In this document: piece by piece, positions 1-64,000 of the stretch
Numbering within the stretch: the first letter of the stretch is position 1
How the letters are laid out: every line of letters starts with the position of its first letter
Assembly: GCA_050951405.1 (NCBI GenBank)
Contig: JBMNIZ010000015.1
Span: 163,536-227,535, forward strand
Direction of reading: 5' to 3'
From: Bacillota bacterium
GTDB lineage: Bacteria > Bacillota > DULZ01
Length of the DNA stretch: 64,000 nt
Notes under the pieces: model-generated
The model's input: the letters and a program-made list of their open reading frames with translations, nothing else
Databases searched by the model: none
Told to the model about the DNA's origin: nothing
Program-made: the position numbers and the translations under genes

Positions 1-7
1 CCTTTAA

Positions 8-45
8 AGGGAAGGGTAGCGGGTCCTGGACCCGTTACCCCCCAC
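8..45 (-). terminator. GC-rich hairpin downstream of grdB (GGGTAACGGGT / ACCCGCTACCC, one mismatch) followed by a U-rich tract on the minus-strand RNA
   Basis: Read directly from the sequence. The role is uncertain: terminator or attenuator. Further grd genes may lie beyond the window start. Confidence 0.3.
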
Positions 46-49
46 TTCA

Positions 50-1357
50 CTAATCGCTAAAAACTGTCTGTCCCTCTACTTCCGTTTGCAAAGCCCGCAG
101 AGCTTTCCGGATCAATTTCCTGCGCAATTCCTTCTCTTCTGCCGGACTTAAAGCCGGATTCCCCAAGGGGTGAGGAATGGCGACAGTGGGAACGATTCTG
201 TTTGCACCAACCGTGAGAGAAATAGGAACTATTGTACACATATGAACCACCGGCAGGCCGGCTTTTTCAATTTCCTTGACCATCGTTGCACCGCAACGAG
301 TACAAGTCCCTCAGGTAGAGGTGAGAATAACCGCATCCACCCCGGCTTGGACCAGATCTTTGGCAATTTCAGCAGCAAATTTCCGGGCATTGGCCACGGA
401 AGTGCCATTGCCTACGGTGGCATACCAGTAATTATGCAGGGAGCCGATTTCGCCAGCCCTTTCCATTTCCCGCAATACGTCCACAGGAAGTACTCGGTCC
501 AGGTCTTCGTTGGCATAAACCGGGTCGTAACCGCCGTGGGCCGTTTCACCGTTGGCAGGCGTAAAATCGTCAATGCCTTCCAGGCTGTATTTACCGTATT
601 TGGAGGCACTGGAAGATTCGATATGGTCGGGATTTCCCTTGGGCACCGGCCCTCCTGAGGAAACCAGAGCAATTTTGGCTTTGGTAATATCTTTAATGGC
701 CGGGTTAGGTGGAACCCGATCGAAAACAGGCATGGGGTACTCGGTTTCAAACTCTTCTCCCCGCAGTTTTTTGATCAGCATCTCTACGGCTCTTTGGGAA
801 CCTCTCTTCTCGGCAAAGAAATTCTTACGGATACCCTGGGGGATATAACCCTCTTGTTCCGGAGTCCCCACTTCTTCATCCCGAACCAGTTTTAACACTA
901 AAGCCGACATGGAGGGCACGGCTTTGCGCATCCCGGCTGCCGAGTCGGAAGTTTCGATGATATAGGCGTACTTTTTGTACATATCCACCCCCGGGTTCTC
1001 CGGATACATTCCGGAAACCACGGGAATGTTTAATTTTTCGCTCACAATTTTGGCTACCGCTCCACAGGCAATGCCGTATCGCCCGGCATTAAAAGCCGGG
1101 CCGGCGATAACCAAATCGGGGGAATATTTTTTAATCATCTCCAGGACTTCGGCGCTGGCTTCTTCCAGATTTTCATTGAAATAGGTATCGCCGCAGATGA
1201 CTGTAGCCACGATTTCAGCAGCATCTCCTAAAGCTTGTTTAAATGCCATACCGGGACCCACTACGCCTTCCCTTGCTTCGGGCTTCACATCGGCTTTTTC
1301 CTCCCCGCCGATGCCGGCGTAAAACTGGTTGATGTAATGCACAATCCTTTTTTTCAC
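50..1357 (-). CDS. grdB: Glycine/sarcosine/betaine reductase component B subunit (selenoprotein PB), with an in-frame TGA (Sec) at 311..313
   Basis: The 348-aa ORF 311..1357 ends ...ILTST at a TGA. Translation continues in frame (GTCTRCGATMVKEIEKAGLP...) into ORF 50..283. The combined length of about 435 aa matches GrdB, and the gene is adjacent to grdA and grdE. Confidence 0.88.
284..298 (-). other. SECIS-like stem-loop (CGUUGC-GGU-GCAACG) about 10 nt 3' of the grdB UGA
   Basis: Perfect 6-bp stem with a G-containing loop immediately downstream of the in-frame UGA, at the position expected for a bacterial SECIS element. Confidence 0.45.
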
Positions 1358-1386
1358 TTTATCTCCCCCCTTTTCGGCTTGATGGT

Positions 1387-1830
1387 TTAGCCGCGGTAGT
1401 TTTTCACTTCGTTGATGATTGCATCTACATCCAGCACCATTTCCATCATGCTGATCTGCTCATCATAGACTTTTGGATCGATTTCATCCTTCAGTTCAAA
1501 AATATGATAAGCTTTCAGTCCCAACGGGACTCCTGCCAAAGGACCTGCAAAGGTAGGATCGCCTTGGGATACGGTTTCAGCAGCCAAGCCGGAAGCTTCG
1601 GCTTCCCCGCCCCCCAAAACAACGATCAGCTCTTCGTTACCGTATTTTTCCGCCAGTTCTTTAATCCTAGCTTGGTTTTCCAGGTCCATGGCGCCGGCAG
1701 CAGTTCAAACAAAGCATTCGGTAGCTGAAAACACGATCTCGGCGCCGGCGGATTTGATGCACTCTTCAATGGCCGGGCCCGGAATCCCGTCCCGATCGCC
1801 AAGAATGGCTACCTTTTTGCCTTTCAGCAT
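1387..1830 (-). CDS. grdA: Glycine reductase selenoprotein A, with an in-frame TGA (Sec) at 1705..1707 in the motif CFVU-TAAGAMD
   Basis: Manual translation gives [53 protein letters not shown]..., which joins ORF 1387..1689. This is the conserved GrdA Sec context. Confidence 0.88.
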
Positions 1831-1875
1831 GTCTCCTTCTCCTTTCATTCAATCGTATTGTATATTGCATTAATT

Positions 1876-3162
1876 TTAATAGCCTCGAGCCGAGAGCTTG
1901 CCGAAGCCCAATTCGTTGGTAGAACCGGTGATAACCTGAATTTCCGCAGTAATGCTCCCATCCGGTTTCAGGCTGCCTTCTGTACCTCCGGCAATCACAT
2001 CGGCCACTTCCGGATAACCGATCACCCTTTTCATGGGAGGCAAGGTGATCAGTTCATTGGCATTGCCGGCAGTGACCACCGCATTGCCAAGAGGAGTTGA
2101 ATCAGCCAAGGATTGGGAAGCCCCGTCCTGACCCGCGTATTCGTCGGTAATAAGGACGGTCTTAATGCCCTTTTTCTCCAGTTTGTAGCAGTTCATCACC
2201 AAGTCCGTATCAGGATTGCCAAATCCTTCTTCGGAGATAATGGCCGCATCAGCACCCAAAAACTCCACCAGCTTGGCCGCCATATTTGAGGAGCGCTCTT
2301 TGTCGGCCAGAGTGACGTTTTCGTTGGTAATGACACAGCCCAGGAAGTTTAAGTCTTTGCCGTGATGTTCGTAAAGGTCGTGGATAACCGGGTTGTTTTG
2401 GTGGATGTAAGTGGGATTCTTGTCACAAGCGGATACGCAGTTCCCGCTGACAATGGCACCATCCATTACTTCCGTCGGGTAGATAAAAGTGGGAATAATT
2501 TTCTTGGCATCTACCCCGTAAACGTAAGTATCGTGCAAAAGACCCTGAGTTTGCAGCATGTAAACGTAAACCACTTTGGGCAAGTCCGGGTATTCTTTGC
2601 TTTGCTCCAGGATGGGCTTGGTTTCATATACTTTGATCTCGTCCGGTTCCAGCTCTTTTCCGGCCTTACCAAGATAGGCAGCGGCCCTGAAACCGGCTAC
2701 TCTGACCACCGCTTCATGCTCATGCTGGTGCAAGCCGGGTACCGGATCCACTTTAACTACCACATTCAAAGTTTGCGAAAAGGGCGTGTATTCGGCTCCA
2801 GGCCCGGACATATCAATAATGCCTTCCTGGAATCCCACTATTTTTCCGGTGGTGACCAAGGCAACTCCTTTCAGGACATGAGTGCGCCCCTCACCAACGG
2901 TGTCCACTCCGCTCATAAATCCGGGCAGAATACCACCGCCGCCGGACACTTTTACTCTGGGTTCCACCACGTCCTTCACGGGAATAATCCTGGTTTCTTC
3001 GCCCGGCTTGGCCAGGAATACTTCCACCGATTGGATGCGCTCATCATCACCGGTAACTTTGGCCAGTTCCTCTTTATTTACAAAAAGGATGCCTTCTTTT
3101 ACTTCGGTTTTCTCACCAAATTGCACATCTTTAATGTAAATATTACCGATTTCCAGACGCAA
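1876..3162 (-). CDS. grdE: Glycine reductase protein B proprotein (alpha/beta subunits)
   Basis: 428 aa, similar to GrdE, and lies immediately upstream of grdA-grdB. Confidence 0.85.
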   Translation of the reverse strand: MRLEIGNIYIKDVQFGEKTEVKEGILFVNKEELAKVTGDDERIQSVEVFLAKPGEETRIIPVKDVVEPRVKVSGGGGILPGFMSGVDTVGEGRTHVLKGVALVTTGKIVGFQEGIIDMSGPGAEYTPFSQTLNVVVKVDPVPGLHQHEHEAVVRVAGFRAAAYLGKAGKELEPDEIKVYETKPILEQSKEYPDLPKVVYVYMLQTQGLLHDTYVYGVDAKKIIPTFIYPTEVMDGAIVSGNCVSACDKNPTYIHQNNPVIHDLYEHHGKDLNFLGCVITNENVTLADKERSSNMAAKLVEFLGADAAIISEEGFGNPDTDLVMNCYKLEKKGIKTVLITDEYAGQDGASQSLADSTPLGNAVVTAGNANELITLPPMKRVIGYPEVADVIAGGTEGSLKPDGSITAEIQVITGSTNELGFGKLSARGY

Positions 3163-3193
3163 TCTTATTCACCTCCTTAATATCTAGGACCTT

Positions 3194-3508
3194 TTAGAGA
3201 AGCTCCTGCAGCTTTGCTTCCACATCTTCAATGGTGAAATCCTTGCTCAGTTCCGCTATTTTCTCACCTCCTCGATAAAAGGCGATGGTGGGAAGTCCTA
3301 AAACTTTTTGGCTGATGGACAGTCTTTTATTCCCCGCCGTATCCAGTTTGCAAAATTTAGCCTGGCCTGCGTATTTCTCCGCCAGGGCTTCCACCTCGGG
3401 CATCAAGGCCTGGCAGGGTTCACATTTAGGGCTCCAAAAATCTACCACCACTAAACCTCCAGCTTGTAGTACCTCCTGTTCAAAATTTTCCTTGTCCACG
3501 ATGACCAC
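3194..3508 (-). CDS. trxA: grd-associated thioredoxin with an atypical active site W-S-P-K-C-E-P-C
   Basis: Thioredoxin fold. The likely GTG start at 3506..3508 is preceded by GGAGGTG (104 aa). The tracked ORF extends to 3622 and overlaps the trxB 3' end. The active site is CEPC rather than the usual CGPC. Confidence 0.75.
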   Translation of the reverse strand: MVIVDKENFEQEVLQAGGLVVVDFWSPKCEPCQALMPEVEALAEKYAGQAKFCKLDTAGNKRLSISQKVLGLPTIAFYRGGEKIAELSKDFTIEDVEAKLQELL

Positions 3509-3572
3509 GTTTTTTTCACCTCCCCCTGGTAAGTCTCTTTTATCCTCATCCCCGCTCGGCAGGAGGGCTGGC

Positions 3573-4790
3573 TTAATGGGAAATACTCTGAAGAACGTCC
3601 TCCACCAGGAAATCCCCGTCAAAACGCTTTGTCACCTGACCATTTTCAAAAATCAGTACTGTCGGCACCTGTTCCACCTGATGACGGGAAGCTACCAGCT
3701 GGTTCCTGTACATGTCGATCTTGACCAGCTTCGCCCCGGCAAAATTAGTCATTCCCTGCTCCAGGAGGGAAACTGCCTCAATGCTTCTCTCATTTTGCGG
3801 CGCCCAAAACACCGTCACGACAGGCAGTTGGGCATCCAACACCTGGGTCTTGAAGGCTTCCTCTTCAGCCAGGTATTTCTCTGCTGCCACCGCGGCAATA
3901 GCGCCGTCGCTGGCTGCAGTAATAACCTGCCGCAAATATTTTTGCCGGACGTCTCCGGCGGCATAAACGCCGGGTATGTTCGTTTCCATTTTATCGTTGG
4001 TGATGATATACCCCTGCTGATCCAATTCAAGCTTGCCTCTGAGAAACTCCGTTTTGGGCACCGTACCCACAAAGAAAAAGACGCCATTGGTTTCCAATTC
4101 AGTAATCTTACCGGTTTTCAAATTCTTGATCAAGACCTTCTCTACCAATCCGTCCCCTTTAATTTCCTCCAGCACTGAATTCCAAATCCACTTAATCTTG
4201 GGATTGGCGAAGGCTTTCTCGGCACTGGCCTTGTTGCAGTCCAGGATACCTTCATCATGGATGACGATGATGGTCACCTCATTGGCAAATTTGGTCAAAT
4301 AAATGGCTTCTTCAATAGCCGCATCCCCATTGCCCACCACGACGACATCCAGTTCCTCAAAAAAGTCCGCATCGCAAGTGGCACAATAGGAAACTCCCTT
4401 TCCCTTTAATTCCTTCTCGCCTTTGATATTCAAAGAACGGGGTTCTGCCCCCAGGGCAAAAATGACCGCTTTGGAAAGGATTTTGGCACCTTTCCTTGTC
4501 TGAATAGTTTTTACCGCCCCTTCCAGTTCTACTCCTACCACTTCTTCCCGGCGGATTTCCGCGCCAAACTCCTCGGCATGCTTTCGCATGGAATCCATCA
4601 GGCCCGGTCCTGTAGCTCCCCGACCAAAACCCGGGTAGTTCTCCAGCTCTGCCGTGGTGGAGGCTTGGCCCCCCGGTCTTCCTTTCTCAAGAATGAGAGC
4701 TTTCAGCTTGGACCTGGCAGCATAGACACCCGCCGCCAAGCCGGCCGGACCGCCTCCAACAATGACTACATCCCAGATTTGCTCATTCAT
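3573..4790 (-). CDS. trxB: Thioredoxin reductase (CATC active site, FAD/NAD(P) motifs) fused to a C-terminal thioredoxin-fold domain lacking CxxC
   Basis: Start at MNEQIWDVVIVGGGPAGL with an AGGAGGT RBS. The TrxB core covers about 310 aa. The C-terminal ~100 aa (VFWAPQNERS...) is thioredoxin-like but has no redox cysteines. Confidence 0.85.
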   Translation of the reverse strand: MNEQIWDVVIVGGGPAGLAAGVYAARSKLKALILEKGRPGGQASTTAELENYPGFGRGATGPGLMDSMRKHAEEFGAEIRREEVVGVELEGAVKTIQTRKGAKILSKAVIFALGAEPRSLNIKGEKELKGKGVSYCATCDADFFEELDVVVVGNGDAAIEEAIYLTKFANEVTIIVIHDEGILDCNKASAEKAFANPKIKWIWNSVLEEIKGDGLVEKVLIKNLKTGKITELETNGVFFFVGTVPKTEFLRGKLELDQQGYIITNDKMETNIPGVYAAGDVRQKYLRQVITAASDGAIAAVAAEKYLAEEEAFKTQVLDAQLPVVTVFWAPQNERSIEAVSLLEQGMTNFAGAKLVKIDMYRNQLVASRHQVEQVPTVLIFENGQVTKRFDGDFLVEDVLQSISH

Positions 4791-4836
4791 GGGCTTACCT
4801 CCTTGATTTATACTTGATGTAACAGCAGCAGAAAGA

Positions 4837-5235
4837 TCAAAATCTTTTGCCCATCGCCGTAATTCCACTGGCTTGCAAGCTTTCTAAAGCGGCTTCTAAG
4901 AGAGAAAGATCGATCACCTGCAAGTCATGCAAGACCCTCGGCCCATGCTGCCTTGCAGGCCCGAATTTCTCCCAGGCAGCCAAGGCACTTTCGATTAACT
5001 GCAAAGAAGAGAAATCCACCAACTTCCTGTCTTTCCTTTTCTGCAAAAGAAGCGATTTGTAGGGGGTCTGGTTGGGCTTGATACTGCCCGCCAAAGGATG
5101 GGTAAGCAATTTATAGCCCTGATGAATGTAATTCCTGGCCCTGATCAGCACTTCCCATATCGGACCCTCGATAAACTCTCCTTGCGGATATTTTTCCAAA
5201 ACCAGGGGATTATTGCTGAGCAAGTACATCTTCAC
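4837..5235 (-). CDS. grdX: GrdX-like glycine reductase accessory protein
   Basis: 132 aa with a THPLAGSIKPNQTPYKSLLL motif. It is the first gene of the grd operon. Confidence 0.55.
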   Translation of the reverse strand: MKMYLLSNNPLVLEKYPQGEFIEGPIWEVLIRARNYIHQGYKLLTHPLAGSIKPNQTPYKSLLLQKRKDRKLVDFSSLQLIESALAAWEKFGPARQHGPRVLHDLQVIDLSLLEAALESLQASGITAMGKRF

Positions 5236-5716
5236 AACAATTCCTCCCGGATATATTGCTCATTGGTAACTGTTTTCAGTAAATATATTTAGTTAATTAC
5301 CGATATTTATACTATATACAATCTCGTTTCAGAAAACAATGGCAATTTGCAAAAGAAACCCTAATCAGAGTTGTGAATAATTGCACTTACAGAGGCCCTC
5401 CAAATCTTGCTTAAAAAAAGGCCAGCTTTTTAATGAAGTTTAAACAAGCCAAGTCCTGCCAACTTTTTAGCAGCTTACAAAAACGAAAAACGCTCATCTC
5501 AAAAACAAAACGCCAAAATTTGGCGCTTTTACCGGCACTCTGGGGACCATCCAACTCCCTCCCCTATGTGATCTGCCCTTGATCTCATTCCTCTTCGTCA
5601 AGTTTTTTTCTTGTTGGATGTTTAGCTATTTAATTGGCTGGAACTATAGCTTCCTTCCCTTGTTCTTCCTATGGGCAGGATTTTGATCACGCTGGATCAT
5701 CTGTTCCCTGTTCCGG

Positions 5717-6652
5717 TCAGCGTTCCTCCCTGTCATAGGCCAGGCTTAAAGCCCCCGGCGCTCCCAGGCGCTTCTTTCTGGTCTGGCTGGTGGCGATAAT
5801 TAAGACACCAATTGTAAACAAATAAGGAAGCATTTTTAGAAAAAAGGAAGGCATAGTGATCCCCATGGCCTGCATCCGGTAGACAAGGGCGTCAACGCCT
5901 CCAAAAAGATAGGCTCCGGCCATTGCTTTCAGGGGGTCCCAGCCGGCAAAAATCACCAGCGCCACTGCAATCCAGCCCCTCCCCGCCGTCATGTTTTCCA
6001 GCCAGCTGGGTGCATAAGCCAGGGAAAGATAGGCTCCGGCCAGCCCGGAGAACATGCCGCCGATGACCACATAGATATACCGCAAGAAAAATACATTGAC
6101 ACCCACCGCATCGGCAGCGGCAGGATTTTCCCCAATGGCCCGCAAGTTCAGCCCCTGACGGGTCTTATAGAAAAAGAACCAGATCAAGGGTACCAGCAGG
6201 TAACTGAAATAAACCAGAATATCTTGACTAAAAAAAACCGGTCCCAAGTAGGGAATTTGGTATAATCCGGGCAAAGCCAGAAAAGTGAATGTCTTGGGCG
6301 CCGGAACACCGATCAGGGACTTGCCCAAATAACCGCTTAAACCGGTGCCGAAAAGAGTCAGCGCCAAGCCGCTGACCACCTGGTTGGCCTGCAGTGTCAC
6401 GCACAAGAAAGCGTGAATCAACGCCAAAAGGCCTCCCGCTGCCAATGCCCCTGCCACCCCCAACCAGGGATTGGCCGTATTGACTGTAATGAGAAAGCCG
6501 GTTACCGCCCCCACCAGCATCATGCCTTCAATGCCCAGATTTAAAACCCCAGCCCTTTCCGCAATAATTTCGCCCAGGGCGGCATATAAAAGTGGAGTGC
6601 CTGCGGTCACCGTAGCGGCCAAAATAGCGATAAGCATTGCCTGATCCACCAT
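5717..6652 (-). CDS. ABC transporter permease (BMP/nucleoside uptake family)
   Basis: 311-aa polytopic permease, last gene of the BMP-ABC operon. Confidence 0.8.
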   Translation of the reverse strand: MVDQAMLIAILAATVTAGTPLLYAALGEIIAERAGVLNLGIEGMMLVGAVTGFLITVNTANPWLGVAGALAAGGLLALIHAFLCVTLQANQVVSGLALTLFGTGLSGYLGKSLIGVPAPKTFTFLALPGLYQIPYLGPVFFSQDILVYFSYLLVPLIWFFFYKTRQGLNLRAIGENPAAADAVGVNVFFLRYIYVVIGGMFSGLAGAYLSLAYAPSWLENMTAGRGWIAVALVIFAGWDPLKAMAGAYLFGGVDALVYRMQAMGITMPSFFLKMLPYLFTIGVLIIATSQTRKKRLGAPGALSLAYDREER

Positions 6653-7746
6653 TATCCCCCTCTCCCAATCCGCAAACGAATACGATACCGGTTCAAGATC
6701 TCTCCTCCCAACAGGAAGAAAAGTATCGCCCCCTGCAGCATGGAAACAGTGGCTGCCGGCAGTCCCATGGTTTGAATGGTGTAGCCACCTACCAAAAGCC
6801 CGCCAAAAAGAAAGGAAACCAAGACCACAGCCCCCGGGTGAAGCTTAGCCAGCCAGGCTATGATAATGGCCGTATAACCATAACCAGGGGAAATGCCATG
6901 CTGGAGACGATGAGTAATGCCCGCCACTTCACAAAAGCCGGCCAGTCCGGCCAGGGCCCCGCTTAAAAACATCACCAACATTATATTGCGGACAATGTTC
7001 ATCCCGGCATAGCGAGCGGCTCTAGCGCTCTCGCCGATGACCCGTATTTCATATCCCCACCGGGTTCGATTCAATAAAAGAAATAACAGGGCTGCTGCGA
7101 TCAAGCCGAAAACCAGCCCCAGATGAATCCTGCTTTCCCCCAAAACCGGGAGAATAGCGCTTTCCGGAAAGGGTGCCGTTAGGGGAAAGTTGAATCCTTG
7201 CGGATCTTTCCAGGGGCCGTAGACCAAATAATCCACCCAGAGAATGGCCACATAATTGAGCATCAAGCTGATAATGACTTCATTCACTCCCAGAAGGGCA
7301 CGGGGCAAAGCGGTCAAAAGAGCCCAGAGGCCTCCGGCAAGCATGCCGGCCACCAGCATGGCAGGCAGCATGATGTAGCTTGGGAGATCAGGATGAAAAA
7401 GGGCAATGTAGCTGGCGGCAAAAGCCCCCATATACAGCTGTCCTTCCGCCCCTATATTCCAAAGAAGCATTTTAAAAGCGATGGCAACGCCCAAACCGGC
7501 CAAGAGCAAAGGAATGGCCTTCACTACCGTTTCCGAAAGGCCGTAGGCGGACCCAAAGGCACCTTTAAACATCATCAAGTAGACTTCGATTGGATTATAA
7601 CCGGTAAAAACAAGAAACGCTCCGCCAAAAACCAAGGCCAGGACCACGGAAAGGACCGGGACAAGTAAATTTAAGTAACGGGGAGCGGAGACCCTTTTTT
7701 CCATTTGGAGAAAAGTCACGGCAGCTTTCTTCACCTCAGCAGTCAT
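6652..7746 (-). CDS. ABC transporter permease (BMP/nucleoside uptake family)
   Basis: 364-aa polytopic permease whose stop overlaps the start of the next gene. Confidence 0.8.
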   Translation of the reverse strand: MTAEVKKAAVTFLQMEKRVSAPRYLNLLVPVLSVVLALVFGGAFLVFTGYNPIEVYLMMFKGAFGSAYGLSETVVKAIPLLLAGLGVAIAFKMLLWNIGAEGQLYMGAFAASYIALFHPDLPSYIMLPAMLVAGMLAGGLWALLTALPRALLGVNEVIISLMLNYVAILWVDYLVYGPWKDPQGFNFPLTAPFPESAILPVLGESRIHLGLVFGLIAAALLFLLLNRTRWGYEIRVIGESARAARYAGMNIVRNIMLVMFLSGALAGLAGFCEVAGITHRLQHGISPGYGYTAIIIAWLAKLHPGAVVLVSFLFGGLLVGGYTIQTMGLPAATVSMLQGAILFFLLGGEILNRYRIRLRIGRGG

Positions 7747-9266
7747 GAAGCTTGTTCACCTGCCCTTTTCACACCGGCCATCATCAAACCGATCTCCTCC
7801 AGCTCCGCCTCTTCCACTGGTAAAATGCCCATCAGCTTGCCTTCAAACAAAACTGCCACCCGATCCGCCACCTTGAATATTTCTTCCAGATCTTCCGAAA
7901 TCATCAGAATGGCCGTGCCCTGCTCCCTTTGAGTCATCAAGAGCTCGTGCACCGTCTCTGTAGCCCCCACATCCAAACCCCGAACAGGATAGACAGCTAC
8001 AATGAGTTTTGGTTTGGCAGAAATCTCTCTGGCCAGGAGCAGTTTCTGCAGATTCCCGCCGGACATCATCTTCACCGGTGCCGTCAAGGAAGAAGTTTTC
8101 ACATTAAATTCTTCGATTAATTTAGCTGCTCTGGATTGCAGAGAATGCAAATTCAGCAAATATTTTCCATTTTCTGGCCAGCGGTAGCTTTTCAGGGATA
8201 TGTTCTCCACTGACCCCAAGTTGGGGATTAATCCCATCCCCAGCCGGTCTTCGGGAACATGACTCACACCCCGGTCGATAATTTCCTTGGGGCTTAAATT
8301 GGTGATCTCCTTTCCTTCCAGATAAACATGCCCTGCCAAAGCCGGACGCAATCCAGTAATGACTTCGGCCAGTTCACGCTGGCCGTTTCCTGCTACCCCG
8401 GCAATGCCTAAGATTTCCCCGGCCCTGACCTCCAGATAGAAATCATCCAGAGCTAAACGGCCCTTATCATTGTTGGCTTTCAAACCCTTAATCTTTAGGA
8501 CTGCCGGACCGGCAATCTTCCTTCTTTCCATCCTTTCCCGGGAGAAATCCCTCCCCACCATGAGACGGGCCAGCTCTTCCCGGGAAGTAGCTTTTTTGTC
8601 CAGAGTAGCTACTGACTTACCTTCCCGTAAGACTGTAATGCGATCGGCAAAAGCCATCACTTCATGCAATTTATGAGTAATGAAAATGACCCCGCAGCCT
8701 TGGTCGGCCATTCGCCTTAAAGTGGCAAACAGATCTCTCACTTCCTGCGGAGTCAAAACAGCCGTTGGCTCATCCAAAATGAGGATGTGGGAACCCCGGT
8801 ACAGCATTTTGATGATTTCCACTCTTTGCTGTTCCCCTACGGATAGCTGCCAGATTCGGGCTTTCGGTTCCACCCAAAGGGCAAATCTCCTGGAAATTTC
8901 CTCAATTTCTTTTTCCACTTTTTCCATCCGCAGAACCGTAGAGGACGGCTGCCCCAGGATCACATTTTCCGCCACAGTAAAAGGTTCTACCAGACGAAAG
9001 TGCTGATGAACCATGCCGATGCCGGCCTTAATGGCATCTTTCGGGGACCGGAAAGCCACCTTTTTTCCTTTAATGATAATTTCACCCTCATCGGGACGGT
9101 GAAGTCCCGTCAGGATGTTCATTAAGGTGCTTTTCCCTGCCCCGTTCTCCCCAAGAAGAGCATGGATCTCACAGGCATTGGCCGAAAAGTTGATACCGTC
9201 ATTGGCAACTACCCCAGGGAAATGTTTAGTAATCTTGCGCATTTCCACCAGTGCCGTCTGGGTCAT
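7743..9266 (-). CDS. ABC transporter ATP-binding protein with duplicated ATPase domains
   Basis: Two Walker A/B and signature regions. The likely start is MTQTALVEM. Confidence 0.85.
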   Translation of the reverse strand: MTQTALVEMRKITKHFPGVVANDGINFSANACEIHALLGENGAGKSTLMNILTGLHRPDEGEIIIKGKKVAFRSPKDAIKAGIGMVHQHFRLVEPFTVAENVILGQPSSTVLRMEKVEKEIEEISRRFALWVEPKARIWQLSVGEQQRVEIIKMLYRGSHILILDEPTAVLTPQEVRDLFATLRRMADQGCGVIFITHKLHEVMAFADRITVLREGKSVATLDKKATSREELARLMVGRDFSRERMERRKIAGPAVLKIKGLKANNDKGRLALDDFYLEVRAGEILGIAGVAGNGQRELAEVITGLRPALAGHVYLEGKEITNLSPKEIIDRGVSHVPEDRLGMGLIPNLGSVENISLKSYRWPENGKYLLNLHSLQSRAAKLIEEFNVKTSSLTAPVKMMSGGNLQKLLLAREISAKPKLIVAVYPVRGLDVGATETVHELLMTQREQGTAILMISEDLEEIFKVADRVAVLFEGKLMGILPVEEAELEEIGLMMAGVKRAGEQAS

Positions 9267-9327
9267 GGCATGACCCTCCTTATTGATTGGTTCCGGCGGG
9301 CTAACGCCCGCCGGACTGCTTCTCTCC

Positions 9328-10473
9328 TTATTTGGGAATAGTTCCATCTACGCCTTCAACAAACCAATCGAAGGAAAGCATTTCTTCATCAGTCATTTTG
9401 CTGCCCTCGGGAACTCTCACTTCTCCCGATTGATCTTTCACCGGACCCCAAAATACATCCCATTCTTCATCAATAATCAATTGCCTTCTTTCCGCAACCA
9501 GCTGCTTCACCTCTTCAGGTACCATAGGGCCGTAGGGTCCGATATCGATGATCCCGTCTTTAATGCCGCCCCAGTAAGCTTCCGGCTGCCAAGTACCCTC
9601 CATCACCTCTTTCACCACTTTTGTATAATAGGGTCCCCAATTCCAGACGGGGGAGGTGAGGTTGGCCTTGGGAGCAAAAGATCTCATATCCGTATTATAA
9701 CCTATACCATAGACTCCTTTCTCTTCTGCCGCCTGCTGGGGCCCGGGAGTATCCTGGTGCTGGGCCACCACATCAGCCCCTGCTTCAATCACAGCTAGAC
9801 CGGCCTCTTTTTCAGCCGCCGGGTCGTACCAGGTATTGGTCCAAACCACTTTAACCACTGCATCGGGGTTAACTTCCCGGACACCTACGGTAAATGCGTT
9901 TATCCCCCGAATTACTTCCGGTATGGGATGTGCGGCCACATAACCGATTTTGTTGGTCTTAGTCATTTTCCCGGCTACCAGCCCGGTCAGGTAACGGGCC
10001 TGGTAGGCACGCCCAAAATAGTTGCCTGCATTGGGAGCAGTTTTATAACCGGTGGCATGCATAAAAACCACATCCGGATATTTTTCTGCCACTTTGATGA
10101 CATAATCCATATAGCCAAAGCTGGTAGCAAATATCACCTTGTTGCCCTGTTCTGCCAGCTGAGTCAAAACCCGCTCAGCATCAGCGCCTTCCGGCACGGA
10201 TTCCACGATGGTGGTCACCACATTGGGAAGTTCCTTTTCCATATACTTTTTCCCCTGATCATGAGCATAAGACCAGCCGGCATCTCCCACCGGGCCCACA
10301 TAAATAAAGGCCACTTTGAAAGGTTCCTCCGCAGCCTGCTCCTGCTCAGCGCCAGCCTCCGGTCCCTTTATGGGTTCATCGGCGGCCTGCTGTCCTCCAC
10401 CGCAACCTACTGCCAAAAGCAGCATGAAAATAAGCAGCAAACATACCCATCCGGCCCTACTGCTTTTCAACAT
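9328..10473 (-). CDS. BMP-family (basic membrane protein) substrate-binding lipoprotein
   Basis: Signal peptide plus lipobox (LLAVGC) and BMP/Med-family similarity. The ATG start at 10471..10473 has a perfect GGAGGG RBS. The tracked TTG extension is unlikely to be translated. Confidence 0.85.
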   Translation of the reverse strand: MLKSSRAGWVCLLLIFMLLLAVGCGGGQQAADEPIKGPEAGAEQEQAAEEPFKVAFIYVGPVGDAGWSYAHDQGKKYMEKELPNVVTTIVESVPEGADAERVLTQLAEQGNKVIFATSFGYMDYVIKVAEKYPDVVFMHATGYKTAPNAGNYFGRAYQARYLTGLVAGKMTKTNKIGYVAAHPIPEVIRGINAFTVGVREVNPDAVVKVVWTNTWYDPAAEKEAGLAVIEAGADVVAQHQDTPGPQQAAEEKGVYGIGYNTDMRSFAPKANLTSPVWNWGPYYTKVVKEVMEGTWQPEAYWGGIKDGIIDIGPYGPMVPEEVKQLVAERRQLIIDEEWDVFWGPVKDQSGEVRVPEGSKMTDEEMLSFDWFVEGVDGTIPK

Positions 10474-10490
10474 TTCTTTCCCTCCATCCA

Positions 10491-10500
10491 ATCTTTTGTG
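10491..10500. repeat. Left copy of the 10-bp direct repeat ATCTTTTGTG flanking the IS
   Basis: An identical 10-mer occurs at 11842..11851. Confidence 0.7.
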
Positions 10501-10503
10501 TTC

Positions 10504-10546
10504 TGTTAACTTAATAATAAAAATGAGACCTGAAACGCCTCTGGTA
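10504..10546. repeat. Left terminal inverted repeat (TGTTAACTTA...AATGAGACCTGAAACGCCTCTGGTA)
   Basis: Matches the reverse complement of 11791..11836. The first 10 nt and the last 24 nt are conserved with one mismatch. Confidence 0.75.
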
Positions 10547-10548
10547 TA

Positions 10549-11637
10549 ATGGAAATTGCCAAAAACCCATTACCTCCCAGAAAGGAGCGTTCAAGTCTCA
10601 TGACCATTATACCATCAAACGTAGTATGTCCAAGGTGTTTTTCAAAAGTTCTTCACCGTTTTGGTAAGGACAAAGACGGTTTTCAAAGATATCAGTGTCA
10701 ACGATGCAAACGGCAGTTTGCACCTGATAAACCATGTTCACCAAGAAAAAGAATATATCCCGATTGTCCTGTTTGTGGTAAAGCAACTTTTCTTCACCAT
10801 GACTATACTTATTACTCAAACTTCCGTTGCTGTGACAAAAAATGCAACCATTCTTTTCGAGTACCAAAACTAATAAATGTTGAGACCCCTTCTTCCGAGT
10901 TTAAGCCTGAAACCTTTTCTTTTAAAGGTATGCGCCATCCGCTTCATATTGTTCTTCATGCACTGACTTACTACTTCTGCGGAAATTCAACAACCCGAAA
11001 AGTCGCTCAAACCTTACATATGGTTCACCAGGTTAAGGTTTCTCATGTAACTGTTTCTAAATGGATCAAGCGCTTTGCTCCTGTATTCAAGAAAATTGCT
11101 GATGACAGGCTTTTGGGGATTAATCTTTGTGATTCGGATGAATGGCATTTCGATGAAACTTATATTAAAATTGCTGGTAAAGATTATTACCTCTGGCTCG
11201 CTTTTGATGCAGAAACCAGATTAGTTCTTGACTTCAATCTTTCCCCTATGCGTGACTCGGCATCTGCCCATAGCCTTTTATCTAACTGCAGAAGAAAGTT
11301 TGGACAACCCCGGTATGCTGTCATCTCCGACAGATATTATGCCTATCTGCAGCCTGCTTCTTTGTTCTTTCCACAAGCTGAACATATACGCGTTGAAGAC
11401 TTTGATGACTTAATCAATAACAACGTTCTTGAGGCTTTTAATGGGCAATTTAAAGCTTGGTACAAACCTAAAAGAGGTTTTAATTCATTTGAATCTGCCA
11501 ATAGACTTATTGCTACTTACATCTTCTTCTACAACTTCATCCGACCTCATTCCAGCCTCAATGGTCTCACGCCAGCTCAAGTCGCTGGTGTGAACTACTC
11601 GGAAAAAGAACGGCTATTCTGGCTTTTGGTAGCTTGA
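10549..11637 (+). CDS. DDE transposase, IS6 (IS26-like) family, with an N-terminal Cys-rich zinc-ribbon extension
   Basis: The catalytic motifs align to the IS26 transposase: DETYIKIAGKDYYLWLAFD (D), VISDRYYAY (D) and NNNVLEAFNGQFK (E). The true start may be the downstream MTIIPSN. Confidence 0.8.
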   Translation: MEIAKNPLPPRKERSSLMTIIPSNVVCPRCFSKVLHRFGKDKDGFQRYQCQRCKRQFAPDKPCSPRKRIYPDCPVCGKATFLHHDYTYYSNFRCCDKKCNHSFRVPKLINVETPSSEFKPETFSFKGMRHPLHIVLHALTYYFCGNSTTRKVAQTLHMVHQVKVSHVTVSKWIKRFAPVFKKIADDRLLGINLCDSDEWHFDETYIKIAGKDYYLWLAFDAETRLVLDFNLSPMRDSASAHSLLSNCRRKFGQPRYAVISDRYYAYLQPASLFFPQAEHIRVEDFDDLINNNVLEAFNGQFKAWYKPKRGFNSFESANRLIATYIFFYNFIRPHSSLNGLTPAQVAGVNYSEKERLFWLLVA

Positions 11638-11790
11638 GTAATATTCAGATTTCAAGGTTCATTCCGTCCTGTACTACATCAGGACTATTTGTGCTGACCT
11701 GATTTTTTTTCAAAGGCTTGCACGTATCTTTTTTTCGTGTTATCTTACACTTAGGCGTTTCCATTTGTAGGTTTTTCCCTTTTTTAAACC

Positions 11791-11836
11791 TACCAGAGGC
11801 CTTTCAGGTCTCATTTCTTTCATACTAAGTTAACAA
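11791..11836. repeat. Right terminal inverted repeat
   Basis: Reverse complement is TGTTAACTTAGTATGAAAGAAATGAGACCTGAAAGGCCTCTGGTA. Confidence 0.75.
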
Positions 11837-11841
11837 AGCCA

Positions 11842-11851
11842 TCTTTTGTGA
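11842..11851. repeat. Right copy of the direct repeat ATCTTTTGTG
   Basis: Identical to 10491..10500 and consistent with a target-site duplication. Confidence 0.7.
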
Positions 11852-12348
11852 TCCAAACTCGGATCCCTTTCGGACTTTTTCTCTCCAATCTCCTTAAACC
11901 AATCAGTCCTCCCTAAAACAGTTTCCCATCACCTCCTTACAATGCAAACCGGGATCCCACTTACCAGCACTGCCGGAAGTCCGGATCACAAATTGCCCCA
12001 ACCGCCCAACTTGACTTACGGGCGCCGGGGCAAGCTGACATTGTTTGGATGGGTGGGGAAAGAGATTGTTCGTTTTTTGCCGTCTATTACATTTTGACAA
12101 TTACAGCGGAATTCCTGCCAAGCCTTAAGGATTCCCCAAGGAATACTTTTCCCTGCAAGCTCATTTTTTTTTAGGCAGTATCCTGCAAGGGTAGAGAAAG
12201 ACGCCTTTTCCCATCGTATTTGCAATAGGCCTGACCACCCCCTCGGCTACCCGGCAGACCTTGAAGAGTAGCGGGGATATCAATTACCGGAAAAAATACT
12301 CTGTCAACCCTTTCGCTTCCCTGCGGGGGATTAGAGATTAATAACAGA

Positions 12349-13674
12349 TTAAAACCTTTCCCAAACTCCAGCAGCCAGTTCCCGGCATTTGGCCGTCAGT
12401 TCTTCTTCCATGAGCAAAAGCCGTCGGTTTTCCATCAATACTCTCCCGTTGATGATAGTTGTCTCCACCGCTCTTCCCGCCATGCCGAACAAAATATGGC
12501 CGTAATAGTTGTCTTCGGTGAGAGGGCTGGGAGGATAATAGTCTACCACAATCAGATCAGCATAAGCTCCCGGCACCAATTTACCCAAGGGCTTTGGGAA
12601 AAAGCGGGAGGCAATTTTAGCATTATTGACAAAAACCAACTGGGGCACTTCTTTCCAGAAAGCACTGGGGTCTGCCAGGGCAAATTTGTGCAGCACATTG
12701 GCCGCTTTTATGCTTTCAAACATGTCGGCTGTAAATCCATCGGTGCCCAGGCCCACCACCACCCCCTCATCCAGCATTTTCGCTACCGGAGAATATCCCA
12801 CGGCATTTCCCATATTGGACTGGGGATTGTGGACCACATTGGTCCCGGTGGAAGCTAAGAGATCGATTTCATGGTCATCCACGTGAACACAATGGGCAAT
12901 TATTGTTTTCGGACCCAGGATGCAGAAATCAGCCAGTCTCTCGATGACTCTTTTCCCTGATTTTTTCAGGCTGTCTTCCACATCCGCCATGTCTTCCGCC
13001 GCATGGAGATGAAAACCGGTATCCAGCCTTGCCGATACTTCTTTACAGGCCTTCAAAGTGCGGTCGGAAAGAGTAAAAGAAGCATGCAAGCCGAAGCTGG
13101 CAGCCAGCAGATCATCTTTGGCCTGACGGCTTTCTTCGATAAAACCGGCATTTTCTTCAATTCCTTCCCCGGCAATTTCTTCCCCGTCCCGATCGGAGAC
13201 CTCATAACAAAGACAACTTCTCACTCCCACCTCCCGCGCGGCCCGGGCAATGGCCCGTAAGCTGCCCCTGACCGCAAAAGGGCTGGCATGATGATCCATA
13301 ATAGTGGTGGTGCCGTTTTTCACGCAGTCGACAAGAGAAATAAGGGCGCTATAGTAGACATCTTCCAGCGTTAAAGCCTTGTCCAGACGCCACCAGAGTC
13401 TTTCCAGGATCTGCAGAAAATTCTTGGGGGGAGGATCCTTTAAAGCTATTCCCCGGGCAAAAGTGCTGTACAAATGGGTATGGGTATTGATTAAGCCCGG
13501 CATAATCACTTTTCCCCGGGCATCAAGAAAAGAGGCTTGGGGGTATTTTTCTTTCAGGGCGTTGGTATCTCCCACTTCTTTGATCAAGTTACCTTCAATA
13601 GCCACAGCTCCTTCCCTTCTTACTCCCTCTTTTTCGTCCAACGTAATCAACAAGCCGTTTCCCACTAAAAGCAT
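12349..13674 (-). CDS. Amidohydrolase-superfamily protein (SsnA / chlorohydrolase / nucleobase-deaminase-like)
   Basis: 441 aa with the metal-binding HxH motif (NTHTHL) and similarity to the SsnA/ATZ-TRZ family. Confidence 0.75.
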   Translation of the reverse strand: MLLVGNGLLITLDEKEGVRREGAVAIEGNLIKEVGDTNALKEKYPQASFLDARGKVIMPGLINTHTHLYSTFARGIALKDPPPKNFLQILERLWWRLDKALTLEDVYYSALISLVDCVKNGTTTIMDHHASPFAVRGSLRAIARAAREVGVRSCLCYEVSDRDGEEIAGEGIEENAGFIEESRQAKDDLLAASFGLHASFTLSDRTLKACKEVSARLDTGFHLHAAEDMADVEDSLKKSGKRVIERLADFCILGPKTIIAHCVHVDDHEIDLLASTGTNVVHNPQSNMGNAVGYSPVAKMLDEGVVVGLGTDGFTADMFESIKAANVLHKFALADPSAFWKEVPQLVFVNNAKIASRFFPKPLGKLVPGAYADLIVVDYYPPSPLTEDNYYGHILFGMAGRAVETTIINGRVLMENRRLLLMEEELTAKCRELAAGVWERF

Positions 13675-14298
13675 CTGGGCACCTCCATGTAATCATAATT
13701 GACTGCCGGCCACAAAGACTGAAGAATGCTCAAATCCCGGATTGAAACTACTGCGAAAACCATCCTCATCAATGCAGCTGCTAAGCGACCGGCCGGGTTA
13801 ACGGTCAGGGTAGAAAGGGCCTTTCTTCATCAAGCAGCTGATTCTCGGTAGTCACTACCGGTAAGAAATTGGATAATTCGACCCCGAATTCCTGCTCCAA
13901 ACTGCGGACAAATTCCTTTAACCTGACCGGCATGACCGCTTCGTCCCGACACTGGAGATCATGGGTGAAAATCTTTTTTTTATCCGGATCTGATCATCAC
14001 TCATCCGATCCAAACTGTCCCGCACATATTGATAATCCAGCAAGAGCGGGTCAACTTGACAAAAGAATGCAGTTTCTTCTCTTGCAGCAAGCACTGGGAA
14101 ATCTCTTCAATGAACGCCCCTCACATTCTTCCAGAGTGAGCCGGCATTCCTGCCGGAAGGAAGGATTTAAACTGTTTTCAATGCCACAAAGCGTCCCCAG
14201 CCAAATAGCAGGGAGAAAAATAATCCAGATAATGAAAAAGACACCTCTGATCATGGGGTGTCCTTTCCATCCTTCCGGTATAAAACATGGATAACTTT

Positions 14299-14625
14299 CT
14301 AGTTAATATGGGCATAGAGCTGGTATTTGAGCTGTTCCAAAGGAAGATAACCTACCAGTCGTTTGACCTCTTTACCGTCTTTGAAAACCACCAGGGTGGG
14401 GATGCTCATAATGCCGTACTCGGCCGCTGTATTGGGGTTTTCATCCACGTCAAGCTTGAGCACTTGAATCTCCCCGTCGTACTCATCCGCCAACTTGTCC
14501 AAAACCGGGGCCATCATCCGGCAAGGACCGCACCAGTTGGCCCAAAAATCCACCACCACAGGCAACTTGGCCTTTAAAACCTTTTCGGTAAAATCCGCAT
14601 CGGTAACGTGCCCGATTTTGCTCAT
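14299..14625 (-). CDS. trxA: Thioredoxin (canonical WCGPC)
   Basis: 108 aa with a classical thioredoxin active site. Confidence 0.9.
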   Translation of the reverse strand: MSKIGHVTDADFTEKVLKAKLPVVVDFWANWCGPCRMMAPVLDKLADEYDGEIQVLKLDVDENPNTAAEYGIMSIPTLVVFKDGKEVKRLVGYLPLEQLKYQLYAHIN

Positions 14626-14732
14626 CCTTTTTTCACTCCCTTTCTCAAGCCTGTTTCTCTATCTTTTAGGAATGTTTTTATTATACTATAGGCTACTTTC
14701 ATTGTAAATAGTCCATTGTGAAAAAGGATGGA

Positions 14733-15653
14733 TTAGGGCTTGGGCAGCTTGTCCAGCATTTCCTCATCCATTTCTTCCAGACTCTTAAAGGTAAATCCTT
14801 CTGCCAAAAGATAATCAATCACTAATGGCAATGCTTCTACAGTTGTTTCATGGCCATCGTTTTCGTGAAAAAGAATGACCATGGCCGGCCACAGTTTCTG
14901 TTTCGCTGCCTGCCGCTTCACATTGGCGAAAATAGTCTGGGCATCGGGGATGGGATGGCGGGAATCATAAGAATCAATATTCCAGTCCACCCGCAGGTAG
15001 CCCGCCTCTTTCACCATTTCCTGTTTCTTTGCATCAGTTCGAAATCTCCCTCCCGGCTCCCGGACAAATATGGGGCGTTCCCCGATAATGCCATAAATAA
15101 TCTCCTCATTTTTCCTGAGAGATTCTAAAAAAGCCTCATCATTGGCGTAGATCTCTTTATAGACATGGTTATAGGTATGGTTGCCCACTGCGTGTCCTTC
15201 TTCGCATATTTTTTCCAAAAGATCTGGATATTTTTCCACCTGGGTTCCGATGACAAAAAAAGTGGCTTTAATCCCATAATTCCTGAGAATTTCCAGAATA
15301 GCCGGGGTATTCTCCGGATCGGGCCCGTCATCGATGGTCAGATAAGCCAATTTTTTTTCCTTTTCTTCTTTTTGCTCAAGATCCGGATTCCTTTCCTCAA
15401 TAACCTCTATGGTGGGAGCAGAATGAGATATGAGCTCTTCTCCGCCGGAGGCAAGGACGTTTTTCTCTTGCTGGACCGAAGGAGAAGCCTCCTCAAGAAA
15501 AGAAGGACCGGACTCACTTGTAGGCTGCACTTGGGCCGGTACCGCTTTAGTCCCGCTGCCGGTCACGAAGTAAGCCGCGGCCAGACCTGTCAAACCTCCC
15601 ACAAAAAATGCCAGGATGAAAAAGAAGATGATGAGAAACGCTTTTTTTTGCAT
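14733..15653 (-). CDS. Membrane-anchored polysaccharide deacetylase (NodB homology domain)
   Basis: N-terminal TM helix, NodB motifs (TIDDGP, HTYNH), and a likely start at MQKKAF. Confidence 0.8.
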   Translation of the reverse strand: MQKKAFLIIFFFILAFFVGGLTGLAAAYFVTGSGTKAVPAQVQPTSESGPSFLEEASPSVQQEKNVLASGGEELISHSAPTIEVIEERNPDLEQKEEKEKKLAYLTIDDGPDPENTPAILEILRNYGIKATFFVIGTQVEKYPDLLEKICEEGHAVGNHTYNHVYKEIYANDEAFLESLRKNEEIIYGIIGERPIFVREPGGRFRTDAKKQEMVKEAGYLRVDWNIDSYDSRHPIPDAQTIFANVKRQAAKQKLWPAMVILFHENDGHETTVEALPLVIDYLLAEGFTFKSLEEMDEEMLDKLPKP

Positions 15654-15834
15654 GATTATTCCCCCGGTTTCCTTACTCCGTTTCAAATGGCACATCTTTA
15701 TTGACGAATAATGCGGGAAAAAGTTCGCGTTTCCCCTTATTTCGACAGAGAGGAGTCAACTCCTTTTGCCTGCTCCTGAATTTTCAAGGAAAATAAAAAG
15801 CCCCTTTTGCAGGGACTATATTTCTCGCTCATCT

Positions 15835-16743
15835 TTAGACCAGCCTACGAATCAAATCTTCCCTATCCCCATCGAGAAAATCGATGACAGGGATTTCAAG
15901 AACTGTGTAGGCACCAGGGCTTTGGCGGAAAGTGGCCCGGGCAGCGGCCACCAGCACTTGACCGGCCAATGCCGGGTTGTTGATCCGCATTTCATATTTT
16001 AACATTTGATTGGCTGTGACTCCTGAAACCCCTTTCCTTTCCAGAAGAACCCCATGCCCCACGTCAACGAGTTTTTCCACACGGGGCACCTGGATCACAT
16101 GGGTATCGTCGTGAATAAAATAGGGATCCTGCAAAATCCTTTTCTCAATTTCCCGGAACTCCGCCCCCTCTTCCAATTCCACATAAACCATTCTCCGGTG
16201 CACACCTGTTCCCACCGGCACTGTCAAGGAAAGAGCATCCCTCACCCCCGGGATCCCTTTCACCACCACCGAATGGCCCATGCTCATACCGGGACCGAAA
16301 TTGGTATAAGTAATGCCCCTGGGCGCCATGAACTCAAACATAGCTCTCACCAGCGAATCGGTACCCGGGTCCCAGCCGGCGGATACAATGGCCACGCTGC
16401 CGTACTGCCGGGCAATTTCATTTAATTCCTTTTTTAAATCCACCAGCCGCCCGTGGAGATCATAGCTATCGACGGTGTTAATCCCAAGGGCCAGAATTTC
16501 CCTGGCATACTCAGGCACCAGACGGGTAGGTACTGCCAGGATGGCCACCTCCACCCCTTCCAATTCTTCCACAGAACTGACTGTTGAAATCCCGGCCAGT
16601 TCTTTGGGATGGTCCTGCTCCAGGGAGACTGGACGCCTGACCACGCCTGCCAGCTCCAGATCCGTTGAAGCCAAGACTGCCTCCAGAGAAGCCTTGCCAA
16701 TATTGCCGTAACCCACAATGGCTACACGATGTTTTTTTGCCAT
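15835..16743 (-). CDS. ddh: meso-Diaminopimelate D-dehydrogenase
   Basis: Start at [16 protein letters not shown] with a GGGAGGG RBS, and Ddh-family similarity. Confidence 0.8.
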
Positions 16744-16922
16744 GCCTTTTTCCCTCCCAAGAGAAATCTCCATATTCCCCTTGCCCCTGCTGTCCTGAAA
16801 ATGCATCTAAATATGTTGCATTATACCACAAAAAAGACGCGAAAAAAACCCGCCGGGAACTTCCGCAGCGGGCAAAATAACCACAAAAATTGTGCAGGGA
16901 TGAAATTATCCCCGATTAAGCT

Positions 16923-17339
16923 TTAAGGATTTTCCGAGGAAAAGCGATGGCTGTACACACAGGAGTTGCAGAAATCGGCCTTGTCCTCAATACCTATACA
17001 ATAAGAGCCTTCTTCCTTCCAGCAAGGTTTGGCGTAATTTTCTTTTTCCTTGACGCTGCGAGTTCTGCCACCCTTGCAATTTTTTAAACGCCAGCAGGGG
17101 TAAAGCTGAATCACTTGTCTGACCCCGGCCAGGTTCAACCCTTTGTCTTCGATCAATTCGTTAATGAAACGGAGCCTGCGCAGGTCGTTATTGGAATATA
17201 GTCTCTGCCGGTTGCTCCGCGCCGGTGAAATCAAACCGTTCCTCTCCCAAACTCGCAAAGTCTCCGGATGAACTTGTAAGAGTTCGGCCACTACTCCAAT
17301 GGTATATAAAGGCTGATCAGCATCCAAATCTCTCATCAT
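16923..17339 (-). CDS. MerR-family transcriptional regulator with a Cys-rich C-terminal domain (8 Cys)
   Basis: N-terminal MerR HTH (YTIGVVAELLQVHPETLRVWE) and a C-terminal CWRLKNC...CWKEEGSYC...CNSC region. Confidence 0.8.
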   Translation of the reverse strand: MMRDLDADQPLYTIGVVAELLQVHPETLRVWERNGLISPARSNRQRLYSNNDLRRLRFINELIEDKGLNLAGVRQVIQLYPCWRLKNCKGGRTRSVKEKENYAKPCWKEEGSYCIGIEDKADFCNSCVYSHRFSSENP

Positions 17340-17546
17340 TGCCAGATGCCTCCTTCACTTGAGTTAGGTCTCTGTTCATCCTTATTATATCAACTCCTCA
17401 CCCGCCTTTGCAAATTAATTCAAAAATAATATTTAGGATTATTCAAAACAAATTATTTCTAAATATTCGGAAACCTTTTTGCCCCAAAGAAAACCGCCAC
17501 TTTACCAATAATAAAATGGAAAACTTAAGAAAAGGCCGGTCCGAGG

Positions 17547-17699
17547 CTACTCTGCATCTTCGTCCTCATCGACTGCAATCTCATTGGCCAGGACCGCAGG
17601 AATGTGGGAAATATCACAACCGCAATAAGGACATGCCCACTTTCCCTGAGCTGCTGAAAAAGGCTTGCCCCCGCAGTAAGGACAAATTTTCCCGTACAC
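17547..17699 (-). CDS. Unannotated 50-aa zinc-ribbon protein (two CPYCG knuckles, acidic DEDEDAE tail), GTG start
   Basis: My own translation, not in the ORF track: (M)YGKICPYCGGKPFSAAQGKWACPYCGCDISHIPAVLANEIAVDEDEDAE. A GAGGTGA RBS lies 6 nt upstream of the GTG. It sits in a different frame from the tracked 67-aa ORF. Confidence 0.5.
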   Translation of the reverse strand: MYGKICPYCGGKPFSAAQGKWACPYCGCDISHIPAVLANEIAVDEDEDAE

Positions 17700-17946
17700 G
17701 TCCACTCACCTCGCGGGAATTCTACCATAGCTTATGATCTTTTACTTGAAAAAATTGTCGCCGGAGTTTCGACATTTAGCCAAATCCTTTGCCCCTTTAT
17801 AACAAAAGAGATACTTTTCACCAAGCCAGGAATTACCTCTAAAGTTCCGCAACTATTTGGCCCGGTCATCGTCTATAATGATGTCGGCGGGCCAAAAATC
17901 GGGTAGTCTTTTCAGCTCAACAAAAATCAAAGGAGGTTATTTAATC

Positions 17947-19104
17947 GTGAAAAGGAGATTAACTGCACTTCTCGCCGCCCTGTTTATCGTATCCCTGCTG
18001 GTATCGGCTTTTGCCGCCGGTCCGGTTCAAGCCGCTCCGGCAGCTTATGATCCCCTGGGCTATTACCTTTACTATACGGAAGATGTGAACCAATTCTACT
18101 TTCTAGTAACAAATCCTTCCAGCCAGGCCGTCAATTTAAAATTTTCTTCCGGTCAGGATTATGACCTGGTTATCAAGCAAAAAGGCAAGGTAGTCTGGAA
18201 AGATTCTTGGAATAAAAACTATAGCCAAGCTGTCCGCCAAGAAAACTTCCTCCCCGGCCATGCCAAATTTTATAAAATTGATGCCCCTAAGCTGAGGAAG
18301 GGGTCTTATCAGGTTCAAGCGATTTTTACCGCCGGTCCCTCAGCTGGCCGGGTGGTAGCGGAAATCCAGTGGGGGGTGGGACAAATAGTGCCGGAAAAAC
18401 CCTCTGCCGACACCTCTCTCCTGGATTATTACCTTTTTAAATCCACCAATACCAATGAACTTCTTTTTGTAGTGAAGAATAACACCGACCAAACCGTCAA
18501 ACTCCATTTCCCTTCCGGCAAGGAATTTGACCTAATCATTTATAATGCCTCTTGGCAAAAAGCCTGGCAGGATTCCTGGACCAAATGGTACCATCAATCC
18601 GCGAAGAAGGAAAAACTGGCTCCCGGTCAGGCTAAAGTGTACCGGGCCAAGCTGCCCAAGCTTTCCCCGGGAACGTATACTGTTCATGCTTACTTTTATG
18701 GAGCAAAACTGACCGGTCCGGCAGCCACCATGAAACTAAAGGCAGGCGGCCAAATAGTCAATCCGCATCTTTCTCAACTGAGCTTCAGCGCCTGGTATAA
18801 CGGAGGCAAGCAGCCTCAAATTGCTTTCCAGGTTAAGAACACCGGCACTAAACCCGTTACCATCACTTTCCCCCAAGGCAAAACCCTGGAAGTGGTCGTC
18901 ACTGGGGATAACGGTTTTAGCTGGCGGTACAGCGACAGTTACCGTTCGGGCAGCGCTCTTCTGACCAGGAGTTTGGCAGGAGGCGGTGCCAGCTACAGCT
19001 TTATTTACCTGCCCAAACTGCCAAAAGGAAAATATACGGTGGACATCTACTATTTGGCCTATTCTGAGAAGAAACCGGCCGCTTCCACCAGCTTTAGGAT
19101 CTGA
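17947..19104 (+). CDS. Secreted protein with three tandem BsuPI-like (protease-inhibitor-like) domains
   Basis: GTG start with a GGAGG RBS and a signal peptide (LLAALFIVSLLVSAFAAGPVQA). Three repeats of about 110 aa share the pattern Y-Y-L...V-N...V-L-F-SG-DL. Confidence 0.75.
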   Translation: MKRRLTALLAALFIVSLLVSAFAAGPVQAAPAAYDPLGYYLYYTEDVNQFYFLVTNPSSQAVNLKFSSGQDYDLVIKQKGKVVWKDSWNKNYSQAVRQENFLPGHAKFYKIDAPKLRKGSYQVQAIFTAGPSAGRVVAEIQWGVGQIVPEKPSADTSLLDYYLFKSTNTNELLFVVKNNTDQTVKLHFPSGKEFDLIIYNASWQKAWQDSWTKWYHQSAKKEKLAPGQAKVYRAKLPKLSPGTYTVHAYFYGAKLTGPAATMKLKAGGQIVNPHLSQLSFSAWYNGGKQPQIAFQVKNTGTKPVTITFPQGKTLEVVVTGDNGFSWRYSDSYRSGSALLTRSLAGGGASYSFIYLPKLPKGKYTVDIYYLAYSEKKPAASTSFRI

Positions 19105-19107
19105 CAA

Positions 19108-19146
19108 AGCCAATAAAAAGGGCTGTTCCCACGGCCCTTTTTATTT
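19108..19146. terminator. Bidirectional intrinsic terminator between convergent genes
   Basis: Hairpin AAAAAGGGCTG..CGGCCCTTTTTATTTT with T-runs on both strands. Confidence 0.5.
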
Positions 19147-19147
19147 T

Positions 19148-19642
19148 TCATTTTCCCTGTCGTCTCAGGGCCAAGAGCAAATCAATAATCCTGTCCCTGT
19201 TCCAAAGATCCACCCCGAGAGAATTGGCCAGTTCTTTGGCTTCCAAAGTATAATCCCGATTGGTGATCAGCAGTGCCTCCTGGCAGCCGTAAAGGGGGGC
19301 GCTCCTGGCAATTTTCTCCACCAGCCGAGAACTAACATTGCGCCGGTAATGCTTGGTCAAGACGGCAATATGCCGGCCTTCCTTCTCCACAACAAAATGA
19401 ACCCACTGCTTTTTAGCGGGAGAGGATTTTACCTTATAGCCAAGCCTTCGCAGAAGTAGAAGACAAAAGTCTCTGAACTCCCTTTTGGACATCCGATCCA
19501 CTTCATAGAGGCCAGCGGCCATCATTTTTTCCTGCCGCCTCCAACTCCTTACCTTGATCACCAGAAAGACTCCGATGAGCAAAGCCAAGGGCCAACCTTT
19601 GTAGACCAATTCCACCGCCCTTTGCCTCCCAGCTCCATGCAT
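19148..19642 (-). CDS. Membrane-anchored Mrr-like restriction endonuclease domain protein
   Basis: N-terminal TM helix plus a Mrr_cat-like core (YEVDRMSKREFRDFCLLLL...HFVVEKEGRHIAVLTKHY). Confidence 0.55.
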   Translation of the reverse strand: MHGAGRQRAVELVYKGWPLALLIGVFLVIKVRSWRRQEKMMAAGLYEVDRMSKREFRDFCLLLLRRLGYKVKSSPAKKQWVHFVVEKEGRHIAVLTKHYRRNVSSRLVEKIARSAPLYGCQEALLITNRDYTLEAKELANSLGVDLWNRDRIIDLLLALRRQGK

Positions 19643-19789
19643 TGTTTATATAACACTTCGACATCGCCGGTCAGTAACCTTTCTCGGTGGCAGAAAAAGC
19701 CCGCGAAGTTAATGGGGAGCCGAGTTCAGCTCCAATTCCAACGGAAAAAATGAAGCTCACCCCTCTCCCCACCGCCGAAGTTTGTCCTT

Positions 19790-21100
19790 CTATCTATTCT
19801 AAGGAGTGGATAAAAAGCCCACCCCTAAGCTTGGGCTCAAACCAGGTGGATTTAGGGGGCATGACCTGGCCCGTGTCCGCAATGGACATCAGCTGCTTCA
19901 ATGCTGGCAGGAAACAAGGCAAAAGCCACCCCTCCTTCCTGCTCCACTCTCTTCTCCAGTTCTTCCAGGCCCCGGATCCCGCCGACAAAATCGATGCGAG
20001 GGTCAGTCCTGGGATCCTCAATCTCCTAAAACAGGTTCCAAGAGGTTGTTCTGGAGAATGGATTCACATCCAAGGGATTTGACCGGATCGGTCCGGTCAA
20101 AAGTGCCTTCCCTGGCCTTCCAAGCCGATACCAATCTGCCCCCCAGATACATCCCAAAAGTGTGAGGCTGCCGGGAGGCTGGATAAGCTTTACCCGGGCC
20201 GAGTCTTATCTGCCACCGCAAATTTTTCCTGCACTCTGGCCAGAAAAGTCTCCTTCGGTCAGGCCGTGCAGGTCTCTCACCACCCGGTTATAGGCCAGGA
20301 TCCGCAGTTCCCGGTGGGGAAAAAGGACGCCGAGAAAAGTAATTGATACTCTTCTCCGCACCTGTATAGCCGGGGTTCTGTTCCCGGCGGCAGCAAACCC
20401 ACCTGCACCGCCGCCGCCGTCCGGTGGTGCCCGTCGGCGATATAGAGATAATCCACCTGCCGGAACTCAGCCACCAGACCGTCGATAACGGGCGGGGCAT
20501 CGATCACCCAGGCCATGATGCCCAACCCCGTCGTCGGCAACAAAATCGTAGACCGGCTGCCTGGACCTCGGTCCAAGCAGTCATCATGGATTCTGGATCT
20601 TCTCCCGGAACCGGTAAGTCAAAAAAACGGCACCAGTCTGGGCATTGCAGGCATCCACATGTCTGAAAACGGTCCAGTCTCCTTGTCGGCCCTGGTGTGC
20701 TCATGTTTCTTGATTGTTCCCTGCAAATAGTCATCAATAGAGCAGCAGGCCACCAAGCCGGTTTGGGCTCCGCCGTCTTTGATCCAGCCGGTAGATGTAA
20801 AGACAATCTTCCTCATCCTGCCGGAGCACACCTTCCTGCACCAACCGGCTGTAAATTGCCAGCGGCCTCGGGCGTAAACTTGTCCGGTCGTAAGGGTCCA
20901 GAGCAGGATCCAGGTCGACCTCCGACTCTGCCTCACATGCAAAAAGGAAAAGGGATTGTCCCGGACCAGCACCCTGGCCTCCTCTCCGCACTCACCACAT
21001 CGTAGGGAGGAGCAGCCACCCGGTGGGCCAGACTCCGGCACCGGCCGCAGCGCCCTAAAGGATTTGATCAAGGCCACTTTCCTTTCCTCCTTCAGCAACA
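19790..21100 (-). pseudogene. DUF1015-family gene broken by at least three frameshifts
   Basis: DUF1015 motifs are spread over three frames: FRALRPVPE and NPFSFLHV (ORF 20619..21278), LYIYRLDQ (20734..20991), and YIADGHHRTAAA (20277..20576). Confidence 0.5.
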
Positions 21101-21118
21101 GGATGTTGAACAGTCTCT

Positions 21119-21741
21119 TCAAGCCGCTCGCCGAAAAAGCCTCCTGGCCCAGGGCCAGGGCCCGGAGATTGGCGGCCACCGTATGCCCGGGAACGCGCTC
21201 CCGGACGGATTCCACCAACAAATCCTCACCTGAAGGGCAGAAATCCTCCCGCCAGGGCAGCTCCCAGCATGACCACACTCATGGTCCGGGCATGGCCCGC
21301 TTTTTCCGCCAGCTCCGTCCCATTGATGACCACAACCTTTTTCCCCAGTTCCCTTCCAAAGCAGAAGCGATTTCCTCCAGAGCAGGATACCGGGCCTTTG
21401 CCAATCTGGACATCCATGGGCGGAAGAGGGGCTGCTGTTCAGAAGAGCCGCACCCTCCGGCGATAAATATTCCACCCCCACCCGCAGCCCTTCCAGGGGC
21501 TCCAGGGCTATGATCAGATCCGCCTCTCCCCGGTCGATCAGGGGGGCATAGACATCGCCAAAGCGCACATGGGAGGATACGGCACCGCCCCTCATGGCCG
21601 CACCAAAGGTCTCCCCCACCCGTACCCGGAATGGCCGTGGGATCCCGCTTCGCCAGTCTGCATGGCTGCACCGGCAACGATGCGGGCAGCCAGGATGCTG
21701 CCCTGCCCTCCCACGCCGGCAATAATCAGATCCATTTTCAT
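21119..21741 (-). pseudogene. iorB: Indolepyruvate:ferredoxin oxidoreductase beta subunit (iorB), frameshifted
   Basis: N-terminus MKMDLIIAGVGGQGSILAARIV is in one frame. HVRFGDVYAPLIDRGEADLIIALEPLEGLR is in a second frame. SVVMLGAALAGGFLPF is in a third. Confidence 0.6.
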
Positions 21742-23752
21742 GCCCCATTCCCTCCTCGTCTTCACCGCCCCCTGCCGGCAGACCTGCTCGCACAGGCTAC
21801 AGTCGGTACGCAGCTTTCCCCATCCACAGCCGCTTTCTTCCTCGCACCGCGTCGAAAGGCGACTGGCAGGGCACCCCAGGCGCAGGCAGCGCCTGCAACC
21901 ATCGCAAAGGGACTTCCTCCACCCAGGTCCTGCCCTCTCCTTTTTTTCTCCCTTCTCAACAGCTTGCAGCTGGCACTCACCCTCCAGAATGACCACGGAA
22001 GGGCCCCTCATCTGCGAGGGCCCTCTCCATGAGACGGGAGGCCTCCGCCAGTTGATAGGCATTGGCAACATGGAGACATTCTTCACTCCCAGGGCCCTGA
22101 CCACCCCTGCCATGTCGAAAGCCTCCCGTTTGCTCTCCCAGGGCGGTGGTCCCCGTAGCCGGGTTGGGCTGGTGACCGGTCATGGCCGTCCAGCGGTTGT
22201 CCAGAATCAAGAAAGTGAGATCTACGCTTGATTGTAGACGGCGTTGGTCACCGATGGTAAAAGAGCATGAATGAAGGTGGAATCCCCTGCCACCGCCACT
22301 ACCTTACCCTCCCGGTAGCCCGCCTGCACCTGTCCCTGGGCCAGACCCAGACCGCTTCCCATCACATGGATGGTATCCAGGATCTCGTAAGGCGAGCCTC
22401 ACCGGGTATTTCTTGCCGGGCAGCTTCGTTGGGTTCAATACCGGAGGCAAATAATCCATAGCCTCCCTGTTCGTAACAACCAATGTCCCCGTTGACAATA
22501 TGGTTGCCCGGGAATTTTCGCTTAAAGCTTCCCCCAGGGCCCAATAAGAACCCAGGTGGGAACACCCGGCACAGAGAGCCGAGGACCGGGGCGTCACCAG
22601 CTCCCTCAGCTTTTCCCGGGTCTTTTCCCTCTCATCCCCAGGGATTTCCAGTTTCAAAAGCTGGGAAAGGGCTTTTGTGACCAAACTGGTATTGATTTCC
22701 CCATAGGGAGGAAACACAGGGCGGTGGCTTTTCCCGTAAATGTTCAGGCTGCTAAATCTTCCCTGGGCATAGCTCCGCACAAGGTTCTCGATGACCGGAT
22801 CTCCTTCTTCCACAACAAGCAGAGTATCCACTCCTGGCAAGAGCTTGTCCAGTATGCTGTAAGGCAAGGGGTAAAAAAAGCCCAGCTGGAGAAAGCTGAC
22901 CCGGTCCTTAAGGCCCAGCCTGTCCAGAGCTTCTCTGGTGTAGCTGGCCCCAACCCCGGCGGCCAATACAGCCGTTGAAGCCCCAGGCACCAATTCCAGC
23001 CGGTTAAAGGGGCTGTTTTCAGCCAGCTCCCGAGCCTTGGGCAAAACCTGATGGAGCCAACGATGTTTGGCCAGAGGGCCGGGGGCACCGTAAACATTCC
23101 AGCGGTAAGGCAGTTTGTAGTGCTTATTAAAAGACAAGCTGTTCTTTTCTTCCTGGATCGGTCCCAGTTTCACATCACCGCTGGCATGAGAAATTCTGCT
23201 CACCGATCGGATAAAAACAGGCAGTTCGAGTATTTCTGAAATGCGGAAGGCCTCTCTGGTCATATCTTTGGCCTCTTGCTGATCGGCCGGTTCCAGGCAG
23301 GGTATTTCCGCATAAACTGCCGCCAGCCTGGTATCCTGTTCGCTGGAAGAATAGTGGGCATTAGGATCATCGGCCACCACCACCACCAGTCCTCCTTTGA
23401 CCCCTCCATAAGGCAAAGTCATGAAGGTGTCCATGGCCACGTTCAAACCGGCATTTTTCATGGCGGTCATGGCTCTGGCACCTACCAGGGAGGCTCCCGC
23501 AGCCAGCTCAAAGGCCACCTTTTCATTGGTGCTCCACTCCAAATGGTATGCTCCCTGCCGGGCTGCGGCAATCAAAGCTTCACAGATTTCCGAAGCAGGG
23601 GTGCCCGGATAAGCGGCCATTAACTGCAAACCGGCCTCCAGAGCACCCCGGGCAATAGCTTCATTGCCCATGAGCAGCACTCTTTCCCCCGCCGGTTGCA
23701 AAATAGCAATACTCAAGCACAATCTCTCCTTTCCGAACCGGCGCCGAAACAT
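21742..23752 (-). pseudogene. iorA: Indolepyruvate:ferredoxin oxidoreductase alpha subunit (iorA), broken by at least three frameshifts
   Basis: Frame 1 holds the TPP-binding N-terminus (GNEAIARG...ALCAGCSH). Frame 2 holds VNGDIGCYEQGG. Frame 3 holds ILDNRWTAMTGHQPNPATG. The ferredoxin-like Cys clusters are in the 21592..22113 frame. Confidence 0.65.
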
Positions 23753-23782
23753 CCTATCCCTTCGGCAATCCAGGTGTATTGA

Positions 23783-24951
23783 TTAAAACAGGATTTCCTG
23801 AGCCGTTTCCGTAAGAATGTCAGAAGCCAGCATCAAATGCTCCACAGGCACGTACTCATCCGGAGCATGGGCCTGGGCCAGATAACCGGGTCCAAAGGTG
23901 AGACAATGGGGCGTCCCTGTCCTGGCAGCCATAATGGCCCCGTCCGTATAAGCGGGAAAGCCGGCCAGTTCCGCCTCTCTGCCGGTTATTTTCTTCACCC
24001 CTTTGGTCACGGCCGCCAGCAGGGGCGAATCTTGCGGTATCCGCAGGGGAGGCCTTTCCACTCCCAGCACCCGGTAACTGCCCCTGGAACCGGGCACTTT
24101 CCCGGTCCCCTGGGCAATGGCCTTTTCCACCAGATGGCGACCCTGGGCTCACCGTCATGGGGACCGTCAGCCGCAGATCAGCCTCTGCCCGGCAGCTGTC
24201 AGGCACCATATTGACTTTCACACCGCCGCTAATCCGGCCCACATTCAAGGTGGCCTTCCCCAGCAGGGGATCCTCATAAGGCAGATCTGCCACCGAGTCT
24301 TTTCAAAGAGCTGATCACTTCCGCCATGGCATGGATAGCATCAACCCCTAGATGGGGTTTTCCCCCGTGGGCCATCTTCCCCTGGGTGCTAATTTCAAAC
24401 CAGAGGGGCCCTTTATGGGCGGCTACTACAGCCAAACCCGAGGGTTCAGCCGCCAGGAGAAAATCCTCGTCGGTCACCCAACCCTTTTCCACCGCCGCCA
24501 GAGCCCCCTGCATGAAGGGACCTTCTTCATCAACGCAGGCCAGAAAAATAAAACTGTGACGCGGTTTTTCCCGGCCCAGGCAGATTCTTTTAAAAGCTAC
24601 CAGGGCCGCGGCCAACCCTCCTTTCATATCCGCACTGCCTCGCCCGTACAATTTGCCCTGCTCCATTTCCCCGGCAAAAGGATCTTTGGTCCAGCCCTCT
24701 CCGGCGGGAACCGTATCCAGGTGCCCGGTATATACTAAACGGGGATGTTCTTTTACCCCGGCCAGCCGGGCCACCACGTTAAAACGGCCGGGCGCCACCT
24801 CTTCTTTTTTCACTTCCACACCCAGCCTTTGCAGCCAGTGAAAAACATAATTTCCCACAGCTTCCTCACTGCCGGTGGGATTCTCGCTGGGGATCTGCAC
24901 CAATTCCCGAGTCAATTGGATCACTTCAGCTTGAGCGGTCATTCCTGCCAA
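23783..24951 (-). pseudogene. M20-family metallopeptidase (DapE/ArgE-like) split into three frames
   Basis: The N-terminal catalytic domain is 24274..24951, the dimerisation domain is 23856..24293, and the C-terminus is 23783..24130, each in a different frame. Confidence 0.65.
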
Positions 24952-25159
24952 ACCTCCTACTTTAAGAACCGCAACTGCCTGGAAAATTTTCTTTCTATTT
25001 CCTGCACAGAGACAATTCCGGCAGTTCAGAGCATGTCCGGCCCGTCATGAATTACCTTCCTGCCGGGAATTTATTGTATTGTCCCCAACGGCAGGGAAAA
25101 TAATGTCACTTTACACTTCGCCGTCTCCGGAGGAATTCCTCCCCCTGGCCGGAAGAGAG

Positions 25160-25196
25160 GCAAAGACAAAAAGGCCCCTGAAACAGGGACCCAAAA
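25160..25196 (-). terminator. Intrinsic terminator after ipct/dipps (GGGUCCCUG-UUU-CAGGGGCC + UUUUUGUCUUU)
   Basis: Hairpin plus a U-tract on the minus-strand RNA. Confidence 0.4.
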
Positions 25197-25235
25197 GTTC
25201 CCGCATACGCATGGAAGGCTGGAAAAAGGCAGCCG

Positions 25236-26597
25236 TCAGGAGGCTAAAATTCCCCTGGCTTTAATCAATCGATAGATCACTTGCAGATTGGCCATCAGGG
25301 CAAGCAGCCACAAGGCGATAAACTCCAGATTGAAAATACCTCCCAGGGCGATGATGGCCAACCTGCCATCTCGATTGACCGGCAGATAACTTAGCCATCC
25401 CTCTTCTTGCGGGTAATATTCTTTTCCAGTCAGATTTTTCATCTTTTCTTTCGAAAGCATGGAAAGGGGCGAAGCCGCCAGGGCCAAAAAGGCCGGGAAA
25501 AGTGCCGCCTGCTGCCCTCCCTGAGCAAAAATCAGCCCGGCTGTCATCCCCCCGATTAAAAGGGCATCGCTATAACGGTCAATGATGGAGTCAAAATACG
25601 CGCCAAAAGCCGTCTCCTGATATTTTAGCCGGGCCACTTCCCCATCAACACCGTCGATAATGGAAGCGGTTTGGGCCAAAATGCCGCCCATGAAACCGAA
25701 GCCCAGGGCAAATAACAGGGAAGCAGCCAGGCACATGAGGCCGTTTATTGCCGAGTAAAAATTCGGTTTGAAGGGCAAGGACACCAGCAAAGAAGTCAAG
25801 CGCAAAGAAAGAGGCCGGTTGAAGTAGCGGGCCACCACCCCATCCCGGGGAGAAGCCAGCATGGATAAAAGCTTTTTCTTGGCAAGCTCCAGGTCTGCCG
25901 GCTCATCCACATCCAGCCAAAAGCAGTCTCCAATCTGAAAGGCCCGGAGATCTCCCCTGTCAAGCACCGGGGAAAGGGCTTGGCTCAAATTCCCCCAACC
26001 CTTTTCCACTGCACTGGCCAGCTCGGCCAGGACTGCCGGGGAAAAGCAAAAACAGCCGCAATCCACACCGTTAAAATCGCTGATGTTTTTCCCCAAAAGG
26101 CGGATTATCCCTTCCTCATCCACCTGAACCTTTGTGGCCTCCTCCAGTTGGTAAACTGACTGGAGCCGCCGGTCAACAGCCAAAAAAGCCTTGGCTTCCC
26201 CGTTTTTTTCTTCCTGTAAAAAATCAAGGAAAGAAGTCAGAAGTTTCGGTTCCAGCAAATGATCGGCCATCAGGACCAAAAACCTTTCTTCCCTGTCAAA
26301 GAAGGGAAGAGCGGCCAGGAGAGAGCCGGCATTGCCTTCCGGCCAGCGGGGGTTGTCGGCATAATCGATAGTCACCCCCCAGCGGCTGCCGTCCCGGCAG
26401 AAGTCCTTGATTTTCTGCCCTTGATAACCTGTCACAATAACAAAATCGGTTATGCCCGCTTTTTTGGCCGTCAGAATTGCCCTTTCAATTAAAGGCAACC
26501 CCAGAAGGGGCAGCAAGGGCTTGGGCAGATGACCGGAGCCTGCCGCATCCTTCATCCTTTCCCCAGCCCCGGCTGCCAGGATAACTGCCCGCATCAT
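25236..26597 (-). CDS. Bifunctional CTP:inositol-1-phosphate cytidylyltransferase / CDP-inositol:inositol-1-phosphate transferase (IPCT/DIPPS)
   Basis: N-terminal nucleotidyltransferase (AVILAAGAGERM, LPLLGLPLIER) fused to a CDP-alcohol phosphatidyltransferase TM domain carrying DGVDGEVARx8Gx3Dx3D. Confidence 0.8.
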   Translation of the reverse strand: MMRAVILAAGAGERMKDAAGSGHLPKPLLPLLGLPLIERAILTAKKAGITDFVIVTGYQGQKIKDFCRDGSRWGVTIDYADNPRWPEGNAGSLLAALPFFDREERFLVLMADHLLEPKLLTSFLDFLQEEKNGEAKAFLAVDRRLQSVYQLEEATKVQVDEEGIIRLLGKNISDFNGVDCGCFCFSPAVLAELASAVEKGWGNLSQALSPVLDRGDLRAFQIGDCFWLDVDEPADLELAKKKLLSMLASPRDGVVARYFNRPLSLRLTSLLVSLPFKPNFYSAINGLMCLAASLLFALGFGFMGGILAQTASIIDGVDGEVARLKYQETAFGAYFDSIIDRYSDALLIGGMTAGLIFAQGGQQAALFPAFLALAASPLSMLSKEKMKNLTGKEYYPQEEGWLSYLPVNRDGRLAIIALGGIFNLEFIALWLLALMANLQVIYRLIKARGILAS

Positions 26598-27688
26598 TAA
26601 CGCTCCCTTTTGCCTGCAATAAATTCTTCCACCATCTGTGCCGCCTCCCCATCGGTATACTGGACAGGCGGGCTTTTCATGGTATAGGCGGAAATGGAAG
26701 TGAGCACTCCTCCAATACCCCGATCAAGAGCCAGCTTCATACAGCGGATGGCATCCAGCATCACTCCGCCGCTGTTGGGAGCGTCCTCTACCGCCAGCTT
26801 TAATTCCAGGGTTAAAGGTACCTGGCCAAAACCAAGTCCATTCATATGGATATAACAGATCTTTTGATCATCCAACCAACGGATATAGTCGCTGGGGCCG
26901 ATATGAATATTTCCCGGGTCCAGGGGTGATGCCAGCTGGGACTGCACCGACTGAGTTTTGGATTTTTTCTTGGAAGCCAAGCGCTTATGATTAAGCATGT
27001 TCAGAAAATCCGTGTTGCCGCCGAAATTCAACTGATAAGTATTCTCCAGTTTCACCCCTCGTTTTTCAAAAAGATTGGTCAAGACCCGGTGAACAATGGT
27101 AGCCCCTACCTGACTTTTTACATCATCTCCGATAATGGGAATTTTCCGCCGGCGGAATTTCTCTTCCCACTCCGCGTCGGAAGCGATAAAAACGGGCATG
27201 GCATTAATAAAACCGATCCCGGCTTCCAGGCAAGCCTCCGCATAAAAACGGGCTCCTTCCTCGCTGCCCACAGGCAGATAGTTAATCAACATTTCGGCGC
27301 CGCTATCTTTTAATACTTTGACCACATCACAGGATTTGGCGTCTTTCACCTTAAAAGCCCTGGTGGCATCGAATTCCTCCATATGCGGGGAAACCCCGTC
27401 CAGGACCGGACCCATTTCCACTTTCACCTGGTAGTCGGGCATATCCGGCCAAAAAACTTTAGTACAATTGGGCTCGGCAAAAATTGCCTCTTTTAAATCA
27501 CGCCCGACTTTTCTTTCATCCACATCAAAAGCAGCTACCACTTCAATATCCTCCGGCCGGTAGCCGGCCAGTTCAGGATGCATCAATCCAACAGTATTTT
27601 CCGGATTGTTTTTGTAAAACTCAATTCCCTGCAAGAGAGCAGAGGCACAATTACCGATGCCTGCTAGAGCAATTTTGATCTTACCCAT
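26597..27688 (-). CDS. ino1: myo-Inositol-1-phosphate synthase (archaeal/thermophile type)
   Basis: Start MGKIKIALAGIGNCASALLQGIEFYK with an AGGAGGG RBS. About 364 aa. Its stop overlaps the ipct/dipps start. Confidence 0.85.
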   Translation of the reverse strand: MGKIKIALAGIGNCASALLQGIEFYKNNPENTVGLMHPELAGYRPEDIEVVAAFDVDERKVGRDLKEAIFAEPNCTKVFWPDMPDYQVKVEMGPVLDGVSPHMEEFDATRAFKVKDAKSCDVVKVLKDSGAEMLINYLPVGSEEGARFYAEACLEAGIGFINAMPVFIASDAEWEEKFRRRKIPIIGDDVKSQVGATIVHRVLTNLFEKRGVKLENTYQLNFGGNTDFLNMLNHKRLASKKKSKTQSVQSQLASPLDPGNIHIGPSDYIRWLDDQKICYIHMNGLGFGQVPLTLELKLAVEDAPNSGGVMLDAIRCMKLALDRGIGGVLTSISAYTMKSPPVQYTDGEAAQMVEEFIAGKRER

Positions 27689-27866
27689 CTGTCTACACCC
27701 TCCTAAAATTATTTTTGTCGGCAATCCACAGGGATCTTCCCCTTGCTGTCTAGGAAAAATGTAACTCAGGACAGATCATCAACTGCCCAACCACTTTCTT
27801 GCAGTTACAACATAGAATTTCACCTCCCCAGTTCAACAAAAAAGCCGCCCCGAGGGCAGCCCTTCT

Positions 27867-28688
27867 TTACTTCATACCAACCATATTAAGATCATAATCC
27901 TGGGCCTCCCCTGCAGTAAACAAAGTCAAGGTGCGAAAACCAGCCTGGAAGACCCTCTCTATTGCTTTTTCCAGATCTCGACCCAGGTCTTCTTCATGAT
28001 GGGCATCGGAACCAACAGTGACCCGCCTGCCTCCAAGCCTCCGAAATAGTTGCAGAGTCTCCAGACTGGGGAATGTATCGTTTATACCTTTCCGCAAAGC
28101 GGAAGTATTTACTTCCAAGGCCAGATCTTTTTTTACCATTTTTTCCAGTAAAGGCATAAGTTGGTATTCATAAAAACCTCTGGAATAGCTTCCTGGCGGC
28201 ACGGACCGGTGAAACCATTCCAGATGTCCGATTACCTGGAACAGACCTGAATCGATCATCTGATTGGTGGTCTGCAGATAATCGCCAATAAGCTTTTGCA
28301 CAGCTTCCTCTTCCGCACCTCCTATCCTTAAAGATAAAAGGCTTGTACCCTGCACGTAGTGGATGGCCCCCATGAGAAAATCAAAATTCCACCCGGCCAA
28401 ATAATTGGCCAGTTCCGCTTCCTGCCTGGGGTCGTAATCCACCTCCAGCCCCACTTTAATCTCCAATCGACCGGCAAAAAGCTCCCGGCAACGGTCCACT
28501 TCCTGAAAAATCAGGGTAAAATCCGTCAAACCATAATTGATATCAGCAGGATTGAGAGTAAAATGCTCCGTCAGGGCCAGCTCCGGTATACCCAGCTTCA
28601 CCGCCCGACGGCAGTACCCTTCCAGACTGGCGTCGCTATCCCGGGAGAATTCAGCGTGCAGATGATAGTCAGGTACTTTTAACAACAA
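27867..28688 (-). CDS. PHP-domain (histidinol-phosphatase-family) phosphoesterase
   Basis: Starts with the HLHAEFSRDS / ELALTEHF PHP motifs and is co-oriented with ino1-ipct/dipps. Confidence 0.7.
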   Translation of the reverse strand: MLLKVPDYHLHAEFSRDSDASLEGYCRRAVKLGIPELALTEHFTLNPADINYGLTDFTLIFQEVDRCRELFAGRLEIKVGLEVDYDPRQEAELANYLAGWNFDFLMGAIHYVQGTSLLSLRIGGAEEEAVQKLIGDYLQTTNQMIDSGLFQVIGHLEWFHRSVPPGSYSRGFYEYQLMPLLEKMVKKDLALEVNTSALRKGINDTFPSLETLQLFRRLGGRRVTVGSDAHHEEDLGRDLEKAIERVFQAGFRTLTLFTAGEAQDYDLNMVGMK

Positions 28689-28809
28689 AAAGCTTCACTC
28701 CAGTATCTCTCTTCATTAGCACTCACCAGGATTGATTGCTAACAGAATTATAGCACTGCCTGCCTTTTCTGTCAAACTGTGGATATGATCCTCTGTCCAG
28801 CCCAAGACC

Positions 28810-30057
28810 CTACTTCTGTTTAATTCTCTTCCCCTCCCGAAGGCCCGGTTGCCTGGGATCGGCAATAACCAGATCCCCTTCTTCCAGCCCTTTCTTGATC
28901 AACACTTCCCGGTCGGTCTCCAAACCGGTTTCCAGCTGCTGAATCTGCGCCTTTCCTTTTTTCACCACCCACACCGCCTTTCCTCCCTCATAGGCAAAGA
29001 CGGCTGCTTTGGGCACCAGCAGCACATTTTCCTCCCTCTCCAAAGTGAACCTCACCGTCAGCAGATATCCGGGATAAATGGTCAGACCCGCAGGTAAGCG
29101 GGGTTCAATTACAACCCGCACTCTCTGTTCCTCCAAGCCAAGAGGGGAAACGGTCTTTTCGGCAAAAGGAGCCACCTTTACTACAGTTCCCGGAAAAACC
29201 AGATCCTCATCCCTGTCGGTCTGGATCAGTTCCACTTCCATCCCGGGATAAAGAATTCCGGCGTCCTCCGTTAAAACAAAGCTTTCTACCTGATAATTCC
29301 CTTTCTGAAAGATACTCATCACTTGGGCACCAGGAGGAACCACTTCCCCTTTTTTCACCTGCAGCTGAGAAACAATACCGTCCAAAGGTGACAAAAGCCG
29401 AATGCCTTCCAGCTTATATTGCAGCAGGTCTATTTGGGCTTCCAAAGCCCTTTTCTTTCCGGCAAAAAACTGACGCAGGCCGCTGTCAGGCCGGTGAGAT
29501 TGCAGGAACAGAGACAGAGCTTGCTCTTGCTGTTCCAGATTGTTTTGGGCCGCCGAATAAACGGCCTGGGACTTCTCATATTCGCTTGCGGTCAACGCCC
29601 CTTCTTCATACAGTTTCTTTATTTTCTGCAGATTGGTCTCCGCTTCAGCCAAATCCCGGCGGGCCTGCTCTAATTGAAGCTCCAGGATTTTTACTTGTGC
29701 TTCATAAGGCTCATGCAAAGATTTCTTTTCCTCGCCGGCCAGTGCAGATAACTCGGATTGAAGTTGCTCCAGCTGCAGCTTTAGTTCCGTGTCGTCCAAT
29801 GACAAAAGCAGGTCTCCTTCCTTCACCTCCTGCCCATCGGTCACAGGCAATTCCGCAATCTTTCCCCCGGATAAAGTGCAGACTGCCAGCTCTAGCCGGG
29901 GGATGACCTTGCCTTCTTCCCGAATAGTCACGGCCAGGCTGCCCGTTTCCACCCGGACCAAGCCGGTTTCCAGCTCCTGCCCCAATCCGGAAATGAGCAC
30001 CAGCAGGACAATCAGGACCAGGACCGACACAAAGACAATCTTCCATTTTCTTTTCAT
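28810..30057 (-). CDS. HlyD-family periplasmic adaptor subunit
   Basis: N-terminal TM helix, a long coiled-coil and a beta-barrel. The start MKRKWKI has a GGAGAAGGTGAG RBS. Confidence 0.8.
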   Translation of the reverse strand: MKRKWKIVFVSVLVLIVLLVLISGLGQELETGLVRVETGSLAVTIREEGKVIPRLELAVCTLSGGKIAELPVTDGQEVKEGDLLLSLDDTELKLQLEQLQSELSALAGEEKKSLHEPYEAQVKILELQLEQARRDLAEAETNLQKIKKLYEEGALTASEYEKSQAVYSAAQNNLEQQEQALSLFLQSHRPDSGLRQFFAGKKRALEAQIDLLQYKLEGIRLLSPLDGIVSQLQVKKGEVVPPGAQVMSIFQKGNYQVESFVLTEDAGILYPGMEVELIQTDRDEDLVFPGTVVKVAPFAEKTVSPLGLEEQRVRVVIEPRLPAGLTIYPGYLLTVRFTLEREENVLLVPKAAVFAYEGGKAVWVVKKGKAQIQQLETGLETDREVLIKKGLEEGDLVIADPRQPGLREGKRIKQK

Positions 30058-30076
30058 GGGATTCTCACCTTCTCCT

Positions 30077-32446
30077 CTACTCAATTGACTTTAAAACCTG
30101 CACCAGGCTTAGACGATGAACTTTCCTGGCTGCCGCACGCTGGGCCAGCCAGATGGCTCCGGCAGTAACCAAGAGGGAAATAAGAAAAGACAGAGGAGTC
30201 ACCCGGCTGGGAATGGTATAAACATCGGTGCTGAGCGCTTCCGACATGCCGGCCAACATCAAGTAGCTCAAGGGAATAGCGGCGGCCATGCCGAAAAAAC
30301 CCAAAAACCATTGCTCGAAAGTGATCACAGACAGCACTTCTTGCGCGGTCATTCCCATGACCATCATCGTGGCCAGTTCCCTGTTCCTCTCCGCCAAAGT
30401 GATTACTGCCGAATTGTAAATAATGGCAAAACCGATGACAATGCCCAAGAAAGCATAAAAATAGATCATGCTGCCAAAAGAATCCATCAATTCCCGGGTT
30501 TTCTTCATCAATTCCCCTGTCTCAACAATCTCATTAACCACGGCACTGTCCCTGTACCGGTTTTTCAGAGAAGAAATGGAAGAGGAATCCATTTGAGCGG
30601 TAAAAGCAGTGACCAGCTTTCCTTGATGCAAAAAGTCCTGCAGTGCGCCCAGTTCCATATAAGCATTAATGCCTAAATACTGGGGGATCACCCCTGCTAC
30701 CCGAATTGCTTTGGTTTCCTCATTATTTGGCAAAAAAGGGCTTTCCAGCTGCAGCCAAGTACCCGGCTCCGCATCGAGAAGTTTGGCCAACCTTTCGGAA
30801 AGGAGGATACCGTCCCGGGGAGGAGCCAGCTGCCGGTAACCGGCATCGAGAATGCGATAATGCTGTCCCCCGGCCGGTATCCCCAGCAACAGCACATCTT
30901 TCTCCAACCATTGGTTTTTCAAGGTGACCGGCACTTCCGCCATGGGCTCCAAGCTGTTCATCCCGGGAAAACGGATCAGCTCTCCATAAACCTGATCCTG
31001 CTTCAGGGGGCGGCTGAAAATGATCTTTACATCGTAGGTCTCCACCTTTTCATACTGGTCATAAAGCATCATTTGCACCAGATCGTTCATGGACCAGGTG
31101 AAGCCTACCAGGGAGAAACTGACCATTATACCTAAGAAAACGAAAAGGCTCCGTCCCTTATTCCGGATAATATTGCGAACGGCCATTTTCCCTTGAATTG
31201 TGAGCATGTTCCAAACAAAGGGAAGTTTCTCCAGCAGTATTTTCTTCCCCACCGGAAGGCCCGGAGGCCGCATGGCTGCAGCCGGCTGCAGGGAAAGCAC
31301 CGACCGGCATCCCCCATAACCGGCCAGCGCGGCAATCCCGGTGGATAACAAGCTTCCGGAAATTGAATAAACAGGCGAAATCATCCCCATCTGACTGGGC
31401 ATATTAAAGAACATCTCATACAGTTTTGTGAAGGGACGGGCCAATGCCAGCCCCAAAAAAGCTCCCATCAGTCCCCCGGCAAAGCCGATAATCATGGCAT
31501 AAAGCAAATAATGAGAGATTATTTCCCGGTCCGTATAGCCGAAACCTTTGAGCACACCAATTTGACCCCTCTGCTGCTCCACCATTCTCTTCAACATAAT
31601 ATAGAGAATGGCGCCGGCTATGGAAAGAAATAATAATGGTACAGCTTTTGCCGCCACTTCCAGTCCTTCCAGTTCCTGGATAAGGATCTGGTGACTGACC
31701 TGATCTTCCCGGGGATAGATATTTATTAAGCCGTATTTTTTCAGTTCAGCTTCCAGCTTCAATTCCACGTCTTCATAATCGGCTCCCGGCAGCAAGGTAA
31801 AAATAAGATTATTCACCCGGTCTCCTTCCTGAAACAGCTTCTTCATGGTCTCCCATGGGAGAAAAGCAACGCCAAAGGTCTCGGGAGAAGGAAACAAATC
31901 ACCGCTGCCGCGTAGAGCATAAACGAACTCCGGACTCCTTCCCATACCCACCAGCCGGAGCTGCTGCCTTTTCCCGGCAATCAACACGGTGATCTCATCA
32001 TTGAGTTCCAGGTTATTGGCGGCAAAAAAAGCGTTGTCCACCCACATTTCCAGGTCTTTTTCCCTAAGGGGCCTCCCCTCCATCAATTCCACGCTGTTTA
32101 AAGGATTTTCCTCATTAAGGTCAAGAGAGATCAGCCTTAAAAAAACATTTTCCTCCCGCCCGGGTAAAAGGACCCTTGCTTCCTTGATGAGGCGCCCTTC
32201 CATCCGGTCAATTCCCTCAATGTTTCTTAACCTCTGTACTTCTCCTAAAGGCATGCCCTGGATCTCCGCAAAACCGTCCGCGAAATTATGTTGCGCGTAA
32301 AAATCCCTTTGGGAGGCCTTTAAATTGTCGCTGAGAATTGAAAATAAGGTATAAATCATCAAGCCGATGACGATCACTACCAGGCAAGCGGCACAGGCTC
32401 CCCTATTGTCATTCAAATCCCGAATTGTTTTTCTCCAAAGCATCAC
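30077..32446 (-). CDS. ABC transporter permease with duplicated FtsX domains (MacB-like)
   Basis: 789 aa with two FtsX/MacB-type 4-TM modules. Confidence 0.85.
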   Translation of the reverse strand: MMLWRKTIRDLNDNRGACAACLVVIVIGLMIYTLFSILSDNLKASQRDFYAQHNFADGFAEIQGMPLGEVQRLRNIEGIDRMEGRLIKEARVLLPGREENVFLRLISLDLNEENPLNSVELMEGRPLREKDLEMWVDNAFFAANNLELNDEITVLIAGKRQQLRLVGMGRSPEFVYALRGSGDLFPSPETFGVAFLPWETMKKLFQEGDRVNNLIFTLLPGADYEDVELKLEAELKKYGLINIYPREDQVSHQILIQELEGLEVAAKAVPLLFLSIAGAILYIMLKRMVEQQRGQIGVLKGFGYTDREIISHYLLYAMIIGFAGGLMGAFLGLALARPFTKLYEMFFNMPSQMGMISPVYSISGSLLSTGIAALAGYGGCRSVLSLQPAAAMRPPGLPVGKKILLEKLPFVWNMLTIQGKMAVRNIIRNKGRSLFVFLGIMVSFSLVGFTWSMNDLVQMMLYDQYEKVETYDVKIIFSRPLKQDQVYGELIRFPGMNSLEPMAEVPVTLKNQWLEKDVLLLGIPAGGQHYRILDAGYRQLAPPRDGILLSERLAKLLDAEPGTWLQLESPFLPNNEETKAIRVAGVIPQYLGINAYMELGALQDFLHQGKLVTAFTAQMDSSSISSLKNRYRDSAVVNEIVETGELMKKTRELMDSFGSMIYFYAFLGIVIGFAIIYNSAVITLAERNRELATMMVMGMTAQEVLSVITFEQWFLGFFGMAAAIPLSYLMLAGMSEALSTDVYTIPSRVTPLSFLISLLVTAGAIWLAQRAAARKVHRLSLVQVLKSIE

Positions 32447-33189
32447 CAGCGTACCTCCTCGGGAGAAATGGGATGACGGTTAACTTCAACTTTGTCGATC
32501 ACTCCGTCTTTTAAGTGGAAAATACGCTGGGCAATGGGAGCAATGGCCGTATTATGGGTAATGATCACCACTGTTTTGCCGTAAAGCCGACAGGAATCTG
32601 CCAATAACTGCAACACCTGAATGCTGGTCTGAAAATCCAGGGCACCGGTAGGCTCATCGCAGAGAATCATTTCCGGATTTTTCACCAAAGCCCGGGCAAT
32701 GGCCACTCTCTGCTGTTCTCCGCCGGACAATTGGGAAGGAAAATGTTCCTTTCGATCTCCCAAACCTACTTTCTCCAAGAGTTCATCCACAGAAAGAGGA
32801 TTTTTCGCAATCTGAGCCGCCAGATCAACGTTTTCATAAGCAGTCAAGTTGGGGATCAAATTATAAAACTGAAAAACAAAACCCACCTGGTTTCTCCGAT
32901 AAAAAGTCAACTGCCTGGCATCGACTCGGTGCAAAGCCTGGTCCCGATAATACAGCTCCCCGCTGGTGGCCTGATCCATGCCCCCGATAATGTTCAAAAG
33001 AGTAGTCTTGCCGGAACCGCTTGGTCCCAGGACCACCACCAGCTCACCGCCGAACAAGTCCAGGTCAATTCCTTTCAGCGGCTCCACCTGCACATCCCCC
33101 ATTTGGTAAACCTTGCGTAATTTCCTGGCCCGGATTACAGCTTGCACTGCTTCTCCCCCTTTCTGCCGCCGCTGCTCTCTCTTAATCAT
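32443..33189 (-). CDS. ABC transporter ATP-binding protein (MacB/LolD type)
   Basis: Walker A (GPSGSGKTT), signature ([15 protein letters not shown]) and Walker B motifs. Confidence 0.85.
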
Positions 33190-33399
33190 AGCTTTTTACC
33201 GTATAATAATCCAGCCTAGCCGGCTGATGAATTTCCGCCAAAATCCAGTCCGCCACCCGAATTGAAAGCATGGCCTAGTAATTTCTAGAAAAATAGGTCT
33301 AAGAACTGTCAGATAAGGCGAGAAGGGCATATTTGTCCCTTGACATAAAAAAATAAGGCATGCTAAACTAATTAGCATAAATTAATTGAAAAAATCATA

Positions 33400-33550
33400 T
33401 GCAGGCCGAAGTCTCTTCATGAGCGCGGGGGAACCAACAACAAAAGGGGCGAATTTCCAGTTGCCATACTGCCATACTGGGATAGGGCTTACCCGGGTCC
33501 GAGCCCGTCAGCTAACCTCGTAGGCTTTAGCGGGCATAGCTGTTAAAGGC
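33400..33550 (+). ncRNA. c-di-AMP riboswitch (ydaO/kimA class) in the opuA leader
   Basis: The conserved segments GGGGAACCAA, GGGGCGAAUUUCC, CCGGGUCCGAGCCCGUCAGCUAACCUCGUAGGC match my recollection of the ydaO consensus (GGGGAGCCA...CCGAAUCCGUCAGCUAACCUCGUAAGC). It lies upstream of an osmolyte ABC importer, the typical regulon. Confidence 0.6.
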
Positions 33551-33701
33551 AATCTTTTACCGGCAATCTCAGCCGTCTGCCTTTAATATTTAAGTCTTCG
33601 ACCATTTATATTCCTTTACGGTTTATTCATGAAATTAATTAAAGGAACTATGCCTGCCTTGGTCCCTGCTCAGGCCTGCGGACGAAAAGGGAGGTTTTTT
33701 T

Positions 33702-34748
33702 GTGCTTTTTTTCCAAAGGGCGGCAACAAGGAAAAAGGTTTTGTGCCTGGCACTGTTTTGTATCTTGATCTTACCCATGATCGGTTGTTCATCAGAAACG
33801 GAAACAACAGGCGGAGATGACCAGAAGCAGACGATTGTTTTGGCAGACGCCAGCTGGGACAGCATCCAGGTCCATAACCGCATCGTGGGTTTCATCCTGG
33901 AAAATGGCTATGGCTACCCGGTGGACTATCTTTTCGGGGAAACATTACCTCTCCTCCAGGGACTGCGCAACGGCGATGTTCAGATCTACATGGAGATTTG
34001 GGCGGACAACATTTTAGAAGCCTGGGAAAAAGCGCTGAACGAAGGCAGCGTGCAAAACTTGGGGGTTAATTTTCCTGACGCACCTCAAGGTTGGTATGTG
34101 CCCACCTACCTCATCCAAGGGGATCCGGCCAGAGGATTAGAGCCTGTAGCTCCCGATTTAAAATCCGTCTTCGATCTGCCCCGCTATAAAGATCTTTTCC
34201 CAGATCAGGAAGTATCATCCAAAGGGCGTTTCCATAACAGCCCCCCGGGATGGGTCTGCACCGCCATCAACGAAGAAAAAATTGCCGCTTACGGTCTTGA
34301 TGAACATTTTAATATATTCAGCACCGGATCCGATACTGCTCTGGTAACATCCATGGTCAGCGCTTACGAAAAAGGCGAGCCCTGGCTCGGTTACTACTGG
34401 GAGCCCACCTGGGTCATGGGTAAACTGGATATGACCCGGCTGGAAGAACCCGCTTACAGCCAGGAGGTCTGGGATCAGGATAAAGCTTGTGCCTACCCCT
34501 TTGCCAGGGTATTTAAAGGCATTCACTCCGGTTTGCGGGACCAAGCCCCGGAAATTATCGATTTTCTGGAAAAATACGAAACAAGCCTGGACCAAAATAA
34601 TGATATGCTCTCTTATCTCATAGACGTGGACGGGGACACAGAAAAAGCCGCTGTCTACTTTTTGAAAAACTATCCTGAAGTCTGGCAGAGCTGGCTGCCG
34701 GAGGAGTTGGTGGCCAAAGTGGAAACCGCTTTAAATGAGGTGGACTAA
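33702..34748 (+). CDS. Glycine betaine/proline ABC transporter substrate-binding lipoprotein (OpuAC/ProX-like)
   Basis: GTG start with an AAGGGAGG RBS and a lipobox (LPMIGC). Confidence 0.8.
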   Translation: MLFFQRAATRKKVLCLALFCILILPMIGCSSETETTGGDDQKQTIVLADASWDSIQVHNRIVGFILENGYGYPVDYLFGETLPLLQGLRNGDVQIYMEIWADNILEAWEKALNEGSVQNLGVNFPDAPQGWYVPTYLIQGDPARGLEPVAPDLKSVFDLPRYKDLFPDQEVSSKGRFHNSPPGWVCTAINEEKIAAYGLDEHFNIFSTGSDTALVTSMVSAYEKGEPWLGYYWEPTWVMGKLDMTRLEEPAYSQEVWDQDKACAYPFARVFKGIHSGLRDQAPEIIDFLEKYETSLDQNNDMLSYLIDVDGDTEKAAVYFLKNYPEVWQSWLPEELVAKVETALNEVD

Positions 34749-35645
34749 ATGAAAAATCCCTTTGAAATATTAATTGAAGTGATTGATTTGTGGAAAGTGT
34801 TTGGTGCCCCTCCAAATACCGATGTGCGTGAAGCGGTGGAGCTGGCCAAACAAGAGAAGAAAAACGGCCTTGTCTGCGCCGTCCGCGCTGTTTCCTTTCA
34901 AGTGAGAAGAGGAGAAGTCTTTGTGATCATGGGCCTGTCCGGCAGCGGCAAGTCAACTCTGATTCGCTGCTTGGCCCGTTTGATCGAGCCCAGCTCCGGT
35001 CAAGTCCTGGTTAACGGCCGGGATGTGGTTTCCATGGGGAGCCAATCCTTGACGGAATTCCGCCGGAGGGAAATTGCCATGGTTTTTCAACATTATGGCC
35101 TGCTGCCTCACCGGACGGTTCTGGAAAACGTGCATTTCGGCTTAAAATTACGGGGCGAGAAGCGCGCTGCCAGAGAAGAAAAAGCAATAGAGGTCATCCA
35201 ACAAGTAGGTCTTTCCGGCTGGGAAAACCACTATCCCCACCAGCTTTCCGGCGGGATGCGCCAGCGAGTGGGCATTGCCAGGGCTCTGGTTCAGGATACG
35301 GAAATATTGCTGATGGACGAACCCTTTAGCGGCTTGGATCCATTGATCAGAAGGGAAATGCAAGACGAATTGCTCAGACTGCAGAAGGAGTTTCAAAAAA
35401 CCATTATTTTTGTCACCCATGACTTAAGCGAAGCCCTTCGCTTGGGAAACCGCATGGCAGTGATGAAAGAAGGCAGTTTTGTCCAGATCGGCACTCCCGG
35501 CGAAATAGTAGCCAATCCTGCCGACGATTATGTCAGACGTTTTGTCCAGGACGAAAGGAAACTGATGCATCTGCAAGAAGGAAAAGTGGAGCATCTGAAT
35601 CTGAAAAGAGATCATTTGCAATCTCTAAAAAATGTCATGCCTTGA
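34749..35645 (+). CDS. Glycine betaine/proline ABC transporter ATPase (OpuAA/ProV-like, no CBS pair)
   Basis: Walker A (GLSGSGKST) and signature (LSGGMRQRVGIARAL) motifs. Confidence 0.85.
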   Translation: MKNPFEILIEVIDLWKVFGAPPNTDVREAVELAKQEKKNGLVCAVRAVSFQVRRGEVFVIMGLSGSGKSTLIRCLARLIEPSSGQVLVNGRDVVSMGSQSLTEFRRREIAMVFQHYGLLPHRTVLENVHFGLKLRGEKRAAREEKAIEVIQQVGLSGWENHYPHQLSGGMRQRVGIARALVQDTEILLMDEPFSGLDPLIRREMQDELLRLQKEFQKTIIFVTHDLSEALRLGNRMAVMKEGSFVQIGTPGEIVANPADDYVRRFVQDERKLMHLQEGKVEHLNLKRDHLQSLKNVMP

Positions 35646-36511
35646 TTGGTGGTGAAAACATGTTTCCGGAAGCGCTGTCTTTTACCGTGGCTCCTTATAT
35701 TGACATCTTTGTAGACTGGTTAAAAGCTGCAGGCGGTCCTCTCTTTTCCGCCTTTTCCGATACGGTCTTGGCCTTTCTGCTGAAAATCGAAGCTTTTTTA
35801 CTGGTTACTCCCTGGTGGATCTGGATTGCCGTTGTGATCTTCATTAGTTGGTGGCAAACGCGCCGCTGGTGGAACTCACTAGGCTTGGGGCTGCTTTTAA
35901 TCACTATTGGAGTTTTGGGTCTATGGGACGTGACCATGAAAACCCTGGCCATAGTCATTGTTTCGGTGTTGATTTCCATCTTGCTGGGCATACCGCTGGG
36001 TATGACTATGGCCGAATCAAATCGCTTTAATGCGGCTGTCACCCCGCTCCTGGACGCTATGCAAACCATGCCCAGCTTTGTTTACCTGATCCCGGCCATG
36101 ATGTTGTTTCACCTGGGCAAAGTACCGGCCATAGTAGCTACAGTGATCTATGCTTTGCCTCCTGTGGTTCGCCTCACCAATCTGGGCATACGACAGGTAG
36201 CGTCCACAATTCAAGAAAGTGCCATAGCTTTTGGGGCGACCCGCTGGCAGCTAATCAAAGAAGTACGATTACCCTTAGCCGTCCCTTCCATCATGGCCGG
36301 CATTAACCAGACAACCATGATGGCCTTATCCATGGTGGTGATCTGCAGCATGATCGGCGCCGGAGGCTTGGGGCAAAAGGTACTGGTCGCCACCAATCAT
36401 ATTGCCGTTGGAGACGGTTTTGAAGCCGGCTGGGCAATTGTGGCTCTGGCCATTGTCATCGATCGCCTCACACAAGGGCTGATCAAAAAATGGGAAATAC
36501 CACAGGCTTAA
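35642..36511 (+). CDS. Glycine betaine/proline ABC transporter permease (OpuAB/ProW-like)
   Basis: BPD-transport inner-membrane component with translational overlap with the ATPase gene. Confidence 0.85.
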   Translation: MIGGENMFPEALSFTVAPYIDIFVDWLKAAGGPLFSAFSDTVLAFLLKIEAFLLVTPWWIWIAVVIFISWWQTRRWWNSLGLGLLLITIGVLGLWDVTMKTLAIVIVSVLISILLGIPLGMTMAESNRFNAAVTPLLDAMQTMPSFVYLIPAMMLFHLGKVPAIVATVIYALPPVVRLTNLGIRQVASTIQESAIAFGATRWQLIKEVRLPLAVPSIMAGINQTTMMALSMVVICSMIGAGGLGQKVLVATNHIAVGDGFEAGWAIVALAIVIDRLTQGLIKKWEIPQA

Positions 36512-36579
36512 CCAAACTAGCTCCCGCCTCCTCTCCATCCCTTTCTCAACGATCAAAAATCGACTGATCGCAGGCACAA

Positions 36580-36616
36580 GGAGGAGAGGGGGCTTTTCCT
36601 TTTTTTGTCCCCTTTT
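36580..36616 (+). terminator. Intrinsic terminator after the opuA operon (GGGGG-loop-CCCC + TTTTT)
   Basis: Hairpin plus a T-run on the plus strand. Confidence 0.5.
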
Positions 36617-36626
36617 TACCCGCAAT

Positions 36627-36800
36627 TAACCTTTCTCTGGCTTAAATTTCAAAAGAGTACTGCTACAGTTCATACAAATCGGCTTTTTGGCTAAATATAA
36701 TTGCAGGATTTCCTCCTCGTTAGCCGGATCGCCGATTATTTTGATGGGATGCTTACAGTGGGGACACCGGTAAACAATGCTGGTCTTCCGCTTTTCCATA
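36627..36800 (-). CDS. Unannotated zinc-ribbon protein of about 57 aa (CPHC...CMNC)
   Basis: My own translation: MEKRKTSIVYRCPHCKHPIKIIGDPANEEEILQLYLAKKPICMNCSSTLLKFKPEKG. A GGAAAGGAAGAGG RBS is present. Coordinates are accurate to about 1 nt. Confidence 0.4.
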
Positions 36801-36988
36801 AAGCCTCTTCCTTTCCGTTCAAAGAACCGCCACGATTTGCGGCAACTAAAACTTACCCAGCTAAGTTATGTTACATTAATACTCCCGTCTTTGCAAGATG
36901 ACTTCTTAAAATTTTTTTAAATAATAATTACGCCTCCAATCGTGTCAAACGACCGCATTTCCTTGTGCTATGCTGTTTTTAGACAGAA

Positions 36989-37300
36989 GTGGGAAAGAGA
37001 GGGCTGGGCTTGTCTTTTGGCAAAAGACTAAAAAAGCTAAGAAAGGAAAAGAAGATCAGTCAGGAAAAGCTGGCGGATATTATCGGTATCAGCCGCTCCA
37101 CCTTGTCCATGTATGAACTTGACAAAAGGGAGCCGGATATCGCCAACATCGTCAAGTTTGCAGACTTCTTCGGGGTCTCTACCGACTATCTCCTGGGAAA
37201 GGAATCGGAACCGGGGCCTCACCCTCTACCCTTGGAAGAACTCAAAGCCCTGATCAGGCTTATTGTAAAAGAAGTGGCCGAGGAATATAGAAAACAATAG
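36989..37300 (+). CDS. XRE-family HTH transcriptional regulator
   Basis: HTH_3 motif (LRKEKKISQEKLADIIGISRSTLSMYE). Confidence 0.7.
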   Translation: MGKRGLGLSFGKRLKKLRKEKKISQEKLADIIGISRSTLSMYELDKREPDIANIVKFADFFGVSTDYLLGKESEPGPHPLPLEELKALIRLIVKEVAEEYRKQ

Positions 37301-37355
37301 GAGGAATGGCTTTTACTCATCGGCCGGCCCCGGGCTTGATCCGGGGCCGGATTTT

Positions 37356-38234
37356 TCAATGCAGGTTCTCATTGACAGCCTCCAAAAGGGACAAATGATA
37401 GGCCGCCTCCCGGGCCATGTGATCAGCCAAGGCAGGGGGGAAATTGACTTGTCCGGTGGGCACCCGACACCGGCTGATTTCTCCGAAAAGTTTTTCCAGG
37501 TAGTCCTGCCACTGCCGGACCAACCTTTCAATTCCCTGATTCACTCTTTTGATGCCCTGGGGAGAAAGAGGCATTCTCTGCACCCTTCCCAGCTCGGACT
37601 TCAGTCTCCTTTCCCAGTCCCGGACTTCCCTAAGGAGCTCTCTCTGTGTTACCGGCCGCAAATAAATCCCCAACACCCCGGCATGTTCTGCATGCTGATG
37701 AAGCCAGAAAAGGTTTTCCTCCAGGGAGATATCCCTGAGCCGGTCCTGAAAACCGGGAATTAATAAACGGGGGACCAGAAAGGTTGGCAAGTTTCCATCC
37801 GGTATCCCCAGCTCCTCTCTGCTGGGAGTGGGCCTGCCCTGAATCCTCAGCATCTTACCTAAAAAGTACTCTGCTTCCCGGCGCAGATGATCAATCAACT
37901 CTCCCGGACGATTGCTCAAGACCCGGCAATTGTCGATCAGCTTTGCCAGGTCGGCTTTGAAATCCCTGAACTTTTCTGTCAGATACCCGCTTTTCTTCAT
38001 GAGATCCGCCACTTCCGGTGGCCCTGGAAGGGGAAGCTGAACCCGCCTCAGGAGTTCATCATAGTCCAGGCTAAATCGGTCGGAAATCCGGAAAAGCCTT
38101 TCCTCCATCAGGTCAAAGCCGTTTCTGATCAATTTGGCATGATCAGCCATAATCCGTAACCAGAAGCGCATTTCTTCCAGGGCTGCCTCCAGTTCCAGAG
38201 GCAGCCTCTGATCATAGGCTGCTCCTTCCAACAT
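37356..38234 (-). CDS. DUF2935-like protein with an internal duplication
   Basis: Two related halves (HAKLIRNGF / HAEHAGVLG). Function unknown. Confidence 0.55.
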   Translation of the reverse strand: MLEGAAYDQRLPLELEAALEEMRFWLRIMADHAKLIRNGFDLMEERLFRISDRFSLDYDELLRRVQLPLPGPPEVADLMKKSGYLTEKFRDFKADLAKLIDNCRVLSNRPGELIDHLRREAEYFLGKMLRIQGRPTPSREELGIPDGNLPTFLVPRLLIPGFQDRLRDISLEENLFWLHQHAEHAGVLGIYLRPVTQRELLREVRDWERRLKSELGRVQRMPLSPQGIKRVNQGIERLVRQWQDYLEKLFGEISRCRVPTGQVNFPPALADHMAREAAYHLSLLEAVNENLH

Positions 38235-38369
38235 CCCTTACCCTCCCTCCTTTTGGGATTTAATGTATTGTACGCAAAGGAAAGGAAGTCGGTTACTTGA
38301 CTCGGTCCAAATTGGGCAAAACCGGAGGGAGAAAGGAAACAAAAAGCCGGCATAAACCGGCGGAAACAG

Positions 38370-39968
38370 CTATTTCTCCTCTTTTCTCTTTTTCGGCCTT
38401 CCGGCAATCCCCAAACGTGCGGCCGAATGATCCTTGCCTAGATAGAAATTGAGCCAAGAAGAGGTCTGGTATAAATCCCAATTACAAGGCGCAACAGTAT
38501 AAGCTTGCAGATTATCCTCCTCCTCATATTTCTTCAACCTGGCATAGGCCCGGACCCAGGCACATTTCCTTTCCTGCGGATAGACCTCGCACCAACCATG
38601 GTAACTGCCTTCGCAGGCACCGTTACGCTGGTTTTTTGGACATTGGGACATGGGACAAAGATAAGCCAGATCTAAAAGAGCGCAATCCCCACAGTCCTTG
38701 CAGTCATAAAGCAGTACTTTTGCCAAATGTTCAAACCAGTGGTAAGTTTTTTCCAGGGAAGATCCTTCCACCCTGCGAGCCAAACCCTGCATCAGGCTGA
38801 ACAGATTCTTATCCGGCTCAAAAGCCAGCTTATGGACAAACCTGGACAAGGGGTAGACATACTCCACCGGTGCCTCCAGAGGGCGTCCTTTCCTGTTCAT
38901 TGGCTTTTCCACGTTAAGTCCTGTTTTTTCATCTTTTTCAAAGTAATAAAAGCCGCCAGGTATGGGATAATCCAAATCTCTTACATAGTCCAACCAGTTT
39001 GGGGCCAGTTCTTCTCCTTTCTCGATGACATACTCCACCTGCTCATATTTTACATTAAAGCCGCCGATATGGACCCCCCGGTAACCCATTCCCTTCAGCA
39101 CCGCATACATTTTAGCTGCTCTCAATAGCCTTTCCCCAACTCCTTTATCAGGAGCCTGACGTTCTTCATCCAGTTCTGCCACCAGCTTATCGGTAACTAC
39201 ACAGCCCGGAATGCGATTGGCATTCATGGTTCGGGCCACACCAAAAGGCAAAATGTAAATATTACCGATCAAGGGCACATCCCAACCATGCAGCTGCATA
39301 TACAACAGCACTTCATGAAATTTCCTGGCGTCATAGCCCACCTGGGTCACAATAAATTTGGCACCGGCTTCCAGCTTTTTCTTCAGTTTGTAATATTGCA
39401 GAAGCTGTTCTGCTTCCGTAGCTTTGAAAGGAGAGACGGCAGCACCGGCAAAAAAATCGCTGGGCTGGTGTTTGACAGTTCCTTTCAGGTCCCGGTATTC
39501 AAGACCCTTATTCATATTTTCAATCAATTCCAAGGTATGAATGGGATCCAAATCGAAAACAGGCTTGGCCCTTCCTTTAAATCCGGTGACAGGATAATCA
39601 CCGGTCATCACCAGAAGATTCCTTACTCCCGCCCGGTCCAGAGCATAAAGTTGACTTTCCATCTGATTTCGGTTCTTGTCTTTACAGGTAAAATGGACCA
39701 GAGGTTCAATCCCTTTTTGAAAAATTTCCAAGCCCAGATAATCAGCCAACATGGCTGGATTCCCACCGGGATTATCAGTAATAGTCAAAGCGTGGATTCT
39801 TTTTCCCTTGGCCGCCTGCTGGGCAGCCGCCACCGCCGCTTCCTGGGGAGTTTCCCGGGCTCCTCTTCCCGGCACCAGTTCCCAAGTCACCGAAAAGCTA
39901 TTTTTGTCCAAAAGAGACTCCTTGAATTTGTTTCCCAAGAGAATTCCCCCTAACCAAGATAAAAACAA
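38370..39968 (-). CDS. metF: Methylenetetrahydrofolate reductase fused to a C-terminal Cys-rich MTHFR_C (MetV-like) domain
   Basis: The N-terminal ~300 aa carry the MTHFR fold. The C-terminal ~200 aa carry CKDCGDCALLDLAYLCPMSQCP...C. Confidence 0.7.
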   Translation of the reverse strand: MFLSWLGGILLGNKFKESLLDKNSFSVTWELVPGRGARETPQEAAVAAAQQAAKGKRIHALTITDNPGGNPAMLADYLGLEIFQKGIEPLVHFTCKDKNRNQMESQLYALDRAGVRNLLVMTGDYPVTGFKGRAKPVFDLDPIHTLELIENMNKGLEYRDLKGTVKHQPSDFFAGAAVSPFKATEAEQLLQYYKLKKKLEAGAKFIVTQVGYDARKFHEVLLYMQLHGWDVPLIGNIYILPFGVARTMNANRIPGCVVTDKLVAELDEERQAPDKGVGERLLRAAKMYAVLKGMGYRGVHIGGFNVKYEQVEYVIEKGEELAPNWLDYVRDLDYPIPGGFYYFEKDEKTGLNVEKPMNRKGRPLEAPVEYVYPLSRFVHKLAFEPDKNLFSLMQGLARRVEGSSLEKTYHWFEHLAKVLLYDCKDCGDCALLDLAYLCPMSQCPKNQRNGACEGSYHGWCEVYPQERKCAWVRAYARLKKYEEEDNLQAYTVAPCNWDLYQTSSWLNFYLGKDHSAARLGIAGRPKKRKEEK

Positions 39969-40081
39969 ATCCCCGGCAAATCAATTACCAGGTTTAATTT
40001 CTGCAGACAAAAAGCTTATCCTCCTAACTTGCCATAAAATTACGAAATATCAAAGAAAAATACAATGGGAGGAGGCCATTT

Positions 40082-40786
40082 TTAGATTAACTCCAGCCTG
40101 GATAGAAGGTAAAGACCGGCTAAGATCAGCGGCTGATGAGCCAGGTAAAGGATCAGGGTCCGCCTGCCCAGAGAAGAGATGGGGTTAGGAGGAAAGTTAA
40201 TGGAAAAAAGACGATTTCCCGCCGGGTAAAAGATCTTGGCCAGGGCTACCCCGTAAAGAAAAATCCCTGAATAGGGAAGAAGGGGAAAATAATCTAATGA
40301 CGCATATTCCTGGCTGCGCAGTCCTAGAAAAAACAGCAGGTCCCCTCCCATGGGGATTCTCAGAAAGATCTCCCCGATGATGATTGTTAGCGTACCCCAC
40401 CAAAAAGCGGCAAAAGGGCTCAAAAAACGATAAAAGCGGTAAAAAAGCATATTCCAGCCAAGCAGGTGGAGGATGCCAAAGGCAATCCAGTTCCGGGCAT
40501 CGTAAAAATAAGTGACCAGGCTGATGCCGAAAGCCACAGCCAAGACCCGGACGGCCCTCCTCACATTGTTTCTGCTAAAAGCACAGCTCATCCCGCTAAT
40601 CAAAATAAAAGTCCAGCCGGAAACCTTGCCCAGCCAATAGTAAAATCCCCCTTCCAAATCAAAAGGATAATCGTAAAATACTTTCAAATCCCAGACCAGA
40701 TGAAAAACAATCATGCCCAAAAGAGCCAATCCCCTGAAGAAATCAATCTCCTCAAAACGCCCTCGGCTTTTATTCCTTGTCTCCAT
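40082..40786 (-). CDS. DUF1624 / heparan-alpha-glucosaminide N-acetyltransferase-like membrane protein
   Basis: Polytopic membrane protein with an EEIDFFRGLALLGMI N-terminus. Likely start at METRNKS. Confidence 0.65.
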   Translation of the reverse strand: METRNKSRGRFEEIDFFRGLALLGMIVFHLVWDLKVFYDYPFDLEGGFYYWLGKVSGWTFILISGMSCAFSRNNVRRAVRVLAVAFGISLVTYFYDARNWIAFGILHLLGWNMLFYRFYRFLSPFAAFWWGTLTIIIGEIFLRIPMGGDLLFFLGLRSQEYASLDYFPLLPYSGIFLYGVALAKIFYPAGNRLFSINFPPNPISSLGRRTLILYLAHQPLILAGLYLLSRLELI

Positions 40787-40836
40787 GATCAATATTCCCC
40801 TTTTCCGCGGAAAAGCCCGTCTGCCGGCCCTCCCCT

Positions 40837-42901
40837 TCATTCAAGACCAGTCTCTGATCCTTTGGTCGGCTTGATCGGAAGGCGAAGATTGACCCGGTGA
40901 TCATAAAAAGTGCTTCCTCCCCCCAGATCAGTCAGGTCATCTCCCACCAGGCAGTTCACATTCCTACCACCAGGGGAAAGATATGCCCACCAGACCCCGG
41001 GAGCCGCCACCAACCCCCGAGGCAGATCATCGCTCTCTTCCAGATAAAAAAGACAAGATCCTCGATGATTGTAGGCTTCTACCATTTGCCCCGGGAAAAA
41101 ACCCAATTCCCGGCAATCAAGTGGATTCATCAGGAGCCGGGGCCTGCCCCCCTCCCTGCTCTGCAAACCCTCATCCTGGCCGAAGCTTGAATTAAGGGTA
41201 TAATGTGCCGGTACCGTTAATAAGTGAAAGGGGTAGATATCATCAGTCTCATCTTCTCTTTCCACATAATCAGGCAGCAAGGTCTGCCCACGGGAAAGGG
41301 CCCGAAGGGAAGCAATCTCTATTTTTCCGGAAGGAGTATCAAACCGGTAAGGATCCAGCTTCTCCACCCGCAGCCGCACCGGTTTTCCCTGGGCCAAATG
41401 CTCATAAGTGATCCCTTCCCGGAGAGGAGAGGGTTGGGCCAGAAGATGCTTAATGGCTTCTTCTTCCGTCCAGGAAAAAATCTCCTCTCGGAAATCAAAG
41501 GCCCTGGCCAAGGCGGAGAACACCTGCCAGTTGCTGCGGGCCTCTCCTAAAGGAGAAAGAACCCGCTTGGCCAACTGCAGATAATAATGACCATAGCTCT
41601 GGTAGAGATCATCCTGTTCCAGAGAACTGGTGGCCGGCAAAACCACATCCGCATAGAGGGCCGTATCAGTGAGAAACCTCTCATGGACCACGGTAAACAA
41701 ATCCTCCCGGGCCAAACCGGCCAACACTCTGTTTTGGTCGGGAAGAACCGCTGCCGGATTGCTGCTGTATACATACAGGCTTTTCACCGGAGGTTCTAAG
41801 GGAAAAGTGAGAATCCGCCCCAGCTGATTCATATTCAATTCCCTCACCGGCCGGGGACATAAATCGGGGCGAGTTAAAAGAGACAAATCGAAAGTTGTTC
41901 TTACGCTGAGAAGAGCCCCTCCCGCCTGTTTTGCCAAAAGCTCCCACTAAAGCCGGCAGACAAGAAATGGCCCGAACAGTAGCGGCTCCCCTTCTGGTCC
42001 GGGAAAGGCCAATTCCGATGCGGAGAAAAGGAGCCTTGGCCTGCCCGTAGGCCTTGGCCAGGCTGACCAGTTCCTCTGCCGGCAGGCCGGTAATTTCCTC
42101 CACCCGCCGGGGAGTGTATCGAGGCAAGACCTCTGCCCGCAACCGATCATATCCTTCCACGTATTGCCGGATAAATTCCTCATCCACCAGGCCCTCCTCC
42201 GCTAAAACATGCATGATGCCCAGAGCCAGGGCCCCATCGGTACCCGGTTTTACCAGGTAAGTCTGATCCACCAGCCGGGAAGTGCGGCTCCGATGGGTCT
42301 CAATCAGAACGGTCCTGGCTCCCTTTTTTCTCGCTTGCTGGACCAGCAGTAGGAAGTGCATATTGGTGGAAGCCGCATTGCTTCCCCACAAGACGATCAA
42401 GTCTGAATGGACAACAGTTTCCGGATCTGTGGCTCGGGTCTGGCCCATGGTCAGTTCCCAGCCGGCAACAGCCGCCGGGGAACAAATGGTCCTTTGGAGG
42501 CGAGAAGCTCCCAAACGGTGGAAAAAGGCCTGGCCGGCGTTACGTTGGATCAAGCCCATCACTCCGGCATAAGAAAAAGGCAGGATCGCCTCGCCCCCAA
42601 AGGAGGAAATAATCTCTTCCCAGCGACTGACAATGATTTCCAGGGCTTCTTCCCAGCTAATCTTTTCAAATTTGCCTGACCCTTTGGGGCCTGTGCGTCT
42701 CAAGGGGGTCAAAATACGCTGCGGAGAATGGACCAGCCGGGGATAGCTGGACATTTTGGCGCAAATCACGCCTCTGGTGAAAGGATGTTCCGGATCTCCG
42801 GAACATTTCACCACCTTCCCATCGTCTATATGAATTAAAAGGCCGCAGGCATCCGGACAGTCCAGATGGCAAACGGAAGGGAAGACAGAAACCATGATCA
42901 C
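40837..42901 (-). pseudogene. Molybdopterin oxidoreductase (N-terminal 4Fe-4S, MopB, C-terminal molybdopterin-binding barrel) with one frameshift near 41940
   Basis: ORF 41681..42901 (CHLDCPDACG...ALVGAFGKTGG) and ORF 40837..41937 are contiguous in different frames. The shift falls in a gggaggggc tract. Confidence 0.7.
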
Positions 42902-43128
42902 GACCTCCTATGCACTGAATACTTTATCTTTCGCCGACAGGGCTTTTTCTCCTCCTGGTCCGCCGGGCAAAAAAGCCGGAAAGACTTTTATCCTTTTTTT
43001 CCCGGAGCCTGATCCCAACAGGAATCAGCTCCGTCCATGTCGAAAAGATGGAAAAACAAAGCGAGAATTTCGTTCTGCCTGCTCTTTATCCATCTAATTG
43101 CTACTTTTTGTGGAGGAAAGGAGAAACC

Positions 43129-44670
43129 ATGAAAAACAAATTCATCTTTTTATTGCTTGTCGTCATGTTACTCGTTCCCGCCAGCACAAGCGCTGGCTTC
43201 CAGCCAAAAGTGAAGCTGGGCAATGAAGTCCTGCTGAGCAAGTATCGCCATCTGGTGGAAGGGAAAAAAGTGGGTCTGGTAACGAACCAAACCGGCATTG
43301 ACAGCCGAGGAAAAAGCCTGGTGGATATTTTGGCCCAAGATCCGGCCATTAATCTGGTCTCTCTCTACAGCCCGGAACACGGCCTTGACGGTCAGGCCAA
43401 AGCCGGCGAATATGTGGAATCCTACACCCACCGTGAACTGGGTATACCAGTTTACAGCCTCTATGGAGCAAGCAGAATGCCCACGGAAAAAATGCTGTCA
43501 GGGATTGATGTTCTCCTCTTCGATATTCAAGACATCGGAGCTCGTTCCTACACCTACATGTCCACTTTGAACTACTGCCTGGTGGCCTGTCAGAAATACG
43601 GCAAACCTCTCATCGTCCTGGACCGGCCCAACCCCCTGGGGGGTATCATCGTGGAAGGTCCGGTGCTGGAGGATCCCTTCATTTCTTTTGTGGGGGTGGA
43701 TAACTTACCCATGGCTCACGGCATGACTGCCGGAGAGCTGGCCCTTTTTTTCAACAGGAAAATCGGAGCCGACTTGAAAGTGATACCTATGGAAGGATAT
43801 CACCGGGAAATGATCTTCCAGGATACAGGTCTCCCCTGGGTACCAACCTCTCCCAATATTCCTGACCTGGATTCCGCCTTTGGTTATATGGCTACCGGGC
43901 TGGGAGAAGGAACCGGCATTTACCAAGCCGACAAGTTCAAATGGATTGGCGGCAAAGGAATCGACTCCCAAAAATTTGCCGATCTTTTAAATAATGCAGG
44001 ACTCCCCGGGGTTCGCTTTATCCCGGAAGCTCAGGGACAAGCAGGAGGAGCCCGCCTCCAAATCACCGATTACCACAGCTTCAATCCGGCAAAAACAGGC
44101 CTCTATGCCCTCTGTTACGCCCATTCCCTGACCAATTTCAAAGTGCCCAAAAGCGGCAGCACCATCGTCATGTTCGACAAAATCATGGGTACGGATAAGA
44201 TCGGCCAATATTTGGAGCAAGGTCTTTCCCCACAAGAGATAGAAGCCAAATATAAACCGGCCCTGAATCGCTTTAAAGAAGAAAGGAAAAAATATTTACT
44301 TTACAGCACCAAAGGCTCATCCGGCATTTCCGTTGTTGTCCAGGGAAAGACCGTGGAGTTCGATGTGCCGCCCTATCTGGATCAGAACAACCGTTTACAA
44401 GTACCCATCCGGGCCATCGCCCAAGCCCTGGGCGGGGAAGTCTACTGGCAGCAGGAACAGCGGACAATCACTATTATTCGCGGTGAGGATATTCTTCTTT
44501 TCCGCATCGATGATCCCAAAGTTATGGTCAACGGCCTGGAAAAAACCATGGACACTGTTCCCATCCTCAAAAACAACCGAACCCTGATTCCCGTGCGCTA
44601 CGTGGGAGAATATCTCCATGCCCTTGTTCACTGGGATCAGGCTCAGCAAACGGTATTCATCTATCAATAA
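43129..44670 (+). CDS. DUF1343 (NamZ-like exo-muramidase family) protein with a C-terminal copper-amine-oxidase N-terminal-like domain
   Basis: Start MKNKFIFLLL with a GGAGGAAAGGAG RBS and a signal peptide. The DUF1343 core and the C-terminal stalk domain are both present. Confidence 0.75.
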   Translation: MKNKFIFLLLVVMLLVPASTSAGFQPKVKLGNEVLLSKYRHLVEGKKVGLVTNQTGIDSRGKSLVDILAQDPAINLVSLYSPEHGLDGQAKAGEYVESYTHRELGIPVYSLYGASRMPTEKMLSGIDVLLFDIQDIGARSYTYMSTLNYCLVACQKYGKPLIVLDRPNPLGGIIVEGPVLEDPFISFVGVDNLPMAHGMTAGELALFFNRKIGADLKVIPMEGYHREMIFQDTGLPWVPTSPNIPDLDSAFGYMATGLGEGTGIYQADKFKWIGGKGIDSQKFADLLNNAGLPGVRFIPEAQGQAGGARLQITDYHSFNPAKTGLYALCYAHSLTNFKVPKSGSTIVMFDKIMGTDKIGQYLEQGLSPQEIEAKYKPALNRFKEERKKYLLYSTKGSSGISVVVQGKTVEFDVPPYLDQNNRLQVPIRAIAQALGGEVYWQQEQRTITIIRGEDILLFRIDDPKVMVNGLEKTMDTVPILKNNRTLIPVRYVGEYLHALVHWDQAQQTVFIYQ

Positions 44671-44799
44671 TTAAAAAATAAAAGGTTTTTTACCTTTTGA
44701 TCCAGAAGAGTATTATAACGAAGACCCTTAGCAAGATAAACTGACTATTCAGTGATAATTTTCCCTTGAATAAGTTACGGATAAGTTGAGGGGAAACAA

Positions 44800-46006
44800 A
44801 TGAGCACTTTCAGACTGCGAATTGAATTTGAAGACCGGACCAAAATGGTCCTGGACACCAGCAAAGCCATTGCTAAATATGATTTAAACATTACCGCACT
44901 GGAAGTCCTACCTAACCTGATGTATTTTGAACTGCAGCACAATAACGGGGACGACCAGGTCAAGCAGAAATTGATCCTGGACCTGGCCTCCATCCCCAAT
45001 ATCCTCAAAGTGGAAGAAGTAAAATACAGTCCCCATTTGATAGATAATGATAATGCCTTTTCTTCATTGATCGGCGAAAGTGAAGGCCTGCGCAAGGCTG
45101 TTTTCCAGGCGAAACTCGTGGCCAAAAGCTCCTGTACGGTGCTGATCCAGGGGGAAAGCGGAACCGGGAAGGATCTTTTAGCCAAAGCCATTCATCTGGC
45201 CAGCGAGAGGGGGGACCAAACCCTTTTATCCCATCAACTGTGCAGCCTTTCCGGAAAGCCTTTTGGAAAGCGAGCTCTTCGGTTATGAAGAAGGCACTTT
45301 TAGCGGTGCCCTCAAAGGAGGCAAGGCCGGACTTTTTGAAGTGGCCAGCGGCAGTACTCTTTTCCTGGATGAAGTAGGAGATCTTTCTTTAAACACTCAG
45401 GCCAAACTTCTCCGGGTACTCCAAGAGAAAAAGATCCGCCGCATCGGAGGTTATAAAGAAAAAGAGGTTGATGTACGCATCATCGCTGCCACCAACCGGA
45501 ATCTCCTGCAAATGGTCCAAAAGGGAGAATTCCGCCACGACCTTTACTATCGCTTAAACGTGGTCCCCATTGAAATTCCGGCTTTGCGGCACCGCCGGGC
45601 CGATATTCCGCTCCTGGCCGAATACTTTTTGGCTAAATATGCCCAGCGCACTTCCACCATTCCCAAAACCCTCACAGCCAGGGCCTTAGCCTACTTGATC
45701 AATTATGACTGGCCTGGCAACGTGCGGGAACTGGAAAATATGATCGAAAGGGCCATCAACCTGACGCCTGGCCTGATCATCGACATCGAGAGTTTGCACT
45801 TTGAAAAAGAAAATTACATTTCTTTACTCCCAGATGAAGGAAAACCTCTCAAAACCCTGGTCAGGGCTTACGAAGGACGTCTCATCGATGAAGCCGTAAA
45901 AAAACACGGATCCATCAGAAAAGCAGCCAAGGCTCTGGGCCTCTCCCATACAGGTCTCCTGAAAAAGTTAAAAAATTTGCAAAAACAAGTTCCCAGAGAT
46001 TCCTGA
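44800..46006 (+). pseudogene. Sigma-54-dependent transcriptional activator (ACT-like N-terminal domain, AAA+ and HTH), frameshifted at about 45225
   Basis: ORF 44800..45288 carries [18 protein letters not shown] 45263..46006 carries [15 protein letters not shown]...GNVRELEN. The correct frame is restored by a 1-nt change in an aggggggac G-run. Confidence 0.7.
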
Positions 46007-46090
46007 ATGGCAACAATAGTTACCAATGGAATATAAAGTTACCATCAAAAGGCGCTTTTTCAGCATGACTGGTAAGAATAGTTACCAGTC
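46007..46090. promoter_or_regulatory. Three palindromic enhancer-like sites (TGGYAAC-N4-6-GTTACCA); the best is ACTGGTAA-GAATAG-TTACCAGT
   Basis: Read directly from the sequence at 70-170 bp upstream of the sigma-54 promoter. Confidence 0.4.
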
Positions 46091-46160
46091 ATTCTTTTTC
46101 CAAGGGCCTTTTTCTTTGCCCGGTCTGCCTTAGAGGCGCTTTTTCACATCTTCCAGCGGC

Positions 46161-46176
46161 TGGCATGAATATTGCA
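46161..46176 (+). promoter_or_regulatory. Sigma-54 (-24/-12) promoter TGGCATGAATATTGCA
   Basis: GG-N10-GC spacing with TGGCAT and TTGCA, about 50 bp upstream of pntAA. Confidence 0.6.
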
Positions 46177-46228
46177 TGCTTAATAGTATTAACTAACATT
46201 AACACCAAAAATAAGGAGGCCTCTCATC

Positions 46229-47413
46229 ATGACCGCGCAAAAATTTTCTGGTTTGACCATCGGTATTCCGAAAGAAATTATGGAAGGGGAGAGAAGAGTG
46301 GCAGGCACCCCGGAAACCGTGAAGAAATTCGTCGCTTCCGGGGCAAAAGTAATTGTGGAAAGCGGAGCCGGTGCCGGTGCCTTCTTTTCCGACGAGGCTT
46401 ACCAAGAAGCCGGAGCTTCCATTGCTGCTGACGGAGAAGAAGTTTTTGCCAAAGCCGATATTATCATCAAAGTAAAAGAGCCTCTTTTTAACCCTGCCAA
46501 AAACAAGCACGAAGTGAAAATGATGCGGCCCGGGCAAATCCTGGTCACTTTCCTCCATCCGGCTGCACCGGCAAACCATGACATGGTGAAAGAGCTGGCT
46601 GCCCAAGGAGTTATCAGCCTGACCCTGGACGGGATCCCTCGTATTTCCAGGGCCCAGAGTATGGACGCCCTGACCTCCATGAGTACCATCGCCGGTTATA
46701 AGGGAGTCTTAATGGCCGCCAATCGTCTGTCTAAATTTCTGCCCATGGTGGGGACCGCGGTAGGCATGATTCAACCGGCCAACGTTTTAGTCATAGGCAC
46801 CGGGGTAGCCGGACTCCAGGCCGTGGCTACGGCCAAAAGGCTGGGGGCTGTGGTCTACGCTGCGGATATCCGCCCTGATGCCCAAGAGCAGGCCCAAAGC
46901 CTGGGCGCTAAAATCATCGATACAGGTGTACCGGCGGAAATTGCCGTGGGCGAAGGGGGCTATGCCAAAAGGCTGCCAGAAGAATGGCTCATCAAGGAAC
47001 GGGAAGCATTGAAAGAAATCGTGGCTAAAGCTGATATCATCATTTTGACCGCCCTGGTTCCCGGTCGCAAAGCTCCCATTCTCATCACGGAAGAAATGGT
47101 CCGTTCCATGAAGCCCGGATCGGTCATTATCGATATCGCCATCGACCAGGGAGGCAACTGCGCCCTGACCGTGGGAGGGAAAATAACGGAACAGTTCGGC
47201 GTGAGTATCGACGGCACGAAAAATATCCCGGGGATGGTGCCTACCAGCTCCACCTGGATGTTTGCCCACAATGTTTACAATTTTGTGGCCAATTTGGTCC
47301 AGGATGGCAAAGTCAACCTTAACCTGGAAGATGAAATTATCGCTTCTTCCCTGGTCACCAAAGACGGAAAGATCGTCCATTCCGGAGCCCTGGAGGCTAT
47401 GGGACAAAATTAG
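46229..47413 (+). CDS. pntAA: NAD(P) transhydrogenase alpha subunit part 1 (dI, alanine-dehydrogenase-like)
   Basis: 394 aa with AlaDH/PNT N-terminal and C-terminal domains and the NAD-binding motif VIGTGVAGL. Confidence 0.9.
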   Translation: MTAQKFSGLTIGIPKEIMEGERRVAGTPETVKKFVASGAKVIVESGAGAGAFFSDEAYQEAGASIAADGEEVFAKADIIIKVKEPLFNPAKNKHEVKMMRPGQILVTFLHPAAPANHDMVKELAAQGVISLTLDGIPRISRAQSMDALTSMSTIAGYKGVLMAANRLSKFLPMVGTAVGMIQPANVLVIGTGVAGLQAVATAKRLGAVVYAADIRPDAQEQAQSLGAKIIDTGVPAEIAVGEGGYAKRLPEEWLIKEREALKEIVAKADIIILTALVPGRKAPILITEEMVRSMKPGSVIIDIAIDQGGNCALTVGGKITEQFGVSIDGTKNIPGMVPTSSTWMFAHNVYNFVANLVQDGKVNLNLEDEIIASSLVTKDGKIVHSGALEAMGQN

Positions 47414-47429
47414 AATAAGGAGAAAGATT

Positions 47430-47705
47430 ATGAATACCGGTATGCTTCTTTTGGTTTTTATCGTTTCAACTGTTGTGGGTTACAAGCTGATTCACGAGGT
47501 GCCCTCCCTCCTCCATACTCCCTTGATGTCGGGCATGAACGCTCTTTCCGGGGTCACTATCCTGGGCTCCTTGGTGGCCACTGCGGCAGCAGTTCTCCTA
47601 GGCAGCCGCCTGCTGGGCAGTCTGGCAGTTATCCTGGCCACCATCAACCTGGTGGGAGGCTTTGTGGTTACTGACCGGATGTTGAAGATGTTCAAGGCCA
47701 ATTGA
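47430..47705 (+). CDS. pntAB: NAD(P) transhydrogenase alpha subunit part 2 (membrane)
   Basis: Start MNTGMLLL with an AAGGAGAAAG RBS. About 91 aa with 3 TM helices. Confidence 0.8.
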   Translation: MNTGMLLLVFIVSTVVGYKLIHEVPSLLHTPLMSGMNALSGVTILGSLVATAAAVLLGSRLLGSLAVILATINLVGGFVVTDRMLKMFKAN

Positions 47706-47709
47706 AGAG

Positions 47710-50196
47710 GTGAAAACTTTGCTGCATAGTTCAACCTATTTGTTTGTCTCCTTGATTATCGCCATCACTGTTCTCTACGGCATCAAACTGATGAGCTCAC
47801 CCCGGACAGCGGTACGAGGGAATCTTCTTGGTGCTCTGAGCATGTTTGTCGCTGTGATGCTGGTCCTATATTATAATCAGATCCTCAGCACCGGACTGCT
47901 CTGGATTTCCATGGCCATCGGCGCCTCTATCGGTTACTGGATGGCCATGAAGGTGGCCATGATCCAAATGCCCCAGATGGTAGCTCTCCTCAACGGGCTG
48001 GGAGGAGGAGCCTCCATGTTGGTAGCCCTGGTGGTTATTTTTGAAAGCTACACCCAGCTTAACCTCTTTAACCGGGCTTCCGGCCAGCTGGCCCTGATCG
48101 TAGGGGGCTTAACCTTGAGCGGCAGCATCGTGGCCGCCGGCAAGCTCCACCGTCTTTTCAATCAAAAACCCATTATTCTGCGAAGCCATAGTTTAATCAT
48201 CAGTATTGTGCTCACATCCATGGGTCTTTTGGCTATTCTGGCCACCTGGTATCCTGCCGGCACTCCCTTTGTTTTGTCAGTTTTGGTCACTCTCCTCAGT
48301 TTATTTTTCGGAGTGCTTTTCACCCTGCGGGTGGGCGGAGCGGATATGCCGGTCACCATTTCTCTTTTGAATTCTTTTTCCGGTTTGGCCGGAGCCATCT
48401 GCGGTTTCGCCATCAATGACCCGCTGCTGGTAGCTATCGGCGCCATCGTGGGAGCTGCCGGATTAATTCTTACCCAGATCATGTGCCGGGCCATGCACCG
48501 CTCTCTGGCTGAAATCCTCACCGGCAGGACTGTCCTGAACCAGGTATCCCCGCAAAAAAGAGAGGCGCTGGATCCATCCTCCCTGGAAAAAGAAGCAGAG
48601 GAAAGCACCGAAGAAAAAACCGCCCGGTTCTTAAAAGAAGCGGAAAAAGTCATCATCGTACCCGGCTACGGAATGGCCTTAGCACAAGCCCAGACAGAGG
48701 TGAAAAGGCTTTTCGATCTCCTGGAAGCCCAAGGAAAAGATGTGAAGTTCGCCATCCATCCCGTGGCAGGACGGATGCCGGGACATATGAACGTGCTGTT
48801 GGCGGAAGTGGATGTCCCTTACGATAAACTCTTTGAAATGGACGCCATCAACCATGAATTCAAGGAAACCGATGTGGCCATAGTGGTCGGTGCTTGCGAC
48901 GTGGTCAATCCCGCCGCCATCAGCGCTGAAGGAACTCCCATCTACGGCATGCCCATCCTCCGGGTGGATGAGGCTAAGCATGTCATCGTCTGCAATCTGG
49001 ATACCAAGCCCGGCTACTCAGGAGTGGACAATCCTCTCTATGAGCAGCCCCAGGTAACCCTGCTTCTGGGAGATGCCGCCCAAACCATCCGCCAGCTGGC
49101 AGATGACCTGGTACAGGAGGAACAGCTTCCTGGGCAGGATCTTCCCGCGGAAAAAACCCATGTGGAATTCCTGAAAGAAGCGGAAAAAGTCATCATCGTA
49201 CCCGGCTACGGAATGGCCTTAGCACAAGCCCAGACAGAGGTGAAAAGGCTTTTCGATCTCCTGGAAGCCCAAGGAAAAGATGTGAAGTTCGCCATCCATC
49301 CCGTGGCAGGACGGATGCCGGGACATATGAACGTGCTGTTGGCGGAAGTGGATGTCCCTTACGATAAACTCTTTGAAATGGACGCCATCAACCATGAATT
49401 CAAGGAAACCGATGTGGCCATAGTGGTCGGTGCTTGCGACGTGGTCAATCCCGCCGCCATCAGCGCTGAAGGAACTCCCATCTACGGCATGCCCATCCTC
49501 CGGGTGGATGAGGCTAAGCATGTCATCGTCTGCAATCTGGATACCAAGCCCGGCTACTCAGGAGTGGACAATCCTCTCTATGAGCAGCCCCAGGTAACCC
49601 TGCTTCTGGGAGATGCCGCCCAAACCATCCGCCAGCTGGCAGATGACCTGGTACAGGAGGAACAGCTTCCTGGGCAGGATCTTCCCGCGGAAAAAACCCA
49701 TGTGGAATTCCTGAAAGAAGCGGAAAAAGTCATCATCGTACCCGGCTACGGAATGGCCTTAGCACAAGCCCAGACAGAGGTGAAAAGGCTTTTCGATCTC
49801 CTGGAAGCCCAAGGAAAAGATGTGAAGTTCGCCATCCATCCCGTGGCAGGACGGATGCCGGGACATATGAACGTGCTGTTGGCGGAAGTGGATGTCCCTT
49901 ACGATAAACTCTTTGAAATGGACGCCATCAACCATGAATTCAAGGAAACCGATGTGGCCATAGTGGTCGGTGCTTGCGACGTGGTCAATCCCGCCGCCAT
50001 CAGCGCTGAAGGAACTCCCATCTACGGCATGCCCATCCTCCGGGTGGATGAGGCTAAGCATGTCATCGTCTGCAATCTGGATACCAAGCCCGGCTACTCA
50101 GGAGTGGACAATCCTCTCTATGAGCAGCCCCAGGTAACCCTGCTTCTGGGAGATGCCGCCCGGACCGTAGCAGATCTTTCATCTTCTCTGGCCTGA
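47710..50196 (+). CDS. pntB: NAD(P) transhydrogenase beta subunit carrying three tandem dIII (NADP(H)-binding) domains (828 aa)
   Basis: GTG start overlapping the pntAB stop. A dII membrane domain of about 300 aa is followed by three copies of the roughly 150-aa dIII domain, joined by a 29-aa linker. The reading frame is continuous. Confidence 0.8.
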   Translation: MKTLLHSSTYLFVSLIIAITVLYGIKLMSSPRTAVRGNLLGALSMFVAVMLVLYYNQILSTGLLWISMAIGASIGYWMAMKVAMIQMPQMVALLNGLGGGASMLVALVVIFESYTQLNLFNRASGQLALIVGGLTLSGSIVAAGKLHRLFNQKPIILRSHSLIISIVLTSMGLLAILATWYPAGTPFVLSVLVTLLSLFFGVLFTLRVGGADMPVTISLLNSFSGLAGAICGFAINDPLLVAIGAIVGAAGLILTQIMCRAMHRSLAEILTGRTVLNQVSPQKREALDPSSLEKEAEESTEEKTARFLKEAEKVIIVPGYGMALAQAQTEVKRLFDLLEAQGKDVKFAIHPVAGRMPGHMNVLLAEVDVPYDKLFEMDAINHEFKETDVAIVVGACDVVNPAAISAEGTPIYGMPILRVDEAKHVIVCNLDTKPGYSGVDNPLYEQPQVTLLLGDAAQTIRQLADDLVQEEQLPGQDLPAEKTHVEFLKEAEKVIIVPGYGMALAQAQTEVKRLFDLLEAQGKDVKFAIHPVAGRMPGHMNVLLAEVDVPYDKLFEMDAINHEFKETDVAIVVGACDVVNPAAISAEGTPIYGMPILRVDEAKHVIVCNLDTKPGYSGVDNPLYEQPQVTLLLGDAAQTIRQLADDLVQEEQLPGQDLPAEKTHVEFLKEAEKVIIVPGYGMALAQAQTEVKRLFDLLEAQGKDVKFAIHPVAGRMPGHMNVLLAEVDVPYDKLFEMDAINHEFKETDVAIVVGACDVVNPAAISAEGTPIYGMPILRVDEAKHVIVCNLDTKPGYSGVDNPLYEQPQVTLLLGDAARTVADLSSSLA
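48633..50160. repeat. Perfect tandem repeat: 540-bp unit, about 2.8 copies (units start at 48641, 49181, 49721)
   Basis: Lines 48641..49180 and 49181..49720 are identical. The third copy is identical up to 50160, then diverges into the native C-terminus. Confidence 0.95.
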
Positions 50197-50227
50197 TCTA
50201 CGGGCAGCGCCCGGAAACTTTTTCGGG

Positions 50228-50268
50228 GAGGATCCGGTTTTCCTCAGGGGATCCTCCCTTTCTCATCT
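50228..50268 (+). terminator. Intrinsic terminator after pntB (GGGGAGGATCC...GGGATCCTCCC + T-rich)
   Basis: 10-bp inverted repeat followed by TTTCTCATCTG. Confidence 0.5.
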
Positions 50269-50417
50269 GTCCACCAAAGTTTCTTCCCCCTCCTTTCTCC
50301 CTTATCAATCCCCTTTCGAAGGCCGGAAATCAGCAGGATTTATCAGCTTCCCGGGCGAAATAGCAAGCAGGATTAATGATCCATAGAATAGCACACAATA
50401 TGAGGGAGGTGATCATC

Positions 50418-51080
50418 ATGATGTATTTTCAAAACCGTCAGCAGGCAGGCAAAGAATTGCTGCCTAAAATCAAAGCCCTTCTCAACCCTGGCGAAGAATG
50501 CATCATCCTGGCCATCCCCCGAGGGGGCGTAGAAGTGGCAGAGCCTCTGGCCGCCGGCTTGCCGGCTCCATTGGACGTAATCATCCCCCGTAAACTGGGC
50601 GCACCCAATGATCCTGAATTGGCAGTAGGGGCTATCACCCCTGACGGTACTCTACTTTGGAATGACCGGCTCATGACAAGACTGTGTTTAAACTCTGAAA
50701 AAATGCAACCGGTGGTGAAAAAGGCCCTGGAAGAGCTGGAGCAGAGGACAAAAATGTACCGCCGGGAGAGGCCTTTTCCCCGCCTCCAGGGGAAAACGGT
50801 CATTGTGGTGGACGATGGGATTGCCACCGGTTTTACGGTTGAGGCTGCCCTGAAATCCATCAAAAAACAACAAGCCGACCGGGTGATCCTAGGCGTTCCG
50901 GTGGGGCCGGCAGCCACCATCGAAAGGTTTAACGCCATGCTGGAAACCGTCTGCTTGTGCGCACCCGAAGAGTTTTACGCTGTAGGCGAGTTTTACCGGG
51001 ATTTCTCTCCCACCAGCCACGAAAGGGTAATCCAGATCTTGGAACGCTATTCCCCCGATGATGAAAGTAAAAGTAATTGA
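50418..51080 (+). CDS. Phosphoribosyltransferase-domain protein (type I PRTase fold)
   Basis: PRPP-binding motif VIVVDDGIATGFT. Start MMYFQN with a GGGAGGTGA RBS. Confidence 0.7.
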   Translation: MMYFQNRQQAGKELLPKIKALLNPGEECIILAIPRGGVEVAEPLAAGLPAPLDVIIPRKLGAPNDPELAVGAITPDGTLLWNDRLMTRLCLNSEKMQPVVKKALEELEQRTKMYRRERPFPRLQGKTVIVVDDGIATGFTVEAALKSIKKQQADRVILGVPVGPAATIERFNAMLETVCLCAPEEFYAVGEFYRDFSPTSHERVIQILERYSPDDESKSN

Positions 51081-51237
51081 AACAAGGAGCTCGCAGCTTT
51101 CAGCCTCATCTGAAAACAGCGCCGGGCGATAATACCAAAGGCTGATGCTTTGCTGCCCCTGCCGTACCGCCTTGTTTTTCCATTGGTTCAGCAAGAAAAA
51201 AACCGGCTTTTTCCGCCGATTTCTTGACTGCTTCGAT

Positions 51238-52005
51238 TCATAGGATCAGCAGAGACCGGTTGCAGCGGCACTGCTCCTGCGATAAATGGCTGTGGGTGAT
51301 AATGTCCAGAAAGAGTCTTGTCAACTTGGGCTTGTTCCTTTCCACCGCCTCCAGAATTTCCTCCGTGGTCATCTCTTTGGACATACCTGTGCAAAAATTG
51401 GAAATAATGCCCACCCCCGCATAGCAGATGCCCAGTTCCCTGGCCAAAACCACTTCCGGTACACCGGTCATGCCCACCACATGGGCTCCCAACTGCCGAT
51501 ACATGCGGATCTCCGCCGCCGTTTCAAAACGAGGTCCTTCGGTGCAGCAGTAAACAGCTTCGCCGGCAAAGGAAAGACCATGAGCAGGGGCTTTTTCCTG
51601 AAGCAGCTTTCTCAGTACAGGGCAATAAGGCTCGCTAACATCCAAGTGCACCACCTGATCTCCCCCGTCATAAAAAGTTAGAGGGCGGGCTTTGGTAAAA
51701 TCAAGAAAATCTTGAAAAATAACCAGTTCTCCCGGCCACCAGTGGGGATGAGCGGAACCCACCGCATTAGTGGCAAAAATATGAGTGACGGCCAATTCCT
51801 TTAAAGCCCAGAGATTAGCCCGGAAATTGATTTTGTGGGGAGGAGTGGCATGGCCCCTGCCGTGCCTGGGCAAGAAGACAACCTCTCTGTCACCGGCTTT
51901 CTGCACGCTCACTTCCACGCCGCCATAAGGCGTATCGACTCTTTCCCGCCTTTGCTCCCCTTCAAGACCATAGATACCGGTTCCCCCGATAATGGCGGCC
52001 CTCAT
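51238..52005 (-). CDS. mtnP: S-methyl-5'-thioadenosine phosphorylase
   Basis: Start MRAAIIGGTGIYG. PNP/MTAP-family motifs are present. Confidence 0.8.
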   Translation of the reverse strand: MRAAIIGGTGIYGLEGEQRRERVDTPYGGVEVSVQKAGDREVVFLPRHGRGHATPPHKINFRANLWALKELAVTHIFATNAVGSAHPHWWPGELVIFQDFLDFTKARPLTFYDGGDQVVHLDVSEPYCPVLRKLLQEKAPAHGLSFAGEAVYCCTEGPRFETAAEIRMYRQLGAHVVGMTGVPEVVLARELGICYAGVGIISNFCTGMSKEMTTEEILEAVERNKPKLTRLFLDIITHSHLSQEQCRCNRSLLIL

Positions 52006-52055
52006 TTTCCCCCTCCTGTCATACCTCATTCCAACATCATTGCTTCATCGTACTC

Positions 52056-53264
52056 TTACATATTCTCCAGCCGGCTGGCCACTTCTTTCAGAAAATCTTC
52101 GGTATTGACGATGGTTTTCTTTTCCGTTTCCGCCAGTAAAGCCAGATCCTTCGTCATCACTCCCTCTTCAATAGTCTGCAAAGAAGCCTTTTCCAGCCGG
52201 TCAGCAAAATCCATCAAGGCTTGGACACCGTCCAATTCTCCCCTCTTTCTCAGGGCTCCCGTCCAAGCAAAAATTGTGGCTATAGAGTTGGTGGAAGTCT
52301 CTTCACCCTTCAAATGCCGGTAATAATGACGGGTCACCGTACCATGAGCCGCCTCATACTCAAAATGGCCTTCAGGCGAAACCAACACGGAAGTCATCAT
52401 GGCCAGGCTGCCGAAAGAAGCCGCCACCAAATCGGACATCACATCCCCGTCATAGTTCTTGCAGGCCCAAATCATCCCTCCTTCCGAGCGGATAACCCGG
52501 GCCACCGCATCATCAATTAAAGTATAGAAATATTCCAGGTTGGCTGCTTGAAAACGCCCCTGAAATTCTTCTTCATAGACCTGCTGAAAAATATCCATAA
52601 AGGAATGGTCATAAATCTTGGAAATGGTATCCTTAGTGGCAAACCACAAATCCTGCTTGGTACTCAAAGCATATTGAAAGCAGGAACGGGCAAAACTCCT
52701 AATGGAACTGTCCAGATTATGCATGCCCAAGATGACTCCCGGCCCGGTGAACTGGTAGATTTTTTGCCTGACCGTCTTGCCCTGCTCTGAAGTAAAAACC
52801 AATTCCGCCGTGCCGGGCCCATCTACCCGGTACTCCACATCCTTGTAAACATCACCGTAGGCATGCCGGGCGATGGTAATGGGCTTCCGCCAATTTTTCA
52901 CCAGGGGCTTGATATTCTTGACCACAATGGGTGTGCGAAAAACCGTTCCATCCAAAATAGCCCTGATGGTGCCGTTGGGGCTTTTCCACATTTGTTTTAA
53001 ATTATATTCCTTCATCCGCTGGGCATTGGGGGTGATAGTGGCGCATTTTACCGCTACACCCAGCCTTTTTGTAGCCAGAGCCGCATCCACCGTAATTCGG
53101 TCCTCGGTAGCGTCCCGCTGCGGTAAACTCAGGTCGTAGTATTCGGTCTTCAGCTCTATGTAGGGCTCCAGGAGTATTTCCTTGATCTTTTGCCAGATAA
53201 TCCTGGTCATTTCATCCCCATCCATCTCCACTAAAGGAATCTGCATCTTGATTTTTTCGGCCAT
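52056..53264 (-). CDS. icd: NADP-dependent isocitrate dehydrogenase, subfamily II (eukaryotic-type homodimeric)
   Basis: 402 aa, alignable end-to-end with human IDH1 (VEMDGDEMTRIIW, MWKSPNGTIR, IWACKNYDGDV). Confidence 0.9.
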   Translation of the reverse strand: MAEKIKMQIPLVEMDGDEMTRIIWQKIKEILLEPYIELKTEYYDLSLPQRDATEDRITVDAALATKRLGVAVKCATITPNAQRMKEYNLKQMWKSPNGTIRAILDGTVFRTPIVVKNIKPLVKNWRKPITIARHAYGDVYKDVEYRVDGPGTAELVFTSEQGKTVRQKIYQFTGPGVILGMHNLDSSIRSFARSCFQYALSTKQDLWFATKDTISKIYDHSFMDIFQQVYEEEFQGRFQAANLEYFYTLIDDAVARVIRSEGGMIWACKNYDGDVMSDLVAASFGSLAMMTSVLVSPEGHFEYEAAHGTVTRHYYRHLKGEETSTNSIATIFAWTGALRKRGELDGVQALMDFADRLEKASLQTIEEGVMTKDLALLAETEKKTIVNTEDFLKEVASRLENM

Positions 53265-53407
53265 AGCCTCGTCTCCTTCCCGCTGTCTGAAATTGATTAA
53301 CGTCTTCTATAGTTTAGCATAAAAAATAGAGCCAACCAAGCCCGCCCTCGGGATCCAAAAAACGCCTCCCAAGAAACCCGGACCTAAAAATAAGCAACCA
53401 TTAAAAA

Positions 53408-53445
53408 AGACCGCCAACGAATTGGTCAGTTGGCGGGCATCCTGG
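53408..53445 (-). terminator. Intrinsic terminator after the MCP gene (GCCCGCCAAC-loop-GTTGGCGG + UUUUUU)
   Basis: Hairpin plus a U-run on the minus-strand RNA. Confidence 0.45.
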
Positions 53446-53457
53446 TCAAACGATCAT

Positions 53458-54650
53458 TTACTCAACTTTTAACAAATTGCCGCATGAGCTAAGGAGGCTC
53501 TCGCTGGTAAATTTGATATTATTGACAGCTTCAGCGATATGGGCAATGGCCGCTTTTTCTTCCCGGGATAGTGAATGCTATGTTTTCAACGTCCTCCTTG
53601 CTCAACTGGATCTCCTGGGACAAATCCTTCAGGGAAGGCACTATCTCTTCCACCACCTTTTGGATACTTCTCGACGTGGGACTTGATCTTGTCCACAGAA
53701 GCCTGGCTTTCGTTGGCCAGCTTCCTCACTTCCTGAGCCACCACACCAAATCCCCGGCCTTGATCCCCGGCCCGGGCCGCTTCAATAGCTGCATTTAATG
53801 CCAGCAAATTGGTTTGGCTGGAAATATTTCTAATGGTGTCTACCACATTCCCGATGTTAGCCGTTGCTTGGAACAGTACATTGGATATATCCACAATGGA
53901 GGCGACTTTTGTAGTATCTTCGATCATTTTCTGTGCTGACCAGATCAACTGTGCTGGAAGTGGTTTCAATAGAAGCATTGACCTCTTCTATGGCTGCCAC
54001 TATTTGCTCAATTTGATCATTGAGATGTTGGGAGATTTCCCTGGTTTCGCTGGCAAAATGCTCGTAATTCACCTGATAAACAGCCTTCATCAATGCCTTT
54101 GTACTCTCAAAAGTTGCTACTCTGTTTGCTGGTATGATAGTCACGTCTTTTGGCAAGTAAGAGGCATACTTGTTCATCAAATGTCCGCCGGGCCCCACAA
54201 TGGTATCTGCCCCGATAATGTATTTTGCCGTGGAAAGACTCTCAATCACCTGCTGCTGGGGTATCTCATTGTACGGCACGACTATGTAATTAACATGATC
54301 TACGTTATTCTCCCGGCAGTACTCTACAATTTTTTGCCCCTGGGCCGTATTATTGTTGAAAACAATGACATCCTCATTTGCTGGAATCTTCGCAATGGCC
54401 ACATAGAACAGATGCATCCGGAACAAGTTCCAAGGTAACTATTTTTTCCTGGGGTATTTTCTGTGCGGCCTCCGCAACCCTGGTAGGTAGAGCAGCAAAT
54501 AAATCGGCGATGGAATGGTCTGGAACGGATTTAAGCGCCATGGCACTGGAGATAATCTCATGAGGGAAACATTTCCCTAACAACAACTAACAGCTCTTGA
54601 GCCACAGTTTCTGTACTACCAACAGTAACCAGCCTGATTTTCCCTTCCAT
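53458..54650 (-). pseudogene. Cytoplasmic methyl-accepting chemotaxis protein with an unusual N-terminal sensor domain, broken by about five frameshifts
   Basis: Fragments in successive frames: MEGKIRLVTVGSTETVAQELLVVV / KCFPHEIISSAMALK... / HLFYVAIAKIPANEDVIVFNN...TIVGPGGHLMNKYASYL...[12 protein letters not shown] / [14 protein letters not shown]...[33 protein letters not shown] / [14 protein letters not shown]... / EKAAIAHIAEAVNNIKFTSESLL. Confidence 0.6.
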
Positions 54651-54914
54651 TTTCCCCTCTCCTTCATGTAGAAGCCAATTATTCCTCCTATGAAATTCAC
54701 CTGCTGATGAGAGCTGCCGCCGGTAAAACAGCTGATTGCCAATAATTGCTAACGTTATCATGATACAACATTCCCCCGGCCACTGCAAGGGCATGAACCC
54801 TTTTCCGCCGGAAGATCTCCTGCTGTGGGTACTGAGAAAAAAGTAAAGGGCCTCTTCCGGCAAAAGCACCGGAAGAGGCTATCGGGGAAAGTCGCCTTCT
54901 TTATTTCATGCTTA

Positions 54915-56144
54915 TTATTCATTCTCCCCCTGGATTTCCATGTCTTTCATCATCTGCTCCAGGTACTCCTGTTGGCTAATGGCGCCACTTACATCAGGGA
55001 GCTGAATATCCTCGCCAAAACCATACATTTGAGAGTCCCCGGACATCTGTATTTCCACGCTGACGGGGCCCTCAGGACTGATGGTCTCGTCCAGGACCAT
55101 TTTAATCTCCACCGCAAAGGTTCCCCGCTCAGTCAACAATGTCTCTTTGTTGATAAAGGACTCTGAGTAGCAACTTACTTCCATGGAAGCCAAGACACGT
55201 TCCAGCATCTGTTGCATTTCCGCCAGGGCAGCTTCTTCCTCCCCACCGAGGGGTACCTGGAAACCGGCCAATAGGCTGTCCAGATTAAGTTCGCCCAGTA
55301 TCCCTTCCATAATTTCCTTATAGGAGGTAGTATCCAGATAGTTCCTCACGGTAAAATACTCTTGCCCTTCGATGGTCACATCATCCCCGAATACGTATAC
55401 GAGGCCAAATTGGCTCATCATCTCCAAGGATTGCTGGGGAGTGATCTGGAGCAAGTTGGTCAGACTTTCCGTGATGCCCATGCCGCTCAGATCCTGAACA
55501 ATCCATTGATCTGTCAGGGGTATTTTTTGATAGACAGCATTGTCCTTCCAGACCATTTCCGTACTGACGCTATCCAGACCTAACAAAGCTTTTTCTTCTT
55601 CCGTCAATTCCATTTCTTCTAAAGGAAGATTCATGGTCTGCTTCAGATGCATGGCCAGGGGCTCGTATTGAAAGGCCCCTTCCAAATCCATAGTCATTTC
55701 AGGCATTTCCGGGATAGGGCTTTCAGCCGGTCCGGCAATGTTCATTTTTAAGATAGCGCTGCCTTTGAACTTGGAAGTGTTCAGCTCCTGCTGCAGCCTG
55801 GTGGATTCCGCTATTAACTCGGCAGCAGACCATTCACCATGTTTTTCCCGCCAGGAAACCAGAACTTGTTTCTTGCTTCCGTCCCAATCCACTTTTCCTC
55901 CCAAGCCGGTAAAGAACTCACGGATGGGGACATAATCCGGCTCTTCAACGCTGATACCCGGTATCTTGTTCAATGCATCCGCGGCAATGTAAGAAATTCC
56001 TTTTTCCACATAAACGTCAGCTTTGTACAACTGGCCATTAAACACTAAGTCCACCTGTTCACCGGCAGCAGCCGCCGGCACTGATAAAATCAGAAGCAGC
56101 AGTCCCGTTAGCAGCAATCCGCCAAGCTTTTTCCCAAACCTCAT
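54915..56144 (-). CDS. Secreted copper-amine-oxidase N-terminal-domain protein of unknown function
   Basis: Start MRFGKKLGG with a GGGGGAGG RBS and a signal peptide. A Cu_amine_oxidN1-like stalk is present. Confidence 0.65.
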   Translation of the reverse strand: MRFGKKLGGLLLTGLLLLILSVPAAAAGEQVDLVFNGQLYKADVYVEKGISYIAADALNKIPGISVEEPDYVPIREFFTGLGGKVDWDGSKKQVLVSWREKHGEWSAAELIAESTRLQQELNTSKFKGSAILKMNIAGPAESPIPEMPEMTMDLEGAFQYEPLAMHLKQTMNLPLEEMELTEEEKALLGLDSVSTEMVWKDNAVYQKIPLTDQWIVQDLSGMGITESLTNLLQITPQQSLEMMSQFGLVYVFGDDVTIEGQEYFTVRNYLDTTSYKEIMEGILGELNLDSLLAGFQVPLGGEEEAALAEMQQMLERVLASMEVSCYSESFINKETLLTERGTFAVEIKMVLDETISPEGPVSVEIQMSGDSQMYGFGEDIQLPDVSGAISQQEYLEQMMKDMEIQGENE

Positions 56145-56401
56145 TTTTCCTCCCCCTGTCTCACTTGTTGGAACCACCTTTCCGGTTTCATTATAATTTC
56201 ATTATAAGCTATCCGGATGCTTAAGTCCATGCCCATCCCGGCGGATACAGTCTTTTCCAGGTGCACAGCTTGACAGGATGGCGTTCAATGCATATAATGA
56301 AGCTGCAGGTGCAAAATAGACGAAAACCCTTGAGATTGGTTGCAGCAATGTCCCTACCAACAGACAAGGGTTTATTTTTTCCGGAGCTTGGGGGTCGGGC
56401 G

Positions 56402-56875
56402 GTGACTGGGAAAGCAATCAAAATTGTAACCGAAAACCGTAAAGCCAGACATGAATATTTCATCGAAGAAACCCTTGAAGCGGGAATGGTCTTGACGGGC
56501 ACAGAAGCAAAATCGCTCCGGGCGGGCAAAGCCAGCCTGCAGGATAGCTTTGCTCGGGTTGAAAATGGGGAAGTCTTTCTTTACAATATGCACATCAGCC
56601 CCTATGAAAGGGGCAATCGCTTTAACCATGACCCGAAAAGAACAAGGAAACTTCTGCTGAACAAAAGTGAGATTCGTCGTCTCATCGGCAAGACCCGGGA
56701 AAAAGGTTTTACCCTGATCCCCTTGAAAGCATATTTTAATTCCCGGGGTTTCGCTAAACTGGAACTGGCTTTAGCCCGGGGCAAGAAGCTTTGGGATAAA
56801 AGAGAAGACATTGCCGCCCGGGATGCTAAGCGCGAAATGGAAAGAGCTTTCCGGGACAGGCAGAAGTTAGGCTAA
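56402..56875 (+). CDS. smpB: SsrA-binding protein
   Basis: Carries [12 protein letters not shown]...[14 protein letters not shown]...KRTRKLLL motifs. The start is uncertain: GTG at 56402 or ATG at 56348. Confidence 0.8.
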
Positions 56876-56911
56876 GAGTGGAAAAAAGGACGAAAATGGG
56901 CATAATAGACA

Positions 56912-57265
56912 TGGGGGCGTACTGGTTTCGACGGGGGATGGTATTGGCGAAAGTAGCCAGGCGGGGTTCCATCAGCCCGTAATACGGTGGATCTAAATTA
57001 AACGCCAAAGAAAATTACGCTTTAGCTGCTTAGTTAGCGGCTAACCTTCTACCTACTGCTCCCGCGGTGTAGGATAGAGGGGCGACAGAGCGGGATACTC
57101 CGGATAGACCGATCGCTATATCCGGGGGAAAAAGAAGCGATCTAGCGGAAAACCTCTCCTGTCCTTGGGAGAAGTTTTTGGCGAAACCCTAAACAAGGAC
57201 TATCCTGGTAGAAGCTTTCGTGGGTACTCCTTCGGACGGGGGTTCGATTCCCCCCGCCTCCACCA
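56912..57265 (+). ncRNA. ssrA: tmRNA (ssrA); tag reading frame ...AKENYALAA-stop
   Basis: 5' end GGGGGCGUACUGGUUUCGACGGGGGAUGG. 3' tRNA-like end GGACGGGGGUUCGAUUCCCCCCGCCUCCACCA. Internal ORF GCC AAA GAA AAT TAC GCT TTA GCT GCT TAG. Confidence 0.9.
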
Positions 57266-57292
57266 AAATACAACGAAAATATTGATTTAATA

Positions 57293-57332
57293 AAAGCCCC
57301 TCAAGAGGATGGGGCTTTCAGCTTTTTCGAGC
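57293..57332 (+). terminator. Intrinsic terminator after ssrA (AGCCCC-loop-GGGGCT + TTTCAGCTTTTT)
   Basis: Hairpin plus a T-run. A second, weaker hairpin lies at 57340..57368. Confidence 0.55.
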
Positions 57333-57547
57333 ATCACTTTCAGTGGTGCTTTTTTATTTTTGTAATCTTTTGCACTCTACAGTTGAAAAAATCATCCTCG
57401 ACAGTCTATTTTTAAAAATAAAAATAATTTATAAGGCCGGCAAAGACCATTTATACATTTAATTGGATTTATTGTATGCCCTTATATATAATTTATAAAC
57501 GCTGAATAAAAAACAATAAATATATTTTTGGAGGGCGGTTCGTTCCT

Positions 57548-58180
57548 ATGAGTCTACTGGAGGCAATCAGCGATGCCATTCTCAGGCAAAATGAAGAAGA
57601 AACCGTTTCTTTGGTGCATAAGGCTTTGGAAGAGGGATATCCGCCCCTGGAAATCATGAATAATGCCTTAATCCCCGGCATCTATGCAGTCGGTGAAAGG
57701 TTTAGAGACGGGATCTACTTCATTCCGGAAATGATCTGCGGGGCTGCAGCCATGCAGAAGGGAATGGATGTTCTGAGGCCCTTGATCGCATCGGAGCCGG
57801 ATCACTTTGACGGCAAGGTGGTCATTGGAACAATTGCCGGAGATATGCATGACATCGGCAAGAATATCGTGGCCATCATGCTGAAATCCGCCGGATTTCA
57901 TGTTTTTGATCTGGGCTGTGACGTGCCGGCAAAAGCATTTGTTGATGCGGCGGAAAAAAACGAAGCTGATCTGGTGGGGATCTCCGCACTGCTCAGCTCC
58001 ACCATGCTTTCCATTCCGGATGTGATCGATGAACTCAGCAAACGGGGCCTGCGGGATCGCGTAAAAGTCATTGTCGGCGGTGCGGCTGTTACCCAAACAT
58101 TTGCAGATCGCATTGGCGCGGACGGTTATGCGGAAGATGCCATGAATGCTGTTCGGGTGGCTCAAGATTTAATTAAGTAA
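57548..58180 (+). CDS. Corrinoid (cobalamin)-binding protein of a methyltransferase system (DxHxxG motif GDMHDIGKNIV)
   Basis: B12-binding N-terminal helical cap plus a Rossmann domain, about 210 aa. Confidence 0.85.
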   Translation: MSLLEAISDAILRQNEEETVSLVHKALEEGYPPLEIMNNALIPGIYAVGERFRDGIYFIPEMICGAAAMQKGMDVLRPLIASEPDHFDGKVVIGTIAGDMHDIGKNIVAIMLKSAGFHVFDLGCDVPAKAFVDAAEKNEADLVGISALLSSTMLSIPDVIDELSKRGLRDRVKVIVGGAAVTQTFADRIGADGYAEDAMNAVRVAQDLIK

Positions 58181-58192
58181 GGATGAAAGGTC

Positions 58193-60166
58193 ATGATGGT
58201 AAAAAAAGTGATTTGCGGCCTTTGTGCCTGTAATTGTATTTTAAAAGCTCACTGTGACAAAGAAGGCCTTTTGCCAAACATCAAGGGAGATGAAAATAGT
58301 ATTACAGGGGGCTTTTCCTGCATTAAGGGCCGGTCCATAGCTAAAATCGCCAGGAGTAAAAACCGCCTGCAAACCCCCTTGCTCAAAAAGCCCAGTGGAG
58401 AATTTGTGCCGATTACCATTGATGAAGCATTGGACCGGCTTGCAGAAGAAATGCTCACCATTAAAAAGGACTTCGGCCCATCTGCTTTTGCTTTTCACAG
58501 CGGCCAAGCGGGAGTGCGCAGGCAGTTTTCCCGGTTGACAGCTTATACGGCCAAGCTTTTTGGTTCTGTCAATTATTCAGGTATCGGTGCTACCTGCAAT
58601 ATTTCCAAACGCTTGGCATATCACCTGACGCTGGGGGCTTTCCCAAAATGCAATTATAAAAAGGCAAAAACCATTGTTTTATGGGGTCATAATGCCCCCC
58701 ATACCCATCCTTACGATTGGCATGTCATCAACAGCAGGTGCAATCAGAAGGCCAAGCTGATTATTATTGATCCCCAAAAAACTCCTGCCTGCAGGTCGGG
58801 CGTGCTTCACTTGCCTTTAATCCCAGGGACGGATATTTACTTGGCTTGGGCAATGCTCAAAATTGCCGTGGACAACAAATGGCAGCAATCCGCCCTGGAA
58901 GATAAGCTAAAGGGGCTGCCGGAACTAATTGATGCTCTAAATGAATTTGACGCCGTTGAGCTCTGCCGTATTTGCGGCCTGGCCTATGAAAATGTCCATG
59001 AAGCGACAAGGCGGATCATGAAGGAAAAACCTGCAACCATAATGGTCGGAACTGCTGTAGAACTACAGCGGCACGGTTTTCAGGCAGCACGGGCCATTGC
59101 CCTTTTACAGGCCTTAGCAGGATTGGAAGCTCTGGCCTTTTGCCCCAAGCCATCATACAAGCAATTTCCCGTTCAAGCCCATGGGGAAGGAACAATGGTA
59201 GGGTCTTCCCAGTATCCCCTTTTCACCGAATTTGCCGGTTATGCCCAAAGCAACTTATTATTAAAAAGCATTGAAAATAACGATGTGAAAGGATTGTTGG
59301 TGGTTGGGGGCAATCCGCTGCTAACCTGGACGGATGCGGCAAGAAACAAAGAGGCCTTCTCGAGGCTTCAATTTTTGGCTGTGATGGATAATTTTCTGAC
59401 TGCCACCGCCAAAGAGGCGGATTTAATCATCCCGGCAGCCAGTCCCGGGGAAAAATATGAGCTGATTGAATGCATTTCCAGTGAAGGAGATGTGTACATA
59501 AACCTGTCTGAACCCATCCTGCCTCCTTTGGCCATCAATGAGGTGGAATTTTTTAAAGGCCTGGCGGAAAGATTGGGTTTTGGCCATGCCATGCCCTGGA
59601 ACAATTCCTGGGAATTTTTTAATTACCTGCTGGAGCCCTTGCAGCTGGATTGTGAGAAACTGCTGGAAACTCCAAATGGAAGTTTTTATGCTTCCGGTAT
59701 GAAGTGGGAAGATTTAAAAAACGGCTGGGACGGAATAAATATTGTAGCGCCTACACTAAAAGCATACGGGCATCAAGTACCGCCTGTTCCTCCCAAATAC
59801 AGTGTCCCCGCCGAAAATAAAGTGATTTTAACCACTTGTGACAAGCCGAAGGAATTGGTGCACACCCGCTATCGCTCGGTGGACAGCTTAGCAAAAAACC
59901 ACAAGCCGGTAATCAAACTGGCTTCACGAACGGCTCGGAAACATGGCATCAAAACAGGAGACATGGTAGAGGTCAGCCGCAACAATTATTGTCTTATTGC
60001 CGAGGCAAGGGTTTCTGATGATGTGATTGGAGCGGATGCAGTACTCGGCCACGGCTGGGAGGAGCTTAATGTCAATGCTTTCACCAGCCTGGCCGAATTG
60101 GATGCGGTTACCGGCTTTCCCCATGCGGTCGGAATAGAGGTCACCATCAAAAAATACAGGGGGTAA
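58193..60166 (+). CDS. Cytoplasmic molybdopterin (bis-MGD) oxidoreductase with an N-terminal 4Fe-4S cluster; substrate unknown
   Basis: CGLCACNC...GGFSCIKG in the FdhF-like N-terminal position, a MopB core, a C-terminal molybdopterin-binding barrel, and no Tat signal. Confidence 0.8.
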   Translation: MMVKKVICGLCACNCILKAHCDKEGLLPNIKGDENSITGGFSCIKGRSIAKIARSKNRLQTPLLKKPSGEFVPITIDEALDRLAEEMLTIKKDFGPSAFAFHSGQAGVRRQFSRLTAYTAKLFGSVNYSGIGATCNISKRLAYHLTLGAFPKCNYKKAKTIVLWGHNAPHTHPYDWHVINSRCNQKAKLIIIDPQKTPACRSGVLHLPLIPGTDIYLAWAMLKIAVDNKWQQSALEDKLKGLPELIDALNEFDAVELCRICGLAYENVHEATRRIMKEKPATIMVGTAVELQRHGFQAARAIALLQALAGLEALAFCPKPSYKQFPVQAHGEGTMVGSSQYPLFTEFAGYAQSNLLLKSIENNDVKGLLVVGGNPLLTWTDAARNKEAFSRLQFLAVMDNFLTATAKEADLIIPAASPGEKYELIECISSEGDVYINLSEPILPPLAINEVEFFKGLAERLGFGHAMPWNNSWEFFNYLLEPLQLDCEKLLETPNGSFYASGMKWEDLKNGWDGINIVAPTLKAYGHQVPPVPPKYSVPAENKVILTTCDKPKELVHTRYRSVDSLAKNHKPVIKLASRTARKHGIKTGDMVEVSRNNYCLIAEARVSDDVIGADAVLGHGWEELNVNAFTSLAELDAVTGFPHAVGIEVTIKKYRG

Positions 60167-60170
60167 CAAT

Positions 60171-61208
60171 TTGAAAGAGCTTACGAAAAGGGAGAAGATC
60201 ATTAATACCTTGGAGGGAAAGAAAACCGGCTATATTCCCGTTATTCCTTCTGCCACTACCTTTGCCCTGGCACGCTCTCCACATTCCCCCGAAGATTGCA
60301 AAAAGGATTCCCGCAAGTTTGCGGACGCCATGGTCTCCGCCCGCAAGGAGTTCAATTATGACGGACTGTGGGCAGGCTTATTTCAAGGGGTTACATCCTT
60401 TCTGGGAGGCGGCTTAATCGATAAGCACGGGAAAAAATCCGTGAGCGGAAACGGGACGGTGCGTCAGCCGGAAGATATGAAAAAACTGCGCCCTTTCCAT
60501 GTTGATTTATGCGAAGCTCTGCACCATATTATGGAAAATATTGCCTTGTTAAAAAAACTGGAACCGGCTGAGCCGGTATTGGTCATTGTCGACAATCCTT
60601 CCATGGTGGCTGCAGCTTTGATGGATGAAGAAAATTATTACTTTAACCTGATCAAAAATCCGGCCTTTATTCGGGATCTTACAGAGCTGGTTTTTGACCC
60701 CTTGTTGCTCTGTGTGAAAAAAATAATTGAGGCCGGAGCGGATATTATTTGGCTGCCTTTACCCTCGATTGGCGGCACCTGCATCTCCCGTCAACATTAT
60801 GAGACATTCTGCATGCCATATAACAAGAGATTTAACGAGGCTATTATCGCCCAAGGGGCACATCTGATTGTCCATACCTGCGGCAACTGGAATGACCGCT
60901 TTGATCTAGTAACCACGGAAGGTGCCCATTGTTTGCATGTCTCGCAAGCAGATTTGGGGGAATTGAAAAAAAATTACGGAAAGAAAGTGGCCTTAATGGG
61001 ACAGGTGCCTTCCATTTCCGTGATGATGCTGGGCGATGCTGATCTGGTTCTAAAGACAGGAATTCAGGATTGCTTGCAAGGGGCAGAAAATGGCGGCTTC
61101 ATCCTCAGCGCGGATTGCGGTTTGCCCGGAAAGACTCCTGAGGAAAACATTCGGGCCCTGGTGAGGGCCGCCAGAGAGGCTGAACAGCTGCTGTCCGGGA
61201 AATGCTGA
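60171..61208 (+). CDS. Uroporphyrinogen-decarboxylase-family methyltransferase (MtaA/MtbA/MtsA-like) with a Zn motif H-x-C...C
   Basis: URO-D fold. The putative Zn ligands are HTCGN and ADCGLPG, about 75 aa apart. Confidence 0.8.
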   Translation: MKELTKREKIINTLEGKKTGYIPVIPSATTFALARSPHSPEDCKKDSRKFADAMVSARKEFNYDGLWAGLFQGVTSFLGGGLIDKHGKKSVSGNGTVRQPEDMKKLRPFHVDLCEALHHIMENIALLKKLEPAEPVLVIVDNPSMVAAALMDEENYYFNLIKNPAFIRDLTELVFDPLLLCVKKIIEAGADIIWLPLPSIGGTCISRQHYETFCMPYNKRFNEAIIAQGAHLIVHTCGNWNDRFDLVTTEGAHCLHVSQADLGELKKNYGKKVALMGQVPSISVMMLGDADLVLKTGIQDCLQGAENGGFILSADCGLPGKTPEENIRALVRAAREAEQLLSGKC

Positions 61209-61240
61209 TTTGTATAGTTTGAATCAATTGCTGAAATGAG

Positions 61241-62071
61241 GTGATCAAAATGACGAGAAGCATCAAACTGTCTTTACGCAATATTTCCCATTTCTATAAG
61301 GACACCACCGGGCAAGAGATGGAGGCCATTAGAAACATCAGCTTGGACGTTTATGACGAAGAATTTATCGCCATCGTCGGTCCCAGCGGCTGTGGAAAAA
61401 GCACTTTATTAAATATCATGTGCGGTATGCTGCGGCCCACATCCGGCACGGTGATGTTGGACGACAGGGATCTAAAAACTGCTAAAAGCAAGATCGGCTA
61501 CATTTCCCAAATGGATACTTTGTTTCCTTGGCGAAAAATAATCGATAACGTTGCTTTGGGGCTGGAATTGGAGGGAGTTCCCCAGAAGGAGCGCTTACGC
61601 ATCGCCCGGGAGCTCATGGAAACCAGCGGATTGAGAGGTTTTGAAGATAAGTATCCCTTTGAGCTCTCCGGCGGCATGAGGAAACGGGCAGTGATTATCC
61701 GGGCTTTGGCCCAGGATCCGGACATTATTTTTATGGACGAACCTTTCGGGCCATTGGATGTATTTACGAAAGCCTTGCTGCAGCAAGAAATACTGCGCAT
61801 CTGGTCTGAGCGCAAAAATACCATTATTTACATTACCCATGATATAGCAGAAGCAATCTTGTTGGCAGATCGGATCATTTTACTCAGTTACCGGCCGGCA
61901 ATAATAAAAAAGGAATACCAAGTTAATATAGCCAGACCCCGTATTATAGAAGAGTGCAAATACAATCCATATTTTTCAGAGTTGGAAAGAGAAATCTGGG
62001 AGGCCATTAAGGAAGATGTTAAAATTGCTCAGGAGGAAGAACTGCGCCAATATGATCAAAAAATTGTCTAA
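61241..62071 (+). CDS. ABC transporter ATP-binding protein (NitT/TauT; SsuB/TauB-like)
   Basis: Walker A (GPSGCGKST) and signature (LSGGMRKRAVIIRAL) motifs. Confidence 0.85.
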   Translation: MIKMTRSIKLSLRNISHFYKDTTGQEMEAIRNISLDVYDEEFIAIVGPSGCGKSTLLNIMCGMLRPTSGTVMLDDRDLKTAKSKIGYISQMDTLFPWRKIIDNVALGLELEGVPQKERLRIARELMETSGLRGFEDKYPFELSGGMRKRAVIIRALAQDPDIIFMDEPFGPLDVFTKALLQQEILRIWSERKNTIIYITHDIAEAILLADRIILLSYRPAIIKKEYQVNIARPRIIEECKYNPYFSELEREIWEAIKEDVKIAQEEELRQYDQKIV

Positions 62072-62831
62072 AATCCGGGTTCTCCCTCAGATCTGCTTTG
62101 TGCTTTTCTTAGTCTTCTTTTTTGGCGTCTGGGAGCTGTTAGCCAAGATGGGCTTGATCAACACATTTTTGTTCAGCACTCCTTCGGCCATCTGGGCGGA
62201 TATTGTGGAGCTTTTTCTGACTGGTGAGATTTGGATTCATACCTTTGCAACTCTTTACGCGGCATTTCTTGGCGTTTTAAGCGGCACAGTCTTAGGGGTT
62301 TTGGTGGCTTTCATTTTTGGCAACGTGAAATTGCTGGCCGATATCTTTGATCCGCTTTTCGTGGGAATAAACGGCTTGCCGAAGCTGGCCCTCGGGCCCC
62401 TTTTTATCGTGTGGTTTGGCATTGGGATGATGGCCAAGATTTTTATGGCCACCATCATGGTCTTTTTTCTGGTTTTCTTTAATGCTTATGCGGGATTTCG
62501 CAGCGTAGACGTAAACCTGGTTAACACTTTAAAGTTGATGGGCGCCAGCCGGATCCAGATTATTACCAAACTGATGCTGCCTTCCTGTGTGCCTTGGATC
62601 ATGGCCAGTTTACGAGCGGGAGTTGGTGCAGCGGTTTTAGGAGCAATTGTGGGTGAATATTTAGGAGCGGTCAAAGGCTTGGGTTGGATGGTAATGACTG
62701 CCGGCGGGGTCTATAACATTACCCGGGTGCTTTCCTGTATTTTTATTTTGATGGTGATGATGGCGTTGCTGGATTTTATCGTTAAACGAATTGAAAGAGC
62801 CGTTCTCAAATGGCGGCCTTCAATCGATTAA
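62052..62831 (+). CDS. ABC transporter permease (SsuC/TauC-like)
   Basis: BPD-transport permease with 6 TM helices. Its start overlaps the ATPase gene 3' end. Confidence 0.8.
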   Translation: MIKKLSKIRVLPQICFVLFLVFFFGVWELLAKMGLINTFLFSTPSAIWADIVELFLTGEIWIHTFATLYAAFLGVLSGTVLGVLVAFIFGNVKLLADIFDPLFVGINGLPKLALGPLFIVWFGIGMMAKIFMATIMVFFLVFFNAYAGFRSVDVNLVNTLKLMGASRIQIITKLMLPSCVPWIMASLRAGVGAAVLGAIVGEYLGAVKGLGWMVMTAGGVYNITRVLSCIFILMVMMALLDFIVKRIERAVLKWRPSID

Positions 62832-62860
62832 ATAAGCAGCATTAAAAGGAGGTAATAAGC

Positions 62861-63913
62861 TTGAGAAAAATTCTCGTTTTATTCATGGCGGCAATTCTCA
62901 TCTTTTCGCTAGCCGGGTGCAGCGGTACGGATTCCACCTCAAATGAAACCCCTTCCACGGAAAATGAAACTGTTTCTGACCACAAGGAAAAGGAACTGAA
63001 AAAAATCACTGTCAGTGAACCGGTAAGAAGCGAACTTTGGGGGCCTGCCTATTTGGCCAAAGCCCTGGGCTATTTTGAAGAAGAGGGACTTGATGTTGAG
63101 TTTGTCACAGTGCAAGGGGACATGCCCACCGCCCCGGTTTTATCCGGCGATGCCCAATTTGGCCTCTACGGGCCGGAAATGATCCTCAGCTTTAATGAAA
63201 AAGGGCAGGGTACGAAATTAATTGCCACGGTCAGTGACCGTTACCCCTATTCCTTTGTCACCGCCAAGGATATTACCGAGATAAAACAGCTTAAAGGCCG
63301 TGTTGTCTGTGCCGGTGACAGCGGTTCGTCACCCCGGGCTTTTGTACGAGGTATTGTAGCATCAGCAGGACTCGATCCGGATAAGGACGTTACTTATGTG
63401 AATATACCGGGAGCGGCAAGTATTGCGGCCTTGGAAAAAAACGAAATACAGGGTACTTATGTGACGCCCACTGCCCGGGCCATAGCATTGGAAGCCGGTT
63501 TCAACCTTTTGATTGACATCTATGATCCGGCTGTCCACAGCGAACTCATCGGCTCAGACAGCTACGAAATGTACATTATTTTCAGCACAGATAAATACAT
63601 CAAGGAAAATCCCGAGACGGTACAGGCCTTTGTCAACGCGGTATACAAGGCCATCCTCTGGGCCGACAGCCATAGTGCGGAAGAGGCGGTGGAAGCACTC
63701 ACACCCCTTTTCGCCAATTCCCAAACACTTCCCACGGCAGTTGCGGAAATTAAAGAAAACGACCTTTGGTCTTCTGACGGCCTGTTTTCCGACAGTGGAT
63801 ACGAGGCCATCAACCGCGTAGCTTTAAGTTCGGGCTTAATTAAAGAACCTGTAAAAAGAGAAGCGGCTATTGACGATTCATTCATGAAGAAAGCCCATGA
63901 AAATATAAATTAA
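62861..63913 (+). CDS. ABC substrate-binding lipoprotein (NMT1/SsuA/TauA-like)
   Basis: TTG start with an AAAGGAGG RBS and a lipobox (LAGCSG). Confidence 0.8.
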   Translation: MRKILVLFMAAILIFSLAGCSGTDSTSNETPSTENETVSDHKEKELKKITVSEPVRSELWGPAYLAKALGYFEEEGLDVEFVTVQGDMPTAPVLSGDAQFGLYGPEMILSFNEKGQGTKLIATVSDRYPYSFVTAKDITEIKQLKGRVVCAGDSGSSPRAFVRGIVASAGLDPDKDVTYVNIPGAASIAALEKNEIQGTYVTPTARAIALEAGFNLLIDIYDPAVHSELIGSDSYEMYIIFSTDKYIKENPETVQAFVNAVYKAILWADSHSAEEAVEALTPLFANSQTLPTAVAEIKENDLWSSDGLFSDSGYEAINRVALSSGLIKEPVKREAAIDDSFMKKAHENIN

Positions 63914-63920
63914 TGTTTTG

Positions 63921-63947
63921 CCCCCCAAAAGGGGGTTTTCTTTTTAA
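63921..63947 (+). terminator. Intrinsic terminator (CCCCC-AAAA-GGGGG + TTTTCTTTTT)
   Basis: Read directly from the sequence after the SBP gene. Confidence 0.55.
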
Positions 63948-64000
63948 TCCTCCCCACTCTTTTTCTTGGCATAGGCCCTTGCCAAAAAACCCTCCTCATC

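Follow-up and report, generated by a model that had tools for sequence, protein, structure and literature searches.

The locus analysed here raises the question of which enzyme removes the last phosphate in the synthesis of di-myo-inositol-phosphate (DIP). DIP is a textbook solute of hyperthermophiles that protects against heat and salt, and its synthase is well studied; to our knowledge, the phosphatase acting on its precursor, DIP-phosphate (DIPP), has so far been attributed only to promiscuous inositol monophosphatases (IMPases). In the window (the whole 64-kb stretch of DNA that was analysed) three open reading frames are confirmed on the minus strand: a PHP-domain phosphatase (27867-28688), ino1 (26597-27688) and a fused IPCT/DIPPS gene, ipct/dipps (25236-26597), all 100% identical to independent public contigs, with no mismatches or gaps over 25-36 kb. 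The pair of DIP genes, ino1 and ipct/dipps, is ordinary and known; the interesting part of the locus is the PHP neighbour, which the initial annotation put forward as a candidate dedicated DIPP phosphatase. Our preferred reading, whose chances we judge to be evenly balanced, is that of a three-gene DIP module in which the linked HisJ-family PHP protein acts as the DIPP phosphatase.

The product of ino1 (26597..27688, minus strand) is a predicted myo-inositol-1-phosphate (inositol-3-phosphate) synthase of 363 aa. The open reading frame at 26597-27724 matches Inos-1-P_synth (PF01658) with 116.8 bits, and its product matches inositol-3-phosphate synthase of M. tuberculosis (PDB 1GR0, E = 3e-117) and, at 438 bits and under the equivalog cutoff of 638, TIGR03450, a model named mycothiol_INO1. 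The TTG at 27724 is merely the start of the longest open reading frame, and the ATG at 27688 is the better one: it lies 9 nt after AGGAGG, yields the 363-aa product as called on public contigs, and agrees with the N-termini of ino1 homologues. Because ino1 starts at this ATG and not at the TTG, the gap to the PHP gene is 178 bp instead of the 140 bp first given, while the adjacency and shared orientation of the two genes stand. The stop codon of ino1 and the start codon of ipct/dipps share one base (gcgtTAATGATGcgg; TAATG), with AGGGAG 5 nt upstream, bearing out the translational coupling that had been claimed for the pair.

The PHP gene (27867..28688, minus strand) has a TTG start and encodes a 273-aa HisJ-family PHP-domain protein, by its Pfam, TIGR01856 and PDB matches a predicted metal-dependent phosphomonoesterase and, by its conserved position, a candidate DIPP phosphatase. 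The PHP domain match (PF02811, 69.6 bits) covers the model fully (1-164 of 164), and the protein aligns full-length, at 26-27% identity, with its best PDB matches, the solved histidinol phosphatases (HolPases) 4GC3 of L. lactis (E = 1e-24) and 2YXO of T. thermophilus (E = 7e-20). Membership of the IMPase-type DIPP phosphatase family was considered and rejected, the fold being PHP and not PF00459. A more serious alternative is that the protein is the genome's housekeeping histidinol-phosphate phosphatase (HisJ/HisK), next to ino1 by inherited gene order and with no role in DIP synthesis. It could be so because Firmicutes are expected to use PHP-type HolPases, which as a rule are encoded away from his operons (PMC5516325, PMC9798254). 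In keeping with this, the protein scores 125.7 bits on hisJ_fam (TIGR01856), above the cutoff of 90.2, and retains H9, H11, D17, H42, E82, H110, H155, D228 and H230, which are identical in L. lactis HPP and invariant within the clade. These nine residues we take to be the ligands of the trinuclear metal centre that Ghodge et al. reportedly described in 2013. On the HisJ equivalog NF005996, however, the score is 69.4 bits, under the cutoff of 133 (other DIP-linked PHPs, those of L006, L009 and L011, score 75.7-93.1), and a family-conserved Asp two residues past the H42 equivalent (D44 in L. lactis), present in 104 of the 115 unlinked members of the family, gives way to Thr throughout the 8 clade A proteins (Thr44 in the window) and by Ser in Calderihabitans. 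Thr140 likewise occupies the position of a family Glu found in 85 of the 115 unlinked homologues; each of the two validated enzymes, those of T. thermophilus and L. lactis, also departs from the family at one of positions 44 and 140. Neither his genes nor a second PHP gene were found within the 64-kb window.

Expression signals of its own would also suit a housekeeping gene. Upstream of the PHP gene, in a 121-bp gap past an HlyD-family gene ending at 28810, lies a sigma-70-type promoter-like site with an extended -10 element (28747..28775, minus strand; TTGACA-17-TATAAT with a TG extension, matching the hexamer consensus at 12/12 positions). Straight after the PHP stop codon, folding gives an intrinsic-terminator-like hairpin of 13 bp with loop UCG, followed by a U-run (27838..27866, minus strand); the surrounding 73-nt stretch (27800-27872) folds at -22.6 kcal/mol (z = -1.8), and the hairpin is also present in an 83%-identical relative (L086). 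The terminator scan gave the PHP-ino1 hairpin on the plus strand only (27852-27864). Given the promoter before it and the hairpin and U-run after it, the PHP gene is probably a transcription unit separate from ino1-ipct/dipps. For the latter, a weak and tentative promoter can be read from the sequence (27809..27836, minus strand; TTGAAC-16-TATGTT, 8/12 match), under the scan threshold and with hexamers kept in L086, which would leave a leader of ~120 nt; a further intrinsic-terminator-like hairpin, with a 9-bp stem of 6 GC pairs and then TTTTGTCTTT, lies 44 bp past the ipct/dipps stop (25172..25192, minus strand).

Against a merely inherited order stands the recurrence of the linkage in other genomes. 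Of 16 Bacillota-type loci, 11 have a hisJ-family PHP gene directly beside ino1-ipct/dipps, versus 0 of 76 loci of other phyla (Fisher p = 8e-11, kinship among loci being ignored), so that the co-occurrence check suggested by the initial annotation came out positive in Bacillota, where the linked PHP genes come in two arrangements and from no fewer than two lineages. The order PHP-ino1-ipct/dipps is found in the window and in L086/P0122, L006 (identical to L087), L158, L159, L088, L166 and L165; the block is kept in at least 8 lineages with unrelated, wholly reshuffled flanks, and PHP identity to that of the window falls to 31-41%. (L165 is from Calderihabitans maritimus, a cultured thermophile.) In the second order (L009, L011, L167), ino1-ipct/dipps is followed by a convergent PHP gene 22-90 bp away; L009 and L011 have no other gene in common at E < 1e-8, and the called neighbours of L167 differ too. 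Neighbour-joining bootstraps recover clade A as monophyletic in 95/100 replicates and clade B (L009/L011/L167) in 100/100, and group A with B in 0/100, which argues for at least two PHP recruitments; the independent events still total just two or three. Under random gene order, a family of one to three copies would show two or more independent juxtapositions by chance with a probability of ~6e-5 to 5e-4. All PHPs in the metagenome scan that are at least 38% identical to that of the window and have readable context precede ino1, versus 0 of ~65 matches at 36% identity or less, and no clade-A-like PHP was found outside the ino1 context among protein database matches or metagenome contigs. On the other side, no PHP gene was seen in the visible flanks of five related Bacillota DIP loci (L008, L163, L164, L168, L169), and a Pelotomaculum PHP at an unrelated locus, adjoining DnaD and not DIP genes, shares 49% identity with that of clade B. 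Weighing these, we consider a purely housekeeping HolPase unlikely, if far from negligible. Conserved linkage thus favours the PHP protein as a DIPP phosphatase, and the word 'dedicated' goes too far in view of the hisJ_fam score, the terminator before ino1, the five Bacillota loci with no PHP nearby and the unlinked Pelotomaculum relative.

The ipct/dipps product (25236..26597, minus strand; 453 aa) is predicted from Pfam, 4MND, NCBIfam and motif matches to combine an N-terminal CTP:inositol-1-phosphate cytidylyltransferase with a C-terminal membrane CDP-alcohol phosphotransferase. NTP_transferase (PF00483) matches residues 4-243 with 73.6 bits, and CDP-OH_P_transf (PF01066) scores 36 bits. 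The IPCT domain has the GxGxR loop, A8, G10, R14 and K26 are invariant across 30 homologues, and the best PDB matches of this domain are 4JD0 (a nucleotidyl transferase, presumably the T. maritima IPCT; E = 1e-18) and the A. fulgidus IPCT 2XME (E = 8e-14). The previously reported motif DGx2ARx8Gx3Dx3D is indeed found, as D315-G-V-D318-G319-E-V-A322-R323-x8-G332-x3-D336-x3-D340. The fusion is collinear end to end with the A. fulgidus IPCT/DIPPS 4MND (residues 1-440 versus chain 40-444, E = 1e-35), and its top NCBIfam match is the IPCT/DIPPS equivalog NF041135 (query 2-445 versus model 1-414 of 419), so that the assignment of ino1 and the fusion as a DIP-pathway signature, already made in the initial annotation, is supported by homology. 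The NF041135 score of 225.8 bits is under the cutoff of 580, as expected of a bacterial member, since the model was built for Thermococcales.

That score would also fit a fusion that is not a DIPP synthase and that turns CDP-inositol or another CDP-alcohol into some other product, such as glycerophosphoinositol or an inositol phospholipid of the kind made by Rhodothermus marinus or by the alternative pathway proposed for Bacteroides/Prevotella, with no DIP being made. Its C-terminal domain is nearer to AF2299 (95.7 bits), an enzyme whose substrates are not settled, than to AfDIPPS (55.7 bits); homologues have a very wide distribution across lineages for which no DIP accumulation is known; and lipid synthesis from CDP-inositol has been established or put forward elsewhere (PMC9246714, citing Jorge et al. 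2015). We nevertheless regard such a product as improbable. Besides its full-length collinearity with AfIPCT/DIPPS, the fusion is without the extra C-terminal helices reported for lipid-acceptor enzymes (PMC4634129). Across 30 homologues R409-D-G-R412 (RDGR) is invariant and R443 is kept in at least 90%, with R409/R412 aligning to RDER in AfDIPPS and RDFR in AF2299; in PIP synthases an RxxR motif holds the phosphate of the acceptor (PMC4634129), and the conserved arginines of the fusion may be equivalent to R153/R191 of RsPIPS. A recurrent phosphohydrolase, be it PHP, HD or IMPase, is moreover better explained by a DIPP-type product, because direct transfer from CDP-inositol to a lipid yields no phosphorylated intermediate.

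In other phyla, a DUF4202/HD hydrolase lies beside ipct/dipps in 35 of 81 loci (34 of them immediately downstream on the same strand) and an IMPase in 7, always immediately upstream, while just 30 of the 81 have ino1 as a neighbour. PHP, DUF4202/HD and IMPase never occur as two types at one locus (49 loci with full flanks), a pattern that fits non-orthologous displacement of the DIPP phosphatase. Somewhat more tentatively than for the PHP protein itself, we propose that three unrelated families fill the last step of DIP synthesis: HisJ-type PHP in Bacillota, recruited at least twice, DUF4202/HD in the majority of the other bacterial phyla and in certain archaea, and IMPase in a minority. That the PHP protein instead acts on inositol monophosphates or sugar phosphates in general, like an IMPase, and frees myo-inositol from the Ino1 product for other uses, might be argued from the tight linkage to ino1, which the PHP gene directly precedes, from the action of archaeal and Thermotoga IMPases on both inositol-1-phosphate and DIPP, and from the window, in which no IMPase (PF00459) or DUF4202 homologue was found, but we think it very doubtful: such an enzyme would drain the pathway, since DIP synthesis needs only inositol-1-phosphate, the clade B PHP abuts ipct/dipps and not ino1, and in other phyla the HD and IMPase genes stay with ipct/dipps also at loci without a neighbouring ino1.

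With the PHP protein as DIPP phosphatase, Ino1 would convert glucose-6-phosphate to L-myo-inositol-1-phosphate, the N-terminal domain of the fusion would form CDP-inositol from inositol-1-phosphate and CTP, and the C-terminal six-helix membrane domain would join CDP-inositol to a second inositol-1-phosphate to give DIPP, from which the PHP protein, as a trinuclear-metal phosphomonoesterase, would remove the terminal phosphate to leave DIP. We infer the first three steps from translational coupling and from what is known of characterised homologues, and the fourth from the conserved neighbourhood and the other phosphohydrolases that occupy the same slot elsewhere. The PHP gene would be transcribed from its own strong promoter as far as its own terminator, and ino1-ipct/dipps would form a separate, translationally coupled unit behind its leader; because the units are separate, the phosphatase may be constitutive and the synthase genes regulated.

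The genes had also been taken to argue for a thermophilic host. By themselves they are no proof of thermophily, because relatives of the DIP pair occur in at least 574 matched stretches of GTDB species-representative genomes, including Zixibacteria, Nitrospinota, Cytophagia and Dadabacteria, with many lineages not known as thermophiles, and ipct/dipps alone is thus no marker of a hot habitat; it has been published from non-thermophilic deep-sea Thaumarchaeota (PMC8397731). A moderately thermophilic host is plausible on the independent evidence of amino-acid composition, the window having an IVYWREL value of 0.416, which roughly suggests ~55 C. The lineage-specific conserved partners provide concrete DIPP phosphatase candidates, PHP in Bacillota and DUF4202/HD in most other phyla, with cultured organisms at hand for both (Calderihabitans maritimus and Microbulbifer thermotolerans, respectively), and the label 'histidinol-phosphatase HisJ family' in Bacillota would cover proteins of different likely role. 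If the proposal is true, the PHP clade of the window has the first non-histidinol function within the HisJ subfamily, the previously uncharacterised DUF4202 gains its first function, and the breadth of the module implies that DIP-type solutes are made far beyond hot environments.

Compared with known systems, the fusion has in common with the A. fulgidus IPCT/DIPPS (4MND; 2XME) and 4JD0 the domain order, GxGxR, D1xxD2G1xxAR...G2xxxD3xxxD4, a late RDxR and linkage to ino1; it differs in being only ~30% identical, in a membrane domain nearer to AF2299, and in its host, a Bacillota MAG that is probably a moderate thermophile and not a hyperthermophile. In 2007, Rodionov et al. and Rodrigues et al. 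reportedly described, for T. maritima, a DIP operon whose DIPP phosphatase belongs to the IMPase family (via PMC8397731). The logic of MIPS, IPCT/DIPPS and a phosphatase encoded nearby is common to both loci, but the neighbour here is a PHP (beta/alpha)7-barrel, predicted to hold a trinuclear metal site, and its fold has no kinship with that of IMPases. The BEPIS of Rhodothermus marinus and the NTP-transferase, CDP-AP and HAD cluster of Bacteroides vulgatus/Prevotella likewise bring together ino1, a cytidylyltransferase, a CDP-alcohol phosphotransferase and a hydrolase; in the Bacteroidetes clusters the NTP transferase and CDP-AP are encoded as two proteins, accompanied by a HAD hydrolase (PMC9246714), whereas here a single protein carries both domains, the architecture of DIPPS enzymes, and is collinear with AfIPCT/DIPPS over its whole length. 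The PHP HolPases (L. lactis HPP 4GC3, T. thermophilus 2YXO, B. subtilis HisJ) belong to the same family as the window's protein, with similar length and the nine putative ligands kept, but are free-standing, whereas the latter is fixed beside ino1. The HolPase step is itself filled by HAD, PHP and IMPase families, some IMPase-fold enzymes being HolPases (PMC9798254, PMC5516325), and so provides a precedent for unrelated folds at one small-molecule phosphatase step; what we propose here would be the mirror image, a HolPase fold taking on IMPase-like work with an inositol phosphate as substrate.

Three open reading frames on the minus strand of the window (25236-28688) encode, from upstream to downstream, a PHP-domain protein, myo-inositol-1-phosphate synthase (ino1), and a protein of 453 residues (25236-26597, minus strand) in which a cytidylyltransferase is fused to a CDP-alcohol phosphotransferase (IPCT/DIPPS). 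The fusion described in the initial annotation is borne out: both domains are present (NTP_transferase, 73.6 bits; CDP-alcohol phosphatidyltransferase, 36 bits), the motif DGx2ARx8Gx3Dx3D occurs as D315xxD318G319xxA322R323-x8-G332-x3-D336-x3-D340, and the A. fulgidus IPCT/DIPPS structure 4MND can be aligned with the protein along its entire length (E = 1e-35). For the N-terminal half the best matches are A. fulgidus IPCT (2XME) and 4JD0, which we take to be the T. maritima IPCT, and the best NCBIfam model for the fusion is the Thermococcales IPCT/DIPPS equivalog, which matches over the full length with 225.8 bits, where the clade-specific cutoff is 580. Ino1 matches PF01658 (116.8 bits) and M. 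tuberculosis 1GR0 (E = 3e-117). Its stop codon shares one base with the ATG of ipct/dipps (TAATG) and AGGGAG lies close upstream, so the translational coupling claimed for this pair is real. A better start for ino1 is the ATG at 27688, which has AGGAGG 9 nt upstream, yields the 363-residue product annotated on public contigs, and fits the N-termini of homologues. The PHP gene does lie upstream in the same orientation, but with this start the intervening gap widens to 178 bp rather than the 140 bp first assigned to it.

The PHP protein (273 residues; 27867-28688, minus strand) exceeds the hisJ_fam subfamily threshold (125.7 versus 90.2 bits), reaches no equivalog threshold, aligns over its full length with the histidinol phosphatases of L. 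lactis and T. thermophilus, and keeps nine of nine putative metal ligands. The main rival to a dedicated phosphatase for di-myo-inositol phosphate (DIP) synthesis is that this is a plain housekeeping histidinol-phosphate phosphatase, an enzyme that Firmicutes are expected to encode as a PHP-type protein outside his operons (PMC5516325, PMC9798254). In a data-driven column comparison of family members, suggestive only as to specificity, a family-conserved Asp by the third metal His is replaced by Thr in all DIP-linked PHPs of the window type (clade A) and by Ser in Calderihabitans, and a family Glu is absent from all three DIP-linked PHP lineages. These alterations hint at a changed pocket, in a family whose validated histidinol phosphatases each depart as well at one of the two positions.

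Association of PHP genes with ipct/dipps elsewhere was surveyed in 80 GTDB loci retrieved with an IPCT/DIPPS profile, and the survey was extended through the nearest protein homologues and by scanning metagenomes. Only three of the 80 have a hisJ-family PHP within 4 kb of ipct/dipps (L006, L009 and L011), all of them among the closest, Bacillota-type relatives of the window locus. The order PHP-ino1-ipct/dipps recurs in the closest relative (L086/P0122; PHP 83% identical to that of the window), in L006 (= L087; 39%), L158 (P0123; 39%), L159 (P0124; 41%), L088 (38%) and L166 (P0003; 40%), and in the cultured thermophile Calderihabitans maritimus KKC1 (L165; PHP at 245-1108, 31%), with unrelated flanking genes in every case. 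In a second arrangement, found in L009, L011 (Pelotomaculum sp. DTU098) and L167, a convergent PHP gene follows ino1-ipct/dipps after 22-90 bp; L009 and L011 have the three-gene block alone in common, and the called neighbours of L167 are different too. No PHP was found in the visible flanks of five related loci (L008; L163, Dethiobacteria; L164, Peptococcaceae; L168, Calditerricola; L169); in L008, a tblastn check of the 0.47 kb that follow ipct/dipps also turned up no convergent PHP. In the metagenome scan, queried with the PHP clade, every match of at least 38% identity with readable context was followed by ino1, as against none of the ~65 at 36% identity or less. Co-occurrence holds within the Bacillota-type loci (11 of 16, versus 0 of 76 others; Fisher p = 8e-11, inflated by relatedness); calculated more cautiously, the chance that two independent juxtapositions arise under random gene order is ~6e-5 to 5e-4.

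Neighbour-joining bootstraps keep clade A (95/100) apart from clade B, the PHPs of L009, L011 and L167 (100/100), with A+B recovered in 0/100 and A+Calderihabitans in 7/100, so that at least two PHP lineages became attached to DIP genes. A single clade for all DIP-linked PHPs was rejected (A+B+C together in 0/100 bootstraps). The clade B PHP has a 49%-identical counterpart in Pelotomaculum that lies beside DnaD-like genes, not DIP genes, and this lineage may be a housekeeping enzyme that is by chance linked, or has become linked, to DIP genes.

To our knowledge, every step in DIP synthesis has its own enzyme except the dephosphorylation of DIP-phosphate (DIPP). When all open reading frames within 4 kb of ipct/dipps were clustered across 81 loci, 35 loci proved to have a protein of ~190 residues matching DUF4202 (PF13875) and HD (PF01966), with conserved H, HD, H, HE and D positions (L029:9310-9903, L054:9307-9885 and 33 other loci, L012-L080). 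In 34 of these 35 its gene is the next one downstream of ipct/dipps and has the same orientation, with a start that overlaps the ipct/dipps stop in several, e.g. L029. It is found in many phyla, with the cultured Microbulbifer thermotolerans DSM 19189 (L054) among its hosts, and we rate this uncharacterised protein as a strong candidate DIPP phosphatase. An IMPase gene (PF00459) is immediately upstream of ipct/dipps, same strand, in 7 of the 81 loci. The 49 loci with full flanks divide into 21 with HD, 3 with IMPase, 4 with PHP and 21 with none, and in 0/49 do two types occur together; the window has no IMPase or DUF4202 homologue. Mutually exclusive, unrelated phosphohydrolases on one synthase look like what is expected where a single step has undergone non-orthologous displacement. 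Also found repeatedly beside ipct/dipps (L020, L023, L058, L064, L065, L076) are GH130 phosphorylase-like and GT1/GT4 glycosyltransferase genes, which may serve a glycosylated DIP derivative, e.g. mannosyl-DIP. In C. maritimus, a GT4 glycosyltransferase, a GDE/MGH-like glycoside hydrolase and a Glyco_transf_20 (trehalose-6-phosphate-synthase-like) gene directly 3' of ipct/dipps (L165:4154-8683) suggest a compatible-solute island in a cultured thermophile.

We hypothesize, from homology, that Ino1 converts glucose-6-phosphate to inositol-1-phosphate, that the N-terminal domain of the fusion would join this with CTP to give CDP-inositol, and that the membrane domain would transfer CDP-inositol to a second inositol-1-phosphate, giving DIPP; the PHP enzyme, placed here from gene neighbourhood only, would then release DIP. 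A second rival is that the PHP protein is an IMPase-like enzyme acting on inositol-1-phosphate instead. Lastly, the fusion might make something other than DIPP, since lipid synthesis that depends on CDP-inositol has been described or proposed (PMC9246714) and the membrane domain scores better against AF2299 than against AfDIPPS, but the fusion lacks the extra helices reported for lipid-acceptor enzymes and keeps an invariant RxxR motif (PMC4634129), and direct transfer to a lipid would leave a phosphatase superfluous.

The PHP gene is probably monocistronic, because it has its own predicted promoter, a perfect consensus with extended -10, and a 13-bp hairpin with U-run directly 3' of its stop (27838-27866) that is kept in the closest relative. 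For the ino1-ipct/dipps pair there is a separate, weak promoter-like site, followed by a leader of ~120 nt, and a terminator-like hairpin lies at 25172-25192. In the ino1 leader (27689-27830, minus strand) the Shine-Dalgarno pairs nearly completely with a UUUUUCCUA stretch upstream of it (probability unpaired 0.06 at 37 C, 0/100 shuffles as low; 0.20 at 70 C), and a block of 63 nt is identical in L086. An RNA thermometer or sequestering leader as a general feature was rejected: there is little melting by 70 C, and among 14 related loci the signal is weak or absent, nominal in L165 alone (z -1.6, 4/100 shuffles; others z -1.1 to +1.7). An Rfam scan of 24900-29000 (E <= 1) gave no match. Conservation of the PHP-ino1 spacer against L086 (90% identity) is just marginally above that of the coding parts (87.5-89%), which is no strong argument for a regulatory RNA.

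Across 41 proteins of the window the IVYWREL fraction is 0.416, or ~55 C by the regression of Zeldovich et al. 2007, which reportedly relates this fraction to growth temperature; a moderately thermophilic host is thus plausible independently of the DIP genes. The proteins of the DIP locus are found on contigs of several metagenomes and in NCBI MAGs labelled Bacillota bacterium, and several related DIP loci are from biogas or digester assemblies. Thermophily had been argued from the DIP genes themselves, an argument that we abandon: IPCT/DIPPS relatives were confirmed in at least 574 of 600 matched stretches from species-representative genomes, including, among the matches listed, Zixibacteria, Nitrospinota, Cytophagia, Acidobacteriota, Dadabacteria and many others, and ipct/dipps has been reported in deep-sea Thaumarchaeota that are not thermophilic (PMC8397731).

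At 5 kb upstream of the DIP genes, an ABC transporter for glycine betaine of the OpuAC type (binding protein, ATPase, permease; 33702-36511, plus strand) is encoded. It is unlikely to belong to an osmoadaptation island: relatives do not keep it beside their DIP genes, and betaine is possibly a substrate because the window also encodes a glycine/betaine reductase, so that the transporter may serve betaine catabolism, not osmoprotection. The GrdB gene (glycine/sarcosine/betaine reductase; 53-1357, minus strand) contains a TGA in frame at 311-313, in the motif ST-U-GTCTRCG, as expected for its selenocysteine codon; after it come genes for a GrdE-like protein, thioredoxin and thioredoxin reductase (1876-4868). 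Compared with near-identical public contigs (L001, L002), 19890-24300 has ~75 single-base insertions and ~200 mismatches, confined to this patch, and zero occur in 25-36 kb. With GC up to 0.56-0.60 and fragmented genes for an M20 peptidase, 2-oxoacid:ferredoxin oxidoreductase subunits and DUF1015, it looks like an unpolished low-quality assembly patch, not biology. Elsewhere on the plus strand are an IS-type DDE transposase (IS240/IS66-like domains; 10549-11637), a sigma-54 activator split in two overlapping open reading frames (44800-46006; a frameshift is possible), and smpB followed by a tmRNA gene (56261-57265; tmRNA 56913-57265, tag AKENYALAA).

Searchable literature on DUF4202, on PHP with DIP, and on Calderihabitans with inositol yielded nothing relevant. 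The DIP gene pair of the window is an ordinary example of something already known; the Bacillota-specific PHP partner and the three-way hydrolase pattern, which were not met with in the searchable literature, would be of moderate interest as a result of comparative genomics only.

Follow-up and report, generated by a model that had tools for sequence, protein, structure and literature searches.

In the accepted mechanism of the proton-translocating NAD(P) transhydrogenases, each membrane domain (dII) is served by one dIII domain. The dimer has two dIII, which take alternate positions: face-down, where exchange of nucleotide is coupled to the proton, and face-up, where hydride is transferred. 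Nucleotide exchange occurs only when dIII is face-down and attached, hydride transfer occurs only when it is face-up, and only one dIII at a time engages the (dI)2 dimer, to which three-subunit transhydrogenases have no covalent link (PMC13635403). The three-subunit enzyme of Thermus thermophilus (PDB 4O9U, 4O9P, and 4J16) consists of a soluble dI, a 4TM subunit, and a 450-aa beta subunit that joins dII to one dIII. Escherichia coli PntAB and mitochondrial NNT (PDB 9L76, 6QTI, 1D4O, 1DJL, and 2BRU) follow the same dI/dII/dIII logic and have the same dIII fold family; unlike the three-subunit type, they have dI covalently joined to the membrane part. All solved structures of the E. coli/NNT type contain one dIII per protomer, and a single dIII is present in 16 of 16 solved transhydrogenase sequences.

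Here, we describe a locus with the same operon parts as the Thermus enzyme but with three dIII in an 828-aa beta subunit. The window (the whole 64,000-nt stretch of Bacillota DNA that was analyzed) has a three-subunit operon layout on the forward strand: pntAA (46229 to 47413) encodes dI, a soluble subunit of 394 aa that binds NAD(H) (matches to Pfam AlaDh_PNT_N and AlaDh_PNT_C with E values of 1e-48 to 1e-65), pntAB (47430 to 47705) encodes the 91-aa small four-helix membrane subunit (Pfam PNTB_4TM, 1e-30; the gene is also annotated at the matching place in L081, a second long contig described below), and both lie directly upstream of pntB (47710 to 50196), which is read without interruption. 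The identical protein is recorded by NCBI (P0002, MGI6553612.1) and by JGI (P0121, the GTG-start form, with V as its first residue). Pfam PNTB (PF02233) matches it in three stretches (E = 0; whole-protein score of 1082 bits against a cutoff of 31.7): residues 13 to 464 match profile positions 4 to 454 of 456, and two further stretches are partial. A phmmer search with a single unit as the query placed dIII at residues 308 to 459, 488 to 639, and 668 to 819.

Among solved chains, T. thermophilus PntB (4o9u_B) comes closest, with an E value of 1e-100 over window residues 15 to 465, and the dIII of the two proteins share the core motifs PGYGMA, HPVAGRMPGHMNVLLAE, DVVNPAA, and PxYGMP. In the AlphaFold2 model of the window PntB (pLDDT of 84), dII (residues 1 to 276; 47710 to 48537) has nine long helices, all within residues 2 to 261, and pLDDT in this part mostly exceeds 90; this dII aligns to 4o9u_B residues 9 to 267. 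Behind it follow three dIII of the same predicted secondary structure, and residues 277 to 298, 470 to 481, and 650 to 661, with pLDDT below 50, are predicted to be disordered linkers. We put at roughly 85% the probability that this gene encodes a genuine beta subunit of a three-subunit (PntAA, PntAB, and PntB) proton-translocating NAD(P) transhydrogenase, that it carries three tandem dIII behind one nine-helix dII, and that it belongs to a wider group of multi-dIII proteins.

An exact tandem array inside pntB

The edges of the array were set by comparing the window with itself at fixed offsets in place of Tandem Repeats Finder, which reported nothing for this unit because the longest period that it covers is 500 nt. 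At an offset of 540, 988 nt are identical (48634 to 49621 and 49174 to 50161), and at an offset of 1080, 448 nt are identical (48634 to 49081 and 49714 to 50161); a repeat search of the window gave the same 540-nt spacing. Chance cannot account for an exact self-match of 988 nt. The exact tandem array spans 48634 to 50161, that is, 1,528 nt or 2.83 units of 540 nt. With the identity at both offsets and the uninterrupted 828-aa reading frame, the perfect in-frame 540-bp triplication described in the first-pass annotation of this DNA is borne out. The coordinates given there (48641 to 49180 repeated at 49181 to 49720, with a third copy up to 50160) fall inside the exact span, although that span begins 7 nt earlier and ends 1 nt later.

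The array is made up of three 448-nt dIII cores (48634 to 49081, 49174 to 49621, and 49714 to 50161) and two 92-nt linker segments, here called J (49082 to 49173 and 49622 to 49713), with zero differences among the cores and zero between the J copies. Each J encodes the end of a predicted dIII C-terminal helix, about 12 predicted disordered residues, and the start of the next N-terminal helix. The linker peptide reported earlier, QTIRQLADDLVQEEQLPGQDLPAEKTHVEF, is present, but it is 30 aa long rather than 29. Upstream of the array lies the native dII-dIII linker with the unique start of the first dIII (48538 to 48633; residues 277 to 308), unlike the inter-repeat linker in sequence, and downstream lies the native C-terminal tail (RTVADLSSSLA plus the stop codon; 50162 to 50196), which corresponds, in diverged form, to the first part of J and is the predicted C-terminal helix of unit 3. 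In the model, each unit boundary yields a whole dIII with an N-terminal helix, a C-terminal helix, and a disordered spacer, as in four-copy relatives.

Multi-dIII beta subunits and a possible role for the extra heads

Three dIII per chain had been called unprecedented, a statement that is wrong for the sequence databases. A check for longer PntB proteins with repeated dIII found many, mostly with four: all of the 120 best database matches to the window PntB are multi-dIII (four dIII in 113, five in 6, and three in 2), and the layout of one dII, tandem dIII, and variable spacers is common to the window protein and 119 others. Another full-length three-copy protein exists (P0126; 845 aa), as do two-copy forms (L002, L003, L006, and L010). 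Cultured carriers include Porphyromonas cangingivalis, P. bennonis, P. uenonis, P. circumdentaria, Desulfovibrio intestinalis, Dysgonomonas massiliensis, and an Anaerococcus sp.; an identical 1,003-aa four-copy protein is found on three P. cangingivalis contigs, and the two of these that were read come from different genome assemblies. Multi-dIII PntB appears to form a large natural group that spans anaerobic Bacteroidota, Desulfovibrionaceae, Bacillota, and other lineages; its head number ranges from two to five, four being the rule and three unusual. Among the best 150 representatives after 50% clustering, about 21 had at least two dIII stretches, many of them fragments, which makes that set unsuited to counting the family, and a scan of genome contigs mostly gave single-dIII relatives.

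The multi-dIII relatives, four examples of which are from P. cangingivalis (P0073), D. intestinalis (P0086), D. massiliensis (P0088), and a Bacillota metagenome-assembled genome (MAG; P0016), are 52 to 65% identical to the window protein and resemble it in having one dII, tandem dIII, N-x-D in place of a known motif (see below), and the gene order pntAA-pntAB-pntB. Their spacers, of about 25 to 37 aa, are not conserved; in the window, the pieces that join the dIII are about 30 aa long and disordered at their center. Multi-dIII proteins of the databases have four (rarely five) units, in contrast to three in the window, and the unit DNA has diverged in the four named examples, whereas it is identical in the window. 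Within the four-copy Bacillota group, the first and last units show positional orthology. In annotations, multi-dIII proteins carry no label beyond "NAD(P)(+) transhydrogenase (Re/Si-specific) subunit beta." Multiple dIII in a transhydrogenase were not found in the searchable literature, so that an architecture present in databases appears to be undescribed there. Labeled as ordinary PntB, and with repeats that break short-read assemblies, these proteins are probably undercounted and often truncated in MAGs.

The KRS motif at the start of loop E forms part of the NADP(H) site (K424-R425-S426 in E. coli) (PMC9529548). E. coli and NNT enzymes have KRS and Thermus has K-R-G, but alignment to the T. 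thermophilus (KRG) and Rhodospirillum rubrum (KRS) dIII places N-L-D at this position in all three units of the window (residues 429 to 431; 48994 to 49002, and again at +540 and +1080). N-x-D occurs in 507 of 511 dIII units of multi-dIII proteins and also in 44 of 115 single-dIII relatives; it is a trait of the subfamily and not specific to the repeat. With KRS replaced in every head, the NADP(H) specificity of the heads is putative.

Selection on individual copies was estimated in the same four relatives, as the window units are identical. Their units are 78 to 93% identical in DNA, with a between-copy dS of 0.32 to 1.19 and a dN/dS of 0.01 to 0.18; units 2 and 3 of the Dysgonomonas protein are identical in protein and 93% identical in DNA. 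Such synonymous divergence with a near-constant protein indicates strong purifying selection on every copy in these four relatives. The dIII core motifs are invariant across all units.

All three window heads are probably catalytically competent, since they are identical. We propose that the heads, on linkers of about 30 aa, would take turns at two sites: the single dII, which they would meet face-down and where nucleotide exchange would be coupled to proton movement, and the free (dI)2 dimer, which they would meet face-up to transfer hydride. Tethering would raise the local concentration of loaded heads, and the heads would help to hold (dI)2 on the complex, because (dI)2 is not covalently attached in three-subunit enzymes. 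Experimental work on a multi-dIII or N-x-D PntB was not found in the literature searched, and this role of turn-taking and tethering is a conjecture. Another possibility is that the distal heads fail to reach dII at all and remain locked with their nucleotide bound.

The extra heads could instead be real but noncatalytic, serving as tight NADP(H) stores or sensors or as regulatory decoys for dI, or they could be decaying. An isolated dIII holds NADP(H) very tightly when off dII. Engagement of (dI)2 by one dIII at a time (PMC13635403) also fits noncatalytic heads, as does the last unit, which is often the most divergent in relatives. Decay, however, is excluded by the low dN/dS of every unit pair in the four relatives and by the invariant core motifs, and the window heads are identical, so that no head is specialized by sequence. 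We consider noncatalytic heads unlikely, though they may still act as stores or decoys.

A wider proposal, which we offer tentatively as a possibility, is that multi-dIII PntB with N-x-D may be a distinct mechanistic class in anaerobes, with several equivalent, flexibly tethered hydride-carrier heads per proton channel and a free (dI)2. Its kinetics, H+/hydride coupling, or regulation might be altered, and perhaps also the dinucleotide bound, because the KRS motif is lost; perfect arrays would let head number vary fast by recombination. That a natural family has three to five conserved heads on each chain calls the bookkeeping of one dIII per dII into question and offers a direct test of it, in that one can follow how rate, coupling ratio, and the holding of free (dI)2 depend on head number. 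The carriers include cultured anaerobes of clinical and environmental relevance (Porphyromonas, Desulfovibrio, and Dysgonomonas), which makes experiments feasible.

Copy number and history of the array

The same array was found in other assemblies. JGI contig Ga0534105_00390 (L081; 297,768 nt) has the same three exact copies and is identical to the window over 43709 to 53568 save for two 1-nt homopolymer indels. In three short-read contigs from other datasets, the sequence breaks off exactly one k-mer inside the repeat (127, 127, and 119 nt): the MAG contig JAAZEG010000297.1 (L082), 99.9% identical, ends at window position 48760, 127 nt into the repeat; L090 (JGI 3300061563) starts at 49495, 127 nt before the second J; and L091 starts 119 nt before the repeat end. 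L090 runs through the end of a core, J at 100% identity, the next core, the native C terminus, and the downstream genes in that order, with one mismatch in 2,786 nt and zero across the repeat. A second long contig with the same copies and junctions in three short-read contigs agree with the earlier opinion that the structure is not a trivial assembly duplication. The array is no trivial assembly artifact and the gene is real; the exact copy number of three carries a caveat, in that the count rests on two long contigs that probably come from the same or closely related samples.

The tandem dIII could be real while the cell has four copies, or two, or a mixed population for which the assembler gave one consensus. 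A repeat of 100% identity cannot be counted by short reads, and the short-read contigs break there; the predominance of four dIII among the best homologs, with the window protein as the only three-copy protein among the top matches, points the same way. In addition, the window has at least one homopolymer indel (at 45209) of the kind typical of error-prone long reads, and the two long contigs may share source data, since P0016 ties the NCBI MAG series in question to JGI sample 3300053716. Against this, two separately built long contigs (234,639 and 297,768 nt) agree on three, a 1.5-kb array is far below typical long-read length and would have been read directly rather than inferred, and P0126 shows that another full-length three-copy protein exists. 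An error in copy number is rather improbable.

If an ordinary single-dIII pntB had been amplified de novo very recently, as a transient state without an evolved multidomain function, that would account for three cores and two linkers that each lack differences. The window dII is closest (57 to 60%) to four-copy Bacillota proteins; in a neighbor-joining tree of dII built without support values, proteins with at least three units fall mostly into one subclade, but the single-dIII protein P0152 is equally near the window and thus among its nearest dII relatives. A fresh duplication, however, would give an exact native junction, and comparison of J with the native tail and native linker found no exact native flank sequence in it. 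The motif FLKEAEKV is conserved in the protein, but its Leu is encoded by TTA ahead of unit 1 and by CTG within J. Local DNA similarity of J to the native tail and to the native linker is weak, the observed scores being reached by 18 and 38 of 500 shuffles, respectively, so that homology of the ends of J to the native flanks rests on protein and structural position rather than on DNA. This is in keeping with the view of the first-pass annotation that the junction only resembles its native counterparts, and it led us to reject a simple fresh duplication. The predicted boundaries, which give complete domains and spacers like those of four-copy relatives, likewise speak against a new amplification, and we regard it as very unlikely.

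A single dIII in the real gene, multiplied in the assembly by a misassembly or chimeric join, is scarcely credible: exact repeats are known to cause assembly errors, but L090, an independent short-read contig from another metagenome, already contradicts such an origin with J as unique sequence between two cores, contigs from three other datasets end exactly one k-mer inside it, which is what a real repeat predicts, and the frame is kept in an architecture that is the rule among the closest relatives, isolate genomes included. J contains GAATTC (EcoRI), encoding E-F; an engineered construct was considered and rejected, J being identical in environmental contigs of other datasets.

The best reading of the zero differences among copies is recent homogenization or reamplification of an evolved multi-dIII architecture. 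This had been suggested when the array was first noted, and it fits a J that is not built from the present flanks together with copies that have zero differences. The multicopy state is probably old in the window lineage, as the linker and the outer array edges have diverged from each other. Homogenization would be very recent, because differences from the core are confined to the linker and the outer edges of the array, and the cores may have been made identical by unequal crossing-over or gene conversion. Such exchange should also vary copy number, and three may be one step from the usual four. Homogenization and changes of copy number recur elsewhere: a Porphyromonas MAG (P0083) has an exact, fully homogenized array of 3.88 units of 534 nt, and P0003 (five copies) and P0095 (four copies) are one unit apart, with their other units 98 to 100% identical. 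Clustering of units within a protein could also reflect independent amplifications in some lineages rather than gene conversion.

Upstream regulatory context

A gene for a sigma-54 enhancer-binding activator (44800 to 46006, forward strand; Pfam Sigma54_activat, AAA_lid_14, and HTH_50) precedes the operon. In the window, it is split into two open reading frames (44800 to 45288 and 45263 to 46006) by one extra G at 45209 in a run of G, relative to L081 and L082, in which it is intact and encodes 401 aa. A sigma-54 −24/−12 promoter-like site, TGGCATGAATATTGCA, lies at 46161 to 46176 on the forward strand, 53 nt upstream of pntAA. TGGCA-N6-TTGCW has one match in the 64-kb window, with about 0.5 expected by chance, so that the position of this site rather than its count carries the argument. 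As the sole match, and adjoining the activator gene, the site is consistent with the earlier remark that the operon is under sigma-54 control. In the loci of the multi-dIII relatives P0016, P0073, P0086, and P0088, a sigma-54 activator is absent upstream. The gene order pntAA-pntAB-pntB was found in six of the six multi-dIII loci examined.

Structure and copy number of the dIII repeat in pntB

The window encodes a three-subunit transhydrogenase in which pntAA (dI, the NAD(H)-binding subunit; 394 aa) and pntAB (4TM, 91 aa) precede pntB (47710-50196, forward strand), an uninterrupted open reading frame of 828 aa. Base-by-base self-comparison placed an exact tandem repeat at 48634-50161 of the same strand, composed of three copies of a 448-nt core and two identical 92-nt copies of a linker segment, J (49082-49173 and 49622-49713, forward strand). 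At an offset of 540, 988 nt are identical (48634-49621 versus 49174-50161), and at an offset of 1080, 448 nt. A repeat search of the window likewise gave a spacing of 540 nt; Tandem Repeats Finder did not report the 540-nt array, because its period limit is 500. The first-pass annotation had located the repeat correctly to within a few bases, and the linker that it counted as 29 aa is a peptide of 30 aa.

The Pfam PNTB profile matched three stretches of the protein, and a single-unit query placed dIII, the NADP(H)-binding head, at residues 308-459, 488-639, and 668-819. Among solved chains, Thermus thermophilus PntB (4o9u_B, E 1e-100) is the nearest; solved transhydrogenases have one dIII each, whereas window PntB has three. 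An AlphaFold2 model built from a 41-sequence alignment (mean pLDDT, 84) contains nine membrane helices and three dIII domains sharing the same secondary structure, with pLDDT below 50 at residues 277-298, 470-481, and 650-661; the heads are predicted to be arranged as beads on a string. The structural unit is slightly longer than the exact DNA repeat: unit 1 has an N-terminal helix (…EEKTARF-LKEAEKV) that is not the same as the internal version (…AEKTHVEF-LKEAEKV), and unit 3 likewise has a C-terminal helix (RTVADLSSSLA) distinct from the internal version (QTIRQLADDLVQEE).

Independent assemblies bear on whether the array is genuine. Databases contain the 828-aa window protein as P0121, on a 297,768-nt JGI contig, and a form beginning four codons downstream as P0002 (NCBI MGI6553612.1, "MAG: Bacillota bacterium", 234,639-nt contig). 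Except for two single-G homopolymer differences, the JGI contig L081 matches window positions 43709-53568 exactly, and its pntB has the same three exact copies. Because L081 and the window contig may share related data, short-read contigs from three other data sets are the stronger evidence. L082 (MAG GCA_012512425.1; 99.9% identical) ends at window position 48760, exactly 127 nt inside the first core; L090 (JGI 3300061563) starts at 49495, exactly 127 nt upstream of J; and L091 (JGI 3300062814) starts 119 nt short of the repeat end. Contig breaks one exact k-mer length into an array are how a de Bruijn assembler behaves at a true repeat. From its start, L090 (one mismatch to the window in 2,786 nt, none over the repeat) runs through J, a full core, the native C terminus, and the downstream genes. 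J is therefore flanked by core on both sides, and at least two dIII copies are certain. Support for the number three comes from the two long contigs only; three is likely the true number, because the 1.5-kb array is short relative to long reads, and we consider a different true or predominant copy number improbable. We conclude that the repeat is real and that this multi-dIII pntB is a natural gene.

The second single-G difference from L081 lies at 50353, in the intergenic region 3′ of pntB. Since L090, a short-read contig, matches the window there, the error may be in L081. Beyond these 9.8 kb with just two 1-nt differences, window positions 53569-54198 differ from L081 by 64 substitutions and 3 indels in ∼630 nt. 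The L081 counterpart sits in a methyl-accepting chemotaxis protein gene, and the divergence points either to recombination or hypervariability in this segment or to a mixture of strains.

A multi-dIII family with N-x-D in place of KRS

The first-pass annotation had called a PntB with three dIII domains unprecedented, but every one of the 120 best database homologues is multi-dIII. Four units are present in 113 of them and five in 6, and three were found only in the window protein (entered twice). A further full-length three-unit PntB is P0126 (845 aa), and two-unit proteins were found in Desulfobacterales, Coriobacteriia, and Bacillota MAGs. Multi-dIII sources include Porphyromonas bennonis, P. 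cangingivalis, P. uenonis, and P. circumdentaria, Desulfovibrio intestinalis, Dysgonomonas massiliensis, and Anaerococcus sp., as well as Bacillota, Eubacteriales, and Bacteroidales MAGs. An identical four-unit P. cangingivalis PntB occurs on three contigs, and the two that were read belong to different genome assemblies. The order pntAA-pntAB-pntB was seen in all six operons inspected. Database entries name these proteins simply PntB, and a full-text literature search turned up no account of a multi-dIII transhydrogenase; the architecture is common in databases, yet apparently undescribed. Peculiar to the window are units that match perfectly and occur in an unusual number, three.

[quoted passage not shown] In the alignment, all three window units have N-L-D at this position (48994-49002, 49534-49542, and 50074-50082), whereas solved dIII structures all have KRS or KRG and none N-x-D. 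Among the proteins collected here, N-x-D is found in 507 of 511 units of multi-dIII proteins, and single-dIII proteins divide into 68 with K-R-x versus 44 with N-x-D; the multi-head architecture is thus almost confined to an N-x-D subfamily. The literature searched yielded no study of nucleotide binding in this subfamily. In a rough neighbor-joining tree of dII, the membrane domain, drawn without support values, single-dIII proteins of the KRS type branch at the base, a large clade unites the N-x-D proteins, and a single derived subclade contains most proteins with at least three units; the single-dIII protein P0152 is likewise close to the window protein.

Probable homogenization of an older array

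In most multi-dIII proteins, units are 85 to 100% identical within a protein versus ∼55 to 65% between proteins, and their nearest relatives are other units of the same protein. For the Bacillota group that most resembles the window protein (P0125, P0079, P0016, and P0113; 64 to 65% identity, and also nearest in dII, 57 to 60%), first units and last units pair across species, which argues that the four-unit state is ancestral in that group. Unit DNA of four relatives gave dS of 0.32 to 1.19 and dN/dS of 0.01 to 0.18, so each of these units is old and under constraint of its own; units 2 and 3 of Dysgonomonas encode the same protein sequence from DNA that is 93% identical. Window pntB, with cores lacking any difference, is the opposite extreme.

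A second, unrelated fully homogenized array is the four-unit pntB of a Porphyromonas sp. MAG (GCA_030532005.1; P0083, contig L093, 2886-4959), a 100% exact 534-nt by 3.88 repeat. Two ENA metagenome proteins, P0003 with five units and P0095 with four, are one internal unit apart, and their other units are 98 to 100% identical; the difference reflects either copy-number polymorphism or assembly collapse. Homogenization and copy-number change appear to have happened repeatedly in the family, a pattern that recombination between long direct repeats should produce.

A fresh duplication of a single-dIII gene was rejected as the origin of the window array. No exact native sequence was found in J, the Leu codon preceding the core is TTA in the native linker versus CTG in J, and the two halves of J are no more than distantly similar to the native tail and the native linker (18 of 500 and 38 of 500 shuffles reached the observed local DNA scores). 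These differences argue that the multi-copy state is older than its homogenization. Perfect unit identity and the number three are best explained by recent recombination inside an old array.

Proposed working of the heads and regulation of the operon

In characterized enzymes, dIII exchanges nucleotide only while docked face-down on dII and transfers hydride only face-up on (dI)2, which engages only a single dIII at any moment; enzymes of the three-subunit type do not link (dI)2 covalently to their membrane part (PMC13635403). Sequence comparison shows every unit in the four relatives to be under purifying selection, and the units of the window organism do not differ from one another, which leaves none specialized by sequence. 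We infer that all heads would be competent and would share the single dII and the free (dI)2. With such sharing, more loaded heads would be available locally, and multiple heads may help to retain (dI)2. It is also conceivable that the distal heads act as a store, sensor, or decoy.

A sigma-54 activator gene (44800-46006) lies directly upstream of the pnt operon, an arrangement absent in the relatives examined. A candidate −24/−12 site, TGGCATGAATATTGCA (46161-46176), 53 nt before pntAA, is the only TGGCA-N6-TTGCW match in the 64-kb window; ∼0.5 sites are expected by chance, so the argument is its position, not its count. Upstream of it, at 46020-46095, are TGGTAA...TTACCA-type inverted motifs, which could be activator sites. 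The activator gene is split into two open reading frames by an extra G in a G-run at 45209. In L081 and L082, the extra G is absent and the gene is intact (401 aa); the insertion is therefore probably a homopolymer sequencing error, and it suggests that the window derives from an error-prone long-read assembly.

Elsewhere in the window, Rfam matches at the gathering threshold mark a tmRNA (56913-57265), a c-di-AMP riboswitch (33394-33541), and a SECIS_4 selenocysteine insertion element (273-310, reverse strand). G+C is 0.55 to 0.60 at 20001-26000 versus ∼0.47 to 0.53 in the rest of the window.

Follow-up and report, generated by a model that had tools for sequence, protein, structure and literature searches.

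A corrinoid methyl-transfer operon with an ABC importer and a rare MopB enzyme probably demethylates an imported sulfur or selenium compound

Introduction

What does an operon do that places a gene for a MopB (bis-MGD Mo/W) enzyme between the genes for a corrinoid protein and a zinc methyltransferase, and that adds an ABC importer to this set? Such an operon lies near the end of the window (the whole 64,000-nt stretch of DNA analyzed here) of an uncultured, selenium-using Clostridia bacterium, which encodes a GrdB/F-type selenoprotein with a Sec stop and an SsnA that scores above its cut-off. A previous sequence-only reading took the window to indicate an acetogen-like C1 metabolism, but what it displays is a selenoprotein metabolism of the Stickland type (Grd, TrxB, and SsnA) and no demonstrable acetogenesis. 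An importer, a corrinoid protein, an S/Se-type zinc methyltransferase, and a MopB enzyme were not found together in the literature that we searched. As we argue below, the operon probably serves to remove methyl groups from a sulfur or selenium compound taken up by the cell.

Results

Six genes form a single apparent operon downstream of ssrA

The six genes run co-directionally on the forward strand from 57548 to 63913 and form a single apparent operon, for which an ORF check gave the order corrinoid protein, MopB enzyme, URO-D methyltransferase, ABC ATPase, permease, and solute-binding protein. The first four genes are separated by gaps of 12, 4, and 32 nt, and the start of the corrinoid gene lies 282 nt 3′ of the end of the tmRNA gene (ssrA; 56913 to 57265, forward strand; found by ARAGORN and by Rfam RF00023 at 202.6 bits), which is upstream context outside the operon. 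The sequence-only reading was accurate at this level: All six ORFs had been given correct coordinates and strand, the same gaps, the overlap in the ABC genes, and a distance of about 280 bp from the tmRNA had been noted, and its domain calls for all cassette proteins were upheld by Pfam and NCBIfam. An intrinsic terminator (57329 to 57351, forward strand; a 10-bp stem and then a T-run) sets the cassette apart from ssrA. It is followed by an AT-rich leader with a candidate operon promoter (57383 to 57425, forward strand), consisting of two overlapping sigma-70-like sites that each match 9 of 12 consensus positions, as judged by consensus matching only. No riboswitch was found in this leader by an Rfam E-value search, and a strong intrinsic terminator (63920 to 63936, forward strand; GCCCCCC...GGGGGT and then a T-run) lies just past the last gene.

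The region had also been described as visibly more AT-rich than its surroundings and hence as a horizontally acquired island at the ssrA hotspot. The cassette has a GC content of 0.475, versus 0.504 (SD 0.023) in upstream windows of the same size, 7% of which were equally low, and its GC3 of 0.50 to 0.57 is within the range of housekeeping genes. The hallmarks of an island were absent as well: There is no integrase, and direct repeats of the 3′ end of ssrA do not exceed 11 nt. The argument for an AT-rich ssrA island is weak.

The corrinoid protein is paired with a candidate substrate methyltransferase

The first gene (57548 to 58180, forward strand) encodes an MtbC/MtgC/MttC-like corrinoid (B12-binding) protein of 210 aa, with B12-binding_2 (Pfam PF02607) and B12-binding (PF02310) domains and the DxHxxG motif present as GDMHDIGKN. 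It scored 211 bits against TIGR02370 (cut-off 215), and its histidine motif aligned with that of its best PDB match, 1y80 from Moorella (7e-55). The third gene (60171 to 61208, forward strand) encodes a URO-D-family (MtaA/CmuA-like) zinc methyltransferase of 345 aa (Pfam PF01208, 147 bits). Its scores of 110 bits against TIGR01463 and 128 bits against PRK06252 are both under the cut-offs, and its NCBIfam scores to MtaA and MtbA are far under. Its zinc ligands His235-x-Cys237 and Cys316 align with those of MtaA (4ay7) and are retained by 28 members of the subfamily, with identities as low as 23%. Within the UroD superfamily, His-Cys-Cys is the mark of S/Se-methyltransferases, the cysteines being replaced in O-demethylases, and one UroD-superfamily homologue, an Mlp, transfers a methyl group from methylcobalamin to selenide in vitro (Kountz & Balskus 2023, PMC10418091). 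Given this zinc site and the corrinoid and Hcy/pterin pairing of its relatives, one of which (locus L097) has as neighbors a corrinoid protein and an Hcy/pterin protein that resembles the N-half of MetH, the URO-D protein is likely the substrate:corrinoid methyltransferase, and the MopB enzyme, which had been noted to occupy the place of an MT1, is no substitute for one.

The same pairing of a corrinoid protein with a URO-D zinc methyltransferase occurs in MtsA/MtsB and MtpC/MtpA of Methanosarcina, and MtpCAP also has a transporter gene, as here. A pair of this type can carry out thioether demethylation and thiol remethylation without a separate MT1 or MT2. The present pair differs in having a MopB gene between its members and a bacterial host without evident coenzyme M, and the earlier idea of methyl-CoM as the substrate received no specific support. 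The corrinoid protein is also of the same family as those of MtgBCA, the O-demethylases, and MtaABC, whose genes likewise cluster with transporters. Unlike in those systems, 72 kb of sequence contained neither an MT1 of the MttB, MtaB, or O-demethylase type nor an MT2, pterin-binding or other, nor an activase (RamA/RACo). A selD gene was not found within these 72 kb either. An MT1 gene just past the window, which the sequence-only reading had allowed for, did not turn up: The 8 kb beyond it contained no MT1, MT2, or activase. The locally missing parts are MT2 and the reductive activase.

The importer belongs to the NitT/TauT family

The last three genes encode a NitT/TauT-family ABC importer, with an ATPase (61241 to 62071, forward strand; Pfam ABC_tran; in the public gene call it begins at 61250), a permease (62016 to 62831, forward strand; Pfam BPD_transp_1) whose gene overlaps that of the ATPase by 56 nt, and a solute-binding lipoprotein from the NMT1/SsuA superfamily (62861 to 63913, forward strand; Pfam NMT1, 102 bits; lipobox LAGC). 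The best NCBIfam matches of the ATPase were TauB-like (216 bits) and SaoA (206 bits), both under cut-off, while the permease scored about 100 to 106 bits against SaoP, SsuC, and TauC, all under cut-off, and the binding protein 65 bits against SsuA_fam (cut-off 163.5). The label "sulfonate-type" thus holds at the level of the NitT/TauT family and not beyond it, as all three components fall below the NCBIfam equivalog cut-offs. Nor was the binding protein borne out as SsuA/TauA-type: Its nearest solved relatives are an uncharacterized Bordetella protein (3qsl, 1e-13) and ThiY (1e-6), with SsuA at 3e-5, and no characterized equivalog was matched in NCBIfam or the PDB.

With SaoA and SaoP as best or near-best NCBIfam models of ATPase and permease, the locus resembles the selenocysteine-assisted organometallic (SAO) system (Haft & Gwadz, bioRxiv 10.1101/2022.07.06.499078), as it does in its importer family, in its Stickland-type selenium-using host, and in the double-cubane reductases that accompany relatives' cassettes. 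It departs from SAO in the scores under cut-off, in the absence of Sec codons and of SaoL, SaoB, SaoC, SaoD, SaoE, and SaoT, and in a binding protein without a CC or CU motif.

The MopB enzyme belongs to no characterized clade

The second gene (58193 to 60166, forward strand) encodes a cytoplasmic MopB enzyme of 657 aa (Pfam Molybdopterin and Molydop_binding) with an N-terminal [4Fe-4S] motif, C-x2-C-x3-C...C (C8, C11, C15, and C43), and Cys135 as its predicted metal ligand. These FeS cysteines and the Cys ligand were universal among the MopB sequences compared, and a conservation analysis marked A12, C13, N136, C153, and C549 as clade-specific. Neither a signal peptide nor a TAT signal was found in the protein, and the cassette encodes no membrane anchor or FeS subunit for it. 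An AF2 model (pLDDT 86.6) predicted the complete MopB fold with confidence. Its top Foldseek match was acetylene hydratase (2e7z; TM 0.86), and ArrA and PsrA were also near (TM 0.86 to 0.87). The clade is represented by one 50%-identity cluster among 1.84 billion, and scores drop from 846 to 375 bits between it and everything else. All NCBIfam matches were far under cut-off, including the S/N-oxide, selenate, and arsenate reductase models. By these sequence comparisons, the enzyme belongs to a very rare, isolated clade and to no characterized one, and the earlier concern that it might fall into a known clade of unrelated function was not borne out.

Could it still be a conventional formate dehydrogenase, or an assimilatory nitrate reductase, that happens to lie beside an unrelated methyltransferase pair and transporter? 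The top NCBIfam scores were indeed for Fdh-alpha (190 bits) and NasC (158 bits), the architecture is FdhH/NarB-like (monomeric, one [4Fe-4S], Cys ligand), and nitrate transporters share the NitT/TauT ABC family. However, these scores are three- to seven-fold under the cut-offs of 666 and 1100 bits, and the steep score drop sets the clade apart. We rejected formate dehydrogenase, as Asn takes the place of the catalytic, ligand-adjacent His of FdhH and the stretch surrounding FdhH Arg333 has been deleted. The 12- and 4-nt gaps, together with a gene order found in three to four lineages, moreover argue for functional coupling, and we consider such a chance neighbor highly improbable.

The best characterized sequence relative is acetylene hydratase of Pelobacter acetylenicus (2e7z; 3e-30, 19% identity), likewise monomeric and cytoplasmic with an N-terminal [4Fe-4S] and a Cys ligand. 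The catalytic residues of that enzyme are missing, however, with Ala in place of the catalytic Asp13 and with Cys13 and Asn136 in place of the pocket residues Ile14 and Ile142, and the genomic context is different. The kinship nevertheless bears on another scheme, in which a methoxylated (guaiacol-type) aromatic acid is imported, as it is by some NitT/TauT-family binding proteins, the URO-D and corrinoid proteins O-demethylate it, and the MopB enzyme acts on the product as a soluble catechol dehydroxylase or transhydroxylase. The catechol dehydroxylases, including the small Cldh-type enzymes, are the characterized group nearest acetylene hydratase (PMC7028382), and URO-D-family O-demethylase MT1 enzymes exist, namely, OdmB and VdmB (PMC10418091). 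Yet the URO-D subfamily here retains the His-Cys-Cys signature whose cysteines O-demethylases have lost, the genes around relatives belong with Se and S (double-cubane reductase, SelD, and DsrE/DsrC) and not with aromatic catabolism, and the membrane anchor, FeS subunit, and TAT signal of Dadh-type enzymes are absent, making this scheme decidedly unlikely.

The fold similarity to ArrA and PsrA would also accord with a reversed methyl flow, where the importer brings in an inorganic oxyanion (selenate, selenite, arsenate, or tellurite), the MopB enzyme reduces it, and the URO-D and corrinoid proteins methylate the resulting selenide, sulfide, or As(III) for volatilization or biosynthesis. NitT/TauT importers do carry inorganic oxyanions such as nitrate. 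The homologous Mlp performs just such a transfer to selenide (PMC10418091). On the other hand, there is no donor-side enzyme (pterin-binding or other MT1) to load the corrinoid, the selenate and arsenate reductase models scored far under cut-off, and actively importing a toxic oxyanion merely to volatilize it is hard to rationalize. We therefore judge this reversal very unlikely.

A constant methyl-transfer core is accompanied by variable redox proteins

The order corrinoid protein, MopB, URO-D, and ABC recurs in other uncultured Clostridia, with MopB identities of 55 to 62%, in three different genomic neighborhoods. The four-gene module proposed earlier thus does recur, but it is not obligatory: One locus (L101) lacks MopB and carries two double-cubane reductases besides the genes for the corrinoid protein, URO-D, and the ABC system, while others (L004 to L008) carry MopB plus one double-cubane reductase. 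Across the cassettes, the accessory redox proteins differ (MopB, double-cubane reductase, both, or Pyr_redox_2), whereas the corrinoid protein and URO-D are constant. What is conserved is a core of corrinoid protein, URO-D, and importer, and MopB is a variable accessory that double-cubane reductases replace or join in sister cassettes. Such reductases occur almost only in SelD-containing genomes (Haft & Gwadz). At 31 to 33% identity, MopB relatives adjoin double-cubane reductases and SelD (L011) or DsrE/DsrC/MOSC (L015), and other distant relatives adjoin corrinoid proteins with RACo, or MttB- or MtmB-family methyltransferase genes.

This variability raises the idea that the MopB enzyme, like the sister double-cubane reductases, serves the corrinoid protein as an electron-input or partner module and does not act on the substrate, either replacing RamA/RACo by making Co(I) or acting directly on methyl-Co(III). 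RamA/RACo are absent from the cassette and its 72-kb surroundings, the redox accessory varies around a constant core, and relatives of MopB turn up repeatedly next to corrinoid proteins and to MT1 enzymes of three different families, which points to a substrate-independent role. Known corrinoid activation, however, requires ATP coupling, and an ATPase for activation is absent. In addition, MopB occurs alongside a RACo activase at L013/L014 and L071, and with MttB but no nearby corrinoid protein at L062 and L096, while the metal-ligand Cys and the complete bis-MGD fold are retained, a costly cofactor for mere electron transfer. On balance, we find such a role unlikely.

Discussion

Our preferred reading, held tentatively, is that the operon serves to take up a soft-heteroatom compound, most likely a methylated Se or S species, and to transfer methyl groups from (or to) it in a corrinoid-dependent manner. 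Starting from the observed genes and their operon structure, the motifs for cofactor binding, the co-conservation, and the Se/S-linked neighbors of relatives, we infer which substrate is used, which way the methyl group moves, and what the MopB enzyme catalyzes, as follows. A polar or anionic substrate would enter through the NitT/TauT-type ABC system with its lipoprotein binding protein. Drawing electrons from a soluble low-potential donor via its single [4Fe-4S] cluster, the Mo/W-bisMGD enzyme would reduce an oxidized form (selenoxide, seleninate, sulfoxide, or a related oxy-species) to the level of a selenoether/selenol or thioether/thiol. The URO-D Zn(His-Cys-Cys) enzyme would then pass the methyl group to corrinoid Co(I), freeing selenol/selenide or thiol, and the methyl group might exit via an MT2 encoded elsewhere or via the same URO-D enzyme on a thiol acceptor (compare MtsA). 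Reduction by the Mo enzyme followed by corrinoid loading through an MtsA-like zinc methyltransferase, with selenium as an option, was among the earlier proposals and is the one favored by the comparative data.

Reduction of Se, S, and As oxy-species is a well-established activity of Mo-bisMGD enzymes (YnfE/F, DmsA, BisC, and ArrA), in support of this demethylation route. Several observations pull the other way: The MopB enzyme has a Cys ligand, not Ser, and is in no known S/N-oxide or selenate reductase family, its nearest characterized relative is non-redox, the binding protein matches no characterized equivalog, and selD, MT2, and the activase are missing locally. Many seleninates and selenoxides are reduced by thiols non-enzymatically, so that a dedicated reductase is less obviously needed. 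The MttB and MtmB neighbors of distant MopB relatives, which act on N-methyl substrates, are a better fit to a general role linked to methyl transfer than to one specific for chalcogens.

A genetic precedent for corrinoid-dependent demethylation of dimethylselenide is provided by Methanococcus SdmABC (PMC11097638). The locus shares with SdmABC and the mlp type 1 MGCs (Kountz & Balskus 2023) a His-Cys-Cys UroD methyltransferase nearer to CoM methyltransferases than to HemE, its adjacency to a monomeric corrinoid protein gene, a cluster without an H4folate methyltransferase, a selenium-using host (Grd selenoproteins), and double-cubane accessory genes that recur in relatives. It differs in its single URO-D gene, where mlp type 1 MGCs need Mlp2 and Mlp3, in the lack of a Ram/RACE activase, and in the added NitT/TauT-type ABC importer and MopB enzyme; in the text of PMC10418091, "molybd" is absent and "ABC" appears only in the reference list. 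On our reading, the locus is a variant of the mlp/Sdm-type clusters, in which an ABC importer and a rare MopB enzyme join the corrinoid protein and the zinc methyltransferase, a combination unreported in the literature searched.

A single transcription unit that behaves as a portable module

Six genes, all on the + strand and all running in one direction, occupy positions 57548 to 63913, as the sequence-only reading had described. They encode, in order, a 210-aa corrinoid protein (Pfam B12-binding_2 and B12-binding; TIGR02370, 211 bits), a 657-aa molybdopterin enzyme (Molybdopterin and Molydop_binding domains; hereafter MopB), a 345-aa URO-D-family protein, and, as the last three genes, the ATPase, permease, and lipoprotein (NMT1-type) solute-binding components of an ABC transporter. 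Between genes the gaps measure 12, 4, and 32 nt, the ATPase and permease genes overlap, and 282 nt separate the cassette from the tmRNA gene (56913-57265), again in agreement with that description. The ssrA terminator (57329-57351), promoter-like sites (57383-57425), and a strong terminator closing the cassette (63920-63936) together delimit one transcription unit. No riboswitch was found in the leader, where an Rfam E-value search of leader and locus returned the tmRNA alone.

The earlier proposal that these genes form an AT-rich island inserted at ssrA fared less well. The cassette is slightly AT-rich, with a GC content of 0.475 vs 0.504 (sd 0.023) in same-size upstream windows, which places it at the 7th percentile (7% of windows are equally low), but the GC3 of its six genes (0.50-0.57) is host-like, the values overlapping with those of host genes such as smpB, grd, and ssnA. 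Among the called genes of the public 297-kb contig spanning the window (L001), no integrase lies near ssrA, and when the ssrA 3' end was searched for as a direct repeat marking the far border, the longest match to the ssrA tail was 11 nt, at ~10 kb distance. Beyond the cassette, that contig continues on the opposite strand with genes for a thioesterase, RNase R, an HD protein, an H+-PPase, secG, and enolase. The neighborhood differs between three lineages: ssrA/rnr in the window's organism, genes for a double-cubane reductase and for NusG_II/thioredoxin in the P0004 lineage, and rpsT in the P0002 lineage. Accordingly, the cassette behaves as a portable module, and an ssrA-integrating element is not demonstrable.

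Further features of the window and its contig were noted. A GC-rich stretch at 20000-25000 (0.55-0.62 vs ~0.50), which includes an indolepyruvate:ferredoxin oxidoreductase alpha-like gene (22304-23752), deviates in composition more than the cassette does, and an IS6-family transposase gene (10549-11637, +; 158 bits vs a cut-off of 125) adjoins a BMP-type ABC transporter operon (5717-10491). On L001 (16232-21457), the genes for RNase R and the H+-pyrophosphatase are fragmented into several open reading frames (ORFs), whereas a second contig from this organism (L002, 11842-17051) carries each in one piece, which suggests frameshift errors in the assembly of the 297-kb contig.

The URO-D protein is the probable MT1-like enzyme

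The corrinoid protein combines a B12-binding_2 cap with a Rossmann B12-binding domain and the DxHxxG motif, and its GDMHDIGKN segment aligns with that of the Moorella protein 1y80. The URO-D protein carries the Zn ligands His-x-Cys and Cys in alignment with MtaA (4ay7); across 28 sequences of its subfamily, with identities down to 23%, H235 and C237 are kept in at least 90% and C316 is invariant. Membership in the MtaA or MtbA families was rejected on score (MtaA_Meth 87.7 vs a cut-off of 400; MtbA 83.3 vs 600; TIGR01463 110 vs 235). Clusters that pair UroD-family and corrinoid proteins are widespread, and a His-Cys-Cys site has been argued to mark S- or Se-methyltransferases, the cysteines being replaced in O-demethylases (Kountz & Balskus, PMC10418091); the cassette protein has the His-Cys-Cys site of the mlp-type URO-D proteins. 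Methylation of selenide has been demonstrated for one mlp-type UroD protein (Kountz & Balskus, PMC10418091), and demethylation of dimethylselenide has a genetic precedent in SdmABC of Methanococcus (PMC11097638).

The cassette nonetheless differs from the type 1 mlp clusters, which contain at least two URO-D paralogues (Mlp2 and Mlp3) and encode a Ram/RACE protein: with its single URO-D gene and no activase, it falls outside that type. Pterin-binding or MetH-N type MT2 proteins (methyl-corrinoid:acceptor methyltransferases) gave no tblastn match in the 64-kb window and the 8 kb downstream, and neither did MttB, MtmB, RACo, double-cubane reductase, or SelD queries; RACo, the reductive activase of corrinoid proteins, had no match in the window or on L001. 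The advice to look past 64 kb for an MT1 (substrate:corrinoid methyltransferase) or an activase was thus followed, with neither found in those 8 kb and MT2 absent as well. We therefore discarded a corrinoid system that has an H4folate- or thiol-type MT2 and an activase within the cluster. A role of MopB directed at the corrinoid itself, as its activator or as a partner of the methyl-Co state, appears fairly unlikely.

The URO-D protein is the sole MT1 candidate beside the corrinoid protein, and its context makes an MT1 role likelier than an MT2 role. Hence, where MopB had been placed in the MT1 position, the cassette is better read as having URO-D as its MT1-like enzyme, with MT2 and activase absent locally. 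MtsA is a single URO-D enzyme able to catalyze both half-reactions, and by this precedent a self-sufficient methyl exchange between two proteins is possible.

With ~30 clusters at 42% identity or above, the URO-D subfamily exceeds the MopB clade in breadth, and its contexts separate the constant from the variable parts of the cassette. Two loci whose URO-D proteins share 54% identity with the cassette protein (L101/L102) encode a corrinoid protein, URO-D, ABC ATPase, permease, NMT1 binding protein, and two HGD-D proteins, and no MopB. At 61% identity (L097/L098), URO-D and its corrinoid protein are accompanied by an MFS transporter and a 584-aa protein resembling the N-terminal half of MetH, with Hcy S-methyltransferase and methyl-H4folate:corrinoid methyltransferase domains. 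At 47% identity (L099), URO-D is paired with a flavoprotein, with an MttB/corrinoid protein/pterin-binding/OpuAC system alongside. These contexts indicate a conserved core of corrinoid protein, URO-D, and importer with a variable redox partner. The L097 locus (1-11333), where the MetH N-half is split, has two MFS transporters and a Na/sulfate-type symporter, and a glycyl-radical enzyme with its activase is encoded upstream of the URO-D group.

MopB belongs to an isolated clade of Cys-ligated enzymes

The N-terminal cluster motif of MopB, C8-x2-C11-x3-C15...C43, begins at residue 8 and so leaves no room for an export signal. No named NCBIfam family was reached. Formate dehydrogenase was rejected on score (Fdh-alpha, 190 bits vs a cut-off of 666) and on its active site, where Cys-Asn replaces the Sec-His of the FdhH type and the Arg333 segment, after residue 310, is deleted; the assimilatory nitrate reductases NasC/NarB were rejected as well (NasC, 158 vs 1100). 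That an FDH- or Nas-like enzyme came to lie next to methyltransferase genes by chance is very improbable. PhsA scored 127 bits vs a cut-off of 694. The S-/N-oxide and selenate reductases also fell short (dmsA_ynfE 111 vs 778; bisC_fam 81 vs 1018; YnfE 75 vs 1675), and the DMSOR type, in which a Ser ligand is expected, is at odds with the Cys of MopB. A second MopB gene in the window (40837-42901, −), only 24% identical to the cassette enzyme and adjoining a MetF-like gene (38370-39968), consists of two ORFs that overlap in different reading frames, a DmsA/YnfE-like N-half (41681-42901; 172 bits) and a C-half (40837-41937); either it is a pseudogene with a frameshift or the assembly is in error there.

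By sequence, the closest solved relative of MopB is acetylene hydratase (3e-30), with FdhH second. An AF2 model (pLDDT 86.6, pTM 0.89) matched acetylene hydratase, PsrA, ArrA, FdhH, and Nap in the PDB about equally (TM 0.82-0.87), which indicates a complete but generic MopB fold that assigns no function. Cys135 aligns with Sec140 of FdhH and Cys141 of acetylene hydratase and is universal in the related loci (107/107), with a Sec (TGA) codon at this metal-ligand position in 0/107. MopB shares with acetylene hydratase this Cys metal ligand and the cluster ligands C8/C11/C15/C43; it differs at Asp13, which is Ala12 in MopB, and at the pocket residues Ile14 and Ile142, which are Cys13 and Asn136, and acetylene hydratase was rejected on these grounds. 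In that enzyme (2e7z), Asp13, next to a cluster Cys, is catalytic, and Ile14 and Ile142 form a hydrophobic pocket. Two further cysteines, C153 and C549, are invariant in the close clade of the cassette MopB, C549 replacing the Gly of the usual TTGxR motif.

The catechol dehydroxylases are the characterized group nearest acetylene hydratase (PMC7028382), so that a combination of O-demethylation with catechol dehydroxylation has to be weighed. This shared proximity is the only known tie of the Dadh/Cldh clade to MopB, and the His-Cys-Cys site of URO-D speaks against O-demethylation; we regard the combination as quite unlikely.

The clade is also rare. Only four clusters among 5.8 billion clustered proteins reach 55% identity to MopB, and when 1.84 billion representatives (50% identity) were scanned exhaustively with HMMER, one clade representative emerged (846 bits), with the next-best match at 375 bits and 33% identity; 271 representatives lay at E ≤ 1e-30 in the same scan. 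A metagenome scan for this clade brought in three more contigs, two of which come from "fermentation metagenome" assemblies, and in GTDB species representatives the best among the matches listed had 31% identity. The named carriers are all uncultured Clostridia or Bacillota metagenome-assembled genomes (MAGs).

Neighboring genes suggest a link to selenium or sulfur

The importer had been called sulfonate-type, and this holds at the level of the superfamily (NMT1, BPD_transp_1, ABC_tran); the SsuABC/TauABC equivalog scores were out of reach (SsuA_fam 65 vs a cut-off of 163.5; SsuC 105 vs 347; TauB 216 vs 357). Near-best matches of the ATPase and the permease were SaoA and SaoP, both below threshold, and assignment to the SAO system was rejected (SaoA 206 vs 360; SaoP 106 vs 295; SaoX 27 vs 300). 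The cassette has no in-frame TGA codons and none of the other sao genes, the MerB-like SaoL included.

Double-cubane proteins have been reported almost solely from genomes with SelD, and as companions of the SAO transporter system (Haft & Gwadz, bioRxiv 10.1101/2022.07.06.499078). The HGD-D neighbors of cassettes and relatives are all bona fide double-cubane-cluster reductases (NF040772, 403-526 bits vs a cut-off of 350). In the P0004 lineage, one of these reductase genes lies immediately upstream of the cassette; others flank MopBs related at 31-33% identity (L010, L011/12), and a further match was obtained ~7 kb from MopB in Pelotomaculum (L017). The locus L011 (534-6346) encodes, in order, a radical-SAM/SPASM protein, MopB (31% identity), a double-cubane reductase, and SelD (371 bits vs a cut-off of 125); in L015 (1034-5211), an ABC ATPase, DsrE, and MopB (32% identity) are followed by DsrC and MOSC on the opposite strand. 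These two gene orders embed the nearest out-clade MopBs in contexts of selenium and sulfur trafficking.

The host itself uses selenium, as the window contains a GrdB/GrdF-type selenoprotein B, GrdG/E, thioredoxin reductase, and SsnA. The selenoprotein B ORF, in a glycine/sarcosine/betaine-reductase cluster (311-4868, −), stops at the expected Sec UGA (profile position 345/431) and is followed by the GrdG/E-like and thioredoxin reductase genes; a betaine/choline ABC importer is encoded at 33702-36511. SsnA, a "putative selenium metabolism protein" (12349-13674, −; 645 bits vs a cut-off of 455), and an ArgE/DapE/YgeY-like hydrolase, present as a fragment (24274-24951), are markers of the neighborhood of selenium-dependent molybdenum hydroxylases.

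MopB relatives recur beside methyltransferase genes

In distant branches of the MopB family (23-28% identity), same-strand neighbors from methyltransferase systems recur. In candidate division WWE3 (L013/14), MopB is followed by a corrinoid protein and RACo; in Caldilinea (L071, 4295-12124), the order is RACo, corrinoid protein, MttB-family protein, a 140-aa ORF, and MopB; and in L107 (5050-10169; also L109, L111, and L112), an MtmB-family protein, a corrinoid protein, and a 151-aa ORF precede MopB. The small ORFs preceding MopB in L107 and L071 showed no kinship. An actinobacterial MAG (L044) has MopB followed by two URO-D genes. In other loci no corrinoid protein lies nearby: L062 (8501-17085; MttB, MopB, Opp-type ABC), L096 (6911-12136; MttB, MttB, MopB), and L025 and L093, where MopB lies ~100 nt from an MttB gene. 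Across Chloroflexi and Spirochaetes, these four loci place distant MopB relatives ~100 nt downstream of MttB-family genes. The uncharacterized WWE3 cluster (L013, 946-11048) extends over MopB, the B12-binding protein, RACo, two small ORFs, a radical SAM protein (HMPTM-type Zn ribbon), a PaaK-like AMP ligase, and an NfnB-like flavoprotein.

Adjacency to methyltransferase genes was seen in about a dozen of the ~95 MopB lineages sampled, a raw tally. The pattern strengthens a functional link between MopB and methyltransferases, and it weakens a purely chalcogen-specific role for the MopB family as a whole. No description of it was found in the literature searched, and searches for MopB in corrinoid methyltransferase clusters, for MttB with molybdenum, and for double-cubane with molybdopterin proteins returned nothing relevant.

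A proposed mechanism and its implications

The mechanism that we consider likeliest builds on the genes, motifs, operon structure, co-conservation, and context that were observed. A polar methyl-Se or methyl-S compound would be imported, and its oxidized form would be reduced at the Mo/W centre of MopB with electrons that may pass from a soluble low-potential donor via the single [4Fe-4S] cluster. URO-D would then assist, through Zn, the transfer of the methyl group to the Co(I)-corrinoid, from which it might be disposed of by an MT2 encoded in trans or to a thiol. Which compound serves as substrate, which way the methyl group moves, and what MopB catalyzes are the inferred parts of this scheme, and the mechanism as a whole is tentative, a possibility somewhat short of probable. 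A flow in the other direction, in which a reduced oxyanion becomes methylated, is improbable.

UroD-type corrinoid methyltransferase clusters tied to S/Se metabolism are already known; the cassette extends them by an ABC importer of its own and by a Mo/W enzyme, a member of an isolated clade, set among the methyltransferase genes. The parts are ordinary, and their combination is conserved, testable, and without a description in the literature searched. MopBs recur beside URO-D, MttB- or MtmB-family proteins, corrinoid proteins, and RACo in distant phyla, and they could form an unrecognized family of cytoplasmic, Cys-ligated Mo/W-bisMGD enzymes that are dedicated partners of corrinoid/TIM-barrel methyltransferase systems, the cassette member coupling Mo/W redox directly to methyl-Se/methyl-S demethylation or to the corrinoid cycle. 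We consider this unlikely; if true, it would be a new Mo/W-cobalamin metallo-cofactor partnership in anaerobic methyl-group and selenium cycling.

Corrinoid methyltransferase systems set which methylated compounds anaerobes can use and influence their output of methane, acetate, and volatile S/Se compounds. With a Mo/W enzyme as part of the operon, the substrates would widen to oxidized methyl-chalcogen (or methyl-metalloid) species, and such an enzyme would offer a handle on selenium scavenging by selenium-dependent fermenters. The recurrence of URO-D, MttB, and MtmB methyltransferases, double-cubane reductases, and SelD as neighbors of the MopB family also gives a testable common context to several orphan families: MopBs that resemble acetylene hydratase, double-cubane reductases, and non-canonical URO-D, MttB, and MtmB proteins.
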